Source of the DNA: Acidimicrobiia bacterium
GTDB taxonomy: Bacteria > Actinomycetota > Acidimicrobiia > IMCC26256 > PALSA-610
Direction: 5' to 3'
DNA length: 64,000 nucleotides
Assembly: GCA_026002935.1 (NCBI GenBank)
Contig: BPGH01000001.1
Span: 171,965-235,964, forward strand
The translations under genes were made by a program, and so were the position numbers. Shown piece by piece: positions 1 through 64,000 of this stretch (position 1 is the first letter of the stretch; every line of letters begins with the position of its first letter). A model generated the notes under the pieces. That model did not search any database, was not told the DNA's origin, and worked only from the letters and a program-made list of their open reading frames with translations.

Positions 1-1176
1 CTCTGGGGCGCGACGACCGGGTTGGGCGTGGCGTTCGGCCCGATCTGCGGTGGCTGGCTGCTGGAGCACTTCTGGTGGGGCTCCGTCTTCCTCGCCCTCG
101 TACCGGTCGCGCTGTTCGTCGCGTTGCTCGTGGCGGTCGCCGTGCCGACCTCACGGGACCCCGACGCCCCGCCGGCGGACGTCGTCGGGCTCGTCCTGTC
201 CACGGCCGCGATCGGGACCCTCGTCTTCTCGATCATCGAGGCGCCCGAGCGGGGCTGGACGAGCGTCGCGACGCTCGCGGGCTTCGGCGCGGCCGTCGCG
301 CTCGGCGCGACCTTCGTCAGGTGGGAGCGCGACCACCGGACGCCGATGCTCGACGTGAGGCTGTTCGCGAACCCCCGGTTCTCGGCGGCGAGCGGGGCGG
401 TCGCGGTCGCCTTCTTCGCCCTCTTCGGCTTCGTCTTCCTGGTGACGCAGTACTTCCAGTTCCTGAAGGGGTACACGCCGCTCGGCACCGGCATCCGGCT
501 CCTGCCGGTCGCGGCGTCGATCGCCGTCGCCTCCGTCGTCGGCACCCGGCTGGCCGTGCGCATCGGGAACAAGGCCGTCGTCGCCGGCGGCCTCGTCTCG
601 CTGACCGCCGGCTACCTGTGGGTGGCGAGCGCCTCGGCGGCCACGGGCTACGGCGAGATCGTCGCGCAGATGATCCTGCTGGGTGGCGGCATGGGCCTCA
701 CGTCGGCGCCCGCGACGGAGGCGATCATGGGCGCGGTCACCACGGAGAAGGCGGGGATCGGCTCGGCGGTCAACGACGCCACGCGTGAACTGGGAGGGAC
801 GCTGGGCGTCGCCGTCATCGGGAGCGTGTTCGCGAGCCTCTACTCGCAGCGCCTGGCCGACCTCCCCGCCTTCCTGCCCACCGAGGCCCGCGACGCGGCC
901 GCCGAGTCCGTCGGTGCCGCGTTCGTCGCAGCCGACCGCGTCGAGGCGGCCGGGCTCCCCGGCGTGGCAGAGGCGCTGCGCGCCGTGGCATCGGACGCCT
1001 TCTTCAGCGGCTTCGCGGTCGGCTGCCTCGTCGCGGCCGGGGTCGCGGCACTCGGTGCGCTCGCCGCCGTCCGGCTGCTGCCGTCGCGGCCCGCGCCGCC
1101 GGCCCACGACGGGACAGCCGCCGGAGCTCCCCGTGGGCCAGGGGCGGACGTGGCGCTCGCGCAGTCGCCTACTTGA
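1..1176 (+). CDS. MFS-type transporter (drug:H+ antiporter-like); N-terminus lies outside the window
   Basis: The frame of ORF 22..1176 stays open back to nt 1 ([23 protein letters not shown]...). It has a long series of hydrophobic helices typical of MFS exporters. TGA at 1174-1176. Confidence 0.75.
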
Positions 1177-1564
1177 GCTCGACCGTCGCGCCGGACTCCT
1201 CGAGCTTGGCCTTCGCCTTCTCGGCGTCCTCCTTCGACACCTTCTCGAGGACCGGCTTCGGGGCGCCGTCGACGAGGTCCTTGGCCTCCTTCAGGCCGAG
1301 GCTCGTCAGCTCGCGCACGACCTTGATGACCTGGATCTTCTTGTCGCCGGCGGCGGTGAGGACGACGTCGAACTCGTCCTGCTCCTCGGCGGCCTCGGCG
1401 GCGGCCGCGCCCCCGCCGGCGGCCGGGGCGGCCGCGGCGACCGCGACCGGGGCGGCCGCCGTCACGCCGAACTCCTCCTCGAAGGCCTTGAGGAACTCGT
1501 TCAGCTCCAGGACGGTCATGTTCTTGAAGACGTCGAGCAGCTCCTGCGTGCTCATGGTCGCCAT
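1169..1564 (-). CDS. rplL: 50S ribosomal protein L7/L12
   Basis: Intact 131 aa ORF: [34 protein letters not shown]...[50 protein letters not shown]. It lies directly downstream of rplJ. Confidence 0.95.
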
Positions 1565-1579
1565 GGTTCCTCGCTCCTG

Positions 1580-2405
1580 TCAGTCGGTCTCGGTGGGTGC
1601 GGCCTCGGCCCCCGGCGTCCCGGTCCCGCCCGGGTCCGCGCCCGCCCCGGCGGCGGGGGCCCCGGGCGCTCCGGGTGCGTCGGCCCCGTCCGCGTCCCCC
1701 GTCTCCCCGGCGGCGGGGGCCCCGGCAGCGGGCTCGGCAGCGGGGGCCCCGGCAGCGGGCTCGGCAGCGGAGGCCTCGGCAGCGGGGGCCTCGGCAGCGG
1801 GGGCCCCAGCAGCGGGTTCGGCGGCGCGGGCGCCGGCGGCCGGCTCGCCGGCGGCGACGCGCTGGTCGACGTAGGCCTTCAGCCCGTACGCGAAGTTGCG
1901 CGTGAACGCCTGGAACAGGCCCGCCGCCTTCGTGAGCGGGGCCTGGAAACCGCCGGCGAGGCGGGCGAGCAGCTCCTCGCGCGGCGGCACGTCGGCGAGC
2001 GCCTCGACGTCGGCGCGGCTGAGCAGCCGCGCCCCCAGCAGGCCCCCCTTCACCACCAGGTTCGGGTTGGTGCGGGCGAAGTCGCGCAGCGCCTTCGCGG
2101 CGGTCACGGCGTCGCCCACCGTCGCGACGGACGAAGGCGATGGCGACCGGGCCCTCGAGCTGGCCGAGGATGTCGTCGAGGCCCACCTCGGCGGCGGCCC
2201 GCCGGGCGAGGGTGTTCTTGAAGACCTTGTAGTCGGTCGCCGCCGGCCGCAGCGCGGCCCGCAGCTGGGCGATCTCGGCGACGGTCAGCCCGCGGTACTC
2301 CGTGAGCACGGCGGCGTCCGCCGCCTCGAGCCGGGTGCGGATGTCGTCGACGACGGCGGCCTTGCGCCGGAGCTGCGCGCTGTCGCTCGGTGCCCTGGTC
2401 GGCAT
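1580..2405 (-). pseudogene. rplJ: 50S ribosomal protein L10; reading frame broken once as assembled; carries a long Ala/Pro/Glu-rich C-terminal tail
   Basis: The N-terminal part (...EYRGLTVAEIAQLRAALRPAATDYKVFKNTLARRAAAEVGLDDILGQLEGPVAIAFV) is in the frame starting at 2405. The rest (GDAVTAAKALRDFARTNPNLVVKGG...) is in ORF 1580..2119. The junction is at 2120-2129. Length 826 nt is not a multiple of 3. Confidence 0.85.
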
Positions 2406-2601
2406 GTCGTTCCCCTCGGTGGCGGGCCGGGCGCCCGCGCGCCGCGCCGGGGCGGCGCGGCTCCGAGGGTCGCCTGGTCCGGCGGGCGGTGGCCCATTAC
2501 CTCGTGTCGAGACCGGAGGTCTTCGGCGGTCGATTGACGGGCGGAGATGGTAGCACCCGCCGGGCGGGCGCCGCCGTGCCGCCGCCCGCGGCGCGAGCGG
2601 G
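2406..2601 (-). promoter_or_regulatory. rplJ 5' leader region, a candidate L10 autoregulatory leader
   Basis: A 196 nt non-coding gap lies between the rplA stop and the rplJ start, with a locally lower-GC patch (2490-2550). An L10 leader is known at this position in other bacteria. I did not verify a fold. Confidence 0.25.
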
Positions 2602-3297
2602 TCAGTGCCCGTCGACGCGGGCGTCGGGGGCGATCTTCACGCCGGGGCCCATCGTCGACGACGCGGTCACCGCCTTCGATGTAGCGACCCTTGGCGGCCG
2701 CGGCTTGGCCCGGCACGATCTCCTCGAGCCACGGCCGTCAGTTGGCCACGAGCGCGCGGCACGGGAAGCTGGCCTTGCCGATCGGCACGTGCACGTTGCC
2801 GTAGCGGTCGGTGCGGTACTCGACCTTGCCGCCCTTGAACTCGGCGACCGCCTTGCCGACGTCGTTGGTGACCGTGCCGGTCTTCGGGTTCGGCATCAGG
2901 CCGCGCGGGCCGAGCACCCGGCCGAGCTTGCCGACCTCGGCATCAGGTCGGGCGTGGCGATCGCGACGTCGAAGTCGAGGCAGCCGCCCTCGATCTGGGC
3001 GGCGAGGTCGTCGGCGCCCACCACGTCGGCACCCGCCTCGCGCCTCGGCGGCCGCCTCGCCCGCGGCGAACACCGCCACCCGGACGTCCTTGCCGGTGCC
3101 CGGCGGCAACGGGACGGTGCCCCGCACCATCTGGTCGGCCTTGCGGGGATCGACGCCCAGCCGGAACGCGACCTCGACCGTCTCGTCGAAGCTTCGCGTG
3201 GCCAGCTCTTGACGAGCTCGAAGGCCTCGGCGGGCTCGTGCTGGCGCTGGCCGGTCGTAGCGCTTGGACGCGTCGAGTACGCTTGCCGTGTCGTCAT
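2602..3297 (-). pseudogene. rplA: 50S ribosomal protein L1, heavily frame-disrupted as assembled (about 12 small indels)
   Basis: L1 motifs are scattered over all three minus-strand frames: [28 protein letters not shown] / [50 protein letters not shown] / [33 protein letters not shown] / [57 protein letters not shown] / AAAKGRYI / TMGPGVKI. ATG at 3297, TGA at 2602-2604. Confidence 0.85.
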
Positions 3298-3378
3298 CGC
3301 TCGACTCCTTGCGGCTCCCTCGTGCGGGCCCGTGCGGTCCGGCCGGGCGAGGTCGTCCCGGCCGCGGGCGGCCGAGCG

Positions 3379-3805
3379 CTAGTCGACGACCTCGACGCCC
3401 ATCGACCGGGCGGTGCCCGGCGACCTGCGCCTTGGCCGCCTCGAGGTCGTCGCGTTCAGGTCGGGCATCTTCGTCTCGGCGATCTCGGAGCTGGTCCTCG
3501 GTGATCGTCGCCGACCGTCTCGCGGCCCGGGTTCTGCGACCCCTTCTCAGCCCGGCGGCCTGGCGCGAGCAGCACCGGCGTCGGCGGCGTCTTCGTGACG
3601 AAGGTGAACGACCGGTCCTCGTAGATGGTGATCTCGACCGGGATCACCGTGCCCCGCTGCGCCTCGGTGCCGCGTTGTACGCCTTGCAGAAGTCCATGAT
3701 GGCCACGCCGTGCGGCCCGAGCGCGGTGCCGACCGGCGGGGCGGGCGTCGCCGCCCCCGCGTCGATCTGGATCTTCACGATCGCCGCGACCTTCTTCTTG
3801 GCCAT
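3379..3805 (-). pseudogene. rplK: 50S ribosomal protein L11, frame-disrupted as assembled (about 7 small indels)
   Basis: [45 protein letters not shown] starts at 3805. It continues as [68 protein letters not shown] and [10 protein letters not shown] in shifting frames. TAG at 3379-3381. Confidence 0.85.
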
Positions 3806-3835
3806 CGTCCTTCGCGTTCTCTCGTGGGTGGGTGC

Positions 3836-4659
3836 CTAGAGCTTGGCGACGTCGGAGAACTCGAGCTCGACCGGGGTCTCGCGCCCGAAGATGTTCACGA
3901 GCACCTTGAGCTTCGACGGTCGACGTCGATCTCGCTGATGAGGCCGTTGAAGTCGGCGAACGGACCGGTCACTTGACCCGCACCGTGCTCGCCGACCTCG
4001 TACTCGAGGCGCGGCCGCACCTTCTTCTCCGCCGCCGGCCCCTCCGCCTTCTCACCGGTGCCGAGGATGTCCTCGACCTCCTTGCGCGACAGCGGGGTGG
4101 GGCGGGCGCCGCTGCCGACGAACCCGGTGACGCCCGGCGTGTTGCGCACGACGTACCAGGCGTCGTCGTCGAGCGACATGCGCACGAGGAGGTAGCCGGG
4201 GAACACCTTCTTCTGCACGACCACCTTGCGGCCGCCCTTGAACTCGACGACGTCCTCCATCGGGATGACGACCTCGAAGATCCGGTCCTCCACGTTCATC
4301 GACCGGACGCGGCTCGCGAGGTTCGACTTCACCTTGTTCTCGTAGCCGGACGTAGGTGTGCACGACGTACCAGCGGCCCGGCCGGTCGTACGGGCTCGGC
4401 TCGGGCTCGGGCACCTCCTCGACCTCGAGCAGCTCGGCGTCACCGAGGTCCTCGGGGTCGAGCGCGGCGGCACCGCCCTCGTCGCCGGACGCGGTGATCT
4501 CGGCGCGGTGGTGTCGGACGCGTCGTCGCCGGTCGCGGCGTCCTCGACGGCCACGGCGGCCTCCGGCGCGGAGGTCGACGCGCCGCCCGCGCGCTCGTCG
4601 GCGCCGGGCGCCTCGGCCGCCCCGCCGGGCTCGTCGTCGGTGTCGAAGAGGTGTGCCAT
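3836..4659 (-). pseudogene. nusG: Transcription termination/antitermination factor NusG with an acidic N-terminal extension; frame-disrupted as assembled
   Basis: MAHLFDTDDEPGG... starts at 4659. PYDRPGRWYVVHTY is in a second frame. SGYENKVKSNLASRVRSMNVEDRIFEVVIPMEDVVEFKGGRKVVVQKKVFPGYLLVRMSLDDDAWYVVRNTPGVTGFVG...[16 protein letters not shown] is back in the first frame. [25 protein letters not shown] is in a third frame, ending at TAG 3836-3838. Confidence 0.85.
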
Positions 4660-4931
4660 CAGCCGAAGATCAGCTCCACGAGGTTGAGCGAGGCCCAGTC
4701 GAACCCGAAGATGATCGCGGTCATCACGATCACGCCGATGATCACGACGATCGTCGACTGGACGACCTCGCCGCGCGTCGGCCACGCGACCTTCTTCATC
4801 TCGCCGGGACCTCGCGCAGGTACTGGCGCGGGCCGGTGCGCTCGGCCTGCGGCGCCGGGCGCGCGGCGCTCGGGCGCGCGCGGCCGGTCGACGCCACTGC
4901 GCGCCATCTGCCGCTTGGTCTGTCGGTTCAT
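4659..4931 (-). CDS. secE: Preprotein translocase subunit SecE
   Basis: MNRQTKRQMARSG...EMKKVAWPTRGEVVQSTIVVIIGVIVMTAIIFGFDWASLNLVELIFG has a single C-terminal TM helix. It sits in the canonical position between tRNA-Trp and nusG. Its TGA overlaps the nusG ATG by 1 nt. Confidence 0.8.
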   Translation of the reverse strand: MNRQTKRQMARSGVDRPRAPERRAPGAAGRAHRPAPVPARGPGEMKKVAWPTRGEVVQSTIVVIIGVIVMTAIIFGFDWASLNLVELIFG

Positions 4932-4981
4932 CAGGTCGCTCCGGACGCGAGGCGGCACCGGGACGTCGTCGCCCGGCACCC

Positions 4982-5054
4982 GCAGGGCAGGAGGGACTCG
5001 AACCCCCAACCGCCGGTTTTGGAGACCGGTGCTCTGCCAGTTGAGCTACTGCCC
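4982..5054 (-). tRNA. trpT: tRNA-Trp (anticodon CCA)
   Basis: The reverse complement reads AGGGCAGTAGCTCAACTGGCAGAGCACCGGTCTCCAAAACCGGCGGTTGGGGGTTCGAGTCCCTCCTGCCCTG. The acceptor stem pairs perfectly (AGGGCAG/CTGCCCT) and the anticodon loop is CTCCAAA. Confidence 0.9.
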
Positions 5055-5153
5055 TCCGGCCGGGGGCCGAGCACCCAGGTTAGCAGCGCGCCCTCGGGCG
5101 GCCCCCGGCGGCCCGGCGCGGCGACCGCCCCTCGCCCGCGCGACCGGGACCGC

Positions 5154-5507
5154 TCAGGCGACGGCGCGCCGGCGGGACCGGGCGATGATCAGGGCGGCGG
5201 CGGCGCCGGCGGCGAGGGCGGTGCCGACCGCCGCGCCGCCGTACGCGAGGCGGCGCGTCGTCACGTAGGTGCGCAGCGCGCCCCGCTCGGCGGCCTCGGT
5301 GATCGCGGCGAGCGTCTCGCCCAGCAGCCCCGGGGTCGGCTCGACGTAGCGCGCCCGCAGCAGCTCCAGCGTCCGCACGAGCTTGCGGTACCGGGCGACC
5401 TCCGCCTGGCACCGCAGGCACTGCTCGACGTGCCGGCGCACCTCCAGGTCCGTCGCGTCGTCGTCGACCAGGCCGGGGAGCACCGCCGCGACCTCGTCAC
5501 ACCGCAT
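5154..5507 (-). CDS. Anti-sigma factor (zf-HC2 type) with a C-terminal TM helix
   Basis: 117 aa with an H-x3-C-x2-C motif (HVEQCLRC) near the N-terminus and the hydrophobic segment LAYGGAAVGTALAAGAAAALII. It overlaps the upstream sigma gene by 11 nt. Confidence 0.7.
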   Translation of the reverse strand: MRCDEVAAVLPGLVDDDATDLEVRRHVEQCLRCQAEVARYRKLVRTLELLRARYVEPTPGLLGETLAAITEAAERGALRTYVTTRRLAYGGAAVGTALAAGAAAALIIARSRRRAVA

Positions 5508-6057
5508 GGGCCTCCGCTCCTTCCTCGTACAGCACGTCGCGCAGCTTCCGGCGCGCGCGGTGCAGCCGCACCTTCGCCGCCGCGACGGAGATGCCGAGCT
5601 CCTCGGCGATCGCCTCGTGCGGGAGGCCGTACACGTCCTTCAGCACGACGATCGTGCGGAGCTTCGGCGGGAGGTCGTCGACGGCGGCGCCGATGCGGGC
5701 GAGCACGTCGGTGGACTCGGCGGCCGCCGCCGGCTGGGCCTCGGCCCGGGGGTCGGCCGGCTCGGCGACCTCGTCGATCGGCTCCGCTCGGTGCCGGCGC
5801 CGCTTGCGCATGTGCGTCGCCGCCGCGTTGGCCGTGATGCGGTACATCCAGGTCGAGAACGCGGCGTCACCCCGGAACTTCCCGATGGCCCGCCAGGCCC
5901 GCAGGTAGGCGTCCTGCACCACGTCCTTCGCGTCCTCCTCGTTCCCCGTCAGGCGCCGCGCGAGCGTGAAGGTGTCGACGAAGGTGCGCCGCACCAGCTC
6001 GTCGAACGCGTCCCGGTCGCCGCGGCGGGCGGCGCCGATCAGCTCTTCGTCGTCCAA
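5497..6057 (-). CDS. ECF (group IV) RNA polymerase sigma factor
   Basis: 186 aa. Region 2 reads DAFDELVRR...EDAKDVVQDAYLRAWRAIGKFRGDAAFSTWMYRITANAAATHMRKRRR. Region 4 reads LPPKLRTIVVLKDVYGLPHEAIAEELGISVAAAKVRLHRARRKLRDVL. TTG start with a GGAAGG ribosome-binding site. Confidence 0.85.
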   Translation of the reverse strand: MDDEELIGAARRGDRDAFDELVRRTFVDTFTLARRLTGNEEDAKDVVQDAYLRAWRAIGKFRGDAAFSTWMYRITANAAATHMRKRRRHRAEPIDEVAEPADPRAEAQPAAAAESTDVLARIGAAVDDLPPKLRTIVVLKDVYGLPHEAIAEELGISVAAAKVRLHRARRKLRDVLYEEGAEAHAV

Positions 6058-6158
6058 CGGGTCGCCTTCCAGGCCGGGTGAACGGGTCGGACCCCGGGGC
6101 TGTGGAAAAGGTTACGCCCCGGGTCACCCCGGGGCGTCGGACCCTGCGGCCGGGCCGA

Positions 6159-6175
6159 GGCGGGCGGTTCCCGCC
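6159..6175 (-). terminator. GC hairpin downstream of rpmG
   Basis: GGCGGG-cggtt-CCCGCC forms a 6 bp stem with a 5 nt loop, 14 nt after the rpmG stop. There is no U-tract. Confidence 0.3.
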
Positions 6176-6188
6176 GGCCGGGGCCGGG

Positions 6189-6353
6189 CTAGCGCGTCTC
6201 CTTGTGGAGGGTGTGGCGCTTGTCCCAGCGGCAGTACTTCTTCATCTCGATGCGCTCGCGGTCGTTCACCTTGGACTTGACGGTGATGTAGTTGCGGCGC
6301 TTGCACTCCTCGCAGGCGAGGGTGACCTTCACGCGCTTGTCGGACTTCGGCAC
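6189..6353 (-). CDS. rpmG: 50S ribosomal protein L33
   Basis: (V)[53 protein letters not shown], 54 aa. GTG at 6353 preceded by GGGGAG. In the ORF track it is fused to the tuf C-terminus only because tuf has a frameshift. Confidence 0.9.
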
Positions 6354-6364
6354 TGCTCGCTCCC

Positions 6365-7565
6365 CTACTTGATGATCTTGGTGACCCGGCCCGCAGCCGA
6401 CCGTCCGGCCACCCTCACGGATCGCGAACCGCAACCCCTCATCCATCGCGATCGGCGCGATCAACTCCACCGTCATCTCCGTGTTGTCCCCCGGCATCAC
6501 ACATCTCCGTCCCCTCCGGCAACCGGATCGTCCCCGTCACATCCGTCGTCCGGAAATAGAACTGCGGCCGGTAATTCGAAAAGAACGGCTTGTGACGACC
6601 ACCCTCCTCCTTGGTCAACACGTACACCTGCGCCTCGAACTCCGTGTGCGGCGTGATCGACCCCGGCTTCGCCAACACCTGACCCCGCTCCACCTCCTCC
6701 TTCTTCGTCCCCCGCAACAGCGCACCGATGTTGTCCCCCGCCTGACCCTCATCGAGCAGCTTCCGGAACATCTCCACCCCGGTCACCGTCGTCTTCTTCG
6801 TCGGCCGCAACCCCACGATCTCCACCTCGTCACCGGTCCGGACGACCCCCTGCTCCACCTTCGGCCGGTCACCACCGTCCCCCGACCCGTGATCGAGAAC
6901 ACGTCCTCGATCGGCATCAAGAACGGCTTGTCCAGATCCCGCACCGGCTCCGGCAAGTACGCATCCACCGCCTCCATCAACTCCATCGATCTGAGTCCTG
7001 CCCACGCGCTCGTCCCCCTCCAACGCCTTCAACGCCGACACCCGCACCACCGGCGCGTCATCACCCGGGAACTCGTACTCGTTCAACAACTCCCGCACCT
7101 CGAGCTCCACCAGCTCCAGCAACTCCTCATCGTCGACCGCGTCCGCCTTGTTCAACGCCACCACGATCGCCGGCACCCCCACCTGACGCGCCAACAACAC
7201 ATGCTCACGCGTCTGCGGCATCGGACCATCCGCCGCCGCCACCACCAAAATCGCCCCATCCACCTGCGCCGCACCCGTGATCATGTTCTTGATGTAATCC
7301 GCATGCCCCGGCATATCCACATGCGCGTAATGACGGTTCTCCGTCTCATACTCCACATGCGCGATCGATTGATCGTGATCCCCCGCTGCCGCTCCTCCGG
7401 AGCCTTATCAATCTGATCGAACGCCGTGATACGCCATTCCCCGGCATCCCGATCCGCCAACACCTTCGTGATCGCCGCCGTCAACGTCGTCTTCCCATGA
7501 TCAATATGACCCATCGTCCCCACGTTCACATGCGGCTTCGTCCGCTCGAACTTCTCCTTGGCCAT
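6365..7565 (-). pseudogene. tuf: Elongation factor Tu, five frame-breaking insertions as assembled, atypical codon usage
   Basis: [36 protein letters not shown]...ERQRGITIN starts at 7565. It continues as [42 protein letters not shown]..., [57 protein letters not shown]...[58 protein letters not shown] and AGRVTKIIK. Breaks lie near 7366, 7003, 6860, 6502 and 6395. 1201 nt minus 7 inserted nt gives 398 codons. Confidence 0.9.
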
Positions 7566-7639
7566 GGGTGCTGCTCTTTCGCGTCGGACCGGGGTCCCGG
7601 TGTCGGTCGGGTGTGTCGGCGAGCGGACCTGGTCTCGCG

Positions 7640-7716
7640 TGGTAGCGGAGGCGGGACTCGAACCCGCGACCCCACGATTATGAGCCGTGTGCTCTGACCA
7701 ACTGAGCTACTCCGCC
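7640..7716 (-). tRNA. metT: tRNA-Met (anticodon CAT), elongator type, CCA encoded
   Basis: The reverse complement reads GGCGGAGTAGCTCAGTTGGTCAGAGCACACGGCTCATAATCGTGGGGTCGCGGGTTCGAGTCCCGCCTCCGCTACCA. The anticodon stem is CACGG/TCGTG, without the three G-C pairs of an initiator. Position 1-72 is a G-U pair. Confidence 0.85.
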
Positions 7717-7751
7717 AACGACGGAGCGGCGCCCGCAGACGCCGCTCCGCG

Positions 7752-7824
7752 AGCCCCCTTACGGACTCGAACCGTAGACCCCTTCCTTACCATGGAAGTG
7801 CTCTGCCGACTGAGCTAAGGGGGC
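7752..7824 (-). tRNA. thrT: tRNA-Thr (anticodon GGT)
   Basis: The reverse complement reads GCCCCCTTAGCTCAGTCGGCAGAGCACTTCCATGGTAAGGAAGGGGTCTACGGTTCGAGTCCGTAAGGGGGCT. It forms a clean cloverleaf with anticodon loop ATGGTAA. Confidence 0.9.
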
Positions 7825-7877
7825 GAGGCCCGGTAAGGATAGCCGCCGCGACCGCCCCGACGGACCCGGAGACGCCC

Positions 7878-8369
7878 GTGCTGCGAACCCGCCTGGTCGA
7901 GCCCCGCGACGCCGAGGCGATCCGGGGGATCTACAACGTCGAGGTGCTCGAGTCGACCGTCACCTTCGACCTCGTGCCGCGCTCGCCGGCCGAGCAGCTC
8001 GCCTGGGTGGAGGCGCACTCGGGCGGCCACCCGGCGATCGTCGCGGTGGACGCGGCCGACCGGGTGCTCGGCTTCGCGTCGCTGTCGCCCTACCGGCCGC
8101 GACCCGCCTACGCGACCTCGGTCGAGGACTCCGTGTACGTGGCCCGCGACCACCGGGGCCGCGGCGTGGGCCGCCGGCTGCTCGGCGACCTCGTCGAGCT
8201 CGCGCGGGACCACGGGTTCCACACGGTGATCGCCCGCATCGTCGGCGGCCACGAGGCGTCGATCGCCCTGCACCGGGCGTGCGGGTTCGAGCCGATCGGC
8301 TGCGAGCGCGAGGTCGGCCGGAAGTTCGGCCGCTGGCTCGACGTGGTGCTCATGCAGCGCATGCTGTGA
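7878..8369 (+). CDS. GNAT family N-acetyltransferase (phosphinothricin acetyltransferase-like)
   Basis: 163 aa. RDHRGRGVGRRLLGDLVELARDHGFHTVIARIVGGHEASIALHRACGFEPIG matches the acetyl-CoA-binding Q/RxxGxG/A core of PAT-like GNATs. Confidence 0.8.
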   Translation: MLRTRLVEPRDAEAIRGIYNVEVLESTVTFDLVPRSPAEQLAWVEAHSGGHPAIVAVDAADRVLGFASLSPYRPRPAYATSVEDSVYVARDHRGRGVGRRLLGDLVELARDHGFHTVIARIVGGHEASIALHRACGFEPIGCEREVGRKFGRWLDVVLMQRML

Positions 8370-8402
8370 GCGGCGCCGCGCCGCGGGCCCGCCGGCGCGT
8401 CG

Positions 8403-8488
8403 TGGTGGGCCGGGTTGGATTCGAACCAACGTAGCGAGAACGCAACGGGTTTACAGCCCGTCCCCTTTGGCCACTCGGGTACCGACCC
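8403..8488 (-). tRNA. tyrT: tRNA-Tyr (anticodon GTA), long variable arm, CCA encoded
   Basis: The reverse complement reads GGGTCGGTACCCGAGTGGCCAAAGGGGACGGGCTGTAAACCCGTTGCGTTCTCGCTACGTTGGTTCGAATCCAACCCGGCCCACCA. Confidence 0.9.
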
Positions 8489-8540
8489 GGGTCCTACGAT
8501 AGCAACCCGCTTCGCCGCGCCTTCCGGGAGGAGCACCGCG

Positions 8541-9029
8541 ATGCCGAGCTTCGACGTGGTCTCCGAGATCGACCTGCAGGAGGTCCGCAACGCGGTCGAC
8601 CAGACGATGCGCGAGCTCGCCACCCGCTTCGACTTCAAGGGGACCGACAGCACCGTCGAGCTGAAGGACCGCGCGATCCAGCTCGAGTCGGCCACCGAGG
8701 ACCGGCTGAAGGCCGCCGTGCAGGTCCTCGAGGAGAAGCTGGTCCGGCGGAAGGTGTCGCTGAAGGCCCTCGAGCACGGCAAGGTGGAGGAGGCGGCCAA
8801 GGGGCGCGCCCGCCAGCAGATCACCCTCCAGGCCGGGATCAGCACGGAGAAGGCCAAGGCGATCGGGAAGTTCCTGAAGGACCTCGGGCTGAAGGGCGTC
8901 CAGCACCAGGTGCAGGGCGACCAGCTGCGCGTCACCGGCAAGAAGAAGGACGACCTCCAGCGGGCGATCCAGGCGCTGCGGGACCACGACTTCGGCATCC
9001 CGTTGCAGTTCACGAACTTCCGGGACTGA
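8541..9029 (+). CDS. yajQ: YajQ family (UPF0234) nucleotide-binding protein
   Basis: MPSFDVVSEIDLQEVRNAVDQTMRELATRFDFKGTDSTVELKD...LRVTGKKKDDLQRAIQALRDHDFGIPLQFTNFRD, 162 aa. ATG at 8541 preceded by GGGAGGAG. Confidence 0.85.
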   Translation: MPSFDVVSEIDLQEVRNAVDQTMRELATRFDFKGTDSTVELKDRAIQLESATEDRLKAAVQVLEEKLVRRKVSLKALEHGKVEEAAKGRARQQITLQAGISTEKAKAIGKFLKDLGLKGVQHQVQGDQLRVTGKKKDDLQRAIQALRDHDFGIPLQFTNFRD

Positions 9030-9047
9030 GCCGCCGGGCGGCCCGCC

Positions 9048-10397
9048 TCACCCGACGACGGCGTACAGCCTCCACGGCCCGTCGACCCCCTTCAGCTCGT
9101 GCTCGCCACGGTCGGCGAACCGGAGACCCGACCCGGCCACCAGGTCGACGACGGTGCGCGACACGAGCACCTCGGACGGGCCCGCCGACTGCGCCACCCG
9201 CGCGCCGATGTGCACCGTCAGCCCGCCGATGTCGTCGCCGCGCAGCTCGACCTCGCCGGTGTGGAGCCCGACGCGCACGGTGAGGCCGAGCGCCGCGGCA
9301 CCGTCGACGACCGCCCGCGCGCAGGAGATGGCACGCGCCGGCCCGTCGAAGGTCGCCACGACGCCGTCGCCGGTCATCTTCACCTCGGACCCGCGGTGGG
9401 CGGCGAGCTGCGCCCGGATCATCGCGTCGTGGGCGTCGAGCAGGTGCCGCCAGGCCCGGTCGCCGAGCCGCGTGAGCTGTTCCGTCGAACCGACGAGGTC
9501 GGTGAACATCACGGTCGCCAACGCGCGGTCGGCGGGCGGCGTCGACCGGCTCCCGGTCACGAACTCCTCGATCTCGCGCGCGACGGCCTCGTGGTCGCCG
9601 ACGTAGGCGACGGGGTCCTCACCGGCCAGCTCGACCGCGCGGGCGCCCGGGATGCGCGCGACGACGTACGCGACCCGCTGCCGCAGGCGGTCCGCATCGG
9701 GGGACGCCAGCGGACGGGTGAGCACGAGCGTCGGCACCCGGATCGACGGGAGCACCACCCGGAGATCGGACGCCATGCCGGTGCGGTAGACGGCGCCCGC
9801 GACCGACGGGCTCATGCCGCGCCGGCGCGCCCCGCGCCACCACCTCGCCAGCGTCTCGTCCCCGGCGAGGCCCGGGAACGGGAGCGGGGTCGGCCCTCCC
9901 CGCAACCACTCGTCGCGGATCGCGTCCAGGAACCGCTCCTGCTCCTGCGGTGAGAGCCCCCAGGGGTAGTCGCGGTCGGACCTCCACCGGGCGTTCGGGT
10001 TGAACAGCACCAGGCGGCTCACGCGTCGCGGCACGCTCGCGGTGAGCAGCATGCAGACCACGCCCGCCGGCATGTCGGCGGCGAACACCGTGACCGCGGT
10101 CGCGCCCGCGGCGTCGAGGACGGCGACCGCGTCGTCGAGCCAGTGCTCCCACGTCGTCTCGTCGATCCGCGCGATCGGGTCGGAGAGCCCCGTGCCGCGC
10201 CGGTCGAACCGGATCACGCGCGAGAACGCCGAGAGCCGCTCGATGAACGGTCCGCACGTCGGGCCGGCGATCTGGTCCTCGACGGAGATGCCGTGCGCGA
10301 AGACTGCGAGCAGGTCGGGCCCGGCACCCGTCACCTGGTAGGCGACGTACGCACCGTCGGTCGTCTCGGCGTAGCGGGTCCCGGCCGACGGCACCAC
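9048..10397 (-). CDS. Alpha/beta-hydrolase domain fused to a class III adenylate/guanylate cyclase domain
   Basis: The N-terminal half looks like an alpha/beta hydrolase. The C-terminal part, ALATVMFTDLVGSTEQLTRLGDRAWRHLLDAHDAMIRAQLAAHRGSEVKMTGDGVVATFDGPARAI...VRVGLHTGEVELRGDDIGGLTVHIGARV, is a cyclase homology domain. The start is placed at the GTG pair 10392-10397, just below the htpX stop. Confidence 0.8.
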   Translation of the reverse strand: MVPSAGTRYAETTDGAYVAYQVTGAGPDLLAVFAHGISVEDQIAGPTCGPFIERLSAFSRVIRFDRRGTGLSDPIARIDETTWEHWLDDAVAVLDAAGATAVTVFAADMPAGVVCMLLTASVPRRVSRLVLFNPNARWRSDRDYPWGLSPQEQERFLDAIRDEWLRGGPTPLPFPGLAGDETLARWWRGARRRGMSPSVAGAVYRTGMASDLRVVLPSIRVPTLVLTRPLASPDADRLRQRVAYVVARIPGARAVELAGEDPVAYVGDHEAVAREIEEFVTGSRSTPPADRALATVMFTDLVGSTEQLTRLGDRAWRHLLDAHDAMIRAQLAAHRGSEVKMTGDGVVATFDGPARAISCARAVVDGAAALGLTVRVGLHTGEVELRGDDIGGLTVHIGARVAQSAGPSEVLVSRTVVDLVAGSGLRFADRGEHELKGVDGPWRLYAVVG

Positions 10398-10467
10398 GGG
10401 ATTCTGCCCCGCCCGGCCCCTCCGGGCGACCGCCCCGCCGCGCGACCGGCCCCGGGCCGTGGCGGGG

Positions 10468-11316
10468 TCAGACGGTGCTGTAGGCGCGCAGGCGGCGGAT
10501 GCGCTCCTGCGTCGGCGGGTGGGTCGTGAACAGGTTGGCGAACTGCACCCGGCGGCCGGTGAGCGGGTTGACGATGAACGCCGAGGCGTGGGCCGGGTCG
10601 ACGTCCATCGGCACGCGCCGGGCGTAGCCCTCGATCTTCTCCAGCGCGCGGGCGAGCGGCTCGCCGGTGCCGAGCAGCTCGGCGCCACCGCGATCGGCCT
10701 CGTACTCGCGCGACCGGGACAGGGCCATCTGGAGCAGGGCCGCCGCGATCGGGGCGAGCACCATCAGCAGGAGCGCGCCGACCACGTTGTCGTCGTCGTC
10801 ACGGTTCCCGCCGCCGAACAGGGCGCCCCAGAACGCGATGCGCGCGACGAACATGATCGCCATCGCGACGGCGGCAGCCACCGACGAGATCAGGATGTCG
10901 CGGTGGCGGACGTGCGAGATCTCGTGCGCGAGCACGCCGCGCAGTTCGTCGCGGTCGAGCACCTGCAGGAGCCCCTGGGTGACGGCGACCGCCGCGTGCC
11001 GGGGGTTGCGCCCCGTGGCGAACGCGTTCGGCTGCATCGCCGGGCTGACGTAGATCGCCGGCATCGGCATCTCGGCGCGCTGCGTCAGCTCCCGCACCAT
11101 CGCGTACAGCTCGGGGGCCTCCGCCTCGGTGACCGGCCGGGCGCCGGCCGCCCGCACGGCGAGCTTGTCGGAGAACCAGTAGGAGCCGCCGACGAACACG
11201 AGCCCGACGACGAGCCCGATCACGAGGCCACCGGTGCCGAACAGCGACCCGATGCCCATGAAGAGCCCGCCGAGCGCGGCGAGCAGCACGGCCGTCTTGA
11301 TCGAGTTCTTCACCAT
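10468..11316 (-). CDS. htpX: Zinc metalloprotease HtpX (M48 family)
   Basis: [23 protein letters not shown]... has the HEISH zinc motif in [16 protein letters not shown] plus [14 protein letters not shown]. The protein is 282 aa, starting at ATG 11316. Confidence 0.9.
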
Positions 11317-11340
11317 CGACCTCTCCAACGCCGCGCGAAC

Positions 11341-11395
11341 GCCGCGGGTTCCCGGACCGACGCTACACGGGCGCCGCGGGTTCCCGGACCGACGC
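11341..11395. repeat. Direct repeat: two perfect 23-nt copies of GCCGCGGGTTCCCGGACCGACGC
   Basis: Copies lie at 11341-11363 and 11373-11395 (period 32 nt). Confidence 0.9.
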
Positions 11396-11401
11396 CACCC
11401 G

Positions 11402-11460
11402 GTCCGGGACCGGGGCGCGCGTGCCCGGACCGGGGCGCGTGCCGGGACCGGGGCGCGGGG
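11402..11460. repeat. Three degenerate tandem units of about 19 nt containing GGACCGGGGCGCG
   Basis: The sequence is gtccgggaccggggcgcgc / gtgcccggaccggggcgc / gtgccgggaccggggcgcgggg. These units share the CCGGACC core with the preceding repeat. Confidence 0.8.
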
Positions 11461-11533
11461 CACGCACCCGCGACGCGCCCCGCCCGCGGCCGGCACCGTA
11501 GTGGTCACCTGCGCTCCGGAATGTTGCACGGGT

Positions 11534-11605
11534 GGTGACCACGGGCGCCGCGGTGACCACGGGCGCCGCGGTGACCACGGGCGCCGCGGTGACCACGGGC
11601 GCCGC
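11534..11605. repeat. Perfect 18-bp tandem repeat x4 (GGTGACCACGGGCGCCGC)
   Basis: Units lie at 11534-11551, 11552-11569, 11570-11587 and 11588-11605. GTGGTCACC at 11501-11509 is the exact reverse complement of the first 9 nt of each unit. Confidence 0.95.
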
Positions 11606-11619
11606 GGACGGGGGCGCCC

Positions 11620-11742
11620 GGCCGGCGGCCGGCGGCCGGCGGCGGTCAGCGGGCGGCCGGCGGCCGACGGGCCGGCGGCGGTCAGCGGCGGCCGGCGGCC
11701 GGCGGCGGTCAGCGGCGGTCAGCGGCCGGCGGCGGTCAGCGG
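11620..11742. repeat. GC-only microsatellite-like tract with five copies of GGTCAGCGG
   Basis: GGTCAGCGG occurs at 11644, 11680, 11707, 11717 and 11734. The last copy contains the pilT stop codon (TCA on the plus strand, 11736-11738). The earlier copies are reiterations of the pilT 3' end. Confidence 0.85.
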
Positions 11743-12833
11743 CCGGCGGCCGCGAGGTGCCCGCCCGCCGGCGGGCGCACCTCGCGGGGGTGCATCGAGC
11801 GGGCGAGCGCGTCCTCGTAGGTGACGACGCCCTCGGCCACGAGGTGGCTCAGCCAGTGCTCGAGCGTGCACATGCCCTCGTTGCGCCCCGCGGCGAGGAT
11901 GTTGCGGATCTGGTGCGTCTTGCCCTCGCGCACCAGCGAACGGACGGCGTTGTTCGCGATCAGGATCTCGAACGCGGCGACCATGCCGCCGCCGACACGC
12001 GGCAGCAGCCGTTGCGACACGACGCCCGAGAGGCACGCGGCGAGCTGGACCCGGATCTGGTTCTGGCGCTCGGCCGGGAACATGTCGGAGATCCGGTCGA
12101 GGGCCTGCGGCGCGTCGTTCGTGTGCAGCGTCGCGAACACGAGGTGACCGGTCTCCGCGATCGAGAGCGCGAATTGCACGGTCTCGGGGTCGCGCATCTC
12201 GCCGACGAGGATGACGTCGGGGTCCTCCCGCAGCGCGGCGCGCAGCGCGCGCTCGAAGCTGTGCGTGTCGTAGCCCACCTCGCGCTGGCTCACCGCGCAG
12301 TTCTTGTGGGTGTGCACGTACTCGATCGGGTCCTCGATCGTCAGGATGTGCCCGCGCCGGTGCTCGTTGATGTAGTTGATCATCGCGGCGAGCGTCGTCG
12401 ACTTGCCCGAGCCGGTGGGCCCGGTGACCAGCACGAGACCCTGCGGGAGGTTCGAGAAGAACTCGATCGCAGGCGGGAGCCCGAGCTCGGCGAACGTCGG
12501 GAGCCGCAGCGGGATCACCCGCAACGCCATCGCGAGGGTGCCCGACTGGTGGAAGCAGTTCGCCCGGAAGCGTGCGACCCCGTTCCAGGAGAACGAGAAG
12601 TCGACCTCCTTCACCGCCCGCAGGTCCTGGCGCAACTCCTCGGTCAGCACGCCGAGCAGCAGGTGCTCGACCTGGTCGTCGTCGAGGATCGGCTCGTCCT
12701 CGAGCGGCAGGAGCTGCCCGTCGACGCGCACGAGGGGCCGGTTGCCGGCCGTGAGCAGCAGGTCGGACCCGCCGCGGTCCCACAGCTCGTGCAGGTAGCG
12801 CTCGATCGGCGCCACGTTCACGATCCCGGCCAT
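11736..12833 (-). CDS. pilT: Type IV pilus retraction (twitching motility) ATPase PilT
   Basis: 365 aa, intact. Motifs include Walker A GLVLVTGPTGSGKSTTLAAMI, the Asp box/Walker B DPDVILVGEMRD, the His box GHLVFATLHTNDA, and the PilT-type AIRNLIREGK-like motif (AVRSLVREGKTHQI). Confidence 0.9.
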   Translation of the reverse strand: MAGIVNVAPIERYLHELWDRGGSDLLLTAGNRPLVRVDGQLLPLEDEPILDDDQVEHLLLGVLTEELRQDLRAVKEVDFSFSWNGVARFRANCFHQSGTLAMALRVIPLRLPTFAELGLPPAIEFFSNLPQGLVLVTGPTGSGKSTTLAAMINYINEHRRGHILTIEDPIEYVHTHKNCAVSQREVGYDTHSFERALRAALREDPDVILVGEMRDPETVQFALSIAETGHLVFATLHTNDAPQALDRISDMFPAERQNQIRVQLAACLSGVVSQRLLPRVGGGMVAAFEILIANNAVRSLVREGKTHQIRNILAAGRNEGMCTLEHWLSHLVAEGVVTYEDALARSMHPREVRPPAGGHLAAAGR

Positions 12834-12915
12834 CGCACTCCTCCGCGCTCGGGTGACGACGGTTGTTCGGCGCGCGTTCGGTCCGAATTGAGCGCAATCG
12901 CCGGAGCCGGCCCCG

Positions 12916-13260
12916 TCACACGCCGGCGCAGCGGCCCGGGTCCCGCGCCACGACCCGGCCGTCGGCCAGGGCGAAGTCGTCGGCCGGGTCGCCGTCGACG
13001 TAGGGGACGCCGGTCACCGGGTTGGTGCCCTGCAGCACGGCGACGTCGTCGAGGTCGGCCCGGATCGTGCCGGGGTTGGCCGCGACGTACGCCTCGACCG
13101 CCGTGCGGAGCTGCTCCCGCTCGGCCGCGCAGGCGCTCTCGGAGGCGTCGTCGGAGAGGCGGTCGGCGGCGAGCGCGACGACCCCGGCGAGGATCCCGAG
13201 GATCACGACGACGACGAGGACCTCGACGAGGGTGAAACCGCCGGCCCGGTGCGCACGCAT
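12916..13260 (-). CDS. Type IV pilin-like protein (prepilin-type N-terminal cleavage/methylation domain)
   Basis: In MRAHRAGG/FTLVEVLVVVVILGILAGVVA, a G-F cleavage site is followed by Glu5 and a hydrophobic helix. 114 aa with two Cys residues. Confidence 0.75.
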   Translation of the reverse strand: MRAHRAGGFTLVEVLVVVVILGILAGVVALAADRLSDDASESACAAEREQLRTAVEAYVAANPGTIRADLDDVAVLQGTNPVTGVPYVDGDPADDFALADGRVVARDPGRCAGV

Positions 13261-13321
13261 GGTGCCTTCTTCGGCAGCGCGGGCCGCCGGCTCGAGTCCC
13301 GGGGGCGGCCCGGACGCGCCC

Positions 13322-13351
13322 GGGCCCCGCTCCCCCGGGGGAGCGGGGCCC
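13322..13351 (-). terminator. Perfect 30-nt GC palindrome just downstream of the pilin gene; a likely hairpin terminator or attenuator
   Basis: GGGCCCCGCTCCCCC|GGGGGAGCGGGGCCC has 15-nt perfect arms. It lies 18 nt after the stop of the pilin gene at 13369. There is no U-tract. Confidence 0.5.
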
Positions 13352-13368
13352 GGCGCCGGGCGGCGGCC

Positions 13369-13746
13369 TCAGCAGCCGCTCGTGTCGACGGTGTGCTCGG
13401 CGACGCTGTACGACCAACCCGGGGTGGTCCCGTCGTACTTCGGGTTGTTGCTCGACAGCAGGTCGTTGTCGTAGAGCTCCTGTGCGATGGTCGTGACGTT
13501 GTCGGGGTCGGTGTTGGCCTCCGGCCACACGCCCTGGTCGGCCCGGTAGGCCGCGACCGCGGTGCGGAACGTCTCGCCCTCGGTGATGCACGCCTTGTTG
13601 TCGGCCGAATCGGTCAGGTTGCCGACGGCGAACACGACGATGCCGGCGAGGATGCCGAGGATCACGACGACGATGAGGAGCTCGACGAGGGTGAAGCCCT
13701 TCTCGGCGACGCTCCGGTCGTCGTCCCCACGAATCTGCTCGAACAT
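13369..13746 (-). CDS. Type IV pilin (candidate major pilin)
   Basis: MFEQIRGDDDRSVAEKG/FTLVELLIVVVILGILAGIVVFAV has a class III signal with the G-F-T-L-V-E motif. 125 aa, terminal Cys. ATG at 13746 preceded by GAAAGGAAG. Confidence 0.8.
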   Translation of the reverse strand: MFEQIRGDDDRSVAEKGFTLVELLIVVVILGILAGIVVFAVGNLTDSADNKACITEGETFRTAVAAYRADQGVWPEANTDPDNVTTIAQELYDNDLLSSNNPKYDGTTPGWSYSVAEHTVDTSGC

Positions 13747-13914
13747 GGTGCTGGTCTTCCTTTCACCCGAGGGCCGCCCGTCGCCGCCCGCCGGCTCTTG
13801 TGGTGGCCGCCGCCCCCACCGGCGGCCCGGTCCCGTACACAACGGCCGCGGCCCCCGCTCCCTGAATGGGCCGCGCGGCTCATTCGCGCCCGTGCGCACG
13901 TGGCGCCCGTCACA

Positions 13915-15135
13915 TCACATCCCGCCGCCCTGGAGCTTCGAACTGCTCATGACCCCGTACATCGCGGAGATGAGCGCGACGGCGACGAAGCCCACGATGA
14001 CGCCCATCATCACGATGACGGCCGGCTCGAACAGCGACGTCAGCTTCTTGAGCTTGTACTCGAGCTCGCGCCCGTAGTAATCGGCCGCGTTCGCGAGCTG
14101 GGTGTCGAGCGTTCCGGTGTCCTCGCCGACGCGGATCATCTGGACCGCCGCCCGCGGGAAGAGCTCGGTGTCGGCGATCGGCTGGGCGAGACCCTCACCC
14201 TCGAGCATGCGCTCCTGCGCCTCCACCATGCCGCGCTCGAACACCTTGTTGTTGGCGCCCTGCATCGCGGCCGTGAGCGTCTCGGGGAGCGGCACACCCG
14301 CCCGGGTCATCGCCGCGACGATCCGGCACACGCGTTCCGTCACCGCGAACAGCACCACGTCGCGGACGAGCGGCATGCGCAGGAACAGCGAGTCCCGCAG
14401 CAGCCGCCCGCGGGGTGACCGCTGCAACCACGCCCCGGCGGCGACGAGTGCGGCCGCGAGCGCGAGCCACACGAACCACAGCCCGTGCGCCACCGACGAA
14501 AGGCCGAGCAACATGCGCGTCGGCAGCGGCAGCTCGGCGTCGAGGCTCTCGAAGAACTTGGTGAAACGCGGCAGGACGAACACCGTGAGGATCACGACGG
14601 TCGCCACCGACATCACGCCGATCACCGCGGGATAGGTGAGCGCCGACTTGACCTTGCTCCGGGCCTCGAGGTCGCGCTCCACGTAACCGGAGAGCTGGTC
14701 GAGCGCGGTGTCGAGCTGGCCCGTGAGCTCCGAGGAGCGCAGGATGCCCACGTAGTACGGGGGGAACACCTCGGCGTGCTCCTCGAGCGCCTCCGAGAAG
14801 GGAACACCGGCCTGGATCTGTGCCCGCATGGTCGCGACGATCTCGCGGAAGCGCTTGTTGTCGGAACCCTCCTCCACCACCTCGAGTGCGTCGGTGATGG
14901 GGATGCCGCTGCGCACGAAGGCCGCCATCTGGCGGGAGAAGTGCATGATCTCCGCCCTGGGGACGCGCTGGGGCGTGAGCTCGAGCTCGTTGAACCGCTT
15001 GCGCCGGCGGATCTGCTTGACCTCGAGGTTGCGCAGCATCAGCTCGTGGCGCAGCACGTCCTCGTTCGGCGCCTCGGTCCTCGCCTTGATCTGCGCGCCG
15101 TCGGGCGCGACCGCGACGTACCGGTACACGGGCAT
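13915..15135 (-). CDS. pilC: Type IV pilus assembly platform protein PilC (GspF family)
   Basis: It has two T2SSF repeats (...MHFSRQMAAFVRSGIPITDALEVV... and ...VTERVCRIVAAMTRAGVPLPETLTAAM...) and three TM segments. ATG at 15135 lies 6 nt after AGGAGG. The ORF-track start at 15156 is probably too far upstream. Confidence 0.9.
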   Translation of the reverse strand: MPVYRYVAVAPDGAQIKARTEAPNEDVLRHELMLRNLEVKQIRRRKRFNELELTPQRVPRAEIMHFSRQMAAFVRSGIPITDALEVVEEGSDNKRFREIVATMRAQIQAGVPFSEALEEHAEVFPPYYVGILRSSELTGQLDTALDQLSGYVERDLEARSKVKSALTYPAVIGVMSVATVVILTVFVLPRFTKFFESLDAELPLPTRMLLGLSSVAHGLWFVWLALAAALVAAGAWLQRSPRGRLLRDSLFLRMPLVRDVVLFAVTERVCRIVAAMTRAGVPLPETLTAAMQGANNKVFERGMVEAQERMLEGEGLAQPIADTELFPRAAVQMIRVGEDTGTLDTQLANAADYYGRELEYKLKKLTSLFEPAVIVMMGVIVGFVAVALISAMYGVMSSSKLQGGGM

Positions 15136-15156
15136 CGGGTGCCTCCTGACCCCCAC

Positions 15157-17031
15157 TCAGAGCACGTAGACCGTGCGCAGGACCTCGGCGATGGTCGTCT
15201 TGTCCTCGTTCACGAGGCGTACGGCCTGTTCCCGCAGCGTCTTCATCCCCTGCGCGATCGCGAGGCGGCGCAGCTCGGCGTGCGGCGCCCCGGCGACGAT
15301 CAACTCCTTCATCTCGTCGGTGACCGCGAGCACCTCGTAGATGCCGAGCCGGTCGTAGAAGCCCGTCTGCCCGCAGAAGTTGCAGCCCGCGCCGTGGAGG
15401 AACTGGGCCTTGGCGGTGTCGCCGCCGCCGCGCTCGAAGAAGGAGCGTTCCTCGGCGGTCGGCCGGTACGGCTCGGCGCAGTGCTGGCAGATCCTGCGGA
15501 TGAGCCGCTGCCCGACGACGCCCAGCAACGACGACGCGATCAGGAACGACTCGATGCCCATGTCGATGAACCGGTGCAGCGCCGAGGTCGCGTCGGTCGC
15601 GTGCAGCGAGGACATCACGAAGTGCCCGGTGAGCGCGGCCTGCACGGCGATGCGGGCCGTCTCGACGTCGCGGATCTCACCGACGAGGATCGCGTCGGGG
15701 TCCTGGCGGAGGATCGACCGCAGCCCGCTCGCGAACGTGAGCCCGGCGGCCTCGTTGATCTGGATCTGGCTGATGCGCGGGAACACGTACTCGACCGGGT
15801 CCTCGATCGTGACCACGTTGAAGGCGTCGTCGACGATCGCGCTCAGGGTCGCATAGAGCGTCGTGGTCTTGCCCGAGCCGGTCGGACCGGCGCAGATGAC
15901 CATCCCGTAGGGAGACCGGACGAGGTCGTGGTACCGCTCGTAGGTGTCGGCCGACATGCCGAGCTGCGACAGCTCGATCATGCTGCGGGACTTGTCGAGG
16001 AGCCGCAGCACGCACTTCTCGCCGAACACGACCGGCGTCGTCGAGACCCGCACGTCCAGCTCGTGCCCCGCGACCTCGACGGCCATCTGCCCGTCCTGCG
16101 GCTTGCGCCGCTCGACGATGTTCATGTCGGCCATCACCTTGATGCGCGAGATCAGCGAGGGGCCCATCGCCGGGGGCAGGGCCATCACCTCGTGGAGCGC
16201 GCCGTCGGTGCGCACGCGGATGCGGACCTTGTCGGCGACCGGCTCGATGTGGACGTCGGAGGCGCGGTCGCGCACCGCCTGCTCCAGGATCAGGTTGACG
16301 ACCTTGACGATCGGCGCGTTCTCGTCGACGACGGTCTGCACCTGCGTCTCGGGCGCCGCGGTCGCCCGGCGGGCCTCGAGGCGCGCCTCGAAGATCCGCA
16401 GCGCGTCGCCGAGATCGGCCGCCGGGGTGTAGATGCGGTCGAAGACCCGGTCGATGTCGCTGCGCGCGGCCAGCAGCAGGCGCACCGGGTGCGCGAGCAG
16501 CTCGATGAGCTGCTCGACGAGGTTCTCGGCCAGCGGGTCCCCGACCGCGACCTCGATCCGGCCGCCGTCGCGGCGCACCGGCACGGCACCGAGGCGGCGG
16601 GCGTCCTCCTCGGGCAGCAGCGCGGCCACCTCCGGGTCGAGCTCCACCCGCCGCAGGTCGACGATCTCCATCGAGAGCTGCTCGGCGAGGACCTCCACGA
16701 GCGTGCGCTCACCGATGAGCCCCAGCTCGACGAGGATGTGCCCGAGGCGCTTGCCCGACCCGGTCTGGGCGGTGAGCGCGTCGCGCAGCTGGCCCTCGGA
16801 GACGAGGCCGCGACCGACCAGCATCTCGCCGAGCGGCCGCCCGCTGTGGACCGGCCCACCCTCACGCGCCGGCGCCGGGGGCTCGGACCCACCGGGCGCG
16901 GCGGCGGCCGCCGGCCGGTCGTCGTCGGGGAGGATCGTCGTGCCCTCGGTCGCGGCCGGCTCGGCGAACCGCTGCGCGATCGCCTGGCCGAACTCCTCCA
17001 GGGCGTCCTTGCGGGTCCGGGTCAGGCGCAC
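15157..17031 (-). CDS. pilB: Type IV pilus assembly ATPase PilB (GspE family) with a tandem MshEN-type N-terminal motif
   Basis: 624 aa. The N-terminus has PLGEMLVGRGLVSEGQLRDALTAQ followed by RLGHILVELGLIGERTLVEVLAEQ. It also has Walker A VICAGPTGSGKTTTLYA, the Asp box DPDAILVGEIRD, and the tetracysteine motif CQHC...CNFC. Confidence 0.9.
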   Translation of the reverse strand: MRLTRTRKDALEEFGQAIAQRFAEPAATEGTTILPDDDRPAAAAAPGGSEPPAPAREGGPVHSGRPLGEMLVGRGLVSEGQLRDALTAQTGSGKRLGHILVELGLIGERTLVEVLAEQLSMEIVDLRRVELDPEVAALLPEEDARRLGAVPVRRDGGRIEVAVGDPLAENLVEQLIELLAHPVRLLLAARSDIDRVFDRIYTPAADLGDALRIFEARLEARRATAAPETQVQTVVDENAPIVKVVNLILEQAVRDRASDVHIEPVADKVRIRVRTDGALHEVMALPPAMGPSLISRIKVMADMNIVERRKPQDGQMAVEVAGHELDVRVSTTPVVFGEKCVLRLLDKSRSMIELSQLGMSADTYERYHDLVRSPYGMVICAGPTGSGKTTTLYATLSAIVDDAFNVVTIEDPVEYVFPRISQIQINEAAGLTFASGLRSILRQDPDAILVGEIRDVETARIAVQAALTGHFVMSSLHATDATSALHRFIDMGIESFLIASSLLGVVGQRLIRRICQHCAEPYRPTAEERSFFERGGGDTAKAQFLHGAGCNFCGQTGFYDRLGIYEVLAVTDEMKELIVAGAPHAELRRLAIAQGMKTLREQAVRLVNEDKTTIAEVLRTVYVL

Positions 17032-17309
17032 CGCCCCACCCCCACGACCGCGCCCGCGCCCCGCGGGCGGGCGGGCCGGTGCGTGGCCGGCACGGCGGGC
17101 GACGGGTGCGGCGGGCCCGCCGCCGCAGGACGCGCCCCGGTCCCGGCGCCTCCCGTCCCCGTTGCCGACATCCCCACGCTCCCTTCACCGGACCGGGCGT
17201 CGTGTTCTCTTCGGCGCCCGCGGCCGCGAGGTGATGAGGAATTCGCCCGGACGGCGCGTCCTGCCAGGATCGGGAAGTGCCGCCAGGATCCGCCGGACGA
17301 GAAGTCCGG

Positions 17310-17801
17310 TCAGTCGTAGTAGCCCGAGTGGACGTACAGGCAGGGGATGCCCTCGGCGCGGAACATCTCCACGTTGCGGCGATCGTCCTCGAACGCGAGC
17401 ACCAGCGCGAACCCGGCCGCCCGCAGCTCCCACACCGTCGACTGCTTGAAGTCACGCGACAGCTCGTAGTCGCCCCACGGGCGCATGATCAGCAGGTCCC
17501 AGCGGATGCCGTAGCGGCGCAGCCACGCCTCGGTCAGGTGGTGCACCCGGTGCGGGCGGGCGGTGAGCAGCACGATCTGCAGGCCGGGGTCGAGCAGGTC
17601 GAGCAGCGTCCGCACCTCCTCGATCACCGGGTCCTCGCCGCAGGCGTCGAAGAATGCCCGCCAGTCCCGGCGCGGCGCCTCCAGGTAGTGCTGGCGGCCC
17701 GCGGCGTCCGACAGCACCCCGTCGATGTCGACGACGACGGCGCGCCCCGGTTCGAGCGGGCCGTGGTGCCAGGTCCAGTGCTCGGGGGCGTATCGGGTCA
17801 C
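17310..17801 (-). CDS. HAD-superfamily phosphatase-like protein
   Basis: 163 aa. HAD motif I is DxDGV (VVVDIDGVLSD). Motif II-like is LLTARP. An acidic motif (FEDD) lies near the C-terminus. Confidence 0.6.
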   Translation of the reverse strand: MTRYAPEHWTWHHGPLEPGRAVVVDIDGVLSDAAGRQHYLEAPRRDWRAFFDACGEDPVIEEVRTLLDLLDPGLQIVLLTARPHRVHHLTEAWLRRYGIRWDLLIMRPWGDYELSRDFKQSTVWELRAAGFALVLAFEDDRRNVEMFRAEGIPCLYVHSGYYD

Positions 17802-17872
17802 GGGTCTCGGGTCACGGGTTCGGCGGGACGGCCGCGCGCCGGCGACGGCGCGCGCCGGTCGGTCGGCGGGGC

Positions 17873-19828
<1,956 letters not shown>

Positions 19829-19855
19829 GCGACCTCCCCTCTCGTGGCGTGGAGG

Positions 19856-21004
19856 CTACCGGCGGCCGCCGGCGCGGAACACGACGACGGTGTGCGCCCC
19901 GAGCCCGCCCGGGTCGGTGAGCGCGTCCGCCTCCCGCACCCGGCTGCGCCCCGCGAGCGCGGCGAGGTCGCCCCGGGCCGCGCCCTCGTGCCAGGCGGCC
20001 CGTCCCTGCGCGACGAGCTCGTCGATGCCGAGCGTGCGCAGCCACTCGGCCTGCGAGGTGCGCGCCACCGTCTCGAGGCCGGCCCGGTGCGCGGCCCGTT
20101 CGAGCTGGACGTACAGCACGTCGCCGGTCACGTCCTGGGTGCCGGGAGCCTCGAGGGGGTGACCGCCCGGACCGTGCCCGCGGTAGGTGCGCAGCCAGCC
20201 GTCGCGCGGCGCTTCCATCACGTAGTCGACGACCACGAGGAATCCCCGCCGCAGCACCGCGCCGCACGCGTCGACCCACGCGTCGAGGCCCCGGGGGATC
20301 GGGACGCGCACGCCCGCGACCGGCACGTGGTCTCCCACGGGCGGCGGGTCGGGCAGCGGGACGAGCACCTCGCACAGCGCCCCGTCGGCACCGACCCCGA
20401 CGCGCACCTCGCGCCAGCCGGCCCCGTCGAACTGCGCGATCCCGAACGGCAGGTTGTCGAGCAGTTCGTTCGCGAACACCACCCCTTCGAAGGGGACGGC
20501 CGGAAGGTCCTCCAGGGCGGCCACGACCGGGCCCGCGGCGGGGACCGGCACCGGCTCGTCCTCCGTGGTGGCGTGCACGAACGGCCCGAGGGCCTCGTCG
20601 GCCGGCTCGAGCGGCAGGCGCTCCGCCTGCAGCGCCCGCAGCGGCGCCGACCGCTCGACCAGCACGTACCGCAGCGCGGGCGCGCACTCGGGGCCCGCGC
20701 GCAGCACGTCCCCGGCGAGGCGACCGCTCCCGGCGCCCGCCTCGACGACGAGGAACGGATCGGGTTCCCCGAGCGCGTGCCACCAGCGGTCGTGGGCGCG
20801 GGCGACGCACGCACCGAACAGCGAGCCCACCTCCGGCGACGTGACGAAGTCGCCGCCGTGCCGGCCGGCGCCCCCACCCGTTGCGAAGAAGCCGTGCTCG
20901 GGGTCGTACAGCGCGAGCTCCATGAACACGTCGAACGGGATCGGGCCCTCGCGCCGGATGCGCTGCGCGATGGTCCGGGTCAGTACGTGCCCTGGCGGGG
21001 CCAC
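19856..21004 (-). CDS. MidA/NDUFAF7-family (DUF185) SAM-dependent methyltransferase
   Basis: IPFDVFMELALYDPEHGFFATGGGAGRHGGDFVTSPEVGSLFG is followed by the SAM-binding VVEAGAGSGRLAGDVL and later NELLDNLP. GTG at 21004 lies 16 nt below the nuoN stop. Confidence 0.7.
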   Translation of the reverse strand: MAPPGHVLTRTIAQRIRREGPIPFDVFMELALYDPEHGFFATGGGAGRHGGDFVTSPEVGSLFGACVARAHDRWWHALGEPDPFLVVEAGAGSGRLAGDVLRAGPECAPALRYVLVERSAPLRALQAERLPLEPADEALGPFVHATTEDEPVPVPAAGPVVAALEDLPAVPFEGVVFANELLDNLPFGIAQFDGAGWREVRVGVGADGALCEVLVPLPDPPPVGDHVPVAGVRVPIPRGLDAWVDACGAVLRRGFLVVVDYVMEAPRDGWLRTYRGHGPGGHPLEAPGTQDVTGDVLYVQLERAAHRAGLETVARTSQAEWLRTLGIDELVAQGRAAWHEGAARGDLAALAGRSRVREADALTDPGGLGAHTVVVFRAGGRR

Positions 21005-21020
21005 GATCCTGCCGACGGGG

Positions 21021-22508
21021 TCAGAAGGCGAGCTCCCCGACCCGAGCGAAGAGCTGCGGGTAGACACCCACCACGAGCGTGACGGCGGCCGTGATCGCGA
21101 GGGCACCCGTGAGCGCGTACGGCACCTCGATCTCGCTTCGGTCCTCGCCGGCGGGCTCCTTGAACCACATCTGGCGCATCACGCCCGCGTAGTAGAAGAA
21201 CGCGATCACCGAGTTGACGCCGGCGACGACCGCCAGCGTGATCCCCCACGCGCCACCGGCCTCGACCGCCGACTGGAACATCACGAACTTGGCGAACCAC
21301 CCGGCGAGCGGCGGGATCCCGGCGAGCGAGGCCATGAAGACGGTCATGAGCACGGCGAGCGTCGGCGACGTCTGGAAGAGCCCGGCGAACGAGGAGATCT
21401 CGGCCGACCGGGTGCGGCGGGCGGCGGCGATGACGACCGCGAACGCGCCGAGGTTCATCGCTCCGTACACGAGCAGGTAGATCACGACCGCCCCGAAGGC
21501 CGTGTCGGCCTGCCCGAGGTCGCCCGCCGCGCCCGCGATGCCCGCGGCCGCGAACGGCACGAGCATGAACCCGCCCTGCGCGACCGACGAGTAGGCGAGC
21601 ATCCGGACCACGTTGGTCTGGCGGAGCGCGGCGAGGTTGCCCAGCGTCATCGACAGCGCCGCCAGCACCCAGATGACGGGCCACCACAGCTCCGTGCCCG
21701 CGCCGTCGACGCCGTAGAAGCCGAAGAAGACGATGTTGAGCAGCGCCACGAAGCCGCCCGCCTTCGACGACACGGAGAGGAACGCCGTCACGGGTGTCGG
21801 CGCCCCCTCGTAGGTGTCGGGCGCCCAGAAGTGGAAGGGCACCGCGCTCACCTTGAAGGCGAAGCCGACCAGCGAGAGGAACACCGCGACCGCGAGCAGG
21901 GGCGGCGCACCCGCGGCGCTCACCTGCGCACCGATCTCGGCGAGGCGGGTCGAGCCCGCGTAGCCGAAGATCAGCGACATGCCGTAGAGCATCAGCGCCG
22001 ACGACAGCACGCCGATCACGTAGTACTTCACCCCGGCCTCGTTCGAGACCCGGTCGTGCTTGCGGTACGCGGCGAGCACGAACGTCGGGATCGAGATCGT
22101 CTCGAGGGCCACGAACATCGTGATCAGGTCCCGCGCGCTCGCCATGACGCTCATGCCGAGCACCGACGTGAGCAACAGGAAGTAGAACTCGCCCCGGTAG
22201 TAGTCGCCCTCCTGGATGTAGTCGACCGACAGGAGGATCGTGACGTAGGCGGCGACGAGGAAGAACGCCTTGAGGGCGAGCGCGTAGTTGTCGACCACGT
22301 ACGCGCCGTCGAACATCGCCCGGTCGGCGCCGTCGTTCGCGAGCGTCACGACGGGCACGAGCGCGGCGAGGACGCCGATGGCCGCGATGCGCGACACCTG
22401 CGTGGCGTCGCGGTCGGGCAGGAGGAACGTCGCCACGAGGGTCAGCAGGACCGTCGCCGCGAGGACGACATCGGGTGCGAGCGCGTGCCAGTCGAAGACC
22501 GGGTTCAC
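21021..22508 (-). CDS. nuoN: NADH-quinone oxidoreductase subunit N, operon 1 (11-gene set)
   Basis: 495 aa, intact, polytopic antiporter-like subunit (...FHFWAPDTYEGAPTPVTAFLS...). It is the last gene of the operon. Confidence 0.9.
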   Translation of the reverse strand: MNPVFDWHALAPDVVLAATVLLTLVATFLLPDRDATQVSRIAAIGVLAALVPVVTLANDGADRAMFDGAYVVDNYALALKAFFLVAAYVTILLSVDYIQEGDYYRGEFYFLLLTSVLGMSVMASARDLITMFVALETISIPTFVLAAYRKHDRVSNEAGVKYYVIGVLSSALMLYGMSLIFGYAGSTRLAEIGAQVSAAGAPPLLAVAVFLSLVGFAFKVSAVPFHFWAPDTYEGAPTPVTAFLSVSSKAGGFVALLNIVFFGFYGVDGAGTELWWPVIWVLAALSMTLGNLAALRQTNVVRMLAYSSVAQGGFMLVPFAAAGIAGAAGDLGQADTAFGAVVIYLLVYGAMNLGAFAVVIAAARRTRSAEISSFAGLFQTSPTLAVLMTVFMASLAGIPPLAGWFAKFVMFQSAVEAGGAWGITLAVVAGVNSVIAFFYYAGVMRQMWFKEPAGEDRSEIEVPYALTGALAITAAVTLVVGVYPQLFARVGELAF

Positions 22509-22509
22509 G

Positions 22510-24039
22510 TCAACCGCCGAACACGTTCGCGATCTGGGTCACCGCGTCGTCGGTGACGCCGAACAGCAGGTTGGGGAAGATGCCGAGGACGAGGATCAGC
22601 ACCAGCATGGGGAGCCACGCCGTCCACTCGTAGGCGTTGACGTCGTGGACGTGCGCGTGCTCGAACTCGGGCTTCGGGGTGCCGAAGGCGACCTTCTGCA
22701 GCATCCACAGGAGGTAGCCGGCGGCGAGTACGGTACCGATCGCGGCGACGACCATGTACGTGCGGAACGTCTCGACCGGCAGGCCCTCGGCCGGGCTGAA
22801 CGCCGAGAGGATGGCCGGGAACTCGCCCCAGAAGCCGGCGAGGCCGGGCAGCCCGAGGCTCGCCATGGCGCAGAACCCGAGGATCCAGCCCATCTTCGGC
22901 GCCTGCACGAGCAGCCCGCCGAGGCGCGACAGCTCACGCGTGTGGAAGTTGTGCTGCACCGACCCGGCGAGGAAGAACAGCATCCCGGTGATGAGCCCGT
23001 GGGCGACCATCCCGAAGATCGCGGCGTTGATGCCGAAGTCGGTGAGCGTCGCGATGCCGAGCATCACGAACCCCATGTGCGCGACCGACGAGAACGCGAT
23101 CAGGCGTTTCATGTCCGACTGCGCGAGGCACCCCAGCGCGCCGTAGACGATCCCGATCACCGCCAGCAGGCCGATCCACGGCGCCCAGTCCTCGGCGGCG
23201 TCGGGGAGCATCGGCAGCGCGATGCGCACGAACCCGTAGGTCCCGAGCTTCAGCAGGATCGCGGCCAGCAGCACCGATCCGACGGTGGGCGCCTCCGTGT
23301 GCGCATCGGGCAGCCAGGTGTGGAACGGGAACATCGGCACCTTGATCGCGAAGCCGAGGAACAGCCCCGCGAAGATGAGGTTCGCCGTGCCACGCGTGAG
23401 GCCCGCGCCGGCCGCCTCGGAGAGCGCCACCATGTCGAAGGTGTTGCCGCCCGGGACGTCGACCTTGAAGTACAGGGCGAGGAAGCCGAGGAGCATCATC
23501 GCCGAGCCGAACAGGGTGAACAGGAAGAACTTGATCGACGCGTACTCGCGGTTCGGGCCGCCCCAGACGCCGATCATGAAGAACATCGGGAGCAGGACCA
23601 CCTCGAAGAAGATGAAGAAGAGGATCAGGTCCTGCGCGACGAAGGTGCCGTTCATGCCGACCTCGAGGACGAGCATGAGGGCGAGGAACGCCTTCGGGTT
23701 GTGGGGCTCGGGGAAGTGGTTCCAGGAGTAGATGACGCACAGGAGCGTGACGAACGCCGACAGCGCCAGCAGCGGGAGCGAGATGCCGTCGATCGCGACG
23801 TGGTAGCGGCTGTTGATGACGTCGATCCAGCGGTTGTTCAGCTCGAACTGGAGCTCACCGCTGCGGTCGTAGTCGAAGTCGGCCAGGATGCCGACGACGA
23901 CGCCGAACGTCGCGAGGGTGGTGACCAGCGCGACCGTCTTGATGAGCTGCTCCTCCGCACGCGGGATGAGCATCACGATCAGCGCGCCGACGCCCGGCAG
24001 GAACACCGCCAGGCTCAGTGCCCACTCCGACCATTCCAT
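22510..24039 (-). CDS. nuoM: NADH-quinone oxidoreductase subunit M, operon 1
   Basis: 509 aa, intact (...FPFHTWLPDAHTEAPTVGSVLLAAILLKLGTYG...). GGAGGGG ribosome-binding site. Confidence 0.9.
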   Translation of the reverse strand: MEWSEWALSLAVFLPGVGALIVMLIPRAEEQLIKTVALVTTLATFGVVVGILADFDYDRSGELQFELNNRWIDVINSRYHVAIDGISLPLLALSAFVTLLCVIYSWNHFPEPHNPKAFLALMLVLEVGMNGTFVAQDLILFFIFFEVVLLPMFFMIGVWGGPNREYASIKFFLFTLFGSAMMLLGFLALYFKVDVPGGNTFDMVALSEAAGAGLTRGTANLIFAGLFLGFAIKVPMFPFHTWLPDAHTEAPTVGSVLLAAILLKLGTYGFVRIALPMLPDAAEDWAPWIGLLAVIGIVYGALGCLAQSDMKRLIAFSSVAHMGFVMLGIATLTDFGINAAIFGMVAHGLITGMLFFLAGSVQHNFHTRELSRLGGLLVQAPKMGWILGFCAMASLGLPGLAGFWGEFPAILSAFSPAEGLPVETFRTYMVVAAIGTVLAAGYLLWMLQKVAFGTPKPEFEHAHVHDVNAYEWTAWLPMLVLILVLGIFPNLLFGVTDDAVTQIANVFGG

Positions 24040-24057
24040 CGAGTGAATTCCCCTCCG

Positions 24058-26301
24058 CTAGCCCGCGACCCACAGCAACGCCGCGAACACCACGACGGCG
24101 GCGACGAGCAGGAACGCGTAGAACTGGAGCCGACCGGTCTGGATGGTGCGGACGGCGCCCCCCGCCTCCCCGGTCGTCAGGCCGATGCCGTTCACGACGC
24201 CGTCGACGCCCTTCTGGTCGACGTAGTCGTACGTGACCCTGCCGAGCGCCCGGGCGCCGCGGCCGGTGTAGTTCAGGACGTTGTCGATCACGTGCTGGTT
24301 GAACCAGTACGCGGCGCGGGCGAGCGGCGCCTTCACGAAGCCGACGACGACGTCGGTGTAGAGGTGGTCGAGGTAGTACTTCTCGACCAGGAAGCGCTTG
24401 CCCGCGCGGGCCACGGCGTTGCGCTCGGCGAGCCGTTGCGGCCCGAGCCCGAGCCAGTAGTACGCGTACGACGCGCCGATCCCGAGCAGCGCGATCGCCA
24501 CCGAGATCACCGCCTTGGTCCAGTCGAACGCGTGGTGCTCGACGGGCACGAACGCGACGGTCGGCTCGACCCACTCCTGGAACTTCTCGATGTCGAAGGC
24601 GGTCGCGTTCAGGAAGCCGGCGAAGACGGAGAACACCGAGAGCACGACGAGCGGCACCGTGATCAGTCCGGGGCTCTCGTGGGGCGCGCCGTGATGGCCG
24701 TCGTCGTGGGCGTGCGCCGTCGCGACGGGTAGCCGGTCGTCCTCGTGCCGGTCCTGCGCCTCGGCGAGGTGGTGCTCCACGACCTCGTCGCCGGCCGCGT
24801 GCGAGGGGTCCGCGTGGGCGTGGTCACCGCCGCGGTACTCGCCGAAGAACACGTAGTACACGCAGCGGGTCATGTACGCCGCGGTCATGAACGCACCGAC
24901 GAGCCCCACGACGAGGAACAACTCGTAGCCGTTCTCCCCCGCCCCCAGCAGGATCTCGTCCTTCGACCAGAAGCCCGCGAGCGGGAAGATGCCGGCGAGC
25001 GCGAGCGTGCCGATCAGGAAGGTTCGGTAGGTCGTCGGCATCACGGTGCGCAGGCCGCCCATGTCCTTCTTCATGTCGAAGGAGTGGTGCGACCCCGAGT
25101 GGCTCACCGAGCCGGCACCGAGGAACAGGTTCGCCTTGAAGAACGCGTGGGTGAAGAGGTGGAACACCGCGGCCGTCCACGCGCCGACGCCGAGACCCAT
25201 CACCATGTAGCCGAGCTGGCTGATCGTCGAGTACGCGAGGACCTTCTTGACGTCGTCCTGCACGAAGGCGAGCGCCGCGCCGATGATCACGGTGATGCCG
25301 CCCACGGCGGCCATCAGGTTGACCCCGCCGTCGTCGATCGAGAAGCCCTCCCAGAACACGGGGTACACCCGGGCGCCGAGGTACACGCCGGCGACGACCA
25401 TCGTGGCCGCGTGGATGAGCGCCGAGACGGGCGTCGGGCCCGCCATCGCGTCGGGCAGCCACGTGTGCAGCGGGAACTGACCGGACTTGCCGATGATGCC
25501 GAGGAGCAGCGCGGCCGCCGTCCAGAACAGGAGGGTGTGGCCGACCTCGCCGGAGGTCGCGGCCTCGTTCACCGCCAGGATGCTGAACGAGCCCTCGCCG
25601 GTCGCACGCTCCACGACGAAGTACGTCATGATCACGCCGGTCAGCAGCCCGATGTCACCGGTCCGCGTGGTCAGGAACGCCTTGAGCGCCGCGTCGGAGT
25701 TCGGCTTCTCCTCCCACCAGTGCCCGATCAGCATGAAGGAGCAGAGGCCGACGAGCTCCCAGCCGACCAGGAGCTGCAGCGTGTTGTCGGCGACGACGAG
25801 CGTGAGCATCGACGCCGTGAACAGGCTCAGCGCGGCGTAGTAGTGGGTGAACCGCCGGTCACCGCGCATGTACTCGGTCGAGTACACGTGCACGAGCAGC
25901 GAGATCAGCGTGACGACGAACATCATCATCACGGCGAGCCCGTCGATCTGGATGCCGACGCCGAGCTCGACGCCACCGTTCTGGAACCACGTGGTGTGGC
26001 GCGTGACCGGCTCGACCACCGCGCCGTGCGCCTCCTCGGCGCCCAGCCGGCCGACGCTCCGGCCGAGCGCGCCGATCACGCGCGCCAGTGCGTGACCGCC
26101 CTCGGCGTCGGCGCCCTCGGCGTCGGCGACGCGCTGGATCCACTGCAGCGCCGCCCCGCACGCGAGGACGAACGAGGCACCCACCGCGGCGACGCCGACC
26201 TCCGAGCCCTGCTTCGGGAGCCGCTTGCCGACGAGCAGGATGACGGCGAACGAGACCGCCGGGACCAGCGGGACGAGCCACGCGTTCTCGAGGAACCACA
26301 T
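24058..26301 (-). CDS. nuoL: NADH-quinone oxidoreductase subunit L, operon 1
   Basis: 747 aa, intact (...QFPLHTWLPDAMAGPTPVSALIHAATMVVAGVYL...). It has a His/Asp-rich loop and a C-terminal lateral helix region. Confidence 0.9.
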   Translation of the reverse strand: MWFLENAWLVPLVPAVSFAVILLVGKRLPKQGSEVGVAAVGASFVLACGAALQWIQRVADAEGADAEGGHALARVIGALGRSVGRLGAEEAHGAVVEPVTRHTTWFQNGGVELGVGIQIDGLAVMMMFVVTLISLLVHVYSTEYMRGDRRFTHYYAALSLFTASMLTLVVADNTLQLLVGWELVGLCSFMLIGHWWEEKPNSDAALKAFLTTRTGDIGLLTGVIMTYFVVERATGEGSFSILAVNEAATSGEVGHTLLFWTAAALLLGIIGKSGQFPLHTWLPDAMAGPTPVSALIHAATMVVAGVYLGARVYPVFWEGFSIDDGGVNLMAAVGGITVIIGAALAFVQDDVKKVLAYSTISQLGYMVMGLGVGAWTAAVFHLFTHAFFKANLFLGAGSVSHSGSHHSFDMKKDMGGLRTVMPTTYRTFLIGTLALAGIFPLAGFWSKDEILLGAGENGYELFLVVGLVGAFMTAAYMTRCVYYVFFGEYRGGDHAHADPSHAAGDEVVEHHLAEAQDRHEDDRLPVATAHAHDDGHHGAPHESPGLITVPLVVLSVFSVFAGFLNATAFDIEKFQEWVEPTVAFVPVEHHAFDWTKAVISVAIALLGIGASYAYYWLGLGPQRLAERNAVARAGKRFLVEKYYLDHLYTDVVVGFVKAPLARAAYWFNQHVIDNVLNYTGRGARALGRVTYDYVDQKGVDGVVNGIGLTTGEAGGAVRTIQTGRLQFYAFLLVAAVVVFAALLWVAG

Positions 26302-26310
26302 GAGCGCCGG

Positions 26311-26610
26311 CTACCCCTTCAGCACGTCGACGTCGTCGAGGTCGGAGCTGTGCAGGTTGCGGAAGATCAGGAGCACGATCGCGAGGCCGACGCCGACCTC
26401 GGCCGCGGCGATCGTCAGCACGAACAGCGCGAAGACCTGCCCGGCGACGCTGCCGCTGAACGCCCCGAACGCGACGAGGTTGATGTTCACGGCGGCGAGC
26501 ATCAGCTCGATGCTCATCAGCACGAGCACGGTGTGGCGGCGGGTGAGGACCCCGTACACCCCCGTCCCGAACAGGACCGCGCCGAGCAAGAGGAACTGGT
26601 TCAGCAGCAT
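26311..26610 (-). CDS. nuoK: NADH-quinone oxidoreductase subunit K, operon 1
   Basis: 99 aa with three TM helices (MLLNQFLLLGAVLFGTGVYGVLTRR...AAAEVGVGLAIVLLIFRN). Confidence 0.9.
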   Translation of the reverse strand: MLLNQFLLLGAVLFGTGVYGVLTRRHTVLVLMSIELMLAAVNINLVAFGAFSGSVAGQVFALFVLTIAAAEVGVGLAIVLLIFRNLHSSDLDDVDVLKG

Positions 26611-26620
26611 CGATCGCTCC

Positions 26621-27112
26621 TCAGTCCTTGCGCGCCAGGACGACGGCGCCGATCAGCGCGGCGAGCAGGAGGATGCCGACGACCTCGAAGGGGATGATGT
26701 AGGTGCGGAAGACCGCGTCGGTCACCTCGATCGTGCGCGTCGGCGCCTCGAGCTCGATCTCGGTGTCCTCGAAGGCGTCGACGAGCAGCGCCCCGAGGAT
26801 CCCGACCAGCGCGACCGCGACGACCAGCCCCGGCCACTTCAGGTCGTTGTCGAGCGACTCCTTCGGCTGCATCGGTGCGCGGGTGAGCATGATCCCGAAC
26901 AGGAACAGCACGATCACCGCGCCGATGTAGACGAGCACCTGCACCCAGGCGACGAACTCCTGGCCGAGCAGCAGGAACTGCCCCGCACCACCCGCGAGGA
27001 CGACCACGAGGTACAGCGCGGCGTGCACGACGTTCTTCGTCGTGACGACACCGATGGCGCTCAGCACCATCGCCGCCGCGAGCACGCCGAACACGACGTT
27101 CTGCGCGATCAT
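26621..27112 (-). CDS. nuoJ: NADH-quinone oxidoreductase subunit J, operon 1
   Basis: 163 aa (...AALYLVVVLAGGAGQFLLLGQEFVAWVQVLVYIGAVIVLFLFGIML...). Confidence 0.85.
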   Translation of the reverse strand: MIAQNVVFGVLAAAMVLSAIGVVTTKNVVHAALYLVVVLAGGAGQFLLLGQEFVAWVQVLVYIGAVIVLFLFGIMLTRAPMQPKESLDNDLKWPGLVVAVALVGILGALLVDAFEDTEIELEAPTRTIEVTDAVFRTYIIPFEVVGILLLAALIGAVVLARKD

Positions 27113-27137
27113 GCCGCGCGCCCTCCCCGGCGGGCCC

Positions 27138-27620
27138 TCACTTCTTCCCCTTCACCTCGGCGCCGATCTCGAGCGGTTCGGGCTCGGGGACCGTCGCCAT
27201 CCACTCGCCGAGGCGCTCCTTGTCGTGGAGCAGGTCGGCGATCCTCGGCTCGCTGTACTCGTACTCGGGGCTCCAGAACAGGGCGTCGAAGGGGCAGACC
27301 TCGACGCAGATGCCGCAGTACATGCACAGCGCGTAGTCGATGTCGAAGCGGTCGAGCACGCTGACGCTCCGCGGCCGGCCCCCCTCGCGCCGCGGCGGCC
27401 GCGTCTCCTTGTGCCCCTCGATGTAGATGCACCAGTCGGGACACGAGCGAGCGCACAGCATGCAGACCGTGCAGTTCTCCTCCTTCAGGGCGATCACGCC
27501 GCGCGCCCGTGTCGGCGGGTCCTCGCGCTCGTGCGGGTACTGCACCGTGACCGCGGGCTTCGTCATCGTCCGGAACGTGACGCCGAGGCCCGTCAGCATC
27601 CCCTTGATCTCGCGCTTCAT
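27138..27620 (-). CDS. nuoI: NADH-quinone oxidoreductase subunit I (2x[4Fe-4S]), operon 1
   Basis: 160 aa with [12 protein letters not shown] and [12 protein letters not shown]. Confidence 0.9.
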
Positions 27621-27633
27621 GGCTCGCTCCGCA

Positions 27634-28680
27634 TCAGAAGGCCACCTTCAGCACGCCCGTCGCGAGGATGTTGACCAGCGCGATCGGGATCAGCCACTTC
27701 CAGGCCAGCGCCTGGAGCTGGTCCTCCCGGAACCGCGGGTACGTGAAGCGCGCCCAGAACATCAAGAACGCGACGATCATCATCTTCACGAACAGCAGCG
27801 CCGGACCGAGCAGGTCGAAGAGGAGCTGGTCGGTGCCGAAGGGGTCGCCCCAGGGCAGGCCCCAACCGCCGAGGAAGAGGGTCGCGGCGAGCGCGGAGAA
27901 CGCGAACGCGGTGCCGAACTCGCCGATGAAGAAGAAGAGGAACCGGAACCCGGTGTACTCGACCATGTAGCCGGACACGAGCTCCGACTCCGCGACCGGC
28001 ATGTCGAACGGCGGCTGGGTCAGCTCCGCCTGCGCCGCCACCATGAACACGGCGAAGCCGACGAACTGCGTCAGGATCAGCGGCAGCCCGATCCCGCCGA
28101 ACCCGAAGATCTCGGCGTCGCTCTGGTACGCCACGATCCCCTGCAGGTTCATCGTGCCGGCCTGGATCACCACGCCCACGACCGCCAGCACGAGCGGCAG
28201 CTCGTACGCGATGAGCTGCGCCGCGGCGCGCAGGCCACCGAGCAGCGCGTACTTGTTCGCGCTGGCCCAGCCCGCCATGAGCACCCCGACCACGCTGAGG
28301 CTCGAGACGGCGAGCGCGTAGAACACGCCGACGTCGAGCGGCGCCACGACGATGCGCGGCCCCGCGGGGATCACGACGAACACGAGGAACGTCGACATGA
28401 CGACGACGGCCGGCGCGAGCGCGAAGACCTTGCGGTCGGCGTGCTCGGGCATGATGTCCTCCTTCTGGAGGAACTTCAGGCCGTCGCCGATGAGCTGGTA
28501 CCAGCCGTGGAACCCCCCCGGGTCCATCGGACCGAGGCGGCTCTGCATGTGGCTCATCATCTTCAGCAGGAAGACGTAGCCGAGGATGAGCGCGCCGAGC
28601 GGCACGATCCCGAGGACGACGAGCGTCTTGATCCCGAGCGTCGTGCCCCAGCCGATGTCGACCGCGAGGGTGGGTGTCAC
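27634..28680 (-). CDS. nuoH: NADH-quinone oxidoreductase subunit H, operon 1
   Basis: The GTG at 28680 overlaps the nuoD stop (GTGA). Motifs: ...[35 protein letters not shown]... and ...[32 protein letters not shown]... Confidence 0.9.
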
Positions 28681-29892
28681 CGGTCGATGTCCCCCAGGAT
28701 GAAGTACAGGCTCGCGAGGATCGTGATCACGTCGGGCACGTAGACGCCGCGCAGCAGCCACGGCAGGATCGAGACGTTGCTGAACGACGCCGACCGGATC
28801 TTGACGCGGAACGGGCCCGTGGCGCCCTTCGAGACGACGTAGTAGCCCATCTCGCCCAAGGGGTTCTCGGTGTTGACCCAGACCTCGCCCTCGGGAACCT
28901 TGATGATGCGCGGGACCTTCGCCATGATCGGGCCGCTCGGCATCCCGTCGACGAGCTGCAGCACCATGCGCGCCGACTCACGTGTCTCCTGCAGCCGCAC
29001 CCAGTAGCGGGCGAACGAGTCGCCGTCGGGGTGGGTCCACACCTTCCAGTCGAGCTGGTCGTACACCAGGTACGGGTCGCCGTCGCGCCGCAGGTCCCAG
29101 TCGACACCGCTCGCGCGCAGGTTGGAACCGGAGACGCCGTAGGCGGCACCCAGCTCGGACGGGATGATCCCGATCGAGCGGGTCCGCTGCTCGAAGATCG
29201 GGTTGCCGACGACGAGGTCCTCGAACACGTCGCACGACTCGAGCACCTTGCGCATCGCCTCGCGGCAGTCGGCGATCCAGCCCCACGGCAGGTCGTCCTT
29301 GAGCCCGCCGATCCGGTTGAAGTTGGGGTGGAACCGGCCGCCCGTGACCGCCTCGATCAGGTTGAGCACGTACTCCCGGTCGCGGAAGCCGTAGAACGCC
29401 GGCGTGATGGCGCCGACCTGGAGTCCCATCTCGCCGAGGAACAGCAGGAACGTCGCGATCCGCGACAGCTCGGTGAGCGTCGTGCGGATCCACTGGCGCG
29501 CGCGGCGGCGCCTCGATCCCCATGAGCCGCTCGGCCGCGTCGACGAACGGCACCTCGTTCGCGAACGACGACAGCCAGTCGATGCGGTTGATCAGCGTCG
29601 TGATCTGCGGGTAGGTGCGGAACTCGGTCAGCTTCTCGTAGCCCCGGTGCATGTAGCCGATCACCGGGTCGGCCGCGACGACGCGCTCGCCGTCGAGCCG
29701 CACGACGAGGCGCAGCGTGCCGTGGGTGGCGGGGTGCTGCGGCCCGATGTTGAGCACCATGTCGCCGGTGTCGAGCTCGACGTTCATCTGGCTGTCGGCC
29801 AGGTGCCGGTACAGCGTCGGGTCGACGTCGAAGCTCGGGAGGCCGCCGGGCGGCGGCAGGTCGGGGGGACGGTTGGTGCCGGTGGTCGTCAC
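28677..29892 (-). pseudogene. nuoD: NADH-quinone oxidoreductase subunit D, operon 1; one frameshift as assembled
   Basis: The N-terminal part (VTTTG...[44 protein letters not shown]...MGIEAPPRA) is in one frame. [32 protein letters not shown]...[13 protein letters not shown] is in ORF 28677..29429. One extra nt lies near 29495-29497. Length 1216 nt. Confidence 0.85.
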
Positions 29893-30554
29893 GCGTCCGC
29901 ACCCCCCTCGCCGTCGTCGGCCGACTCGCCGGGCATGGGCTCGACGTCGACGAGCCCGGGCCACGGCTTCACCTCGCGCGCGAGCAGCGGGAAGTCCTTG
30001 CGCAGCGGGTGACCCTCGAACTCCGCGGGGAGGTAGAGGTGGCGCAACGCGGGGTGCCCGTCGAAGACGATGCCGAACATCTCCCACGTCTCGCGCTCGT
30101 GCCAGTCCGCGCCGGGGTACACGGGGACCCACGACTCGGCGCGCGGGTCGTCGGCGTCGACGTCGGTCTTCAGCGTCACGCCCCAGCGCGGGCGGTGCGT
30201 CGACTCGACGTGCGCGAACACCTGGAAGCGGCCCGCCGAGCCCGCGACCCCGAAGGTCATCTCCTTCGGCTGCACCGGGGAGGACGTGTCGCCCGACCCC
30301 TCCTCGGCCGCCGACGGGGCCGGCATCCAGTCGATCGCGGAGACGAACGACAGGTAGTCGCAGCCGAGGCGTTCCTTGCAGACCTCGGCCGCCCGCCGCC
30401 AGGCGTCGGGCGCGACGCGCACGACGAGCGCCCCGAGCGCCGAGCCGTGCTCGACGAGCGCGTCGCCCAGTTCGGCGCGCAGGCGCTCGAGGATCGCCCG
30501 GGCCGGCTCCGAGAGGTCGGGGGCGGCGCCGACGGCCGTGCCGGTGTCAGCCAA
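29889..30554 (-). CDS. nuoC: NADH-quinone oxidoreductase subunit C, operon 1
   Basis: ...[46 protein letters not shown]... A TTG at 30554 overlaps the nuoB end. The start is uncertain. Confidence 0.8.
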
Positions 30555-31062
30555 CGACGATCGGCTCCCGCTCGTCGGCCGGCTGCGCGCCGGCGCCCCG
30601 GTAGCCCTCCTGGATCCGCTGCTGCAGCAGCACGATCCCCTGGATGAACGCCTCGGGCCGCGGCGGGCACCCCGGCACGTACACGTCCACCGGGATGATC
30701 TGGTCGACACCCTTGGTGACCGAGTACGAGTCCCAGTAGGGGCCGCCGCAGTTCGCGCACGAACCCATCGAGATCACGTACTTCGGGTCGGGCATCTGCT
30801 CGTAGAGCCGCTTGATCGCCGGCGCCATCTTGTCGGTGACCGTGCCGGAGATGACGATCAGGTCCGCCTGGCGCGGGCTCGCCGGGAACGGGATGACGCC
30901 CAGCCGCATCACGTCGTAGCGCGGGCCGGCGAGCGCGGCTCCCATCTCGATCGCGCAGCACGCGAGGCCCCACTGGAACATCCACAGCGAGTACTTGCGG
31001 CTGTAGTCGAGCAGCCAGTTGACGGGCTTGAGGAGCTTCGCGTCGGATCCGGCTAGGCCCAC
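30547..31062 (-). CDS. nuoB: NADH-quinone oxidoreductase subunit B, operon 1
   Basis: ...[85 protein letters not shown]...[12 protein letters not shown]... The proposed start is the GTG at 31062. Confidence 0.85.
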
Positions 31063-31415
31063 TTGAGCAACCCCTTGCGCCAGACGTACGCGAGCCCGAG
31101 CAACAGGACCCCGATGAAGATCGTCATCTCGATCAGGCCGAACCACTCCAGGCCGTCGACGTCGATCGCCCAGGGGAAGATGAAGACCGCCTCCACGTCG
31201 AAGATCACGAAGAGCAGGGCGTAGATGTAGTAGCGGACGTTCGCCTGCCCGAAGAGCGGGAGCGGGTCGGCGCCCGATTCGTACGTGACGTACTTCTCGT
31301 CCTGCGGGTTCGTCGGCCGCAGCAGCCGGGCGAGGCCCAGCATCGCCCCCACCATGCCGAAGGCGGCCACGACGAACACCGCGACGGCGAGGTACTGCCT
31401 GTAGAACTCGGTCAC
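31053..31415 (-). CDS. nuoA: NADH-quinone oxidoreductase subunit A, operon 1
   Basis: [32 protein letters not shown]...[11 protein letters not shown]...[24 protein letters not shown]..., 120 aa. Confidence 0.85.
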
Positions 31416-31557
31416 GCCGCGCCTTTCGAACCCGGCCCGGTGGGGAGACGCGCGGAGTATACGCGGGGGCGATTTTCGGCCGCGGAATCGGGCGGGGGGC
31501 GCGAACCTCGCGTCCTGCGCCGGAAATACCGGCCGTGCGGCGGGCGTCGGGAGGGTC

Positions 31558-32547
31558 GTGGAACGGCGACGAGCACCGCACAAGGTGACCGGGGTCCGCG
31601 CCGATGTTCGCGCCATGGGAGCGCGGCTCACGTTCCCCGGATCGGATCGCTCGCGGCCCCGCCGGCGGGGTCCGGGGCGGCCGCGCACCGCGTTCGTGCT
31701 CTCGGGCGGCGGGAACCAGGGGGTCGCGCAGGTCGGCATGTTGCGCGCGCTGCTGGAGCGCGGGATCGTGCCCGACGTCGTCGTGGGGACGTCGGTGGGG
31801 GCCCTCAACGGCGCGGCGATCGCCTACGCGCCGAACCTCACCGGCGTCGCGCGCCTCGAGGCCGTGTGGTGCACGCTCACGGCGGCCGACGTGTTCCCCG
31901 GGGGCCGGCTCCACCGGGCCTGGAACGTCGTGCGGCGCGGCACCCACCTGTTCCCGAGCGACGGGCTCGAGGCGCTGATCGCCCGGGCGACGCCCGCTCG
32001 CACGTTCGGTGACCTCGCGGTCCCGCTGCGTGTGGTGGCGACGGACCTCGACTCCGGCGAGGAGGTCGTGCTCGCCCGCGGGCCGCTCCAGCCCGCCCTG
32101 CTCGCCAGCGCGGCGCTGCCGGGCGTGTTCCCGATCGTGGAGCACGACGGGCGCCGGCTCGTCGACGGCGGCGTCGTGAACAGCGTCCCCCTCTGGCACG
32201 CGCTCTGCGGCCCGACCGGGCGCGTCTACGTGCTCAACGTGTCGGCGGGCGCGAGCGACCGCCCGCTGCGCTCACCGCTCGACGTCGTCATGACGAGCTT
32301 CCAGCACGCGCGCAGCCAGCGCTTCGACCTCGAGATGCGTGCCGTGCCGGCCGACGTCGAGGTCGTCGTGCTGCCGCGGCCGCCCGACCCGCGCGACCTG
32401 TTCGACTTCTCGGGTGCGCCCGAGCTGATCGCGCAGGCCCACCGGCTCGCGTGCGAGGCCCTCGACGCCGCGCCGCGACCGGGCACGGCCCGCGCCGAAC
32501 CGATCCGGCTGCGGATCGGCCGCCGCCGCCGGGGCGACGTCGCCTGA
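31558..32547 (+). CDS. Patatin-like phospholipase
   Basis: [20 protein letters not shown] is the oxyanion GGG motif. GTSVGALNG is the GxSxG nucleophile. [11 protein letters not shown] is the catalytic DGG. The start is uncertain; an ATG near 31615 is also possible. Confidence 0.8.
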
Positions 32548-32564
32548 CGGGTCCCGGCACCGGA

Positions 32565-34049
32565 TCAGGGCGCCGGCCAGGGGGCGTCGACGGACACGGC
32601 GAACGGTGTGCGCGACCCGGCGGCGCGCGCCGCCGCGTCCGCGGTGGTCAGCCCCGGCGGCGCGAAGTAGTGGGTGCGGGTGAAGACGAGCCGGGCCGCG
32701 GCCCCCCGCAGCGGATCCGTGTTCGGGAGCGCGCCCGTGAGCACGCTGCCCGCGGCGCCCCACTCCTGTGCGTCGGAACCGGTGCACGGCAGCGGCGACG
32801 GCGTCGTGTCGTCGACGTAGCGGGACGTGGCGGCGAGGGTGAGGTCGGTGTCGGTCGAGTGCGCGACGACGAGCGAGCCCTGCGGCCCCTCGTACAGCTC
32901 CCAGGCCAGCGCGCCGGCCGTGACGGCGTCGGGCACGCCGTCGACCGTCACGCCGCCGGGCGCGACGTCGCTGCGGTAGCGCATGCCGCTCGCCGCGGGC
33001 GACAGGTCGAGGAGGTCGTCGGGCCCCTCGGCGAGGGAGTGCACGCGCAGGAACGTCGTGACGTCCTCGCGTTGCGCGTAGAAGACGTGGCGTCGCTGCG
33101 TGTAGGTGCCGCTGTTGGCGCCGACGTAGTCGCGGATCGCCCGCACCGGACCGTCCTTGTTGGTCACGAACGCGCCGTGGCCGGCGGCGAACGTCTGCTC
33201 CGAGCGCCCGCACACGCCCGGCGCGAAGTGGTTCCGGTTGCGGTCGAGGATGTCGACGCCGCTCGCGCCGCGCGACCGGATGCGCAGCACGTCGGTGATC
33301 CAGCGGTCGAGGAAGTGCAGCTCGTAGTGCGCGCTGCGGACGCGGCTGTCCTCGGGGTTCGCGGGCGGCGCGGGCGCGGACGGCGGGTTGCCGACGGGAT
33401 CCGGCCGCCCGTCGAAGTCGTAGTCGTCGGGGTAGTCGCCCGCGAGCAGGTCGAACGAGTACTCGACGTAGTCCCGCCCGGCCCCGGGGTCGAGCGAGCC
33501 GTCCGAGCGGAACAGGTAGAGCCACGCGCGCTCGCCGGGCCGCAGGGGGTCCTCGACCGTCACCTCGACCCCCGCGCCGACCGTCCCCGGGGGCGCGCCC
33601 GCGCCGGGCCCACGGGCCTGCCCGAACGCGTCGCCCGCCATGAACACGAGCTCGTCGTCCGCGTCGAACGTCGCGTCCGGGTCCGCGCCGGTCAAGGTGG
33701 ACGGGTCGGAGTAGGCGAGCACGGGCAACGACCCCGCCGACGTTCCGGCGTGGACGTCCTGCAGGTCGACGGTGTGCCGCTCGTCGACCTGCACGGGGAC
33801 CTGCCGCCACGGCGGGTCGACGAAGCGGTTGTACGAGTACGCGACGATCCGTTCCGGCGACGCGCCGGCCAGCGAGGGGAGCCCGGCCCCGGTCAGCACG
33901 ACGGGGTCGTGCTTGCGGGCGATCGTGCTCACGTCCTGCGGATCGCAGGCCGCGAGGGCCACGAGCGCGGGCACGACGAGGGCGAGGGCAAGTCGGCGCA
34001 CCGGGCGACGAGAGCACCGGGCGGCGCACGCCGTCAAGCCCGGCCGCAC
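32565..34049 (-). CDS. Lipoprotein of unknown function
   Basis: 494 aa. The signal peptide ends in a lipobox (LVALAAC/D). I recognise no family. Confidence 0.55.
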   Translation of the reverse strand: MRPGLTACAARCSRRPVRRLALALVVPALVALAACDPQDVSTIARKHDPVVLTGAGLPSLAGASPERIVAYSYNRFVDPPWRQVPVQVDERHTVDLQDVHAGTSAGSLPVLAYSDPSTLTGADPDATFDADDELVFMAGDAFGQARGPGAGAPPGTVGAGVEVTVEDPLRPGERAWLYLFRSDGSLDPGAGRDYVEYSFDLLAGDYPDDYDFDGRPDPVGNPPSAPAPPANPEDSRVRSAHYELHFLDRWITDVLRIRSRGASGVDILDRNRNHFAPGVCGRSEQTFAAGHGAFVTNKDGPVRAIRDYVGANSGTYTQRRHVFYAQREDVTTFLRVHSLAEGPDDLLDLSPAASGMRYRSDVAPGGVTVDGVPDAVTAGALAWELYEGPQGSLVVAHSTDTDLTLAATSRYVDDTTPSPLPCTGSDAQEWGAAGSVLTGALPNTDPLRGAAARLVFTRTHYFAPPGLTTADAAARAAGSRTPFAVSVDAPWPAP

Positions 34050-34077
34050 CCTCGGGGCGCCTCGTCCCGGCCCGGGC

Positions 34078-34479
34078 TCACTCGCCCCGGTAGGTGCCGA
34101 AGCTCCACAGGTTCCCCTCCGGGTCGCGCACCGTGAAGCCGCGAGACCCGTAGTCCTCGTCGGCCAGCCCGCGCACCACCGCGGCCCCGGCCGCCGTCGC
34201 GCGGGCGAAGAGGCCGTCGGGGTCGTCGCACACGACGTAGACCGCGTCGTTGCCGGGGACGCGGGAGCCGAACGGCCCGTCGTCCTTGCCCGCCGAGCCG
34301 AGCATCACGCCGCCGCCGGGCGGCCAGCGCAGTTCGGCGTGCTCGACGACCGACGGGTCGTCGTCGCGGGCGTACACGCACCGCTCCTCGAAACCGAACG
34401 CCTCCCGCAGGAACGCGATCGCGGCGCGGGCGTCCCGGTAGGAGAGGGTGGGCCAGATCATGGGGTCCGTGGTGGTCAT
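34078..34479 (-). CDS. VOC/glyoxalase-family protein (PhnB-like)
   Basis: MTTTDPMIWPTLSYRDARAAIAFLREAFGFEE...EDYGSRGFTVRDPEGNLWSFGTYRGE, 133 aa. Confidence 0.7.
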   Translation of the reverse strand: MTTTDPMIWPTLSYRDARAAIAFLREAFGFEERCVYARDDDPSVVEHAELRWPPGGGVMLGSAGKDDGPFGSRVPGNDAVYVVCDDPDGLFARATAAGAAVVRGLADEDYGSRGFTVRDPEGNLWSFGTYRGE

Positions 34480-34489
34480 GGGTCCAGCA

Positions 34490-35326
34490 TCACGGTGCGA
34501 CCGCCGCGCCGTCTTGGACGGATGGAACGTCCTCGAGCCGCAGCACGCTCGGCGCGCACCCCGCGAGCGCCGCGAACTCGCGGTCGAGGTGGGCCTGGTC
34601 GTAGTAGCCGCAGGCGGCGGCGACCCGCGCGACCGGCACCGACTGGGGCGAGTGCTGCAGCATCCTCCGGGCCCGCTCGAAGCGCACGACCCGGGCCGCG
34701 AGCTTGGGCCCGAGGCCGAACTCCCCGCGGAAGCGCCGGGCCAGGTGCTGGCGGCTCCACCCCACCTCGGCGGCCAGCGCGCCGACCGCCACCGCACCCC
34801 CCGACCGCACGACGCCCTCCCACGCGACCCGCAGCTCCGGCGCGACGCGCGCGTCGCCGGCGAGGCGCCCGAGCACGGCGTCGCAGACGGCGAAGCGCTC
34901 GGCCCATGACGGCGCGCCCTGCAGCCGCTCCCGGAGCTCGGTCCCCGCGGCGCCGACGACGTCCGCGAGCTCGTAGGAGCGGTTCCACAGCTCGGCCGCG
35001 GGCCGCCCGAGCAGCGCGCGGCAGCCGAGGGGGGTCAGCGCGATCGCGACGCCCTCCTGGTCACCGCCCTGTGCGACGAGCGCCGGCGTCGCGTGCAGGC
35101 CGCTCACGACGCAGCCGTACCGCTGCGGCGGCTGGGCGGGATCGGTCTGCGCGACGACGTCGATCCCGCCGCCGATCGCGGCGATGAACGTGAGGTGGCG
35201 CGAGGGCAGCCCGCGGTGCAGCCCCGGCGGGAACCCGCTCAGCCGGTAACCGAGGTAGCCGTCGACGAACGGGCGCAGCGGCGGTGCGGGCGGGCGGTGC
35301 ACCGACTCGGCGCTCGGGGCGGCCAC
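34490..35326 (-). CDS. AraC-family transcriptional regulator
   Basis: The C-terminal HTH pair reads VGALAAEVGWSRQHLARRFRGEFGLGPKLAARVVRFERARRML...VARVAAACGYYDQAHLDREF. The proposed start is the GTG at 35326, just below the nuoN stop. Confidence 0.75.
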   Translation of the reverse strand: MAAPSAESVHRPPAPPLRPFVDGYLGYRLSGFPPGLHRGLPSRHLTFIAAIGGGIDVVAQTDPAQPPQRYGCVVSGLHATPALVAQGGDQEGVAIALTPLGCRALLGRPAAELWNRSYELADVVGAAGTELRERLQGAPSWAERFAVCDAVLGRLAGDARVAPELRVAWEGVVRSGGAVAVGALAAEVGWSRQHLARRFRGEFGLGPKLAARVVRFERARRMLQHSPQSVPVARVAAACGYYDQAHLDREFAALAGCAPSVLRLEDVPSVQDGAAVAP

Positions 35327-35336
35327 GGCGGGGAGC

Positions 35337-36865
35337 CTACGCCCCGGCTCGACCCCCCGCCGCGAGGAGCTGCGTCGCGTCGCGGGCGAAGTCGAGCACG
35401 ACGTCCGGCAACAGGCCGAGGAACAGCACCCCGGCGGCCGCGATCGCCAGGGCGACCGCCGCGGCGAGGTCGACGCGCACGGGCCGGGCCGCCACCGCAG
35501 GGCCGTCGTCCTCGGGCGCGTACATCGCGAGGACGATGCGCAGGTAGACGAACGCGGACACGGCCGCCGCGAGCATGCCGACGAGCGCCAGCCAGTACTG
35601 CCCGGCGTCGACCGCCGCGTCGAACACCGACAGCTTCGCGACGAAGCCACCGGTGAGCGGCACGCCGGCCTGGGCGAGCAGGAACAACGTGAGCAGCGCG
35701 GCGAGCACCGGCTGCGCGCCGGCGAGCCCGCGGTAGTCGGCCAGCTCGTGGCGCCGGTCGCCGCGCCGGCCGACGACCGTCACGACCGCGAAGGCGCCGA
35801 ACACCATGAGCGTGTAGGCCATCACGTAGTAGAGCGCCGCGGTCGTACCGGCCTCGTTGCCCACCTGTACGCCGATGAGCACGTAGCCCGCGTGCGCGAC
35901 CGAGGAGTACGCGAGCATCCGCTTCACGTCGGTCTGCACGAGCGCGGCCACGCTGCCCACGACGAGGGACAGCACCGCCAGCGCCCACACGGCCGGCCGC
36001 CAGTCGACGCGGTACAGCTCGAACGCACCCGCGTACACCCGCAGGATCGCGGCGAACGCCGCCGCCTTCGTCGCGCCACCCATGAACGACACGACCGGTG
36101 TGGGCGAACCCTGGTACACGTCGGGCGCCCACATGTGGAACGGCGCGGCCGCCACCTTGAAGCCGAGCCCGACGAGCATCAGCACCAGGCCGGTGAGCAG
36201 CACCCCCTCCTCGAGGAGCGTCGTGCCGGCGAGGAACCGGGCGATGCGCGTGAGGTTGGTCGTCCCGGTACCGCCGTAGACGAGCGCGATGCCGTACAGG
36301 AGCACCGCGGACGAGAACGAACCGAGCAGGAAGTACTTGAGGCCGGCCTCCTGCGAGGTGACGCGCCGGCGGTCGAACGCGACGAGCACGTACAGCGCGA
36401 TCGAGAGGATCTCGAGCGCGAGGAACACGACGATCAGGTCGTTGGCCGACGCCATGAGCATCATGCCCGTGGCCGAGCACAGCATCAGCGCGTGGTACTC
36501 GGGCGCCTCCAGCCCCTCGCGCCGCAGGTACCCGGCCGACAGGAGCAGGCCGAGGAACGTGGCGATCAGCACGACCGTCCTGACGAACACCGCGAACCCG
36601 TCGACGGCGACCATCCCCGCGATCGCCTGGTAGGGGCCGTCGCCGTCGACGACCACCCACTGGACGAACGTGAACACCCCCGCCGCGACGACCCCCACCA
36701 GCGCCGTGAGGAACGAGGCCTCGTCGACCAGGGGACGCCGGCGCGCCAGGGCCCGGCCGAGCACGATCGCGACGGCCGCGCCGAACAGCACCGTCTCGGG
36801 CGCGATCGCGAGCCAGTCGACACGCGGGGTGTCGACCGCCGCGTCGAGCGCCTGGGCGAGCACCG

Positions 36866-36869
<4 letters not shown>
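35337..36869 (-). CDS. nuoN: NADH-quinone oxidoreductase subunit N, operon 2 (14-gene set)
   Basis: MTVLAQALDAAVDTPRVDWLAIAPE...AAPFHMWAPDVYQGSPTPVVSFMG..., 510 aa. The ATG overlaps the nuoM stop (ATGA). Confidence 0.9.
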
Positions 36870-38409
<1,540 letters not shown>

Positions 38410-38413
<4 letters not shown>

Positions 38414-40431
38414 AGCGACCTCGCGAGCACGTAGCCGACGAGCGCGACGGCGCCCAGCACGATCCCGAGCGCGTAGTTGCGCACGAGCCCGGTCTGCAGG
38501 CGGCGCAGCCCCTCGCCGCCGAGGCGGAAGCCGGCGGCCACGCCGTTGACGGCGCGGTCGACGCCGCCGCGGTCGAACCCGTCGGCCAGGAAGCGCGCGA
38601 ACGCTCCGAGGGGGCCGGACACCAGGCGGGCGATCCCGCGGTCGAAGTAGTAGGCGTTCTCGAGCACGCGGCCGACGGGGCCGAGACGCCTGGCGACCGG
38701 GTCCTCGCCGCCCGACGGCAGGCCCGCCCGGTAGAACGCGCGCCCGAGCAGGATGCCGCCGACGCCGATCACGAGCGCGGCGGTCGACAGCGCGAAGGCG
38801 GTCGAGAACGACGGCGCGTGGACGACCTCGACGTCCTCGAACACGGGGTGGAGCCACTCGCCCAGGAACTCGAGGCCCTGTTCGACGAAGGGGAGGTTGA
38901 CGAAGCCGCCCACCACCGTGAGCACCGCGAGCGCGCCGAGCGGCACGGTCATGGTCCACGGTGACTCGTGCGGCTCGTGGGGCCCCCCGTGGGCGCCGGC
39001 GGCCGAGTGCGCCCCGGCACCGGGGTGGGCGACCTCGGCCGGTTCGTCGCCGGCCACCCCGGCCGCGGCGTCGTGACCGCCCGCCGCCTCCCGCCAGCGC
39101 TCGTTGCCGAAGAACACGAGGTACACCTGACGGGTCATGTAGAAGGCGGTCAGCAGCGCGGCGAGCGCGCCGACCAGCCACAGCCCGTAGTCGTCGCGGT
39201 ACCAGGCCTGGGCGAGGATCTCGTCCTTCGACCAGAACCCGGCGAACGGGACGATGCCGGCGATCGCCAGCCACCCCACGATGAAGGTCCCGGCGGTGAT
39301 CGGCATCCAGCGCCGCAGCCCGCCCATGCGGCGCATGTCCTGCTCGTCGTGCAGCCCGTGGATCACCGAACCCGCGCCGAGGAACAGCAGCGCCTTGAAG
39401 AAGGCGTGCGTCACCATGTGGAACAGGGCCGCCGAGTACGCGCCGACGCCCGCCGCGAGGAACATGTAGCCGAGCTGGCTGACGGTCGAGTACGCGAGCA
39501 CCCGCTTGATGTCGTTCTGGACGATCGCGACCGTCGCCGCGAGCAGCGCGGTCGCGGCGCCGACCCACGCGACGACCGTGCCCGCGGACCCGGACGCCTC
39601 GAAGAACGGGTGGGCTCGCGCGACGAGGAAGACGCCCGCGGTCACCATCGTCGCGGCGTGGATCAGGGCCGACACGGGGGTGGGGCCCTCCATCGCGTCC
39701 GGGAGCCAGATGTGCAGGGGGATCTGCGCGCTCTTGCCGACCGCGCCCAGGAACAGGAGCAGCGCGATCGCCGTCACGGTCGTCTGCGCCAGGCCGCCCG
39801 CCCCCTCCATCGCGGCGTAGTCGAGGCTCCCGAGCTTCCAGAAGATCAGGAACATCGCGAGCATGAACCCGAAGTCGCCGACCCGGTTGGTCACGAACGC
39901 CTTCTTGCCGGCGACGGCGGCCGAGTCACGCTCGAACCAGAAGGAGATGAGCAGGTACGAGCACAGGCCGACGCCCTCCCACCCGAGGAAGGTGAGGAGG
40001 AAGTTGGAGCCGAGCACGAGCACGAGCATCGACGCGGCGAACAGGTTCAGGTACGCGAAGAAGCGCCCGAACCGGGGGTCGCCGTGCATGTACCCGATCG
40101 AGTACAGGTGGATGAGCGTGCCCACACCGGTGACGAACAGGATCATCGTCACCGACAGCGGGTCGACGAGGAACCGGAAGTCGACGGCGAAGCCCCCGGC
40201 GCGCAGCCAGGTGTAGCCGTCGGAGACCACCCGGCGCTCCTCCTCGGGGAGCGACAGGAGCGCGACGAACGCGGCGACCGACGCGAGGAACGACGCCCCG
40301 ATCGTCGCGGTCGCGATCCAGCCCGCCACCGGCTCGCCGATCCGCCGGCCGAACAGCAGCAGGAGCACGGCCCCCGCGGCCGGGAAGGCGGGGATCAGCC
40401 AGGCGAGCTCGAGGAGTTCGTGCGCGTCCAA
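38410..40431 (-). CDS. nuoL: NADH-quinone oxidoreductase subunit L, operon 2
   Basis: 673 aa, intact (...QIPLHIWLPDAMEGPTPVSALIHAATMVTAGVFL...). TTG start. Confidence 0.9.
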
Positions 40432-40435
40432 CCCG

Positions 40436-40753
40436 TCAGCCCCTCAGCGCGCTCACGTCGTCGGCCGTGACGTCCTGGCGCCGCCGGAAGATCGCCACGA
40501 TGATCGCGAGCCCCACCGCGACCTCCGCCGCGGCGACGACCAGCGTGAAGAACACGATCACCTGGCCGCCGATGTCGTCCAGCGCCTTGGCGAACGTGAC
40601 GAACGTCAGGTTGGCGGCGTTCAGCATCAGCTCGATGCACATGAACATGACCAGCGTGTTGCGGCGCACGAGCAGGCCGACGCCGCCGATCGTGAACAGT
40701 GCGGCCGCGACCACCAGGTAGTAGGTGGGGGTGATGTCGAGGGCCGCGATCAC
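40436..40753 (-). CDS. nuoK: NADH-quinone oxidoreductase subunit K, operon 2
   Basis: VIAALDITPTYYLVVAAALFTIGGVGLLVRRNTLVMFMCIELMLNAANLTFV...AAAEVAVGLAIIVAIFRR, 105 aa. Confidence 0.9.
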   Translation of the reverse strand: MIAALDITPTYYLVVAAALFTIGGVGLLVRRNTLVMFMCIELMLNAANLTFVTFAKALDDIGGQVIVFFTLVVAAAEVAVGLAIIVAIFRRRQDVTADDVSALRG

Positions 40754-41292
40754 GGCCGTTCCCCCTCGGCCGGGAGGCGGCGGCCGCTGCGGCGCGCGAG
40801 CACGACGCCGCCGACGACCGCGATCACCAGCAGCACCGCGGTGACCTCGAACGCCCAGATGTAGTCGGTGAACAGGGCGCGGGCGAGGGTCTCGACGTTG
40901 CCGCTGCGGCCGTCCTCGTCGAGCGGGCCGACCGTCGAGCGGGCCCCGGTCGCCCAGTCGTTGCCGATCACGACGAGCACCTGCACGAGCAGCACCGCCC
41001 CGAGCACGATCGCGGCGTAGCGCTGGAACGGATGCGGCTCGTCGAGGCGCTCGTGCTCGTCGACGCCGAGCAGCGTGATGACGAAGAGGAACAGCACGAC
41101 GATGGCGCTCGCGTACACGACGAGCTGGATGATCGCGACCAGGTCGGCGTCCTGCATCAGGAAGAACACGGCGACGGCCGCCATCGTGACGAGCAGGAAG
41201 AGGGCGCAGTGCACGGGGTTCCGGCCCAGCACGACCCCGAGCGCGCCCGCGAGCGCGCCGGCCGCGAGGACGAAGAAGAGCACCGCTTCCAT
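40750..41292 (-). CDS. nuoJ: NADH-quinone oxidoreductase subunit J, operon 2
   Basis: 180 aa, intact (MEAVLFFVLAAGALAGALGVVLGRNPVHCALFLLVTM...). Confidence 0.85.
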   Translation of the reverse strand: MEAVLFFVLAAGALAGALGVVLGRNPVHCALFLLVTMAAVAVFFLMQDADLVAIIQLVVYASAIVVLFLFVITLLGVDEHERLDEPHPFQRYAAIVLGAVLLVQVLVVIGNDWATGARSTVGPLDEDGRSGNVETLARALFTDYIWAFEVTAVLLVIAVVGGVVLARRSGRRLPAEGERP

Positions 41293-41879
41293 CAGTCCTG
41301 CGCCTGCCCCTTCTCGGGCGGCCGGACGCCGAAGCCGAGCTCACCGGACCAGCTCACCCGGCCCTCGTAGGACGCGTCGCCCGACGGCGAGGTGACGCGC
41401 ATCCACTCGCTCGTGTCGTCGTCCTCCCCGCCGAGCCACAGCTCCCACGGCAGGCGCCTCGCCCGGCCGTCGTCGCCGACGAGGAGCTCGTCCTTCGTGT
41501 AGATCGCGTCGTTGCGGTTGGTGAAGGAGAACTCGAACAGTTTCGTCTCGGTGATCGCCTCGGTCGGGCAGGCCTCGACGCACAGGTCGCAGTGGATGCA
41601 ACGCAGGTAGTTGATCTCGTAGACGAAGCCGTAGCGCTCACCGGGCGACACCGGCTGGTCGGGGGGGTTGTCGGCCCCGCGCACGTAGATGCAGCGGGCC
41701 GGGCAGACCCCCGCGCAGAGCTCGCACCCGATGCACTTCTCCATCCCGTCCTCGTAGCGGTTGAGGACGTGGCGGCCGTGCCGGCGCGCCGGGCGCGGCG
41801 CCTTCTCCTTCGGGAACTCGGTGGTGACCTTCTTCCCGTACTGGCGCAGGGTGACGAGGAAGCCCGACAGCCGGCCCAT
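41292..41879 (-). CDS. nuoI: NADH-quinone oxidoreductase subunit I, operon 2
   Basis: MGRLSGFLVTLRQYGKKVTTEFPKEK...CIGCELCAGVCP...CIHCDLCVEACP..., 195 aa. Confidence 0.9.
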   Translation of the reverse strand: MGRLSGFLVTLRQYGKKVTTEFPKEKAPRPARRHGRHVLNRYEDGMEKCIGCELCAGVCPARCIYVRGADNPPDQPVSPGERYGFVYEINYLRCIHCDLCVEACPTEAITETKLFEFSFTNRNDAIYTKDELLVGDDGRARRLPWELWLGGEDDDTSEWMRVTSPSGDASYEGRVSWSGELGFGVRPPEKGQAQD

Positions 41880-43093
41880 CAGCGGAACTCCTCGACGTGT
41901 TCGCCGGGCCGGGGCATGCACAGGTACAGGACGCCGAACGCGCCGAGCGCGGCGGCCGCAACGATCGGCGTGACGACCCACACGTTCCAGCCCTCCTCGC
42001 GTGCGACGACGAGGGCGGCCGACACGAGGACCCACAGGACGGCGACCTCGATGAGGTACTTCCACCCGAGCGCCATCAGCCGGTCGTAGCGCATGCGGGG
42101 CAGCGACGCGCGCACCCAGATCGTGCAGTAGAGGAGCGCGAGGACCTTCACGAGGAACCAGAAGACCGGCATCAGCCAGACGTTCACGACGTTGTCGGCG
42201 GCGAGGAAGCCGAGCCCCGGCCCCGACGGGCCGCCGAGGAACAGCGTCGTCGCGATCGCCGACATCGTGATGACGTTCATGAACTCCGCGAGGAAGAAGA
42301 TCGCGAAGCGGATGCCCGTGTACTCGGTGTTGAAGCCGCCGACGAGCTCCTGCTCCGCCTCCACGAGGTCGAACGGCGGGTGGTTGGTCTCGGCGGTCGC
42401 GGCGATCAGGAAGATCACGAACGGCACGAACGCGGCGGCCCAGTACCACTCGGTGGCGAACGAGGCCCACCCGTCCCACGCCTGCTCGTCCACGATCCCG
42501 CGCGTCGACAGCGTCCCGGCCTGGATCAGCACGCCGAGGACGGCGAGGCCGAAGGCGGCCTCGTACGACAGGAGCTGCGCCGTCGCGCGCACCGAACCGA
42601 GCAGCGGGTACTTCGAGCCCGACGCCCAGCCGGCGAGCATGATCCCGTACACGCCGAGGCCCGACATCGCGAGCACGAACAGCGCACCGACGGGCAGGTC
42701 GACCACCTGCAGGTAGGTCTCGTGGCCGAGGATCGAGACCCGGCCGCCCACGGGCACCACGCAGAACATCAGGAAGGCCGGCATGATCGACAGGTAGGGG
42801 GCCAGGCGGAACACGGGCCGGTCGGCCGAGCTCGGGATCGACTGCTCCTTGAAGAACAACTTGATGCCGTCCGCGAGCGTCTGCAGCACGCCGAACGGCC
42901 CGGCGCGGTTGGGGCCGATGCGGTTCTGCATGTCGGCGATCACCTTCCGCATGCCCCAGATGTAGAGCATCACCGCGACGAGCAGGAACGCGAACGCGAC
43001 CACGACCTTGATCGCCACGACGCCGAACACCGACCAGGTGATCTCGCCGCCGTCGAACAGCGGGTCGAGGGCGACCACGGGAACCCCGGTCAC
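41879..43093 (-). CDS. nuoH: NADH-quinone oxidoreductase subunit H, operon 2
   Basis: 404 aa, intact (...ADMQNRIGPNRAGPFGVLQTLADGIKLFFKE... and ...TAETNHPPFDLVEAEQELVGGFNTEYTGIRF...). Confidence 0.9.
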   Translation of the reverse strand: MTGVPVVALDPLFDGGEITWSVFGVVAIKVVVAFAFLLVAVMLYIWGMRKVIADMQNRIGPNRAGPFGVLQTLADGIKLFFKEQSIPSSADRPVFRLAPYLSIMPAFLMFCVVPVGGRVSILGHETYLQVVDLPVGALFVLAMSGLGVYGIMLAGWASGSKYPLLGSVRATAQLLSYEAAFGLAVLGVLIQAGTLSTRGIVDEQAWDGWASFATEWYWAAAFVPFVIFLIAATAETNHPPFDLVEAEQELVGGFNTEYTGIRFAIFFLAEFMNVITMSAIATTLFLGGPSGPGLGFLAADNVVNVWLMPVFWFLVKVLALLYCTIWVRASLPRMRYDRLMALGWKYLIEVAVLWVLVSAALVVAREEGWNVWVVTPIVAAAALGAFGVLYLCMPRPGEHVEEFR

Positions 43094-45771
43094 CGCAACG
43101 TCTCCACGCGCAGGTCGGTGACCGGCTGGCCCGTGTCGACGAGCAGCGCCGCGCCCGTGCCGTCGGCCGCGAAGTCGAGCGATGCGACGCCGGCCGGGAC
43201 CTCGGGGTCGGCGACGACGGGGTAGGTGAGGGAGCCGTGCGACGACACGAGCCGCACCTCGTCCCCGTCGGCGACCCCCAGTCGCGACGCGTCGTGCGGG
43301 TTGACGCGCAGCGACGGCCGCTCGAAGCGCTCGTGCAGCACGGGCGTCTCGGTGACGATGCGCCCACCGTCGTACAGCCTCCGCCCGCTCACGAGGCGCA
43401 GAGCGTACGCGTCACGCGCGGGCGCGGCGGCCCCGCCTGCCGCACCGTCCCAGACGTGCAGCGCGGGCGCGTCGGCGGCGCGCTCGCTCGCGGCGTGCGC
43501 GTGCTCGACCGCGTGCGCGGCCTCCTCCGGGTCCTCGCCGGGACCGGCCTCCGCCGCCGCGTCCGCGGCGCGGGCTCCCCGCTCGCCGCGGGCGCGCCCG
43601 CCGGGGCGGCGCCCCCGGCGCGGATCGGGTCCCACGAGGTGCCGGCGCCCTCCTCCGCCAGGATCGACAGGCCGCGGGTGCGCACGACGATCTCGCCGAG
43701 GTGCTCGCGCAGTGGGAGCACGACGCCGTCGCGCGCGCGCCGGACGAGGGCGGCGGTGGCGCCGAGCGCCGCCGGCGCCACGGCGGCGATCTCGTCGGTG
43801 ACCTCGTCGACCGTGGCGAGGTCGAAGTCGGCCCCGAGGCGGTACGCGAGCTCCGACGCGATGCGCCAGTCGTCCATCGCGGTGCCCTCGGGCGCGACGC
43901 GCCGCGCGACCCGCTGCACGCGCCCCTCGAGGTTGGTGACGGTGCCGTTCTGCTCGCCCCAGACGGTGCAGGGCAGGAAGACGTCCGCGCGCGCGGCCGA
44001 CTCCGACCGGAAGGCGTCCACGGCGACGACGAACGGCACGCCCTCGAGCGCGCGCCGGGCGAGCAGGGCGTCGGGGTGGTCGAGCAGCGGGTCGGCGCCG
44101 AGCAGCACGAGCACGTGGACGCGGCCCTCGGCCGCCGCCCGCAGGATCCCGTCGGCGTCGAGGCCGCGCCCCGCGGGGACACCGCCCCACCGCTGCGTGA
44201 ACCACTCGCGCCCGGCGTCGAGCGTGACGCGGCCGGGCAGGAACCCGGGGGCCAGCCCCATCTCGAGCGCGCCGTGGACGTTGCCCCGGCGCAGCGCGGA
44301 CAGGACCCGCACGTCGACCCCGTCGAGCGCCCCGAACGCCGCGATCGACCGCACCGTCGCGTCGGGCGCCTCCGCGACCGACGGCCGGCCGGCGACCACC
44401 ACGAGCGGGCCGCCGCGCTCGCGTGCCGTGCGCGCCGCGAGCTCGACGACGTCGGCCCCCACCGGCTCGCCCGGCACCCGGCGGGCGACGTGCGCCGCAT
44501 AGGGGGCCAGCGAGCCGCCGACGGGCGTGCAGTCGAAGAGCGGCACGCCGAGGTCCTTCGCCGCGCGGCGCAGCCGGAGGAAGAGGACCGGCACCTCCTC
44601 GCGCGGGTCGGGACCGAGCACGACGATCGCGCCCGCCCGGTCGCAGTCGTCGATCTCGGCACGCCGGACCCCGAGCACGACCTCGGCGGGGAGCCCGTCG
44701 CCCATCTGGCAGTCGACGTGGTCGGTGCCGATCACGCCCTTCGCGAGCCGCGCCCACGCGTACGCGTCCTCGTTCGTGCCGCGCGCGCCGCCGAGCACCG
44801 CGATCGCGCCCGGGCCGTGCATCCGGAGCACCTTGCGGATCTCGCCGGCCGCGGCGTCGAGCGCCTCGGGCCACGACACCTCCCGCAACTCGCCGCCTAC
44901 CCGCAGGTGCGGTTCGCGCACGCGGTCGTCGGCGTGCACCCAGTCGATGCCGTAGCGGCCCTTGTCGCACAGCCAGCCGTGGTTCACCGGGTCGAGGTCG
45001 ACGCCGAGGAGCCGAACGATCCGGTTCGACGACGACTGCACGGCACCGCGGCAGTGGACCGAGCAGGTCGTGCACGACGTCTCCGCGGTCGCGAGGTCCC
45101 ACGGGCGCGCCTTGAAGCGGTAGTGCCGGGCGAGCAGCGCGCCGACAGGGCAGATCTGCACGGTGTTGCCGGAGAAGTACGACTCGAACGGCTGCTCGGC
45201 GAAGTTCAGCACCTGCGTGCGGTCGCCGCGCGAGACGAAGTCGATCAGGGGGTCGCCGGCGATCTCCTCCGCGAAGCGCGTGCACCGCGCGCACTGGATG
45301 CACCGCTCGCGGTCGAGGAGGATCATGTTGGACAGCGGGATCGGCTTCTCGTAGTGGCGCTTCTCCTCCACGAAGCGCGACTCGCCGGGGCCGAACGCGA
45401 GCGTCTGGTCCTGCAGCGGGCACTCGCCGCCGCGGTCGCAGACCGGGCAGTCGAGCGGGTGGTTGATCAGCAGGAACTCCAGCACGCCTTCCTGGATCTT
45501 CTCGACCGCGTCGGTCCGGGTGCGCACGACCATCCCGTCGGTGACCGGCGTCGTGCACGCGGGCGGGAACCCGCGCACGCCCTCGACCTCGACGAGGCAC
45601 ATGCGGCACATGCCGACCGGCTTCATCCGCTCGTGCCAGCAGAAGCGCGGGATGTAGACGCCGTGCTCCTGCGCGACCTTGATGAGCAGCTCGCCCGGCC
45701 GCGCCTCGACGGTCTCGCCGTCGATCGTGACGCTGACGGTCTGGCCTGCTCCTTCGGCGCCTCGGTGGACG

Positions 45772-45775
<4 letters not shown>
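43090..45775 (-). pseudogene. nuoG: NADH-quinone oxidoreductase subunit G, operon 2; two frameshifts as assembled
   Basis: The GTG at 45775 (VTSTEAPKEQA) is in one frame. TVSVTIDGETVEARPGELLIKVAQEHGVYIPRFCWHERMKPVGMCRMCLVEVEG...HPLDCPVCDRGGECPLQD... is in ORF 43389..45626. The C-terminus (...ALRLVSGRRLYDGGRIVTETPVLHERF...DLRVETLR) is in ORF 43090..45609. Breaks lie near 45740-45745 and about 43560-43640. Confidence 0.85.
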
Positions 45776-47069
<1,294 letters not shown>

Positions 47070-47073
<4 letters not shown>

Positions 47074-47573
47074 GCGGCACCTCCCGCCCTCGCGCCCGAC
47101 ACCGTGCGCGGCGCGAGGGCGCCGCGCTTGTACGCGTCGACGACGTCCTCGGCGAGCTCCGGCGTGAGCCGCTCGTGGAACTCGTAGTTGACCTGCATGG
47201 CGGGGGCGCCGCCGCACGCGGCGATGCACTCGACCTCCTCAACCGTGACGTCGGGGTCGAGCGCGTACCGCCGCTCCAGGTGGTCGAGGATCTCGGGCCC
47301 GCCGGTCACGAGGCACGACACGTTCGTGCACACCGACACGACGAGCCGGCCGCAGGGGCGCAGCTTGAACATCGTGTAGAAGCTGCACGTGCCGAACACC
47401 TGCGCGGGGGTCACGCCGGTCAGCTCGGCGATCTGCTCCATCGCCTCCGGGCTCAGCCAACCGTGCTGGTCCTGCGCGAGGTGCGCGAGCGGGAGGATCG
47501 CCGACTTCGGGCTCGGGTAGCGCGCCACGATCTCCCGGGCGCGTGCGAGGTTCGCGTCGGTGAAGAAGCTCAC
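47070..47573 (-). CDS. nuoE: NADH-quinone oxidoreductase subunit E, operon 2
   Basis: 167 aa with the [2Fe-2S] ligand pattern [12 protein letters not shown]...CIAACGGAP. Confidence 0.9.
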
Positions 47574-48861
47574 CGGTCCACCTCGCCCATGATCGGGTCG
47601 ATGCTCGACACGATGGCGACCGCGTCGGCGACGAGCGTCCCCTCGGCCATCGGCTCGGCCGACTGGAGGTTGTAGAACGACGGCCCGCGGATGTGCATCC
47701 GCACCGGCCGGCTCGACCCGTCGCTCACCAGGTAGCAGCCGATCTCGCCGCGGGGTGACTCGACCGCGACGTACGTCTCGCCCGGCGGCACCTTGAACCC
47801 CTCCGTGAAGATCTTGAAGTGGTGGATCAGCGCCTCCATCGACTCGTCGATCCGGGCGCGCGGCGGCGGGGTCACCTTCTTGTCCTGCACGCGGTAGTCG
47901 CCGCGGGCATGCGCTCGACGCACTGGCGCACGATCTTGGCGGACTCGAGGATCTCGTAGAGGCGGATGCGGTACCGGTCGAAGGTGTCGCCGTTGGTCGT
48001 GTACACGACGTCGAAGTCGACCTCGTCGTAGGGCAGGTACGGCTGGGCCTTGCGGAGGTCCCACGGGAAGCCGGTGGAACGCAGGATCGGCCCGGTGATG
48101 CCGCGGGCGAGGCACTCCTGCGTGGTGATCACGCCGACGCCGACGGTGCGCTCGCGCCAGATGGGGTTCTCCGACAGCAGCTCGTCGTACTCGGCGACGC
48201 CGGCCTCGACCGAGTCGCAGGTGCGCAGCACGGCCTCCTGCCAGCCGTCGGGGAGGTCGGCCGCGACGCCGCCGGGCCGGATGTAGTTGCAGTTCATCCG
48301 CAGGCCGGTGATCGTCTCGAAGAGCCGCAGGCACTCCTCGCGCTCGCGCCAGCCGTACAGCATCATCGACACCGCGCCGATGTCCATGCCGTTGGTCGCC
48401 TGGAACAGCAGGTGCGACGACATGCGGTTGAGCTCGACCATCATCATGCGGATCCACTGGGCCCGCGGCGGCACCTCGACACCCAGCAGCTTCTCGGTCG
48501 CGAGCGAGAACACGAGCTCGTTGGAGAAGTTCGCGGCGTAGTCCATGCGGGTCACGTTGGTCGTGCCCTGCAGGTAGGTGAGCTCCTCGGCCGTCTTCTC
48601 CATGCCGGTGTGCAGGTAACCGATCACCGGCTTGATCCGCAGGACCTCCTCGCCGTCGAGCTCCATCATGAGCCGCAGCACGCCGTGCGTCGACGGGTGC
48701 TGCGGGCCCATGTTGATGATCATGGTGTCGCCGAGCTCGTCCTCCGGCCAGACGCCGCCGGTCATCACGAGCTCGCGCGTGCGCCGCGTGGCCCGCAGCT
48801 CCTGCGCGCCCTCGTCGGTGCGCCCCGCGAGGCGCTCCTCGTCCGCGTAGTCCCACGTCAT
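47570..48861 (-). pseudogene. nuoD: NADH-quinone oxidoreductase subunit D, operon 2; one frameshift as assembled
   Basis: [11 protein letters not shown]...[44 protein letters not shown]...[10 protein letters not shown] is in ORF 47872..49341. [36 protein letters not shown]...[14 protein letters not shown] is in ORF 47570..48856. The break is near 47899-47906. Confidence 0.85.
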
Positions 48862-49439
48862 CGCGGCGCCGGGTCCCCCTTGAAGGTGACGGGGACGCGC
48901 GCGACCGGGAAGTCCTTGCGCAGCGGGTGCCCCTCCCAGTCGTCGGGCATCAGGATGCGCGTGAGGTCGGGATGGCCCTCGAAGACGATCCCGAACATGT
49001 CGTAGACCTCGCGCTCGGGGAAGTTGCACCCCGGGTACACGGGCGTGAGCGACGGCACCGTCGGGTCGTCGGCCGGCACCTGGCAGATCACGCGGATGCG
49101 CCGGTTGCGCGCGTGCGACAGGAAGTTGGCCACGACCTCGAACCGCTCGAGCGGCTCGACGCCCTCGGGCCGCCAGCGGGAGCCGTCGAGCAGGTGGTCG
49201 ACGGCCGTGACGTCGACGCAGGACGTGAACTGCTGCTCGTCGCGCAGGAACGCGCCGACCTCGGCGAACACCGCGCGCCCGACGTACACGACGGCCTGCC
49301 CGTGCGACGTGACCGCCACCGCGCCCGGGAACCGCTCGCACACGGCGGCCGCGACCTCGTCGGCCGCGGCGGCCGCCGCGGGGGCACCCTCCCCGGCGCC
49401 GGGTTCGTGATCCCGTTCACGAGCGGTGTCGTCGGCCAC
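48858..49439 (-). CDS. nuoC: NADH-quinone oxidoreductase subunit C, operon 2
   Basis: ...[47 protein letters not shown]... The proposed start is the GTG at 49439. Confidence 0.8.
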
Positions 49440-49461
49440 GGCGGGTCCTCGGTCGGGTTCG

Positions 49462-49995
49462 TCAGGAGATCGGGACGGGCTCGCCCTCGAGCCGGATCCC
49501 CGCGCCGCCGCGGCGCTCGGCGCGCCGCCGCAGCAGCTCACCGGTGCGGATCCGGTCGTGGAGCGTGAGGATCCCGTGCATGAGCGTCTCGGGGCCGGGC
49601 GGGCAGCCCGGCACGTACACGTCGACCGGGACGACCTGATCGACGCCCTGCACGATCGCGTAGTTGTTGAACATCCCGCCGCTGCTCGCGCACACCCCCA
49701 TCGAGATGACCCACTTCGGCTCGACCATCTGGTCGTAGACCTGGCGCAGCACCGGCGCCATCTTCTGGGAGACGCGGCCCGCGACGATCATCAGGTCCGC
49801 CTGGCGCGGGCTCGCGCGGAACACCTCCATGCCGAAGCGCGCGAGGTCGTAGTGCGCGGCACCGGTGGCCATCATCTCGATCGCGCAGCACGCCAGCCCG
49901 AACGTCGCGGGGAACACCGAGTTGCGCCGGCCCCAGCGCACCAGGTCCTCCAGGCGCGCGGTGAGGAAGTTGTGGGGGATCGCGTCGAGGCCCAT
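49462..49995 (-). CDS. nuoB: NADH-quinone oxidoreductase subunit B, operon 2
   Basis: [43 protein letters not shown]...[13 protein letters not shown]...[11 protein letters not shown]..., 177 aa. Confidence 0.9.
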
Positions 49996-50448
49996 CAGGC
50001 CGCCTCCCCCGCGTCGGCGGGCGCGCCGGGCGTGAGCACCGGGCGCTTCGTGCGCAGCACCGGCCCGGGCTCGCGCCGGACGAGGCTGCGCACCGGCCCC
50101 CACTCGAGCGCGCCGACCGACAGCAGGTAGCCGAACGGCACGAGCAGCACCAGCACGAACACGCTCATCGCGACGAGGCCGAACAGCCCGAGGTCGCGGA
50201 ACACCGTCGAGAAGGGGTAGAGGAAGACGATCTCGACGTCGAGCACGATGAAGCTCATGCGCGACCAGGTAGAACTTGACCGGGAAGCGCTCGGGCGGCT
50301 CCTCCTCCGGCACGATCCCCGACTCGTAGGGCGCCTGCTTCGCCGCGTGCGGCCGGCGCGGTGCGAGGAGCTGCGACGCGACGAACGACAGCAGCACGAA
50401 CGCGACCACCAACCCGGCCATGACGAGGATCGGCAGGTAGTCGGCCAA
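49995..50448 (-). pseudogene. nuoA: NADH-quinone oxidoreductase subunit A, operon 2; one frameshift as assembled
   Basis: (TTG)[63 protein letters not shown] is in one frame. [46 protein letters not shown]... is in ORF 49995..50258. One extra nt lies near 50259. Confidence 0.85.
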
Positions 50449-50489
50449 CGCGGTGCTGCTCCCCCTGGGCGGCGCTCGCGCGGAGGCTA

Positions 50490-50508
50490 CCCGCCCGAAA
50501 CGGGCGGG
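50490..50508 (-). terminator. GC hairpin between the reductase gene and nuoA
   Basis: CCCGCCCG-aaa-CGGGCGGG is a perfect 8 bp stem, 44 nt after the stop at 50552. There is no U-tract. Confidence 0.35.
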
Positions 50509-50551
50509 AACGAGTTCGCCGGGCGCGCGCCCGGCGGCGTCACCACCCGGC

Positions 50552-51799
50552 TCACACCGACGCCGGCGCCATCCGCACGAGCTGCGACAGCACCTTGTAC
50601 GCCGCCTCGGCGGGGCCGACCTCGTCGGGGCGCAGCAGGTTCGCCATGATCCGCAGCACCCACTCCATCAGCGGGCGGCTGTGCATCCCGACCCGCACCA
50701 GCTCGCGCATCACCGCCGGGTTGCCGATCGCGCGCACGAACAGGCGGGCGGTCTTGAAGTAGAGGCCGTACACCTCCTCGAGGCGCTGCTCGTAGGTGCG
50801 CAGGGCGAGGCCGTCGCCGGTCCCGAGCGCGAGGTCGACCGCGTCGGCGGCGAGGCGCCCGGTCTCGTAGGCGAGCGAGATCCCCTCGCCGTTGAACGGG
50901 TTGACCGACCCGGCGGCGTCGCCGACGACGACGAAGCTCGGGCCGACCCGGGGGGTGACCGATCCGCCGGTCGGCAGGCGCCCGCCGGTGGGCGGACCGC
51001 AGGACGTCTCGGGGCCGATGCCCCAGGTGGCCGGCACGACCTCGCAGAACGCCTCCATCAGGCGCGACGTGTTGACCGACTTCCAGCCGGCGAACGTGGA
51101 CAGGAGCCCCACCCCCACGTTGACGGTGCCGTCGCCGACCGGGAAGATCCACCCGTACCCGGGCAAATGGTTCCCGTGGCGGTCGCGGATGTCGAGGTGG
51201 CTCTCGATCCACGGGTCGTCGTGGCGGGGGCTGCGGAAATAGCCCCGGATCGCCATGCCGAGCGGGTAGGTGCGGTCCCGGGCGGTGCCGAGCGCCCGCC
51301 CGAACCGCGAGTTCGCGCCGTCCGCGACCACCGTGTAACGCGCGGTGACCCGCTCGGTCGCACCGGAGTCGCCGTCGCGGACCAGCGCGCCGGTCACGAA
51401 ACCCCCGTCCACGACCGGGGCGACCGCCTCGGCGCCCGTGCGCACGGTCGCGCCCGCCTGCGCCGCCCGGGTGGCGACCATCCCGTCGAGGTCGCGGCGG
51501 CGCACGACGTACCCGTAGGACGGGAAGTCCGGGTGCGCCGGCCACGCGAGCTCGAGCGTCATGCCGTGCCCCATCGAGCGCAGGCCGTCGTAGCGCTGGT
51601 ACCGGGCCAGCTCGCCCGCGAGGCCCATGTCGTGGAGCTGGCGCACGGCGCGCGGCGTGAGCCCGTCGCCGCACGTCTTGTCGCGCGGGAACCGCTTCTT
51701 CTCGACCACGAGGACCCGGTGGCCCCGCGCCGCGAGCCAGTACGCGGCCGCCGCACCCGACGGTCCTGCGCCGACGACGAGCACGTCGTAAGTGCTCAC
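50552..51799 (-). CDS. Geranylgeranyl-reductase-family FAD-dependent oxidoreductase
   Basis: [51 protein letters not shown] is the dinucleotide-binding fold. [15 protein letters not shown] lies later in the protein. 415 aa. Confidence 0.8.
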
Positions 51800-51951
51800 C
51801 CGGCCATGATCACACGGTGTGAACCCCGTTTCCGCACCGGAAGCGACACAATGTGCCGACCACGCGGCCCGCGTGGTAGCAAGAGCGCGCCGGGTCCGAC
51901 GGTCGACCGGCCCTGCGCAGCCGTTCCGTTCGACGAGGAGCCATCGGGGCG

Positions 51952-52512
51952 ATGCCCGACATCGTTCGCAGCCTCGGGTTGGACATCCCCAACGTGTTGG
52001 GCCCGCTCGCCCCGGCCGGGCGGCTCATCTGGTCGTCGCTGCTGCTCGCGATCGGCACCGTCGGCGCGTTCGTCCTGATCCGCCGCCCGAAGCGCTCCGC
52101 GGAGCCCGCCACCTGGGCGGCGACGATCGCGGGCGCGATCGTCGTGTGGGCGCTGATGATCCTCGCGTACGGGGTCGTGCCCCACGAGTGGCTCACCTTC
52201 GCGAACGCCGAGCTCAACTGGGGCAAGGACACGTACTTCCTGCGCGAGGGGCAGTTCCTCGGCGGGCGCTTCCCGCCCTTCGACGTGCCCCGGTTCGTCG
52301 GCGCCGACATCGTCGCCGCGACGATGTACGTCGTGTTCGGCGTGCTGAACGTCTACCTGTTCTCCGCCTGGCAGAAGCGCAAGGTCGCCGAGCCGGCCAC
52401 GGCCGGTGAGGGCGAGGAGCCCGCGCCGCCGGTCACCGGGGGCTTCGCGCGCCTGCGGCGGCGCCGGGCCGGCGTCTCCGCGTACGGTCGTCCCGTCACG
52501 ACGAGCGAGTGA
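51952..52512 (+). CDS. Membrane protein of unknown function, first gene of the Rieske/cytochrome b cluster
   Basis: 186 aa with about three hydrophobic helices. GAGGAG lies upstream. Its stop overlaps the next start (GTGA at 52509-52512). Confidence 0.55.
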   Translation: MPDIVRSLGLDIPNVLGPLAPAGRLIWSSLLLAIGTVGAFVLIRRPKRSAEPATWAATIAGAIVVWALMILAYGVVPHEWLTFANAELNWGKDTYFLREGQFLGGRFPPFDVPRFVGADIVAATMYVVFGVLNVYLFSAWQKRKVAEPATAGEGEEPAPPVTGGFARLRRRRAGVSAYGRPVTTSE

Positions 52513-52931
52513 CCGCGATGGCGAGGACGGACGCGAACCCGCCGATGCCGGAGTTCGCGAGCGACTACGTGCTGGCCGAGGTCGACCCCGCCTGGCTCAC
52601 CTCCGCCGTCAAGCCCAAGCAATTCCTCCACATCGACCAGGCCGAGTGCATCCTGTGCGAGGGCTGCGTCGACATCTGCCCCTGGAAGTGCATCCACATG
52701 CTGTCGGTCGACGCCGTCGACGACGCCGTCAACGCCGACCGCCCCGGCGACGACCCCCGCGACCACGTCATCTTCGTCGTCGACGAGGACGTCTGCACCC
52801 GCTGCGCCCTGTGCGTCGACCGCTGCCCCACCGGCGTCATCATCCTCGGCAAGGTCACCGACGCCTGGCGCGACGGCGACCCCAACGCCCGCACCGACCG
52901 GCACGGCTACGCCTACGGCGTCCGCTTCTAG
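52509..52931 (+). CDS. 2x[4Fe-4S] ferredoxin-domain protein
   Basis: 140 aa with two CxxCxxCxxxCP motifs: CILCEGCVDICP and CTRCALCVDRCP. Confidence 0.8.
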   Translation: MTAMARTDANPPMPEFASDYVLAEVDPAWLTSAVKPKQFLHIDQAECILCEGCVDICPWKCIHMLSVDAVDDAVNADRPGDDPRDHVIFVVDEDVCTRCALCVDRCPTGVIILGKVTDAWRDGDPNARTDRHGYAYGVRF

Positions 52932-52952
52932 CCACCCACAAGGAGCACGTTC

Positions 52953-53747
52953 GTGGCCCGCAACGGCACCTCCAACGGAAACGGGAGCCGCCCGAAGGTC
53001 CTCGAGAAGGTCGGCGAGATGGCCCAGGCCGCCTGGGGCTCGCAGGCGATGAACTCGATCTTCCGGCCGGGCTCGGTGTTCCGCAAGGGCTACACCGACT
53101 CCCCGCGGAACCGCTCCTACGTGATCATGAACAACGTGCTGTTCCACCTCCACCCGGTGAAGGTGAAGCGGCACGCCGTCAAGGTGTCCTACACGCTCTG
53201 CCTCGGCGGCCTCTCGTTCTTCCTGTTCATCCTGCTGACCGTCACCGGCATCTTCCTGATGTTCTTCTACCGGCCGACGGTCGAGGCCGCGTACACCGAC
53301 GTGCAGACCCTCGAGACCGCCGTGTCGCTCGGCTCGCTCGTGCGCAACATGCACCGTTGGGCGGCGCACCTGATGGTGCTGTCGGTGTTCCTGCACATGG
53401 CGCGGGTCTTCTACCACGGCGCCTACAAGTCACCGCGCGAGTTCAACTGGGTGATCGGCGTGGTCCTGCTGCTGCTCACGCTGCTGCTGTCGTTCACCGG
53501 CTACCTGCTGCCGTGGGACCAGCTCGCGCTGTGGGCCGTGACCGTCGGCACCAACATGATGGGGTACACCCCGGTGTTCGGCGACAACGTCCAGTACGTG
53601 CTGCTGGGGTCGCGCCAGATCGGCAGCGAGACGCTGCTGCGGTGGTACGTGCTCCACGTGCTGATGCTGCCGTTCGTCGCCGTCATCTTCATGGCCGTCC
53701 ACTTCTGGCGAGTCCGCAAGGACGGCGGCATCTCCGGACCGCTCTAG
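52953..53747 (+). CDS. qcrB: Cytochrome b, N-terminal (b6-like) four-helix subunit
   Basis: 264 aa. Haem-ligand His pairs occur in RNMHRWAAHLMVLSVFLHMARVFY and LRWYVLHVLMLPFVAVIFMAVHFWRV. Also present: FTGYLLPWDQLALWA. GTG start 8 nt after AAGGAG. Confidence 0.85.
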   Translation: MARNGTSNGNGSRPKVLEKVGEMAQAAWGSQAMNSIFRPGSVFRKGYTDSPRNRSYVIMNNVLFHLHPVKVKRHAVKVSYTLCLGGLSFFLFILLTVTGIFLMFFYRPTVEAAYTDVQTLETAVSLGSLVRNMHRWAAHLMVLSVFLHMARVFYHGAYKSPREFNWVIGVVLLLLTLLLSFTGYLLPWDQLALWAVTVGTNMMGYTPVFGDNVQYVLLGSRQIGSETLLRWYVLHVLMLPFVAVIFMAVHFWRVRKDGGISGPL

Positions 53748-53762
53748 GAGGCGAGGGCTCAG

Positions 53763-54641
53763 ATGACCGAGGTCCCCGAACACCTCCTCCGCCGCTCGAA
53801 GGAGCGCCGCAAGGCGCTGGGCCTGCCCGTCGAGGGCGAGGAGCCGGAGGCGGCGGCGCCGGCCGCGCCGGAGCCGGCCGCGCCGGAGCCGGCCGCGGGC
53901 GCCGAGCCCGCGCCCGGCCAGCCCGCGGCCGCGGCCGACACCGGGGAGGCGATCACCGAGGACAAGGGCGGCGTGCCCGCGCACCTGCTCGAGCGCGCCC
54001 GCAAGCGCCGTGCCGCGCTCGGCGGCGGGGGCGGCGCGGAGGCGGGCGGCGGTGGCGCCGCGGCCCCCGCGGCCGCGGGCGGCGCGCCCGGGCGGGCCGC
54101 CGCGGCCACCGCGGTCGCGCCCGCGCCCGCGGGCACGGGGCCCGGCGGTCACACCCAGCGGCTGCTCACGGTCGTCAAGGCGGGATCGATCCAGCAGACG
54201 CGCGCCGAGGCCCAGGACAAGGTGCACACCTGGCCCCACCTGCTCGCGATCGAGTTCGCGGCGATGCTGTCGCTCACCGCGTTCGTGACGCTGTTCTCCG
54301 CCATCACCAAGGCGCCGCTGCTCGGGCTCGCCGACACGAACCAGACACCGAACCCGTCGAAGGCGCCGTGGTACTTCCTCGGGCTGCAGGAACTGCTCAC
54401 GATGTTCCACCCGATGGTCGCCGGCGTGACCATCCCGGGCATCGCGCTCGTGATCCTCGCCCTCACGCCCTACTACGACAAGAACCCGTCGACCAAGCCC
54501 GCCGACCGCAAGTTCGCGATCACGATGATGACCGTGTTCCTGATGCTGTGGGCGGTGCTCGTCATCATCGGCTCGTTCTTCCGGGGCGAGGGCTTCAACT
54601 TCGTGTTCCCCTGGAACGACGGCATCTACTTCGAGCTGTAG
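53763..54641 (+). CDS. Cytochrome b C-terminal domain (subunit-IV-like) with an Ala/Pro-rich N-terminal extension of about 140 aa
   Basis: 292 aa. The C-terminal half, HTWPHLLAIEFAAMLSL...PSKAPWYFLGLQELLTMF..., aligns to the PEWY region of subunit IV / the cytochrome b C-terminus. It has three TM helices. Confidence 0.8.
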   Translation: MTEVPEHLLRRSKERRKALGLPVEGEEPEAAAPAAPEPAAPEPAAGAEPAPGQPAAAADTGEAITEDKGGVPAHLLERARKRRAALGGGGGAEAGGGGAAAPAAAGGAPGRAAAATAVAPAPAGTGPGGHTQRLLTVVKAGSIQQTRAEAQDKVHTWPHLLAIEFAAMLSLTAFVTLFSAITKAPLLGLADTNQTPNPSKAPWYFLGLQELLTMFHPMVAGVTIPGIALVILALTPYYDKNPSTKPADRKFAITMMTVFLMLWAVLVIIGSFFRGEGFNFVFPWNDGIYFEL

Positions 54642-54650
54642 GAGCCCCGT

Positions 54651-55496
54651 TTGCCGATCGCCATCGTCATCCTCGTCATCCTCGCCCTCGCGGCGTTGGC
54701 GTTGTTCGCCACCGTCAACCGGCGGCGCGCGACGACGGGCACGCTCTCGCGCGAGACGCGGGCACGCGACGCGTCGGCGCCGGCCGCCGCGGCGGCCGAG
54801 CCCGGCACCGAGATCGAGGCGGCCGGGCGCGAGCGCGCCGAGGACACGAAGGAGCGGCTCGCGGGCGGCGTCCCCGCCCAGCGCGGTGGGACCGCCGTCG
54901 TCGAGTGGGAGCCGGTCGACGAGGAGGAGCTGGGCGTGTCGCGCCGGCAGTTCCTCAACCGGGGCATCCTCACCGTCACCGGGTTCTCCGCCGGGATGCT
55001 CGGCATCGGTGTGCTCGGCTTCCTGTGGCCGACCGGCGGCGGCGGCGGCTTCGGCGGCCGGATCCGGGCGCCGGGTTCGCTCGACGACATCCTCGCCCAG
55101 ATCGCCGCCGACAAGCAGCCGCTGTACGTGCCGGAGGCGAAGTCGTACCTGCAGGCGTACCCGTCGTCCGCGCTCGACGCGGCGAGGAAGGCGTACCCGC
55201 CGAGCATCGTCACCGGCATGGAGCAGGGGGTCACCGCGCTGTACCAGCGCTGCGTGCACCTGGGCTGCCGGGTGCCGTGGTGCCACTCGTCGCAGTGGTT
55301 CGAGTGCCCCTGCCACGGCTCGAAGTACAACGCCGTCGGCGAGAAGAAGGACGGACCGGCGCCGCGGGGCCTCGACCGCTTCGCGGTGATCGTCGAGGGC
55401 GGCGGCGTCACGATCGACACGTCGACCGTCTTCCAGGGCCCGCCGATCGGGACCGACACCACCAAGCAGCCGCAGGAAGGCCCGTCGTGCATCTGA
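54651..55496 (+). CDS. qcrA: Rieske [2Fe-2S] subunit
   Basis: 281 aa. Cluster boxes are CVHLGC and CPCHGS. An internal twin-arginine motif (SRRQFLNRG) follows an extra N-terminal TM helix. TTG start after AGGAG. Confidence 0.85.
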   Translation: MPIAIVILVILALAALALFATVNRRRATTGTLSRETRARDASAPAAAAAEPGTEIEAAGRERAEDTKERLAGGVPAQRGGTAVVEWEPVDEEELGVSRRQFLNRGILTVTGFSAGMLGIGVLGFLWPTGGGGGFGGRIRAPGSLDDILAQIAADKQPLYVPEAKSYLQAYPSSALDAARKAYPPSIVTGMEQGVTALYQRCVHLGCRVPWCHSSQWFECPCHGSKYNAVGEKKDGPAPRGLDRFAVIVEGGGVTIDTSTVFQGPPIGTDTTKQPQEGPSCI

Positions 55497-56935
55497 CGTC
55501 GAGCGCACCCCTCGCCGCCATCTGGCCCGGCAGCCTGCGCCAGTGGATCATCGTCCTCAACGTGGTCGCGCTGGTCGCGATCGGCGCGTACCTCGTGTAC
55601 AGCGCGTTCTCGCGGCGCGAACGCCAGCAGGAGAAGCCGGCGCCCAACGAGCAGAAGTTCCTCCCCGACGACGAGCTCGAGGGGCGCCGCCTCGAGCGGG
55701 TGCTCGGCTGGGCGCTGCTGTTCGTCAGCGCGTTCGCCGTGGTGCTGCTCGTCTACATGCTGCGCGAGCCGACGCGCCAGGGCGAGGCCGAGGAGTACTT
55801 CGCCGACGGCTCCGTCGAGCGCGGCCGCACCCTGTACGCGAACGCCAGCAGCGAGTACTACGACTCGGTCCTGTCGCTGCAGTGCGCGAACTGCCACGGC
55901 GCCGAGGGCGGCGGCGGCGCGGCGTCGACCGTCGTCGACCCCGACGGGCCGGGCGGGCAGCCCCCCGAGCAGGTCACCTGGCGCGCGCCGGCGCTCAACA
56001 CCGTCCTCCTGCGCTTCAGCGAGGAGGAGGTCAACCGCATCATCACCTACGGCCGGCCCGGCACCCCCATGCAGGCGTTCGGCGTCGCCGGCGGCGGCGC
56101 GGAGAACGAGCAGACGATCGAGGACCTCGTCGCGTTCCTGCGTTCGATCCAGCTCAGCCCCGAGGAGGCCCGCGAGCAGGCGCGCCTCGAGCTCGAGGGC
56201 GACCCGTCGGCCGAGGAGGGCACCGCGTTGCGGGCCGGCGCGCGCGGCGCGGCCGAGGTGCAGCTCGCGGACGCGCAACGCGCGCTCGACGACGCTCTCG
56301 TCGCCCTCGACGAGGCCGAGGCGGCGCTGGCCGAGGCGCTCGGCCGGCCCGGCGACACCCCCGCCGACGCCCTCGACGACGCCTGCACCGACCTCGAGGA
56401 GGAGGTGCGCGCCGCCGACACCGTCACCGAGGAGCAGCGCACCGCCGGCGAGGCGTGCCGCACCTTCCGGTCCGCGGCCGCCGCCGCCGCCGAGGCCGAG
56501 GAGGCCTACGAGTGGGCCCAGCGGTGGGCCGAGTTCCGCGAGGGCGTGAGCGACGGCCAGCTCCTGTTCGAGCTGCACTGCGCGCGCTGCCACACCCAGG
56601 GGTGGTCGACGTTCGACCCGACGCGCCCCGGCGGGACCGACCGGCTCGGGCTGCCGGGCGGCGGTGGCGGCGCCGGCGGAGGGATCGGCTTCAACCTGCG
56701 CGACGGCGCACAGCAGCGGCGCTTCGGCGAGGGTGAGTCCGGCCTCGCCGCCCAGATCGAGTTCATCAAGAACGGCTCCGACGAGAACCAGCCGTACGGC
56801 CGCGGCGGGATCGGGTCGGGCCGCATGCCCGGCTTCGGGCAGATGCTGACCGACGAGATGATCGAGGAGATCGTGCGCTACGAGCGCGAGCAGCTCGACG
56901 CCACGACCTACGACGTCGACGGAGGGGACGAGTGA
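55487..56935 (+). CDS. qcrC: Membrane-anchored dihaem cytochrome c
   Basis: 482 aa from the GTG at 55487, which overlaps the Rieske stop. It has two N-terminal TM helices and haem motifs CANCH and CARCH with downstream Met (GTPMQAF, GRMPGFG). A long Ala/Glu-rich segment lies between the two haem domains. Confidence 0.8.
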   Translation: MHLTSSAPLAAIWPGSLRQWIIVLNVVALVAIGAYLVYSAFSRRERQQEKPAPNEQKFLPDDELEGRRLERVLGWALLFVSAFAVVLLVYMLREPTRQGEAEEYFADGSVERGRTLYANASSEYYDSVLSLQCANCHGAEGGGGAASTVVDPDGPGGQPPEQVTWRAPALNTVLLRFSEEEVNRIITYGRPGTPMQAFGVAGGGAENEQTIEDLVAFLRSIQLSPEEAREQARLELEGDPSAEEGTALRAGARGAAEVQLADAQRALDDALVALDEAEAALAEALGRPGDTPADALDDACTDLEEEVRAADTVTEEQRTAGEACRTFRSAAAAAAEAEEAYEWAQRWAEFREGVSDGQLLFELHCARCHTQGWSTFDPTRPGGTDRLGLPGGGGGAGGGIGFNLRDGAQQRRFGEGESGLAAQIEFIKNGSDENQPYGRGGIGSGRMPGFGQMLTDEMIEEIVRYEREQLDATTYDVDGGDE

Positions 56936-57732
56936 GCGTGTTCGTGCTCGCCAGCAGCGCCGGCGAGAAGACGCTGTGGGACCCGACGATCCTCGGCGTC
57001 CTCGTCGTGCTGTCGGCGGTCGGGCTGTTCTGCGGGTCGGTCTACCTGCTCCTCGCGACGAACCTCGGCGCCCGCCTCGGGTTCCTCGTCGCCGGCGCGT
57101 GCCTCAGCGGCTTCATGGTGCTGCTGTCGTCGCTGTGGATCACCACCGCGACGCCGCTCAACAGCCCGAAGGGGCGGCCGGCCGAGTGGGAGGTGAAGGA
57201 GGTCGTCGCCGACCCCTCGGAGTCGGGGTTCGAGGCGGTGCGCACGATCTTCGAGGAGGGCGAGGCCCAGGACGCCGAGCAGCTCGCGCAGCTCCGCTCC
57301 GCCGTCGACACCGCGCTCGTGCGGGTCGAGCCCGAGGGCGGGGAGGAGCCGCCCGAGCAGCCGTTCGCGCAGTTCGGCTCCAGCAACGACTACCTCACCG
57401 AGTTCGAGGGCTACCGCACCTACGTGGTCGGCGGTGACGCCAAGAACATCTTCTGGCACGAGCCCCGCTACGCGGTGGTCGAGATCTGCCCCCGCCTCGA
57501 GGTGGAGGTCGCAGCGGGCGAGCGGCCGCCGCCGCCCGAGTGCGACCCGCTCGGCGGCACCGAGTTCGTGGTCATGCAGTACGACTTCGGCTCGCTGCGC
57601 CAGCCGCCGTGGATCTACTTCGGCTTCTCGGTGCTGACGTTCGGCCTGTTCCTGCTCGGCCTGCACTGGTACGAGCAGGACCGCCGGGAGCGCGCCGAGG
57701 CCGGTCAGCTCCGCCCGGTCCCGAGCTCGTAG
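56932..57732 (+). CDS. Membrane protein of unknown function (cluster-associated)
   Basis: 266 aa. It has N-terminal and C-terminal TM helices flanking a soluble domain. Its GTG overlaps the cytochrome c stop (GTGA). Confidence 0.55.
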   Translation: MSVFVLASSAGEKTLWDPTILGVLVVLSAVGLFCGSVYLLLATNLGARLGFLVAGACLSGFMVLLSSLWITTATPLNSPKGRPAEWEVKEVVADPSESGFEAVRTIFEEGEAQDAEQLAQLRSAVDTALVRVEPEGGEEPPEQPFAQFGSSNDYLTEFEGYRTYVVGGDAKNIFWHEPRYAVVEICPRLEVEVAAGERPPPPECDPLGGTEFVVMQYDFGSLRQPPWIYFGFSVLTFGLFLLGLHWYEQDRRERAEAGQLRPVPSS

Positions 57733-57741
57733 GAGCACACG

Positions 57742-57903
57742 ATGGTCCTCGCCCAGCAGCTCATCGACGCGAGCAAGGACGGCGGGCTCGCCTTCCTCGT
57801 GTTCGCCATCATGGTCTTCTGCTTCACCGCGTCGCTGTTCTACATGGACCGCATCCGCCAGCGTCGCGCCGAGCGCGACGAGCGGCGCGACCGCACGGGC
57901 TGA
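57742..57903 (+). CDS. Small (53 aa) single-TM protein, absent from the ORF track
   Basis: The ATG at 57742 lies 6 nt after AGGAG. It encodes MVLAQQLIDASKDGGLAFLVFAIMVFCFTASLFYMDRIRQRRAERDERRDRTG. TGA at 57901-57903. One hydrophobic helix is followed by a basic tail. Confidence 0.55.
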   Translation: MVLAQQLIDASKDGGLAFLVFAIMVFCFTASLFYMDRIRQRRAERDERRDRTG

Positions 57904-57934
57904 ACCGCCCCCCCGGCACCCACGGGGAGCGCCG

Positions 57935-59203
57935 TCAGGCGGCGGCCGCGAGGGCGTCACGCAGTGCGTCGAGCGTGCGCCCGACGTCCGCGGCCGTGTG
58001 CGCGAGGCTCGGGAAGAGTGCCTCGTACCCGCTCGGGGGCAGGTACACGCCCCGGTCCAGCAGCGCGTGGAACAGCCGCGCGTACCGCCCGTGGTCGGCG
58101 GCGCGGGCGTCGTCGTAGCCGCGCACCGGGCCGGGGTGGAAGAAGAACCCCACGAGGGTGTGGGCCCGGACGACCGTCGCCGGGGCGCCCGCGGCCTCGA
58201 ACGCCGCACGCAGGCCCGTCTCGAGGGCCGTCGCCGTCGTCTCGAGCGCGTCGTACGCGGCGTCGTCGAGCCGCTCCAGCACCGCGAGGCCGGCCGCGGT
58301 GGCGAGCGGGTTCCCCGAGAGCGTGCCGGCCTGGTAGACGGCGCCGAGCGGCGCGAGGTGGTCCATCACCGCCGCGGCGCCGCCCACCGCGGCGAGCGGC
58401 AGGCCGCCGCCCACCACCTTGCCGAAGATCGACAGGTCGGGGGTGACGCCGGTGCGCCCCTGCATGCCCGCGGGGCCGACGCGGAAGCCGGTGATCACCT
58501 CGTCGAACACCAACAGCGCGCCGGCGCGCGTGCAGCGCTCCCGGAGGCCCTCCAGGTAGCCGGGTGCGGGCGGGACGAGGCCCATGTTCGCCGCGACCGG
58601 TTCGACGAGCACGGCCGCGACGTCCTCGCCGTGCTCGGCGAGCACCGCGTCGAGCGCGGCGAGGTCGTTGTACGGCACGACGACGGTGTCCGCGACCGTC
58701 GCCGCCGTGACGCCCGCCGAGCCGGGCAACCCGAGGGTCGCGACGCCGCTGCCGGCCTGCGCGAGCAGCGCGTCCACGTGGCCGTGGTAGCAGCCCGCGA
58801 ACTTCACGACCTTCGACCGGCCGGTGGCGCCGCGCGCGAGGCGCAGCGCGGTCATCGCCGCCTCCGTACCCGACGACACGAGCCGGACCTTCTCCACCGA
58901 CGGGACGCGCGCGCAGATCGCCTCCGCGAGCTCGACCTCGCGTGGGGTGGGTGCACCGAACGACGTGCCGTCGGCGGCGGCGCGCTGCACCGCCTCGACG
59001 ACCGCCGGGTGCGCGTGCCCGAGGATCGACGCGCCCCACGACTGGACGTAGTCGAGGTAGCGGCGTCCGTCGACGTCCTCGATCCACGCACCCTCGCCGC
59101 GTGCCACGAACACCGGGTCGCCGCCGACCGAACCGAAGGCGCGCACGGGGGAATTGACCCCGCCGGGGATGCGCCGCCGGGCGCGCTCGAACCAGTCGCT
59201 CAT
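57935..59203 (-). CDS. hemL: Glutamate-1-semialdehyde 2,1-aminomutase
   Basis: 422 aa, intact (...GGVNSPVRAF..., ...DYVQSWGASILGHAHP..., ...LLVFDEVITGFRV..., ...IFGKVVGGGLPLAAVGG...). Confidence 0.95.
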   Translation of the reverse strand: MSDWFERARRRIPGGVNSPVRAFGSVGGDPVFVARGEGAWIEDVDGRRYLDYVQSWGASILGHAHPAVVEAVQRAAADGTSFGAPTPREVELAEAICARVPSVEKVRLVSSGTEAAMTALRLARGATGRSKVVKFAGCYHGHVDALLAQAGSGVATLGLPGSAGVTAATVADTVVVPYNDLAALDAVLAEHGEDVAAVLVEPVAANMGLVPPAPGYLEGLRERCTRAGALLVFDEVITGFRVGPAGMQGRTGVTPDLSIFGKVVGGGLPLAAVGGAAAVMDHLAPLGAVYQAGTLSGNPLATAAGLAVLERLDDAAYDALETTATALETGLRAAFEAAGAPATVVRAHTLVGFFFHPGPVRGYDDARAADHGRYARLFHALLDRGVYLPPSGYEALFPSLAHTAADVGRTLDALRDALAAAA

Positions 59204-59213
59204 CGCGTGCGGC

Positions 59214-60194
59214 TCACCGGCCGAGGAGCTCGGCGACCTCGCGGGCGAAGTACGTGAGGACCGCGTCGGCGCCGGCGCGCTTGATCGCCAGCAGGTGCTC
59301 GAGCGCGACCGCCTCGCCGTCGATCCAGCCGTGGCGCGCCGCCGCCTTCACCATCGCGTACTCGCCGCTCACGTGATAGGCGAGCACCGGCACGTCGAAC
59401 CTGTCGCGCACGCGCGCGATCACGTCGAGGTACGCGAGAGCGGGCTTCACCATCACCATGTCGGCGCCCTCGTCGACGTCGAGCGCGACCTCGGTGAGCG
59501 CCTCCCGGGCGTTGGCCGGGTCCATCTGGTACTGCTTGCGGTCGCCGAAGCGCGGGGCGCACTCGGCCGCGTCGCGGAACGGTCCGTACAGCGCGGATGC
59601 GTACTTGGCCGCGTAGGCGCAGATCGCGGTCGACGTGAACCCGGCGCCGTCGAGCGCGGCGCGGATCGCCCCGACCTGGCCGTCCATCATCCCCGACGGT
59701 GCGATCACGTCCGCGCCGGCCTCGGCCTGGGCGACGGCGATGCTCGCGTAGCGCTCCAGCGTCGCGTCGTTGTCGACCTCGCCGGTGTCGGTGAGGATTC
59801 CGCAGTGCCCGTGGTCGGTGTACTCGTCGAGACAGTCGTCGGCCATCAGCACGAGACCGTCGCCGACCTCGTCGCGCAGGTTGCGCAGCGCGACCTGCAC
59901 GACGCCGTCGAGGGCGTCGGCGCCCGATCCGTGGGCGTCCTTGCGGGCCGGCACGCCGAACAGGATGACGGCCGGTACGCCGAGCCCGGCGAGGGCGCGC
60001 ACCTCCTTGCGGAGGCTCTCCTGGGTGTGCTGCACCACGCCCGGCATCGACGCCACGGGCTCGGGGGCGTCGATCCCCTCCTTCACGAACAGCGGGGCCA
60101 CGAGGTCGTCGACGCGCAGGCCGTGCTCGGCGACGAGCCGCCGGAGCGCTGGCGTGCGCCGCAACCTCCGCATCCGCCGCTCGGGGAAGCCCAC
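59214..60194 (-). CDS. hemB: Porphobilinogen synthase (delta-aminolevulinate dehydratase)
   Basis: 326 aa, intact (...RRLRRTPALRRLV..., ...APSGMMDGQVGAIR..., ...MVKPALAYLDVI..., ...AYHVSGEYAM...). Confidence 0.95.
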   Translation of the reverse strand: MGFPERRMRRLRRTPALRRLVAEHGLRVDDLVAPLFVKEGIDAPEPVASMPGVVQHTQESLRKEVRALAGLGVPAVILFGVPARKDAHGSGADALDGVVQVALRNLRDEVGDGLVLMADDCLDEYTDHGHCGILTDTGEVDNDATLERYASIAVAQAEAGADVIAPSGMMDGQVGAIRAALDGAGFTSTAICAYAAKYASALYGPFRDAAECAPRFGDRKQYQMDPANAREALTEVALDVDEGADMVMVKPALAYLDVIARVRDRFDVPVLAYHVSGEYAMVKAAARHGWIDGEAVALEHLLAIKRAGADAVLTYFAREVAELLGR

Positions 60195-60495
60195 GACGAA
60201 AGGCTAGCGGCACGCCCGGGCACCGCTGCCAGCCGCGTCCGCTCCGATGACGGGTCTCGCTCCACCTGGTGAGAGGGACGTGGGGTCCCCGGCCATGTGC
60301 TCCACCCAGTCGGAGCGCCGGAGTGCCACTACGTGGAGATCGTGCAGAGCACCGCGATGACGGCGTGATCGCACGAGGAGGCTCCCTGACCGGATGCCGT
60401 TCCACGGAGTTGCGAAATGGGCCGCGACCGGACTCCGGAAAGAAGAGGTGGCGCTCACGAGGTGCGCGGCGGCCGAAGAGGTGACTCGCTATGCC

Positions 60496-61713
60496 TCAGA
60501 ATGCTTCACTGAACACCGATTCGGAGAGGCCTGGCCGGCTCGGATTTCGTACGCGCGCGACCTGCGTGTCCGTCGTCTCGCGCATCTCCTCGACCGTGCA
60601 CCGGCCGTCGAGGACCGAGCAGCTGACGAACCGCAGCGGCGCGACGATCGGAAGACCGCGCCCGTCGCTCTCCTGGGGCGGGAACGCGAGCGCAAACACG
60701 GCCCGGCGGTCGGACGAGAGCCAGACGTCATCGGGCACGAGTACCTCGCGCCCGAGTTCCGCAACGCGCTCGAGTACGAGGCTCCACCCTGACGTTGCCT
60801 TCTGCGCGCTCAGCACGACGATCGCCGTGACGGTTCCACCTCTCACCGTGCCGCTCGCGACGATCGTCCCGCCCGTCCAGGTCGCGGACACGATCGGCTT
60901 CAGCGGCTCACCGGCGATGGAGTCGAGGTGCGCGAGCGTTGCGCCACTTCCGACATCAACCAGCCGAAGCTCGTACGACGAGCGGTCGCCGACCGTCGCT
61001 CCGACCAGAGCAACGCCGCCGTCGTCGCTCAACGCAAGCAACTCACTGTGAGCAGCGAGCACTCTCATCCGCGTCGGGGCATCGAAGACGACCACGTCGC
61101 CACCCTCGCCACCGGCACGCGCACGACGCACGAGGAGCCTGTCTCTCGCCCATGCGAGCACGATGAACCTGTCCGGGCCGCTACTCCACGCAACGGGCAC
61201 ATCGCCTTTGGCGCTTCTGACGGTTACCACGCCGCCGTCCCGAAGGGGATCGGCCTGGGACGACACGTCGACGTACGCGAGCCGACCGGATCCGTCCACC
61301 GCGATCGAGTACGCGTCTGCGACCTCGAGTTGGTCCGATTCGCTTGCCAGATCGGCGAGGCGTATCTCGGGACGCCCGTCAGCCCGGAGCGCGTTGTAGA
61401 GCACGGTGCCGCTCGGCATCGCGACCGCGAGCGGAGCCGTATACGGCGGGAAGAACTGTCGAGCCCGGCCGGCACCGATCGCGGAACCGATCACGAAGCC
61501 GCCCTGCCCGCCGGACTCGACGAAACCGGACTTGCCGCTCAGGAGCAAGGCACGTGGCGCAGCGAACCCAGCGACCGACGAGGGAGGGCTGCCCTCCGGA
61601 CCGTCGACGGAGACACCCGGATCTTCGCCTCCGCCGCACGAGGTAGCTGCCAGCGCGAGAGCGAGCGCTGCGACAAACGACCTGTGCTCGAACACCCCCC
61701 CCCATGGAGCCAT
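60496..61713 (-). CDS. Lipoprotein of unknown function in a lower-GC islet; G9 tract in codons 4-7
   Basis: 405 aa. The signal peptide MAPWGGVFEHRSFVAALALALAATSC/GG contains a lipobox. The repetitive beta-rich body has recurring motifs (LAYVDV, LVGATVGD, LRLVDVGSG) and may be a propeller-like fold. Confidence 0.65.
   Translation of the reverse strand: MAPWGGVFEHRSFVAALALALAATSCGGGEDPGVSVDGPEGSPPSSVAGFAAPRALLLSGKSGFVESGGQGGFVIGSAIGAGRARQFFPPYTAPLAVAMPSGTVLYNALRADGRPEIRLADLASESDQLEVADAYSIAVDGSGRLAYVDVSSQADPLRDGGVVTVRSAKGDVPVAWSSGPDRFIVLAWARDRLLVRRARAGGEGGDVVVFDAPTRMRVLAAHSELLALSDDGGVALVGATVGDRSSYELRLVDVGSGATLAHLDSIAGEPLKPIVSATWTGGTIVASGTVRGGTVTAIVVLSAQKATSGWSLVLERVAELGREVLVPDDVWLSSDRRAVFALAFPPQESDGRGLPIVAPLRFVSCSVLDGRCTVEEMRETTDTQVARVRNPSRPGLSESVFSEAF
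61695..61703 (-). repeat. Homopolymer C9 on the plus strand (G9 on the coding strand) inside the 5' end of the lipoprotein gene
   Basis: Counted directly: C at 61695-61703. It is flanked by ATG 61713-61711 and a second ATG at 61705-61703. Confidence 0.9.
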
Positions 61714-61749
61714 CGAGGCGAAACGAATCGAAACCTGGCTCCGGCCCGG

Positions 61750-61778
61750 ATTATCCGTTGCGATTCACCCCATGTCAA
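61750..61778 (-). promoter_or_regulatory. Near-consensus sigma-70-type promoter for the lipoprotein gene
   Basis: The minus strand reads TTGACA (61778-61773), a 17 nt spacer, then GATAAT (61755-61750). It lies about 37 nt upstream of the ATG, in a locally AT-richer stretch. Confidence 0.55.
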
Positions 61779-61822
61779 CCGCTCGCGCCGCAGGCTGCTC
61801 GGCGTGACCGCGAGAAGGCGCT

Positions 61823-63304
61823 TCAGGCCGCCCCGCCGGCCCGCGTTCCCCCGAAGGCGTCGAGCACCGCCGCGACGAGGCCGTCGATCGTGTGCGGGTC
61901 GGCCTCGGCGTCGACGCTGAGGCCGCGCGCCCGCGCCGTCGCGGAGGTGACCGGGCCGATCGACACGACGAGCGGCGGGGGCTCGGGGAGCGGACCGACC
62001 GCGTCGCAGAAGTTCGTGACCGTCGACGACGACGTGAACGTCACCGCGTCGACGGCACCGGCGCGCAGCGCCTCGAGGTCGGCCGGGTCGGGCGCGGCCG
62101 GCCGGGTGCGGTACACGGGCAGGACGTCCGTCGTGTAGCCCTTCGCCTCGAGCCCCTCCGGGAGGACGTCGCGCGCCACCTCGGCACGCGCGAGCAGGAC
62201 CCGGGCCGGGCCGGACGGCGCCGGGAACGCGTCGAGCAGCGACTCGGCGACGAAACGCTCCGGCACGAGATCGGCGACGATCCCCCGCCGTCGCAGCGCG
62301 TCGGCCGTTCCCGGACCGATCGCCGCGACCCGCGACGACGCGAGGGCGCGGGCGTCGAGCCCGGCGGCGAGCAGCCCCCGGTCGAAGAACGCGTCGACGC
62401 CGTTCGCCGAGGTGAACACGACCCACTCGTAGGCGCCCACGTCGGGCAGCGCGAAGTCGACCGGCTCGATCTCGATCGCCGGGATCTCGAGCACCTGCGC
62501 ACCGAGCGCCTCGAGCCGGGCCCGCAACTCGCTCGCCTGCTCGCGCGCGCGGGTCACGACGATCCGCCGGCCGAAGAGCGGGCGGCGCTCGAACCACGCG
62601 AGGTCGAGCGCCGCGACCGCGCCGACGACGATCGCGGAGGGCGCCTCGACGCCCGCCTGTGCGATCGTGGCGAGCGTGGCGCGCACCGTGCGCTGCTCGG
62701 GCCGTGTCCCCCACCGCACCGCCGCGACCGGCGTGTCCGGGTCGCGGCCGCCGGCCACGAGCGCACGAGCGATCTCGGCGATGCGCCCCGCCCCCATCAG
62801 GATCACGAGCGTCCCGCCCGCCTTCGCGAGCGCGTCCCAGTCGGTGTCACTCGTGCCCTTCGCCGGGTCCTCGTGGCCGGTGACGACCGTGAAGCTCGTC
62901 GACAGCCCGCGGTGCGTGACGGGGATGCCGGCGTACGCGGGCGCGGCGATCGCGCTCGTGATCCCGGGCACCACCTCGAACGGCACGCCGGCCGCGATGC
63001 ACGCCTCGGCCTCCTCGCCGCCGCGCCCGAACACGAACGGGTCGCCGCCCTTGAGGCGCACGACCTCCTCGCCCCGCTCGCCCCGTGCGACCAGCAGCTC
63101 GTTGATCTGCTCCTGGGTCATCGCGGCGCGACCCGGCGCCTTGCCGACGTCGACGAGCTCCGCGCCGGGTGGCGCGAGCGCGAGCAGCGCGGGCGAGGCG
63201 AGCCGGTCGTACACGACGACGTCCGCCCGCGCGAGCACCTCCGCGCCCCGGCGCGTCAGCAGTCCCGGGTCACCGGGCCCGGCACCGACCAGGTAGACGG
63301 TCAC
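61823..63304 (-). CDS. cobA-hemD: Bifunctional uroporphyrinogen-III C-methyltransferase / uroporphyrinogen-III synthase
   Basis: VTVYLVGAGPGDPGLLTRRGAEVLARADVVVYDRL...RLKGGDPFVFGRGGEE... is the SUMT domain. It is followed by a HemD-like domain (...RIVVTRAREQASELRARLEALGAQVLEIPAI...). The GTG at 63304 overlaps the hemC stop (GTGA). Confidence 0.85.
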   Translation of the reverse strand: MTVYLVGAGPGDPGLLTRRGAEVLARADVVVYDRLASPALLALAPPGAELVDVGKAPGRAAMTQEQINELLVARGERGEEVVRLKGGDPFVFGRGGEEAEACIAAGVPFEVVPGITSAIAAPAYAGIPVTHRGLSTSFTVVTGHEDPAKGTSDTDWDALAKAGGTLVILMGAGRIAEIARALVAGGRDPDTPVAAVRWGTRPEQRTVRATLATIAQAGVEAPSAIVVGAVAALDLAWFERRPLFGRRIVVTRAREQASELRARLEALGAQVLEIPAIEIEPVDFALPDVGAYEWVVFTSANGVDAFFDRGLLAAGLDARALASSRVAAIGPGTADALRRRGIVADLVPERFVAESLLDAFPAPSGPARVLLARAEVARDVLPEGLEAKGYTTDVLPVYRTRPAAPDPADLEALRAGAVDAVTFTSSSTVTNFCDAVGPLPEPPPLVVSIGPVTSATARARGLSVDAEADPHTIDGLVAAVLDAFGGTRAGGAA

Positions 63305-64000
63305 CGCGCGTGCTCCCCGAGACCGAGCACCGCCCGGCCGCCGCGGCGCTCGAGCAGGTCGTGTGCCGCGGCCCGCCCGACCTCCACCGGGTCGTGCCCC
63401 GCGACGCGCGTGCGCAGCACCACGTGACCGTCGAGCGACGCGACGAGCGCGTCGAGCTCGACCGTCCCGTCGTGACCGACCCGGGCGAGCGCCCCGCAGG
63501 GCACGTCGCAGCCGCCGCCGAGCTCGGCGAGGAACGCCCGCTCCGCACCGACCGCACGGTGCACATCCGGGTCGTCGGCGCCGGCCAGCCGGCGCCGGGT
63601 GCGCGCGTCGTCGGCGCGGCACTCGACGGCGAGCGCGCCCTGGCCGACCTGCGGCAACACGACGGCCGGGTCGAGCACGTCGGCCGCGCGGTCCGCGAGC
63701 CCGAGCCGCACGAGCGCCGCGTGCGCGACGACCACTGCGTCGTAACCCTGCTCCTCGCGCCTGCGCAGCCGCGTCCCGATGTTGCCGCGCAGCGGGCCGA
63801 ACACGAGGTCGGGCCGCTCGTGCGCGAGCTGGGCCCGCCGGCGCACGGAGTCGGTGCCGACGACCGCCCCGGCGGGCAGGTCGTGCAGCGCGGCGCCCAC
63901 CAGCGCGTCGCGGGGGTCGGCCCGTTCGGGCACCGCGGCGAGCACCAGGCCCTCGGGCGTGGCCGACGGCAGGTCCTTGGCGGAGTGCACGGCGAGATCG
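63301..64000 (-). CDS. hemC: Porphobilinogen deaminase (hydroxymethylbilane synthase); N-terminus lies outside the window
   Basis: ...VHSAKDLPS..., ...GTDSVRRRAQL..., ...RGNIGTRLRR..., ...LPQVGQGALAVECR... and ...AERAFLAELGGGCDVPCGA... The frame is open to the window edge. Confidence 0.9.
   Translation of the reverse strand, partial: DLAVHSAKDLPSATPEGLVLAAVPERADPRDALVGAALHDLPAGAVVGTDSVRRRAQLAHERPDLVFGPLRGNIGTRLRRREEQGYDAVVVAHAALVRLGLADRAADVLDPAVVLPQVGQGALAVECRADDARTRRRLAGADDPDVHRAVGAERAFLAELGGGCDVPCGALARVGHDGTVELDALVASLDGHVVLRTRVAGHDPVEVGRAAAHDLLERRGGRAVLGLGEHAR

Follow-up and report, generated by a model that had tools for sequence, protein, structure and literature searches.

In Escherichia coli, the tufB region is laid out as tRNA-tuf-secE-nusG and continues with rplK, rplA, rplJ, and rplL. 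The stretch of DNA analyzed here, a 64-kb window, likewise carries tRNA genes, tuf, secE, nusG, rplK, rplA, rplJ, and rplL on a single strand, but unlike the E. coli cluster it has rpmG, an ECF sigma/anti-sigma gene pair, and tRNA-Trp between tuf and secE (Table 1). This is the native order in the Acidimicrobiia lineage, tRNA-tuf-rpmG-(ECF sigma/anti-sigma)-tRNA-Trp-secE-nusG-rplKAJL, and both the order and the flanks are common to 80 related Acidimicrobiia loci (kept of 313 confirmed matches). Once their reading frames are mended, the members of tuf-secE-nusG-rplKAJL stand in canonical order and yield recognizable full-length products, which are 85 to 100% identical to intact same-species orthologues (100% for SecE and RplL).

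Before mending, several of these genes are densely broken, and the damage can be set beside three known patterns. Pseudogene clusters of reductive evolution resemble the window, which has several frameshifts per gene and a single in-frame stop; unlike in those clusters, the affected genes here are essential and single copy, the genes interleaved with them are untouched, genomes of the same species are intact, and the substitutions form a multidonor mosaic. Classic Nanopore indel errors are scattered and sit in homopolymers, whereas the indels of the cluster lie mostly off homopolymers and are accompanied by 8 to 30% substitution divergence, a combination that points to mixed templates rather than to base-calling error. 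A chimeric or mispolished long-read consensus shares dense 1- to 2-nucleotide (nt) indels, sharp-edged patches, and alleles of other taxa with the window and, as here, is found in populations whose independent short-read assemblies are undamaged. We put a probability of roughly 85% on the reading that the damage from tuf to rplJ is a mixed-template consensus artefact of metagenome assembly and not a set of dying genes. Both damaged patches very probably correspond to no single genome's sequence and would be the consensus of a mixed read pile.

Frame-breaking indels were counted with a custom-written, frameshift-tolerant protein-to-DNA dynamic-programming aligner, the kind of alignment that the original prediction had named for an exact count. 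Intact ORFs of relatives served as queries in one run and same-species genes from the short-read contigs L092 and L095 in a second. Alignment to the intact same-species genes yielded ∼32 to 34 frame-breaking indels between positions 7442 and 2117 (tuf, 7; secE, 2; nusG, 5 to 7; rplK, 7; rplA, 10; rplJ, 1), and the leaders and spacers held 8 further indels. The damage falls into two patches, ∼7637 to 6365 and ∼4860 to 2117, and is worst at 3714 to 2600. The indels have both signs, measure 1 to 3 nt, and mostly lie away from homopolymers; their sequence contexts share no motif, and slippery heptamers are absent from them. Across the ∼1.9 kb of interleaved sequence (rplL, rpmG, tRNA-Trp, and the ECF sigma and anti-sigma genes), there were no frame-breaking indels. 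A reference-free codon-usage hidden Markov model (HMM), run over the whole window, found only four frame breaks in the remaining ∼56 kb, and the rates of ∼6 per kb inside the cluster versus ∼0.07 per kb outside it differ far beyond chance.

This census upholds the original prediction of dense frame-breaking indels in rplJ, rplA, rplK, nusG, and tuf, and its estimates for nusG (5 to 6), rplK (about 7), and rplJ (at least 1) agree with the counts above. Two of the seven tuf breaks, the compensating pair 7442/7428, were additional to the five proposed, and rplA fell somewhat short of the suggested 12 or so. The damage was, however, less confined than supposed: it also reaches secE and three leaders or spacers, and it begins in the tuf leader at 7637, beyond the proposed limit of 7400. 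Likewise, the interleaved genes are clean, as claimed, except for a +1/−1 pair in secE. A 10-nt event could not be recovered, the largest differences being in-frame ones of 12 and 39 nt where nusG and rplJ are of low complexity. Outside the cluster, the HMM recovered exactly the single frameshifts that had been reported in nuoD (both copies), nuoG, and nuoA.

TABLE 1 Features of the damaged cluster and of the isolated frame breaks in the window
Feature	Position	Strand	Remarks
tuf leader (tRNA-Met to tuf start)	7566..7639	-	Upstream edge of first damaged patch
tuf (EF-Tu)	6365..7565	-	1201 nt instead of 1188; 7 frame-breaking insertions
rpmG (L33)	6189..6353	-	Intact; 100% identical to same-species contigs
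ECF sigma + anti-sigma pair	5154..6057	-	Sigma 6057-5497, anti-sigma 5507-5154; intact
tRNA-Trp	4982..5055	-	Intact
secE	4659..4931	-	Compensating indel pair; ORF open
nusG	3836..4659	-	5-7 indels
rplK (L11)	3379..3805	-	7 indels
rplK-rplA spacer	3298..3378	-	4 indels; ~70% identity to L092
rplA (L1)	2602..3297	-	10 indels
rplJ (L10)	1580..2405	-	Single +1 at 2117
rplL (L7/L12)	1169..1564	-	Intact
nuoD copy 1	28681..29890	-	Isolated frame break ~29506
nuoG	43097..45772	-	Isolated frame break ~43573
nuoD copy 2	47574..48870	-	Isolated 1-nt deletion at 47905
nuoA	50000..50443	-	Isolated frame break ~50257

In the tuf leader, the window differs from the same-strain contig L094 by three indels (+3 at 7637, +1 at 7624, and +1 at 7613) and four mismatches. 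Within tuf, all frame-breaking events are insertions (7442, +2; 7428, +1; 7369, +2; 7006, +1; 6860, +2; 6501, +1; and ∼6392, +1), the last of which joins the tuf ORF to rpmG; an in-frame +3 lies at 6989. Relative to the native allele, taken from L095, tuf carries ∼97 substitutions and 8 insertions. L095 encodes an intact 395-amino-acid EF-Tu, both ends of which agree with L094 and L082; a caveat on its use as the native reference is that it may join two tuf contexts. The repaired window EF-Tu is ∼89% identical to its intact same-species orthologue and matches EF-Tu sequences in the PDB (E = 1e-217), and the substitutions include nonsynonymous changes at invariant EF-Tu positions. One motif reads DMPGH in the window, DCPGH in the native allele and relatives, and DCPGH or DAPGH in the PDB sequences, DAPGH being the mycobacterial version. 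By manual tally, the mycobacterial residue is present at ∼16 of the 42 amino acid differences between the window and the native allele; as DMPGH matches nothing known, some of the differences appear to be real foreign alleles and some errors.

The second patch is uneven. In secE, a +1 at ∼4859 and a −1 at ∼4807 put 17 codons out of frame without closing the ORF, and the repaired product is identical to that of L092 at 115 of 115 residues. The nusG indels lie at ∼4488 to 4498 (+2), 4351 (+1), 3984 (+1), 3974 (+2), and 3916 (−1); two more, at ∼4524 and 4520, are uncertain and fall in the acidic low-complexity N terminus, and an in-frame 12-nt difference lies at ∼4604. In rplK (3670, −1; 3566, +1; 3548, −1; 3512, +1; 3485, −2; 3450, −1; and 3416, +1), identity to L092 is down to 84 to 93% from 3714 downwards, and the spacer that follows has indels at 3374, 3360, 3343, and 3311. 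The 10 rplA indels (3278, −2; 3250, +1; 3207, −1; 3040, −2; 2940, −1; 2740, −1; 2729, +1; 2713, +1; 2700, −1; and 2677, +1) depend on the frameshift penalty, a stricter one giving 6 indels plus one in-frame stop, which arises when the set at 2740 to 2700 is left unrepaired. Identity of rplA to L092 is 78 to 91%, save for a clean island of 99 to 100% at 2770 to 2904. Apart from its single insertion, rplJ is 94 to 98% identical to L092, with in-frame length differences of 12 and 39 nt in its Ala/Pro/Glu-rich tail (∼1755 to 1817). The L092-covered part of rplL is identical at 81 of 81 residues and 99 to 100% identical in nucleotides.

Intact versions of the broken genes occur in independent same-strain or same-species contigs from short reads. 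In the interleaved genes and the flanks, these contigs match the window at 99.6 to 100%, and identity drops to about 80 to 92% exactly at the indel sites. Same-strain L094 has no mismatches or gaps over 3.75 kb (7640 to 11390), and over the next 150 nt into tuf (7484 to 7637) it shows nine mismatches and three indels. Contigs L081 to L084 are 99.8 to 100% identical over 6370 to 5240, and their identity falls at the tuf stop codon, to ∼90% with one indel over the final 100 nt of tuf, a stretch that is in frame in their copy. The ECF sigma and anti-sigma genes differ from four independent short-read contigs by zero to three single nucleotide polymorphisms and no indels. The short-read contig L092, a 97 to 98% relative of the same species rather than the identical strain, has intact nusG, rplK, rplA, and rplJ as well as intact covered parts of secE and rplL; in secE, the nusG core, the rplA-rplJ spacer, rplJ, and rplL it matches the window at 96 to 100%, but in rplK, rplA, and the spacer between them at only 69 to 92%. 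Every indel of the secE-rplJ patch is a difference from L092. Altogether, in-frame copies of damaged genes are complete in L092 and L095 and partial in L081 to L084 and L094, and the flanks of these copies match the window at 97 to 100%. The damage thus sits in sharp-edged blocks adjoining essentially identical sequence, with divergence of ∼8% in tuf and 12 to 22% in rplA versus only 0 to 2% in the leaders and spacers at 7640 and above, 6190 to 6057, and 2600 to 2406.

Within the blocks, the closest relative changes along the sequence. When tuf, rplK, and rplA are cut into 79 pieces of 60 nt, 28 of these are closer to a distant relative than to the same-species allele, and the best-matching donor switches every 60 to 200 nt; at 7270 to 7329 in tuf, the match to distant relative L075 is 60/60. 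In undamaged genes, the best match is always the same-species contig. Substitutions in the damaged genes fall at all codon positions, the mismatches at positions 1/2/3 being 30/24/43 in tuf, 30/23/43 in rplA, and 6/6/16 in rplK; the first 190 codons of rplJ show 2/0/20. Together with the intact same-species contigs and the abrupt loss of identity at the blocks, this mosaic supports the wrong-consensus explanation that the original prediction had preferred.

From this footprint we infer that templates were mixed, and the window probably comes from a long-read metagenome assembly. The wrong consensus would more likely stem from foreign reads or a collapsed interspecies repeat than from a plain low-coverage patch. 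Long conserved stretches (tuf and nusG-rplK-rplA) would have drawn in reads or segments from co-occurring Actinomycetota during long-read assembly or polishing, or would have been collapsed as an intergenome repeat. The consensus caller would then have put out a patchwork in which native and foreign alleles stand beside outright errors, with many 1- to 2-nt indels, and the short conserved islands (tRNAs, rpmG, and rplL) and the lineage-specific sigma/anti-sigma genes would have drawn no foreign reads and stayed clean. Counting against this reading are the conserved yet clean pieces (rplA 2770 to 2904, the tRNAs, rpmG, and rplL) and the weak correlation of damage with cross-species conservation (Spearman 0.25 at 90-nt resolution); at the same resolution, gap openings showed no correlation with conservation.

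Among related genomes, such damage is linked to sequencing technology. The Microflora Danica pipeline is Nanopore only, with one round of Medaka and no short-read polishing (PMC12313526). Its Flye-style loci from metagenome-assembled genomes (MAGs) carry 11 frameshifts in rplK, 16 in rplA, and 7 in rplL, versus none in any of the three in short-read MAG loci. Counted without a reference, frame breaks occur at 0.39 per kb in Nanopore MAG loci of relatives versus 0.03 to 0.05 per kb in short-read loci; the breaks come in patches, which are ∼10 times commoner in Nanopore-only than in short-read MAGs (59 related loci). Across 29 Nanopore MAG loci, the rate is much the same inside the cluster (0.396 per kb) as outside it (0.384 per kb), a further point against the mixed-template reading, so conserved genes are no general target, and the claim that errors specifically strike the most conserved genes does not extend to these relatives. 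Of the isolated breaks in the window, the nuoD-2 deletion (GCCC-GCGG versus GCCCGGCGG in L098) lacks a local excess of substitutions and looks like the classic homopolymer type (CCC-GCGG); that in nuoA is apparently a +1 in GTCGCGCATG.

Frame-break patches in every kind of gene among related Nanopore MAG loci would also fit a plain low-quality or low-coverage patch, in which random errors outlast the consensus because few reads cover both stretches, with no foreign DNA involved. The secE, nusG-core, and rplJ events, clean single indels in otherwise 97 to 100% identical sequence, would fit it too, and many window-specific EF-Tu residues, as in DMPGH, have no known match. We nevertheless regard this explanation as unlikely. 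Per 100 nt, tuf, rplK, and rplA diverge by 8 to 30%, which is more than the error in raw reads of modern Nanopore sequencing, and random errors do not account for a distant relative fitting better in over a third of the pieces, at times perfectly, for the excess of changes that persists at third codon positions, or for a clean island that coincides exactly with rpmG plus the lineage-specific sigma/anti-sigma pair.

Decay of a second, redundant cluster was the other explanation originally offered and is very improbable, as is decay of tuf alone as a tufB-like duplicate; in either form of this explanation, the genome would tolerate the pseudogenes thanks to intact copies at other sites. The E. 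coli-like tRNA-tuf-(rpmG)-secE-nusG layout speaks for it, and so do tuf followed by rpsJ in L095 and fusA-tuf in L085, which indicate that two tuf contexts may exist in the lineage. The gene order and flanks, however, are those of the native locus, and no second copy of any cluster gene was found within the 64-kb window. The spacers, leaders, secE, rplJ, and rplL are 97 to 100% identical to contigs with intact rplK, rplA, nusG, and tuf, and the broken genes diverge more than the adjacent noncoding DNA, which makes neutral decay in place impossible. At the local rate, ∼14 events would be expected in rpmG, sigma, anti-sigma, and rplL, where there are none, and a multidonor mosaic is not a pattern of decay. 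We give still less credence to real DNA of a living lineage, be it a recently inactivated tufB-like tuf or recombinant mosaic ribosomal genes with recoding rescue. Real frameshifts in genes whose expression is rescued by programmed ribosomal frameshifting, transcriptional slippage, or RNA editing are the least credible, as nothing beyond the indels themselves favors them, the indels have both signs and avoid homopolymers and slippery heptamers, same-species contigs and short-read relatives are in frame without them, and changes at invariant EF-Tu positions go along with them.

The damage to the cluster would thus be a chimeric consensus artefact and not a real feature of the organism, and its biological interest is probably low.

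Frame-breaking indels were counted with a purpose-written protein-to-DNA aligner that has explicit frameshift states and takes intact ORFs of relatives as references; the alignment was later rerun with same-species genes, taken from short-read contigs, as the reference. The resulting counts (see the table) are close to those of the original prediction, with two exceptions: the single 10-nt event that it listed was not found, and secE, which it had read as clean, carries two indels. These form a +1/−1 pair that leaves the ORF open, with 17 codons out of frame, including the conserved YLREV motif, and the pair had escaped ORF-based checks as well. Eight more indels lie in the tuf leader and in the nusG-rplK and rplK-rplA spacers. 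The sequence contexts, mostly outside homopolymers, do not support a homopolymer origin of the indels, with the exception of the break in the second nuoD copy (nuoD-2).

Features of the ribosomal/transcription cluster and the nuo operons, with frame-breaking indels (window coordinates)
Feature	Strand	Extent	Frame-breaking indels	Indel positions
tRNA-Tyr, tRNA-Thr, tRNA-Met	minus			
tuf	minus		7, all insertions; additional 3-nt insertion at 6989	7442, 7428, 7369, 7006, 6860, 6501, ~6392
tRNA-Met-tuf-rpmG context		6365-7716		
tuf-rpmG fusion ORF		6189-6500		
rpmG	minus		0	
ECF sigma/anti-sigma pair	minus	5154-6057	0	
tRNA-Trp	minus		0	
secE	minus		2, compensating	4859, 4807
nusG	minus		5-7	
nusG 5′ part		4400-4659		
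rplK	minus		7	
rplA	minus		10; with a stricter penalty, 6 plus an in-frame stop	
rplJ	minus		1	2117
rplJ 3′ part		1583-1860		
rplL	minus		0	
First nuo operon		21022-31416		
Second nuo operon		35353-50443		

Three of the genes call for comment. The last tuf frameshift joins the tuf C terminus and rpmG into a single 103-amino-acid ORF, which an automatic annotator would call as a chimeric protein. In the 5′ part of nusG, frameshift counting is uncertain because the acidic low-complexity N-terminal extension encoded there (∼90 amino acids) varies in length among close relatives, with a 12-nt difference between the window and the same-species contig L092. The C-terminal part of L10 is a long low-complexity tail rich in Ala, Pro, Glu, and Gly, and the in-frame 12-nt and 39-nt length changes in it relative to L092 could be either natural variation in repeat length or additional errors of the consensus.

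Across the other ∼56 kb of the window, a reference-free codon-usage hidden Markov model (HMM) found four frame breaks, in nuoD-1, nuoG, nuoD-2, and nuoA, the same four that had been predicted; the excess inside the cluster is ∼70- to 80-fold. The nuoD-2 break is one G missing from GCCCGGCGG, in surroundings evenly 98.5% identical to the comparison contig L098, where NuoD is encoded intact. All four isolated breaks lie within two separate complex I (nuo) operons, which make up ∼45% of the sequence outside the ribosomal cluster (chance, ∼0.04); the nuoD paralogues of the two operons share ∼66% nucleotide identity.

The cluster, in a window of 73% G+C, is an ordinary, already known one. Using the sigma factor as a query against a one-genome-per-species collection, we obtained 313 stretches encoding a relative, from Acidimicrobiia metagenome-assembled genomes (MAGs) with a nearest amino acid identity of 82%, and kept 80 loci. 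Gene order around the sigma gene is the same in these loci as far as the contigs extend, with tuf upstream of rpmG in ∼30 of them, and the window cluster is therefore the native locus of the lineage rather than an extra copy. No second copy of any cluster gene occurs within the 64-kb window, and the four tRNAs were the only hits when Rfam was searched for RNAs, leaders included, able to explain the pattern. The ECF sigma/anti-sigma pair sits inside the cluster between rpmG and tRNA-Trp-secE-nusG; the sigma factor occupies the identical place in the 80 loci, nearly all from Acidimicrobiia or other Actinomycetota MAGs.

Exact-protein look-ups with the sigma factor, RpmG, YajQ, and NuoE yielded short-read contigs from several other samples, all but one shorter than 5 kb; the same kind of query with RplL gave no match. 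The same-strain contig L094 matches the window at 3,750 of 3,750 positions (7640 to 11390) but has nine mismatched positions and three indels in the adjoining 150 nt, a stretch spanning the tuf leader and N terminus. Four other short-read contigs (L081 to L084) are 99.8 to 100% identical to the window from rpmG through the anti-sigma gene; two of them, L081 and L082, extend into tuf, where identity falls to ∼90% in the last 100 nt and their copy is in frame. An intact EF-Tu of 395 amino acids is encoded by the same-species contig L095, whose 5′ end agrees with L094 and 3′ end with L082, and from which the window tuf differs by ∼97 substitutions and eight insertions. In L092, nusG, rplK, rplA, and rplJ are intact, and secE and rplL are partial at the contig ends. 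Its identity to the window is 96 to 100% in secE, the nusG core, the rplA-rplJ spacer, rplJ, and rplL but merely 69 to 92% over rplK, the rplK-rplA spacer, and rplA. With its two indels repaired, the window SecE matches that of L092 at 115 of 115 residues, as does RplL at 81 of 81.

Close relatives show tuf in three contexts: tRNA-Met-tuf-rpmG in the window, fusA-tuf-rpmG in L085 (positions 1-3409), and a tRNA-side flank-tuf-rpsJ in L095 (1-1700). The explanation is either a pair of almost identical tuf genes in the lineage (tufA/tufB-like) or the joining of short-read contigs through tuf.

Divergence from the same-species alleles reaches ∼8% in tuf and 12 to 22% in rplA, compared with 0 to 2% in leaders and spacers, and the genes interleaved among the damaged ones show no damage. 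Same-species mismatches at codon positions 1/2/3 number 30/24/43 in tuf, 30/23/43 in rplA, and 6/6/16 in rplK. In rplJ, treated as undamaged, the differences from L092 are 2/0/20, the pattern that natural variation would show under selection.

We divided tuf, rplK, and rplA into pieces of 60 nt (a 90-nt version was also run) and compared each with possible donors. A distant relative was closer to the window than the same-species allele in 28 of 79 pieces, in places as a perfect match, and the best donor switches every 60 to 200 nt; for undamaged genes, the same-species contig was the best match every time. By manual tally, ∼16 of the 42 differences between the window EF-Tu and the native protein are mycobacterial EF-Tu residues, and one motif reads DMPGH, compared with DCPGH or DAPGH in PDB EF-Tu sequences. 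Foreign states occur at a subset of sites only: taken as a whole, the repaired window EF-Tu is no closer to mycobacterial EF-Tu than its native counterpart, scoring ∼10 bits below the native L095 protein against every PDB EF-Tu. The donor switching and the EF-Tu residues indicate that native alleles, genuinely foreign ones, and simple errors are mixed in the damaged blocks.

We therefore consider the damage to be a consensus artefact of mixed templates or foreign reads, with a probability of roughly 85%. The intact same-species alleles and the donor mosaic uphold the explanation by a wrong consensus, which the original prediction had preferred. At their length, the conserved stretches of tuf (1.2 kb) and nusG-rplK-rplA (2.3 kb) could have drawn in segments of foreign long reads or, alternatively, may have been collapsed as a repeat shared between genomes; smaller conserved islands (tRNAs, rpmG, and rplL) would be too short for either. 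A plain patch of low-coverage error, likewise an artefact, is unlikely. Real pseudogenes or recoding are together very improbable: the decaying second copy once offered as an alternative fails on the native locus, and in-place decay is rejected because a pseudogene cannot outpace the divergence of adjacent neutral DNA, as tuf and rplA do.

Frameshifts were also counted across the 80 loci with stop-to-stop reference ORFs, relying on rplK, rplA, rplL, tuf, and sigma; nusG, secE, rplJ, and anti-sigma were left out, as the reference ORFs, with their low-complexity ends and spurious upstream sequence, made those counts too noisy. The frameshifts in rplK (11), rplA (16), and rplL (7) fell exclusively on contigs of Microflora Danica MAGs, with none on short-read MAG contigs. 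Microflora Danica MAGs were built from Nanopore reads alone by Flye assembly and a single Medaka polishing round (PMC12313526). The reference-free HMM gave 0.39 candidate frame breaks/kb in 29 Microflora Danica loci, compared with 0.03 to 0.05/kb in 30 short-read loci, which suggests ∼10 times more such patches in Nanopore-only soil MAGs than in short-read MAGs among these 59 related loci. The candidate breaks are grouped in patches (e.g., in L028, L021, L034, L066, and L013, all Microflora Danica). The dense patches, with up to 38 candidate breaks in 20 kb in L028, affect genes of many types, and candidate breaks are nearly absent from short-read loci of this lineage. The rates of 0.396/kb inside the cluster and 0.384/kb outside in the 29 loci do not support the idea that conserved marker genes are a general target of such damage in Nanopore MAGs. 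Within the window, damage follows cross-species conservation weakly at 90-nt resolution (rho = 0.25), and gap openings show no correlation with it at fine scale.

Phylogenomic and completeness analyses use tuf, nusG, rplK, and rplA as standard markers. With a mosaic, frameshifted consensus in such genes, completeness estimates can drop, gene calls may be fused or truncated (here, the tuf-rpmG ORF), and foreign alleles can enter marker alignments; as secE illustrates, an open ORF can mask compensating indels. In the organism itself, EF-Tu, SecE, NusG, L11, L1, and L10 are almost certainly normal, and the biological weight of the finding is small: it matters only as a quality warning on marker genes in long-read MAGs.

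Follow-up and report, generated by a model that had tools for sequence, protein, structure and literature searches.

Split cytochromes b of the APWY type have been on record for deep-branching Actinobacteria, one Acidimicrobiia strain among them, since 2014 (Kao & Hunte; PMC4122944). In that catalogue, Ilumatobacter (Acidimicrobidae) is among the split forms, in the APWY or PEWY-cyt c clade, and Planctomycetes share the APWY clade. For the b6f complex, it has long been proposed that haem cn receives electrons from ferredoxin on the n-side (PMC5600118). An n-side FeS/FAD module of anammox Rieske/cyt b complexes has been proposed to take electrons from bN/cN, and Kuenenia, a menaquinone organism, has high-potential-type Rieske proteins (PMC12954380). 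We analysed an eight-gene Rieske/cytochrome b cluster with a ferredoxin gene of its own, located in a 64,000-nucleotide stretch of Acidimicrobiia DNA (the window).

All eight ORFs were present on the plus strand (51952-57903), whereas the minus strand carries most other likely genes of the window. Read from the sequence, 5 nt separate the first gene, for a membrane protein (g1), from the ferredoxin gene, and 21 nt, including an AGGAG, separate the latter from the cytochrome b6 gene. The gaps from b6 to the subunit-IV-like gene (SUIV) and from SUIV to the Rieske gene are 15 and 9 nt. The Rieske and cytochrome c genes overlap by 10 nt (cytochrome c start: GTG 55487), the cytochrome c gene shares a GTGA (56932-56935) with a second membrane protein gene (g7), and the last gene (g8) follows g7 after 9 nt. 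With intergenic distances between −10 and +21 nt and AGGAG motifs that resemble RBSs, the layout confirms the tight packing against the prevailing strand that had been noted in the sequence-only reading. A search for terminator-like sites between the eight genes yielded none. On this layout, a single operon is the best explanation.

Profile searches with Pfam and NCBIfam identified five of the eight products, namely a dicluster Fer4 protein, Cytochrome_B, Cytochrom_B_C, a Rieske protein and a cytochrome c with two CxxCH motifs. The 186-, 266- and 53-aa products of g1, g7 and g8 matched no family in these searches and have three, three and one predicted transmembrane (TM) helices, respectively. 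The window also encodes an 11-subunit nuoABCDHIJKLMN-like cluster that lacks nuoEFG, and these complex I genes adjoin the operon. Upstream and divergent (50552..51799, minus strand) is a gene for a geranylgeranyl-reductase (GGR)-family flavoprotein with 240 bits to TIGR02032 (cutoff 158.8). Its best family match was MenJ, a menaquinone reductase, with 315.6 bits, which is under the equivalog cutoff of 700.

The b6-like subunit (264 aa; 52953..53747, plus strand) matched PF00033 with 164 bits. Four His to ligate haems bL and bH are present, as is the cysteine (in CLGG) that would bind haem ci. In alignments with b6 of spinach and cyanobacteria, residues 78-264 pair with residues 30-215; Cys35 and the four His are matched, and the alignment to solved b6 reaches the C-terminal GISGPL. 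Among NCBIfam models, ExtP passed its cutoff (310 versus 290), while the b6 (216 versus 325) and QcrB_actin (118 versus 500) models did not. The protein begins with a basic extension of ~48-57 residues (charge +5; FRPGSxFRKGY) on the cytoplasmic side, outside both the ExtP profile (from residue 58) and the b6 alignment (from residue 78). Of 159 loci, 158 have CLGG and 155 have FRPGS.

SUIV (292 aa; 53763..54641, plus strand) matched PF00032 with 38.6 bits and has three TM helices; its ExtQ score of 56 was under the cutoff of 150. Its Ala/Pro-rich N-terminal extension of ~150 residues carries two basic PxHLLxRSxxRR motifs, and this motif was seen in 112 of 140 loci. The Qo motif APWY aligns to PEWY in the long-form cytochrome b of chicken and was invariant (132/132 resolved loci). 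Both the split b6/SUIV-style cytochrome b and the replacement of PEWY by APWY, as originally read, are therefore borne out by the domain matches and alignments. By these features the complex falls into the APWY clade of Kao & Hunte (PMC4122944); thus, split cytochrome b and APWY as such are already known. We equate this clade with subfamily G of Dibrova et al., which includes Geobacter ExtO/P/Q, on the basis of shared traits.

In the Rieske [2Fe-2S] protein (281 aa; 54651..55496, plus strand; PF00355), a first TM helix at the N-terminus is followed by a cytoplasmic loop and a Tat-like SRRQFL motif, and a second TM helix leads into the cluster domain (CVHLGC ... CPCHGSKY). Box II read CPCHGS[KQR]Y in all 107 resolved loci, and the Ser+Tyr pattern is tied to potentials of ~+300 mV, a rule that is only a rough predictor. 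The best PDB matches were b6f PetC and Kuenenia Rieske proteins; QcrA was not among them, and the QcrA_actin score of 22 (cutoff 275) speaks against an actinobacterial QcrA. The cytochrome c (482 aa; 55487..56935, plus strand; PF13442, PF00034) has two TM helices, both N-terminal, and CANCH and CARCH domains (motifs at residues 133 and 365) separated by a long acidic linker. Its dihaem nature was recognised correctly at the outset, but it is not "actinobacterial-style", since QcrC_actin scored 18.7 bits against a cutoff of 200 and no QcrC matched in the PDB, nor did any cytochrome c1 or cytochrome f. All three actinomycete subunit models thus failed (QcrB 118/500, QcrA 22/275, QcrC 18.7/200), which agrees with the initial view that the cluster is distinct from qcrCAB. 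Judged from these profile scores, the core belongs to the b6-type Rieske/cytochrome b complexes and is unrelated to actinomycete QcrCAB.

We then examined how far the gene order is conserved. A one-genome-per-species collection contained at least 571 ferredoxin matches. The near-invariant order is TM protein, 2x[4Fe-4S] ferredoxin, b6, SUIV, Rieske, cytochrome c and TM protein; b6 was immediately downstream of the ferredoxin in 76 of 83 ferredoxin-seeded genome loci. In the reverse test, the ferredoxin gene was immediately upstream of b6 in 61 of 62 b6-seeded metagenome loci. This arrangement is far beyond chance, and the ferredoxin-b6 linkage is much stronger than that to any other neighbour. 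The order was also found in three distant Actinomycetota lineages (L084-L086), whose ferredoxins are 42-47% identical and occupy the same slot. There, the operons adjoin genes for a haem-copper oxidase (aa3- or cbb3-type) and for Ccs/Ccm cytochrome c maturation. One b6 locus (L155) has no ferredoxin gene, although both g1 and the b6 extension are kept there. It follows that the structure does not strictly depend on the ferredoxin and that g1 is more than a ferredoxin anchor.

These surveys bear out the attachment of the ferredoxin and the preceding three-TM protein to the operon and the recurrence of the ferredoxin-b6-SUIV-Rieske synteny. Although the synteny is standard for the class, with hundreds of genomes having it, it has been neither annotated as a qcr variant nor described as such, and the finding of a non-canonical cluster stands. 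In line with the first reading, the ferredoxin and g1 are not standard bc or b6f subunits: among solved bc and b6f chains in the PDB none was similar to either, and the searchable literature mentions neither as such. We found no description in this literature of a ferredoxin paired with a b6-type complex, though an earlier mention is possible. The operon pairing, near-invariant in hundreds of Acidimicrobiia and related Actinomycetota, seems to be undescribed. Gene content, cofactor-binding motifs, operon packing and ferredoxin/b6 co-occurrence were read directly from the loci.

The ferredoxin is an acidic 137-aa 2x[4Fe-4S] protein (52518..52931, plus strand) with matches to Fer4 families, two complete CxxCxxCxxxCP motifs and conserved N- and C-terminal extensions. 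It has neither a signal peptide nor a TM helix and is therefore cytoplasmic. Its start is most likely ATG 52518. A GTGA overlap with g1 at 52509 had been taken as translational coupling, but among the 120 closest homologues the 137-aa form (MARTDANPP...), which begins at the equivalent of ATG 52518, is nearly universal, so this junction is probably a start-codon artefact. An assignment as NuoI was rejected (42 bits; cutoff 113). Both cluster motifs were complete in 82 of 83 loci, and the median net charge was −10. An AF2 model of moderate confidence (pLDDT 66.5) showed a generic ferredoxin fold for the core, with the conserved termini predicted to be disordered when modelled alone. Median identity over 76 loci was 77%; b6 reached 82%, the Rieske protein 54% and the cytochrome c 41%. 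For a general carrier, it is unusual to be conserved nearly as well as b6.

In some genomes, a second, stand-alone ferredoxin copy, identical in protein to the operon copy, lies beside DUF427 or pirin genes. These copies have their own upstream region, an arrangement that fits a diffusible carrier no less than a fixed subunit. One could go further and regard the complex as an ordinary b6c-type complex III in whose operon a general soluble ferredoxin, with or without g1, merely rides, serving the MenJ-like GGR/menaquinone reductase or a NuoEFG-less complex-I-like enzyme. The presence of identical copies in other contexts would fit this explanation, as would the L155 operon that lacks the ferredoxin gene. 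A GGR/MenJ-family gene is kept divergent upstream in 66 of 76 Acidimicrobiia loci, and the archaeal GGR of Methanosarcina acetivorans needs an adjacent ferredoxin; enzymes like that encoded by the nuo-like cluster of the window are also thought to use ferredoxin. However, no GGR gene was found within the 8-kb flanks of the L084-L086 operons, where the ferredoxin still lies between g1 and b6, and none adjoins the stand-alone copies. The co-directional 21-nt spacing to b6, the linkage in the b6-seeded loci and the near-b6 conservation likewise argue against a general carrier, and we consider this explanation unlikely.

The accessory membrane proteins are conserved to different degrees. The g1 product (186 aa; 51952..52512, plus strand) has, by prediction, three TM helices and a basic C-terminal tail that should face the cytoplasm; it had no Pfam, NCBIfam or PDB match. 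In 74 of 76 genome loci a g1 homologue (median identity 38%) preceded the ferredoxin gene, and g1 was weakly recognisable in L084 and L086. In the g7 product (56932..57732, plus strand), two TM helices at the N-terminus and one at the C-terminus are predicted to enclose an acidic extracytoplasmic domain of ~155 residues; the protein matched no family or PDB entry. Of 76 genome loci, 60 had a homologue at this place (some loci are truncated), as did L084-L086; by position, g7 belongs to the conserved accessory genes of the operon. With 266 aa it is not small, so that of the "two small membrane proteins" first described only the 53-aa g8 product deserves the term. This single-TM protein at the operon end (57742..57903, plus strand; AGGAG 8 nt before the ATG) was, though short, detectable in 37 of 76 loci, and L002 and L084 have small ORFs of 71 and 41 aa at its position.

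Since g1 and g7 belong to no known family, the ferredoxin and g1 might instead be biogenesis factors, supplying electrons or thiol reduction for the covalent attachment of haem ci or the assembly of the Rieske cluster. The haem-ci cysteine is almost invariably kept (158/159), no CCB-type haem-ci maturation system is known from Actinomycetota, and cytochrome c maturation genes adjoin the operon in L084-L086. On the other hand, dicluster ferredoxins are not known as haem-lyase or Rieske assembly factors, and assembly factors are rarely conserved nearly as well as a catalytic subunit (77% versus 82%). Moreover, the conserved charge match between the acidic ferredoxin and the basic n-side extensions suggests a lasting interaction. 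A role in biogenesis is thus improbable.

We propose that the complex is the menaquinol:cytochrome c reductase of this lineage, and that the acidic ferredoxin docks on the basic cytoplasmic extensions and exchanges electrons with bH/ci; on the sequence features described, we judge this moderately probable. As respiratory complex III of an Acidimicrobiia-type organism, it would run a Q cycle on MK-9(H6-H8); the quinone of cultured Iamiaceae is MK-9(H6/H8). The b6 subunit would contain haem ci in covalent linkage besides haems bL and bH, SUIV would supply the APWY Qo site, the PetC-like Rieske protein would be mobile, and the dihaem cytochrome c would hand electrons on toward a haem-copper oxidase. 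The ferredoxin would be a dedicated cytoplasmic-side partner, bound as an extrinsic subunit or docking tightly as a carrier, and held by the n-side extensions of b6 and SUIV and perhaps also by the g1 tail. Physical association, docking site, electron exchange and its direction are what we infer from charge, topology and linkage.

Its two clusters could form a port from the low-potential chain (bH/ci, Qi site) to the cytoplasm, and a second entry or exit route for electrons, as suggested in the sequence-only reading, is plausible. Electrons might flow inward, from reduced ferredoxin via haem ci to menaquinone, which would make the complex a built-in ferredoxin:quinone reductase as proposed for b6f cyclic flow. 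We lean toward this direction, tentative as it is. Outward flow, with quinol-driven bifurcation reducing ferredoxin as proposed for anammox Rieske/cyt b, is rather doubtful.

The whole complex could also normally run in reverse, with a high-potential periplasmic donor reducing the menaquinone pool or ferredoxin uphill, driven by the pmf. Some Acidimicrobiia oxidise Fe(II), and an n-side ferredoxin would be a natural end point of such a path. Reverse operation has been suggested by Kao & Hunte for APWY-type enzymes and connected with PPWY of Acidithiobacillus as well (PMC4122944). However, the operon is spread over soil, freshwater and marine Acidimicrobiia, its aa3-/cbb3-type oxidase neighbours in L084-L086 and complex I neighbour here indicate a forward respiratory chain, and lithotrophic donor genes are absent from the annotated parts of the window. 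Habitual reverse operation is thus very improbable, and for the proposed menaquinol:cytochrome c reductase the ferredoxin pairing may mean an extra cytoplasmic-side electron port.

Compared with known systems, actinomycete QcrCAB (the bcc complex of Mycobacterium and Corynebacterium) shares with this complex the phylum, the transfer from menaquinol via cytochrome c to aa3 and a dihaem cytochrome c, but has an unsplit long QcrB with PDWY. Firmicute b6c complexes (Bacillus QcrABC, Heliobacterium PetCBDA) are likewise menaquinol-oxidising, with split b6/SUIV, haem ci and a c-type cytochrome in place of cytochrome f. Bacillus QcrC presumably has a Glu beside the position equivalent to Phe40 of SUIV, like WPHLLxxEF of Acidimicrobiia SUIV. 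The Firmicute complexes differ in PDWY, in the SUIV-cytochrome c fusion of Bacillus and in having neither an operon ferredoxin nor equivalents of g1 and g7; Firmicute Rieske proteins have low potential.

Cyanobacterial and chloroplast b6f resembles the complex in its split b6 and SUIV, Cys35 (haem cn/ci), four His and a PetC-like Rieske protein with CPCHGSxY. Unlike b6f, the operon encodes a dihaem class-I cytochrome c instead of cytochrome f, APWY instead of PEWY, long n-side extensions of b6 and SUIV, a ferredoxin and three extra membrane proteins; we recognised no PetG/L/M/N homologues in it, and menaquinone would replace plastoquinone. Within the APWY clade/subfamily G, split cytochrome b, APWY and CxGG are shared, and b6 passes the ExtP equivalog cutoff. 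In the Geobacter Ext cluster, however, this core is accompanied by a porin, multihaem cytochromes and a rhodanese-like protein, and no ferredoxin is encoded. The actinobacterial form is below the ExtQ cutoff (56 versus 150) and adds the b6 extension, g1, ferredoxin, g7 and the dihaem cytochrome c.

As a small extrinsic 2x[4Fe-4S] protein on the cytoplasmic face, the ferredoxin recalls PsaC/PscB of type-I reaction centres and NuoI/NdhI of complex I, and by analogy it would wire a membrane complex to soluble partners. NuoI, NdhI and PscB were among its sequence and fold matches, which were weak and generic (Foldseek TM about 0.35-0.4), and the N- and C-terminal extensions are peculiar to its family. 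The anammox complexes of Kuenenia (Kuste4569-4574, Kustd1480-1485) also combine a b6-type core with an n-side iron-sulfur module. That module, however, is a large oxidoreductase that binds FAD/NAD(P) and contains about four FeS clusters, accompanied by p-side multihaem or HAO-like proteins, whereas the present operon, in mostly aerobic organisms, has only the 137-aa dicluster ferredoxin and the dihaem cytochrome c.

Eight open reading frames lie on the plus strand of the window at 51952-57903, with the lengths given in the sequence-only reading. Family searches assigned five of the products: a dicluster Fer4 ferredoxin (Fdx), a b6-like protein (Cytochrome_B N-terminal domain, 164 bits), a subunit-IV-like protein (SUIV; Cytochrom_B_C), a Rieske protein and a class-I cytochrome c in which CxxCH occurs twice. 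The remaining three, g1 (186 aa), g7 (266 aa) and g8 (53 aa), have three, three and one TM helices predicted by hydropathy and gave no Pfam, NCBIfam or PDB match; PDB sequence searches with g1, g7 and full-length SUIV and permissive Pfam scans returned nothing usable. At 266 aa, g7 is larger than the 'small' membrane protein it had been called. In one distant lineage, the extracytoplasmic part of the g7-like protein (L085:11783-12808) contains a biotin/lipoyl-attachment-like domain (Pfam E=1.2e-5).

The junctions of the operon measure 5 nt (g1 to Fdx), 21 nt (Fdx to b6), 15 nt (b6 to SUIV), 9 nt (SUIV to Rieske), -10 nt (Rieske to cytochrome c), -4 nt (cytochrome c to g7) and 9 nt (g7 to g8), and at several of them AGGAG is located closely 5' of the start codon. 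The ferredoxin had been thought to start in a GTGA overlap with g1. This start is unlikely, because nearly all of the best 120 homologues have 137 aa, starting with MA(R/K)(T/N)DANPP; the start codon is almost certainly the ATG at 52518, which yields a protein of the same length. A scan of 51.5-58.3 kb detected no promoter-like sites and, as terminators, only look-alikes in coding regions, and such a scan is uninformative at the G+C content of the window (~72%). In about 20 more distant Acidimicrobiales loci, good matches (one to two mismatches) to TGTGA-N6-TCACA, a Rex/CRP-type site, were found 5' of g1; the palindrome TGTGA-N6-TCAC(G/A) recurs 5' of the operon in loci L028, L033, L066-L083 and others, and in L084 and L085 a rex-like gene is located shortly 3' of the operon. 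The window itself has only a site with three mismatches (51818-51835), and we make no claim of an operator for its operon.

The cytochrome b is split over two adjacent genes, encoding the b6-like protein (52953-53747; four TM helices; PF00033) and SUIV (three TM helices; PF00032). Residues 78-264 of the b6-like protein could be aligned with b6 of spinach and cyanobacteria (residues 30-215). Both His pairs (the four ligands of two b haems) are conserved in the alignment to solved b6, the C terminus GGISGPL is the same, and LCLGG aligned to YCLGG of spinach b6, which includes the haem cn/ci attachment site Cys35. The CxGG cysteine that would attach this haem is present in 158 of 159 loci. In SUIV, the Qo motif is APWY, in which Ala and Pro replace the Pro and Glu of PEWY, its counterpart in the alignment with chicken cytochrome b. 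SUIV also retains the Glu in WPHLLxxEF, which we take to correspond to the haem-ci ligand region of Firmicutes, as in Bacillus QcrC and Chlamydomonas PetD. By its sequence, the retained Glu points to a working Qi site.

The Rieske gene (PF00355) adjoins the cytochrome b genes, and the cluster boxes CVHLGC and CPCHGSKY can be read from its product. Its closest matches were b6f PetC and two Kuenenia Rieske proteins, not QcrA. Box II was CPCHGS[KQR]Y in all 107 resolved loci, and the Ser and Tyr pair in this box goes along with potentials near +300 mV. For the Rieske/cytochrome b complexes of anammox bacteria, a high-potential Rieske protein in a menaquinone organism leads to the prediction of a very low-potential haem bL and a low-potential acceptor on the n-side, i.e. 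the cytoplasmic side (PMC12954380). Operation of the present complex in reverse appears very improbable to us. No match to cytochrome f (PetA) was obtained; the c-type subunit is the dihaem class-I cytochrome c.

The ferredoxin is of the bacterial 2x[4Fe-4S] type, with two complete CxxCxxCxxxCP motifs at residues 44 and 93 and matches to Fer4 families. As its sequence lacks both a signal peptide and a TM segment, we take it to be cytoplasmic. We regard a role in biogenesis as distinctly improbable. With 42.2 bits, the protein remained below the NuoI cutoff of 113 (TIGR01971), and the true nuoI genes are elsewhere in the window. Misleading names are in use in JGI annotations ('NuoI / formate hydrogenlyase subunit 6', 'PreA').

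Cluster-level homologues of the ferredoxin numbered more than 2000. The best 120 were at least 72% identical, and the few named ones were from Acidimicrobiia. A scan of one genome per species gave at least 571 ferredoxin-encoding stretches; a few contigs labelled Burkholderiales, Bifidobacterium or Gaiellales were taken as mis-binned, not as spread outside the class. In a profile-free exhaustive search of 1.84 billion representatives, the family was narrow, with 40 representatives at E<=1e-30.

The synteny survey proposed in the sequence-only reading showed that the order of ferredoxin and b6 recurs: b6 was directly 3' of the ferredoxin gene in 76 of 83 ferredoxin-seeded loci. The conserved full order among these was a geranylgeranyl-reductase-family (GGR) gene on the minus strand, then g1-Fdx-b6-SUIV-Rieske-cyt c-g7(-g8), then hemL and hemB on the minus strand. 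In the reverse test, in which metagenome contigs were seeded with b6 only, the ferredoxin gene was directly upstream in 61 of the 62 loci with enough upstream sequence. Distant full-length relatives of the ferredoxin (42-47% identical by BLASTP) came from other, unclassified Actinomycetota MAGs, and three distant loci have the same order of TM protein, ferredoxin, b6, SUIV, Rieske protein, cytochrome c and g7-like protein. In these three, the operon adjoins genes for haem-copper oxidase and for cytochrome c maturation (Ccs/Ccm), and its vicinity contains no GGR gene. We conclude from the survey, the reverse test and the distant loci that the ferredoxin-b6 linkage exceeds every other neighbourhood relation of the operon in age and tightness. 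The median identities to the window proteins were 82% for b6, 77% for the ferredoxin, 65% for SUIV, 54% for the Rieske protein, 44% for g7, 41% for cytochrome c and 38% for g1, and the ferredoxin is thus the second most constrained protein of the operon. Apparent fusions of g1 with the ferredoxin ('Rosetta stone') were not retained as a line of evidence: among the ferredoxin representatives concerned, the long ones P0205, P0142 and P0223 were read as frameshifted assemblies, P0007, P0009, P0021 and P0081 had miscalled starts, and P0137 was ambiguous.

Several features of the proteins bear on a contact between the ferredoxin and the complex. The ferredoxin is acidic (median net charge -10 in 146 loci), and b6 has a basic extension at its cytoplasmic N terminus (median charge +5). 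Of 159 loci, 155 have this extension conserved (FRPGSxFRKGY...), and neither the ExtP profile nor the alignment to solved b6 reaches into it. The N terminus of SUIV is extended at length, and in 112 of 140 loci it contains basic PxHLLxRSxxRR motifs; the basic motif could be a helix on which the acidic ferredoxin docks. In the window, the N-terminal 150 residues of SUIV (53763-54200) are of low complexity, rich in Ala, Pro and Glu, and include two copies of VPxHLLxRxKxRRxALG. In the AF2 monomer model of the ferredoxin, searched by Foldseek, the core is a generic ferredoxin fold only, docking being beyond the reach of a monomer model; the conserved N and C termini (the latter RHGYAYGVRF) are disordered in it, which would fit folding on a partner. 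The ferredoxin, g1 and g7 matched no chain of any solved bc or b6f complex.

Two observations complicate the view of the ferredoxin as a fixed subunit. First, six loci carry stand-alone second copies of the ferredoxin gene, located next to DUF427 or pirin genes and upstream of these. In three genomes, the stand-alone copy and the operon copy of the same genome (L001/L002, L008/L012 and L013/L007; ferredoxin CDS at 10001-10414 or 7001-7414 of each locus) were 100% identical in protein and 98.8-99.8% identical in DNA, with the identity extending exactly from the ATG to the stop codon between unrelated flanks. Copies from different genomes diverged by up to 26%. From the sequences, this looks like concerted evolution by gene conversion confined to the coding sequence. 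With an identical second copy, the same protein is made from a second, separately controlled locus, which agrees with a carrier that can dissociate or with extra copies being needed. Second, one b6-seeded locus, and only this one, has no ferredoxin gene (L155:1263-3161). Here 35 nt separate g1 (154 aa) from the b6 gene downstream of it, and SUIV (202 aa) has a much shorter N-terminal extension. This locus may represent a natural ferredoxin-less variant.

Directly and divergently upstream of the operon in the window is the GGR-family gene (50552..51799, minus strand), the best match of which is the menaquinone reductase MenJ; directly upstream of this is a canonical minus-strand nuo operon of 14 subunits (~35337-50000), with nuoF, G, H, J, L and N identified. 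Downstream of the operon are hemL, hemB and hemC. As complex I, the MenJ-like gene, the complex III-like operon and the hem genes adjoin, they form one conserved block, which is also present in L002 and L003. Cultured Iamiaceae contain MK-9(H6/H8), which fits a menaquinol-oxidizing complex with an adjacent side-chain reductase.

A second complex-I-like set is encoded on the minus strand at ~21021-31808 (nuoA, B, C, D, H, I, (J, K), L, M, N). Between D and H, the genes nuoE, F and G are missing, as in the 11-subunit type that lacks the NADH-oxidizing module. Such 11-subunit enzymes are thought to take electrons from ferredoxin, and this one may be another enzyme served by the operon ferredoxin. 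In our reading of the open reading frames, nuoD of this set is apparently split over two frames. The rival explanation that the protein is a soluble ferredoxin of general use, working with the MenJ-like reductase or this NuoEFG-less enzyme, has both potential clients and the stand-alone copies to draw on; set beside the near-invariant position next to b6, we consider it unlikely. Elsewhere in the window and unrelated to the operon are genes for a type II/IV secretion (pilus-type) ATPase and platform (T2SSE, T2SSF, MshEN; ~11736-17184, minus strand) and, by these, an acetyl-CoA-synthetase-like gene (17873-19855) and an M48 peptidase gene (10468-11718).

Taken together, we think it rather probable that the operon encodes the lineage's b6c-type menaquinol:cytochrome c reductase with a putative dedicated ferredoxin partner on the n-side. 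The ferredoxin, bound or tightly docking, would be the link between the cytoplasm and the low-potential chain at its bH/ci end. As to the direction, we lean slightly and tentatively towards inward flow from reduced ferredoxin via haem ci to menaquinone; outward flow, with ferredoxin reduced by bifurcation, appears less likely. More broadly, it is conceivable, if somewhat doubtful, that a class of abundant, mostly aerobic Actinomycetota has a complex III with a built-in ferredoxin that would connect the low-potential chain in the Q-cycle directly to the ferredoxin pool of the cytoplasm. By analogy, such a ferredoxin could serve a quinol-driven bifurcation that makes reduced ferredoxin by means of a high-potential Rieske protein and a very low-potential bL, as has been proposed but not proven for anammox bacteria (PMC12954380). 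It could also provide a hard-wired route from ferredoxin via haem ci to quinone, which, if true, would be a natural and isolable version of the ferredoxin:quinone reductase long debated for cyclic electron flow through b6f. The contact of ferredoxin with haem ci/cn of b6-type complexes is a long-standing question, and an operon ferredoxin that is a subunit or dedicated partner would offer a non-photosynthetic test system, cultured strains included.

Acidimicrobiia rank with the most common Actinomycetota of soil, freshwater, oceans and activated sludge, and their complex III differs from the mycobacterial bcc type, the model of the phylum. All comparisons with actinobacterial QcrCAB, which has a long unsplit QcrB, failed at the cutoffs (QcrB 118 vs 500, QcrA 22 vs 275, QcrC 18.7 vs 200 bits). 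Accordingly, the cytochrome c that had been described as an actinobacterial-style dihaem protein is dihaem but unrelated to actinomycete QcrC, no chain of which matched. With b6f ('green clade'), the operon has the split b6/SUIV and the CxGG Cys in common, whereas cytochrome f is absent here. Among NCBIfam models, b6 scored highest with ExtP of Geobacter ('selenite/tellurite reduction operon b-type cytochrome ExtP'; 310 bits, curated cutoff 290), followed by b6 (216, cutoff 325) and actinobacterial QcrB. The ExtQ model failed (56 vs 150), and none of the multihaem, porin and rhodanese genes of the Geobacter extHIJKLMNOPQS cluster is near the operon. The NCBI pipeline would probably misname b6 across Acidimicrobiia as ExtP although there is no ext operon. 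The unit is hidden in databases because b6 passes the cutoff of a model named for a Geobacter operon and the labels of the ferredoxin vary.

By its motifs (APWY, split cytochrome b, CxGG), the core is of the 'APWY clade' type of Kao & Hunte 2014 (PMC4122944), a placement that rests on these shared motifs and the best NCBIfam model, not on a tree. That study groups in this clade split, CxGG-bearing cytochromes b from a mixture of taxa, none of them characterized in 2014, and lists the Acidimicrobidae strain Ilumatobacter among the actinobacterial split forms, which are assigned to the APWY or PEWY-cyt c clade. Because of the traits in common, we take the clade to be the same as subfamily G of Dibrova et al., an equivalence stated by neither paper. 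The split cytochrome b and the APWY motif, put forward as unusual in the sequence-only reading, are therefore present but not new, since the 2014 study already describes them for the clade; the core type has been known since 2013-2014. The part that appears to be new is the ferredoxin, g1 and g7 as near-invariant operon members in Acidimicrobiia and related lineages, for which we found no report in the searchable literature.

The closest precedent are the anammox complexes with their n-side FeS/FAD reductase. Their FAD/NAD(P)-binding FeS subunit is not encoded here, where the sole FeS accessory is the 137-aa Fer4 protein without a flavin- or nucleotide-binding domain. To our knowledge, anammox bacteria are the only ones for which an FeS exit or entry on the cytoplasmic side of a Rieske/cytochrome b complex has been proposed so far. 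The Acidimicrobiia-type operon would be a simpler second example beside the anammox case.
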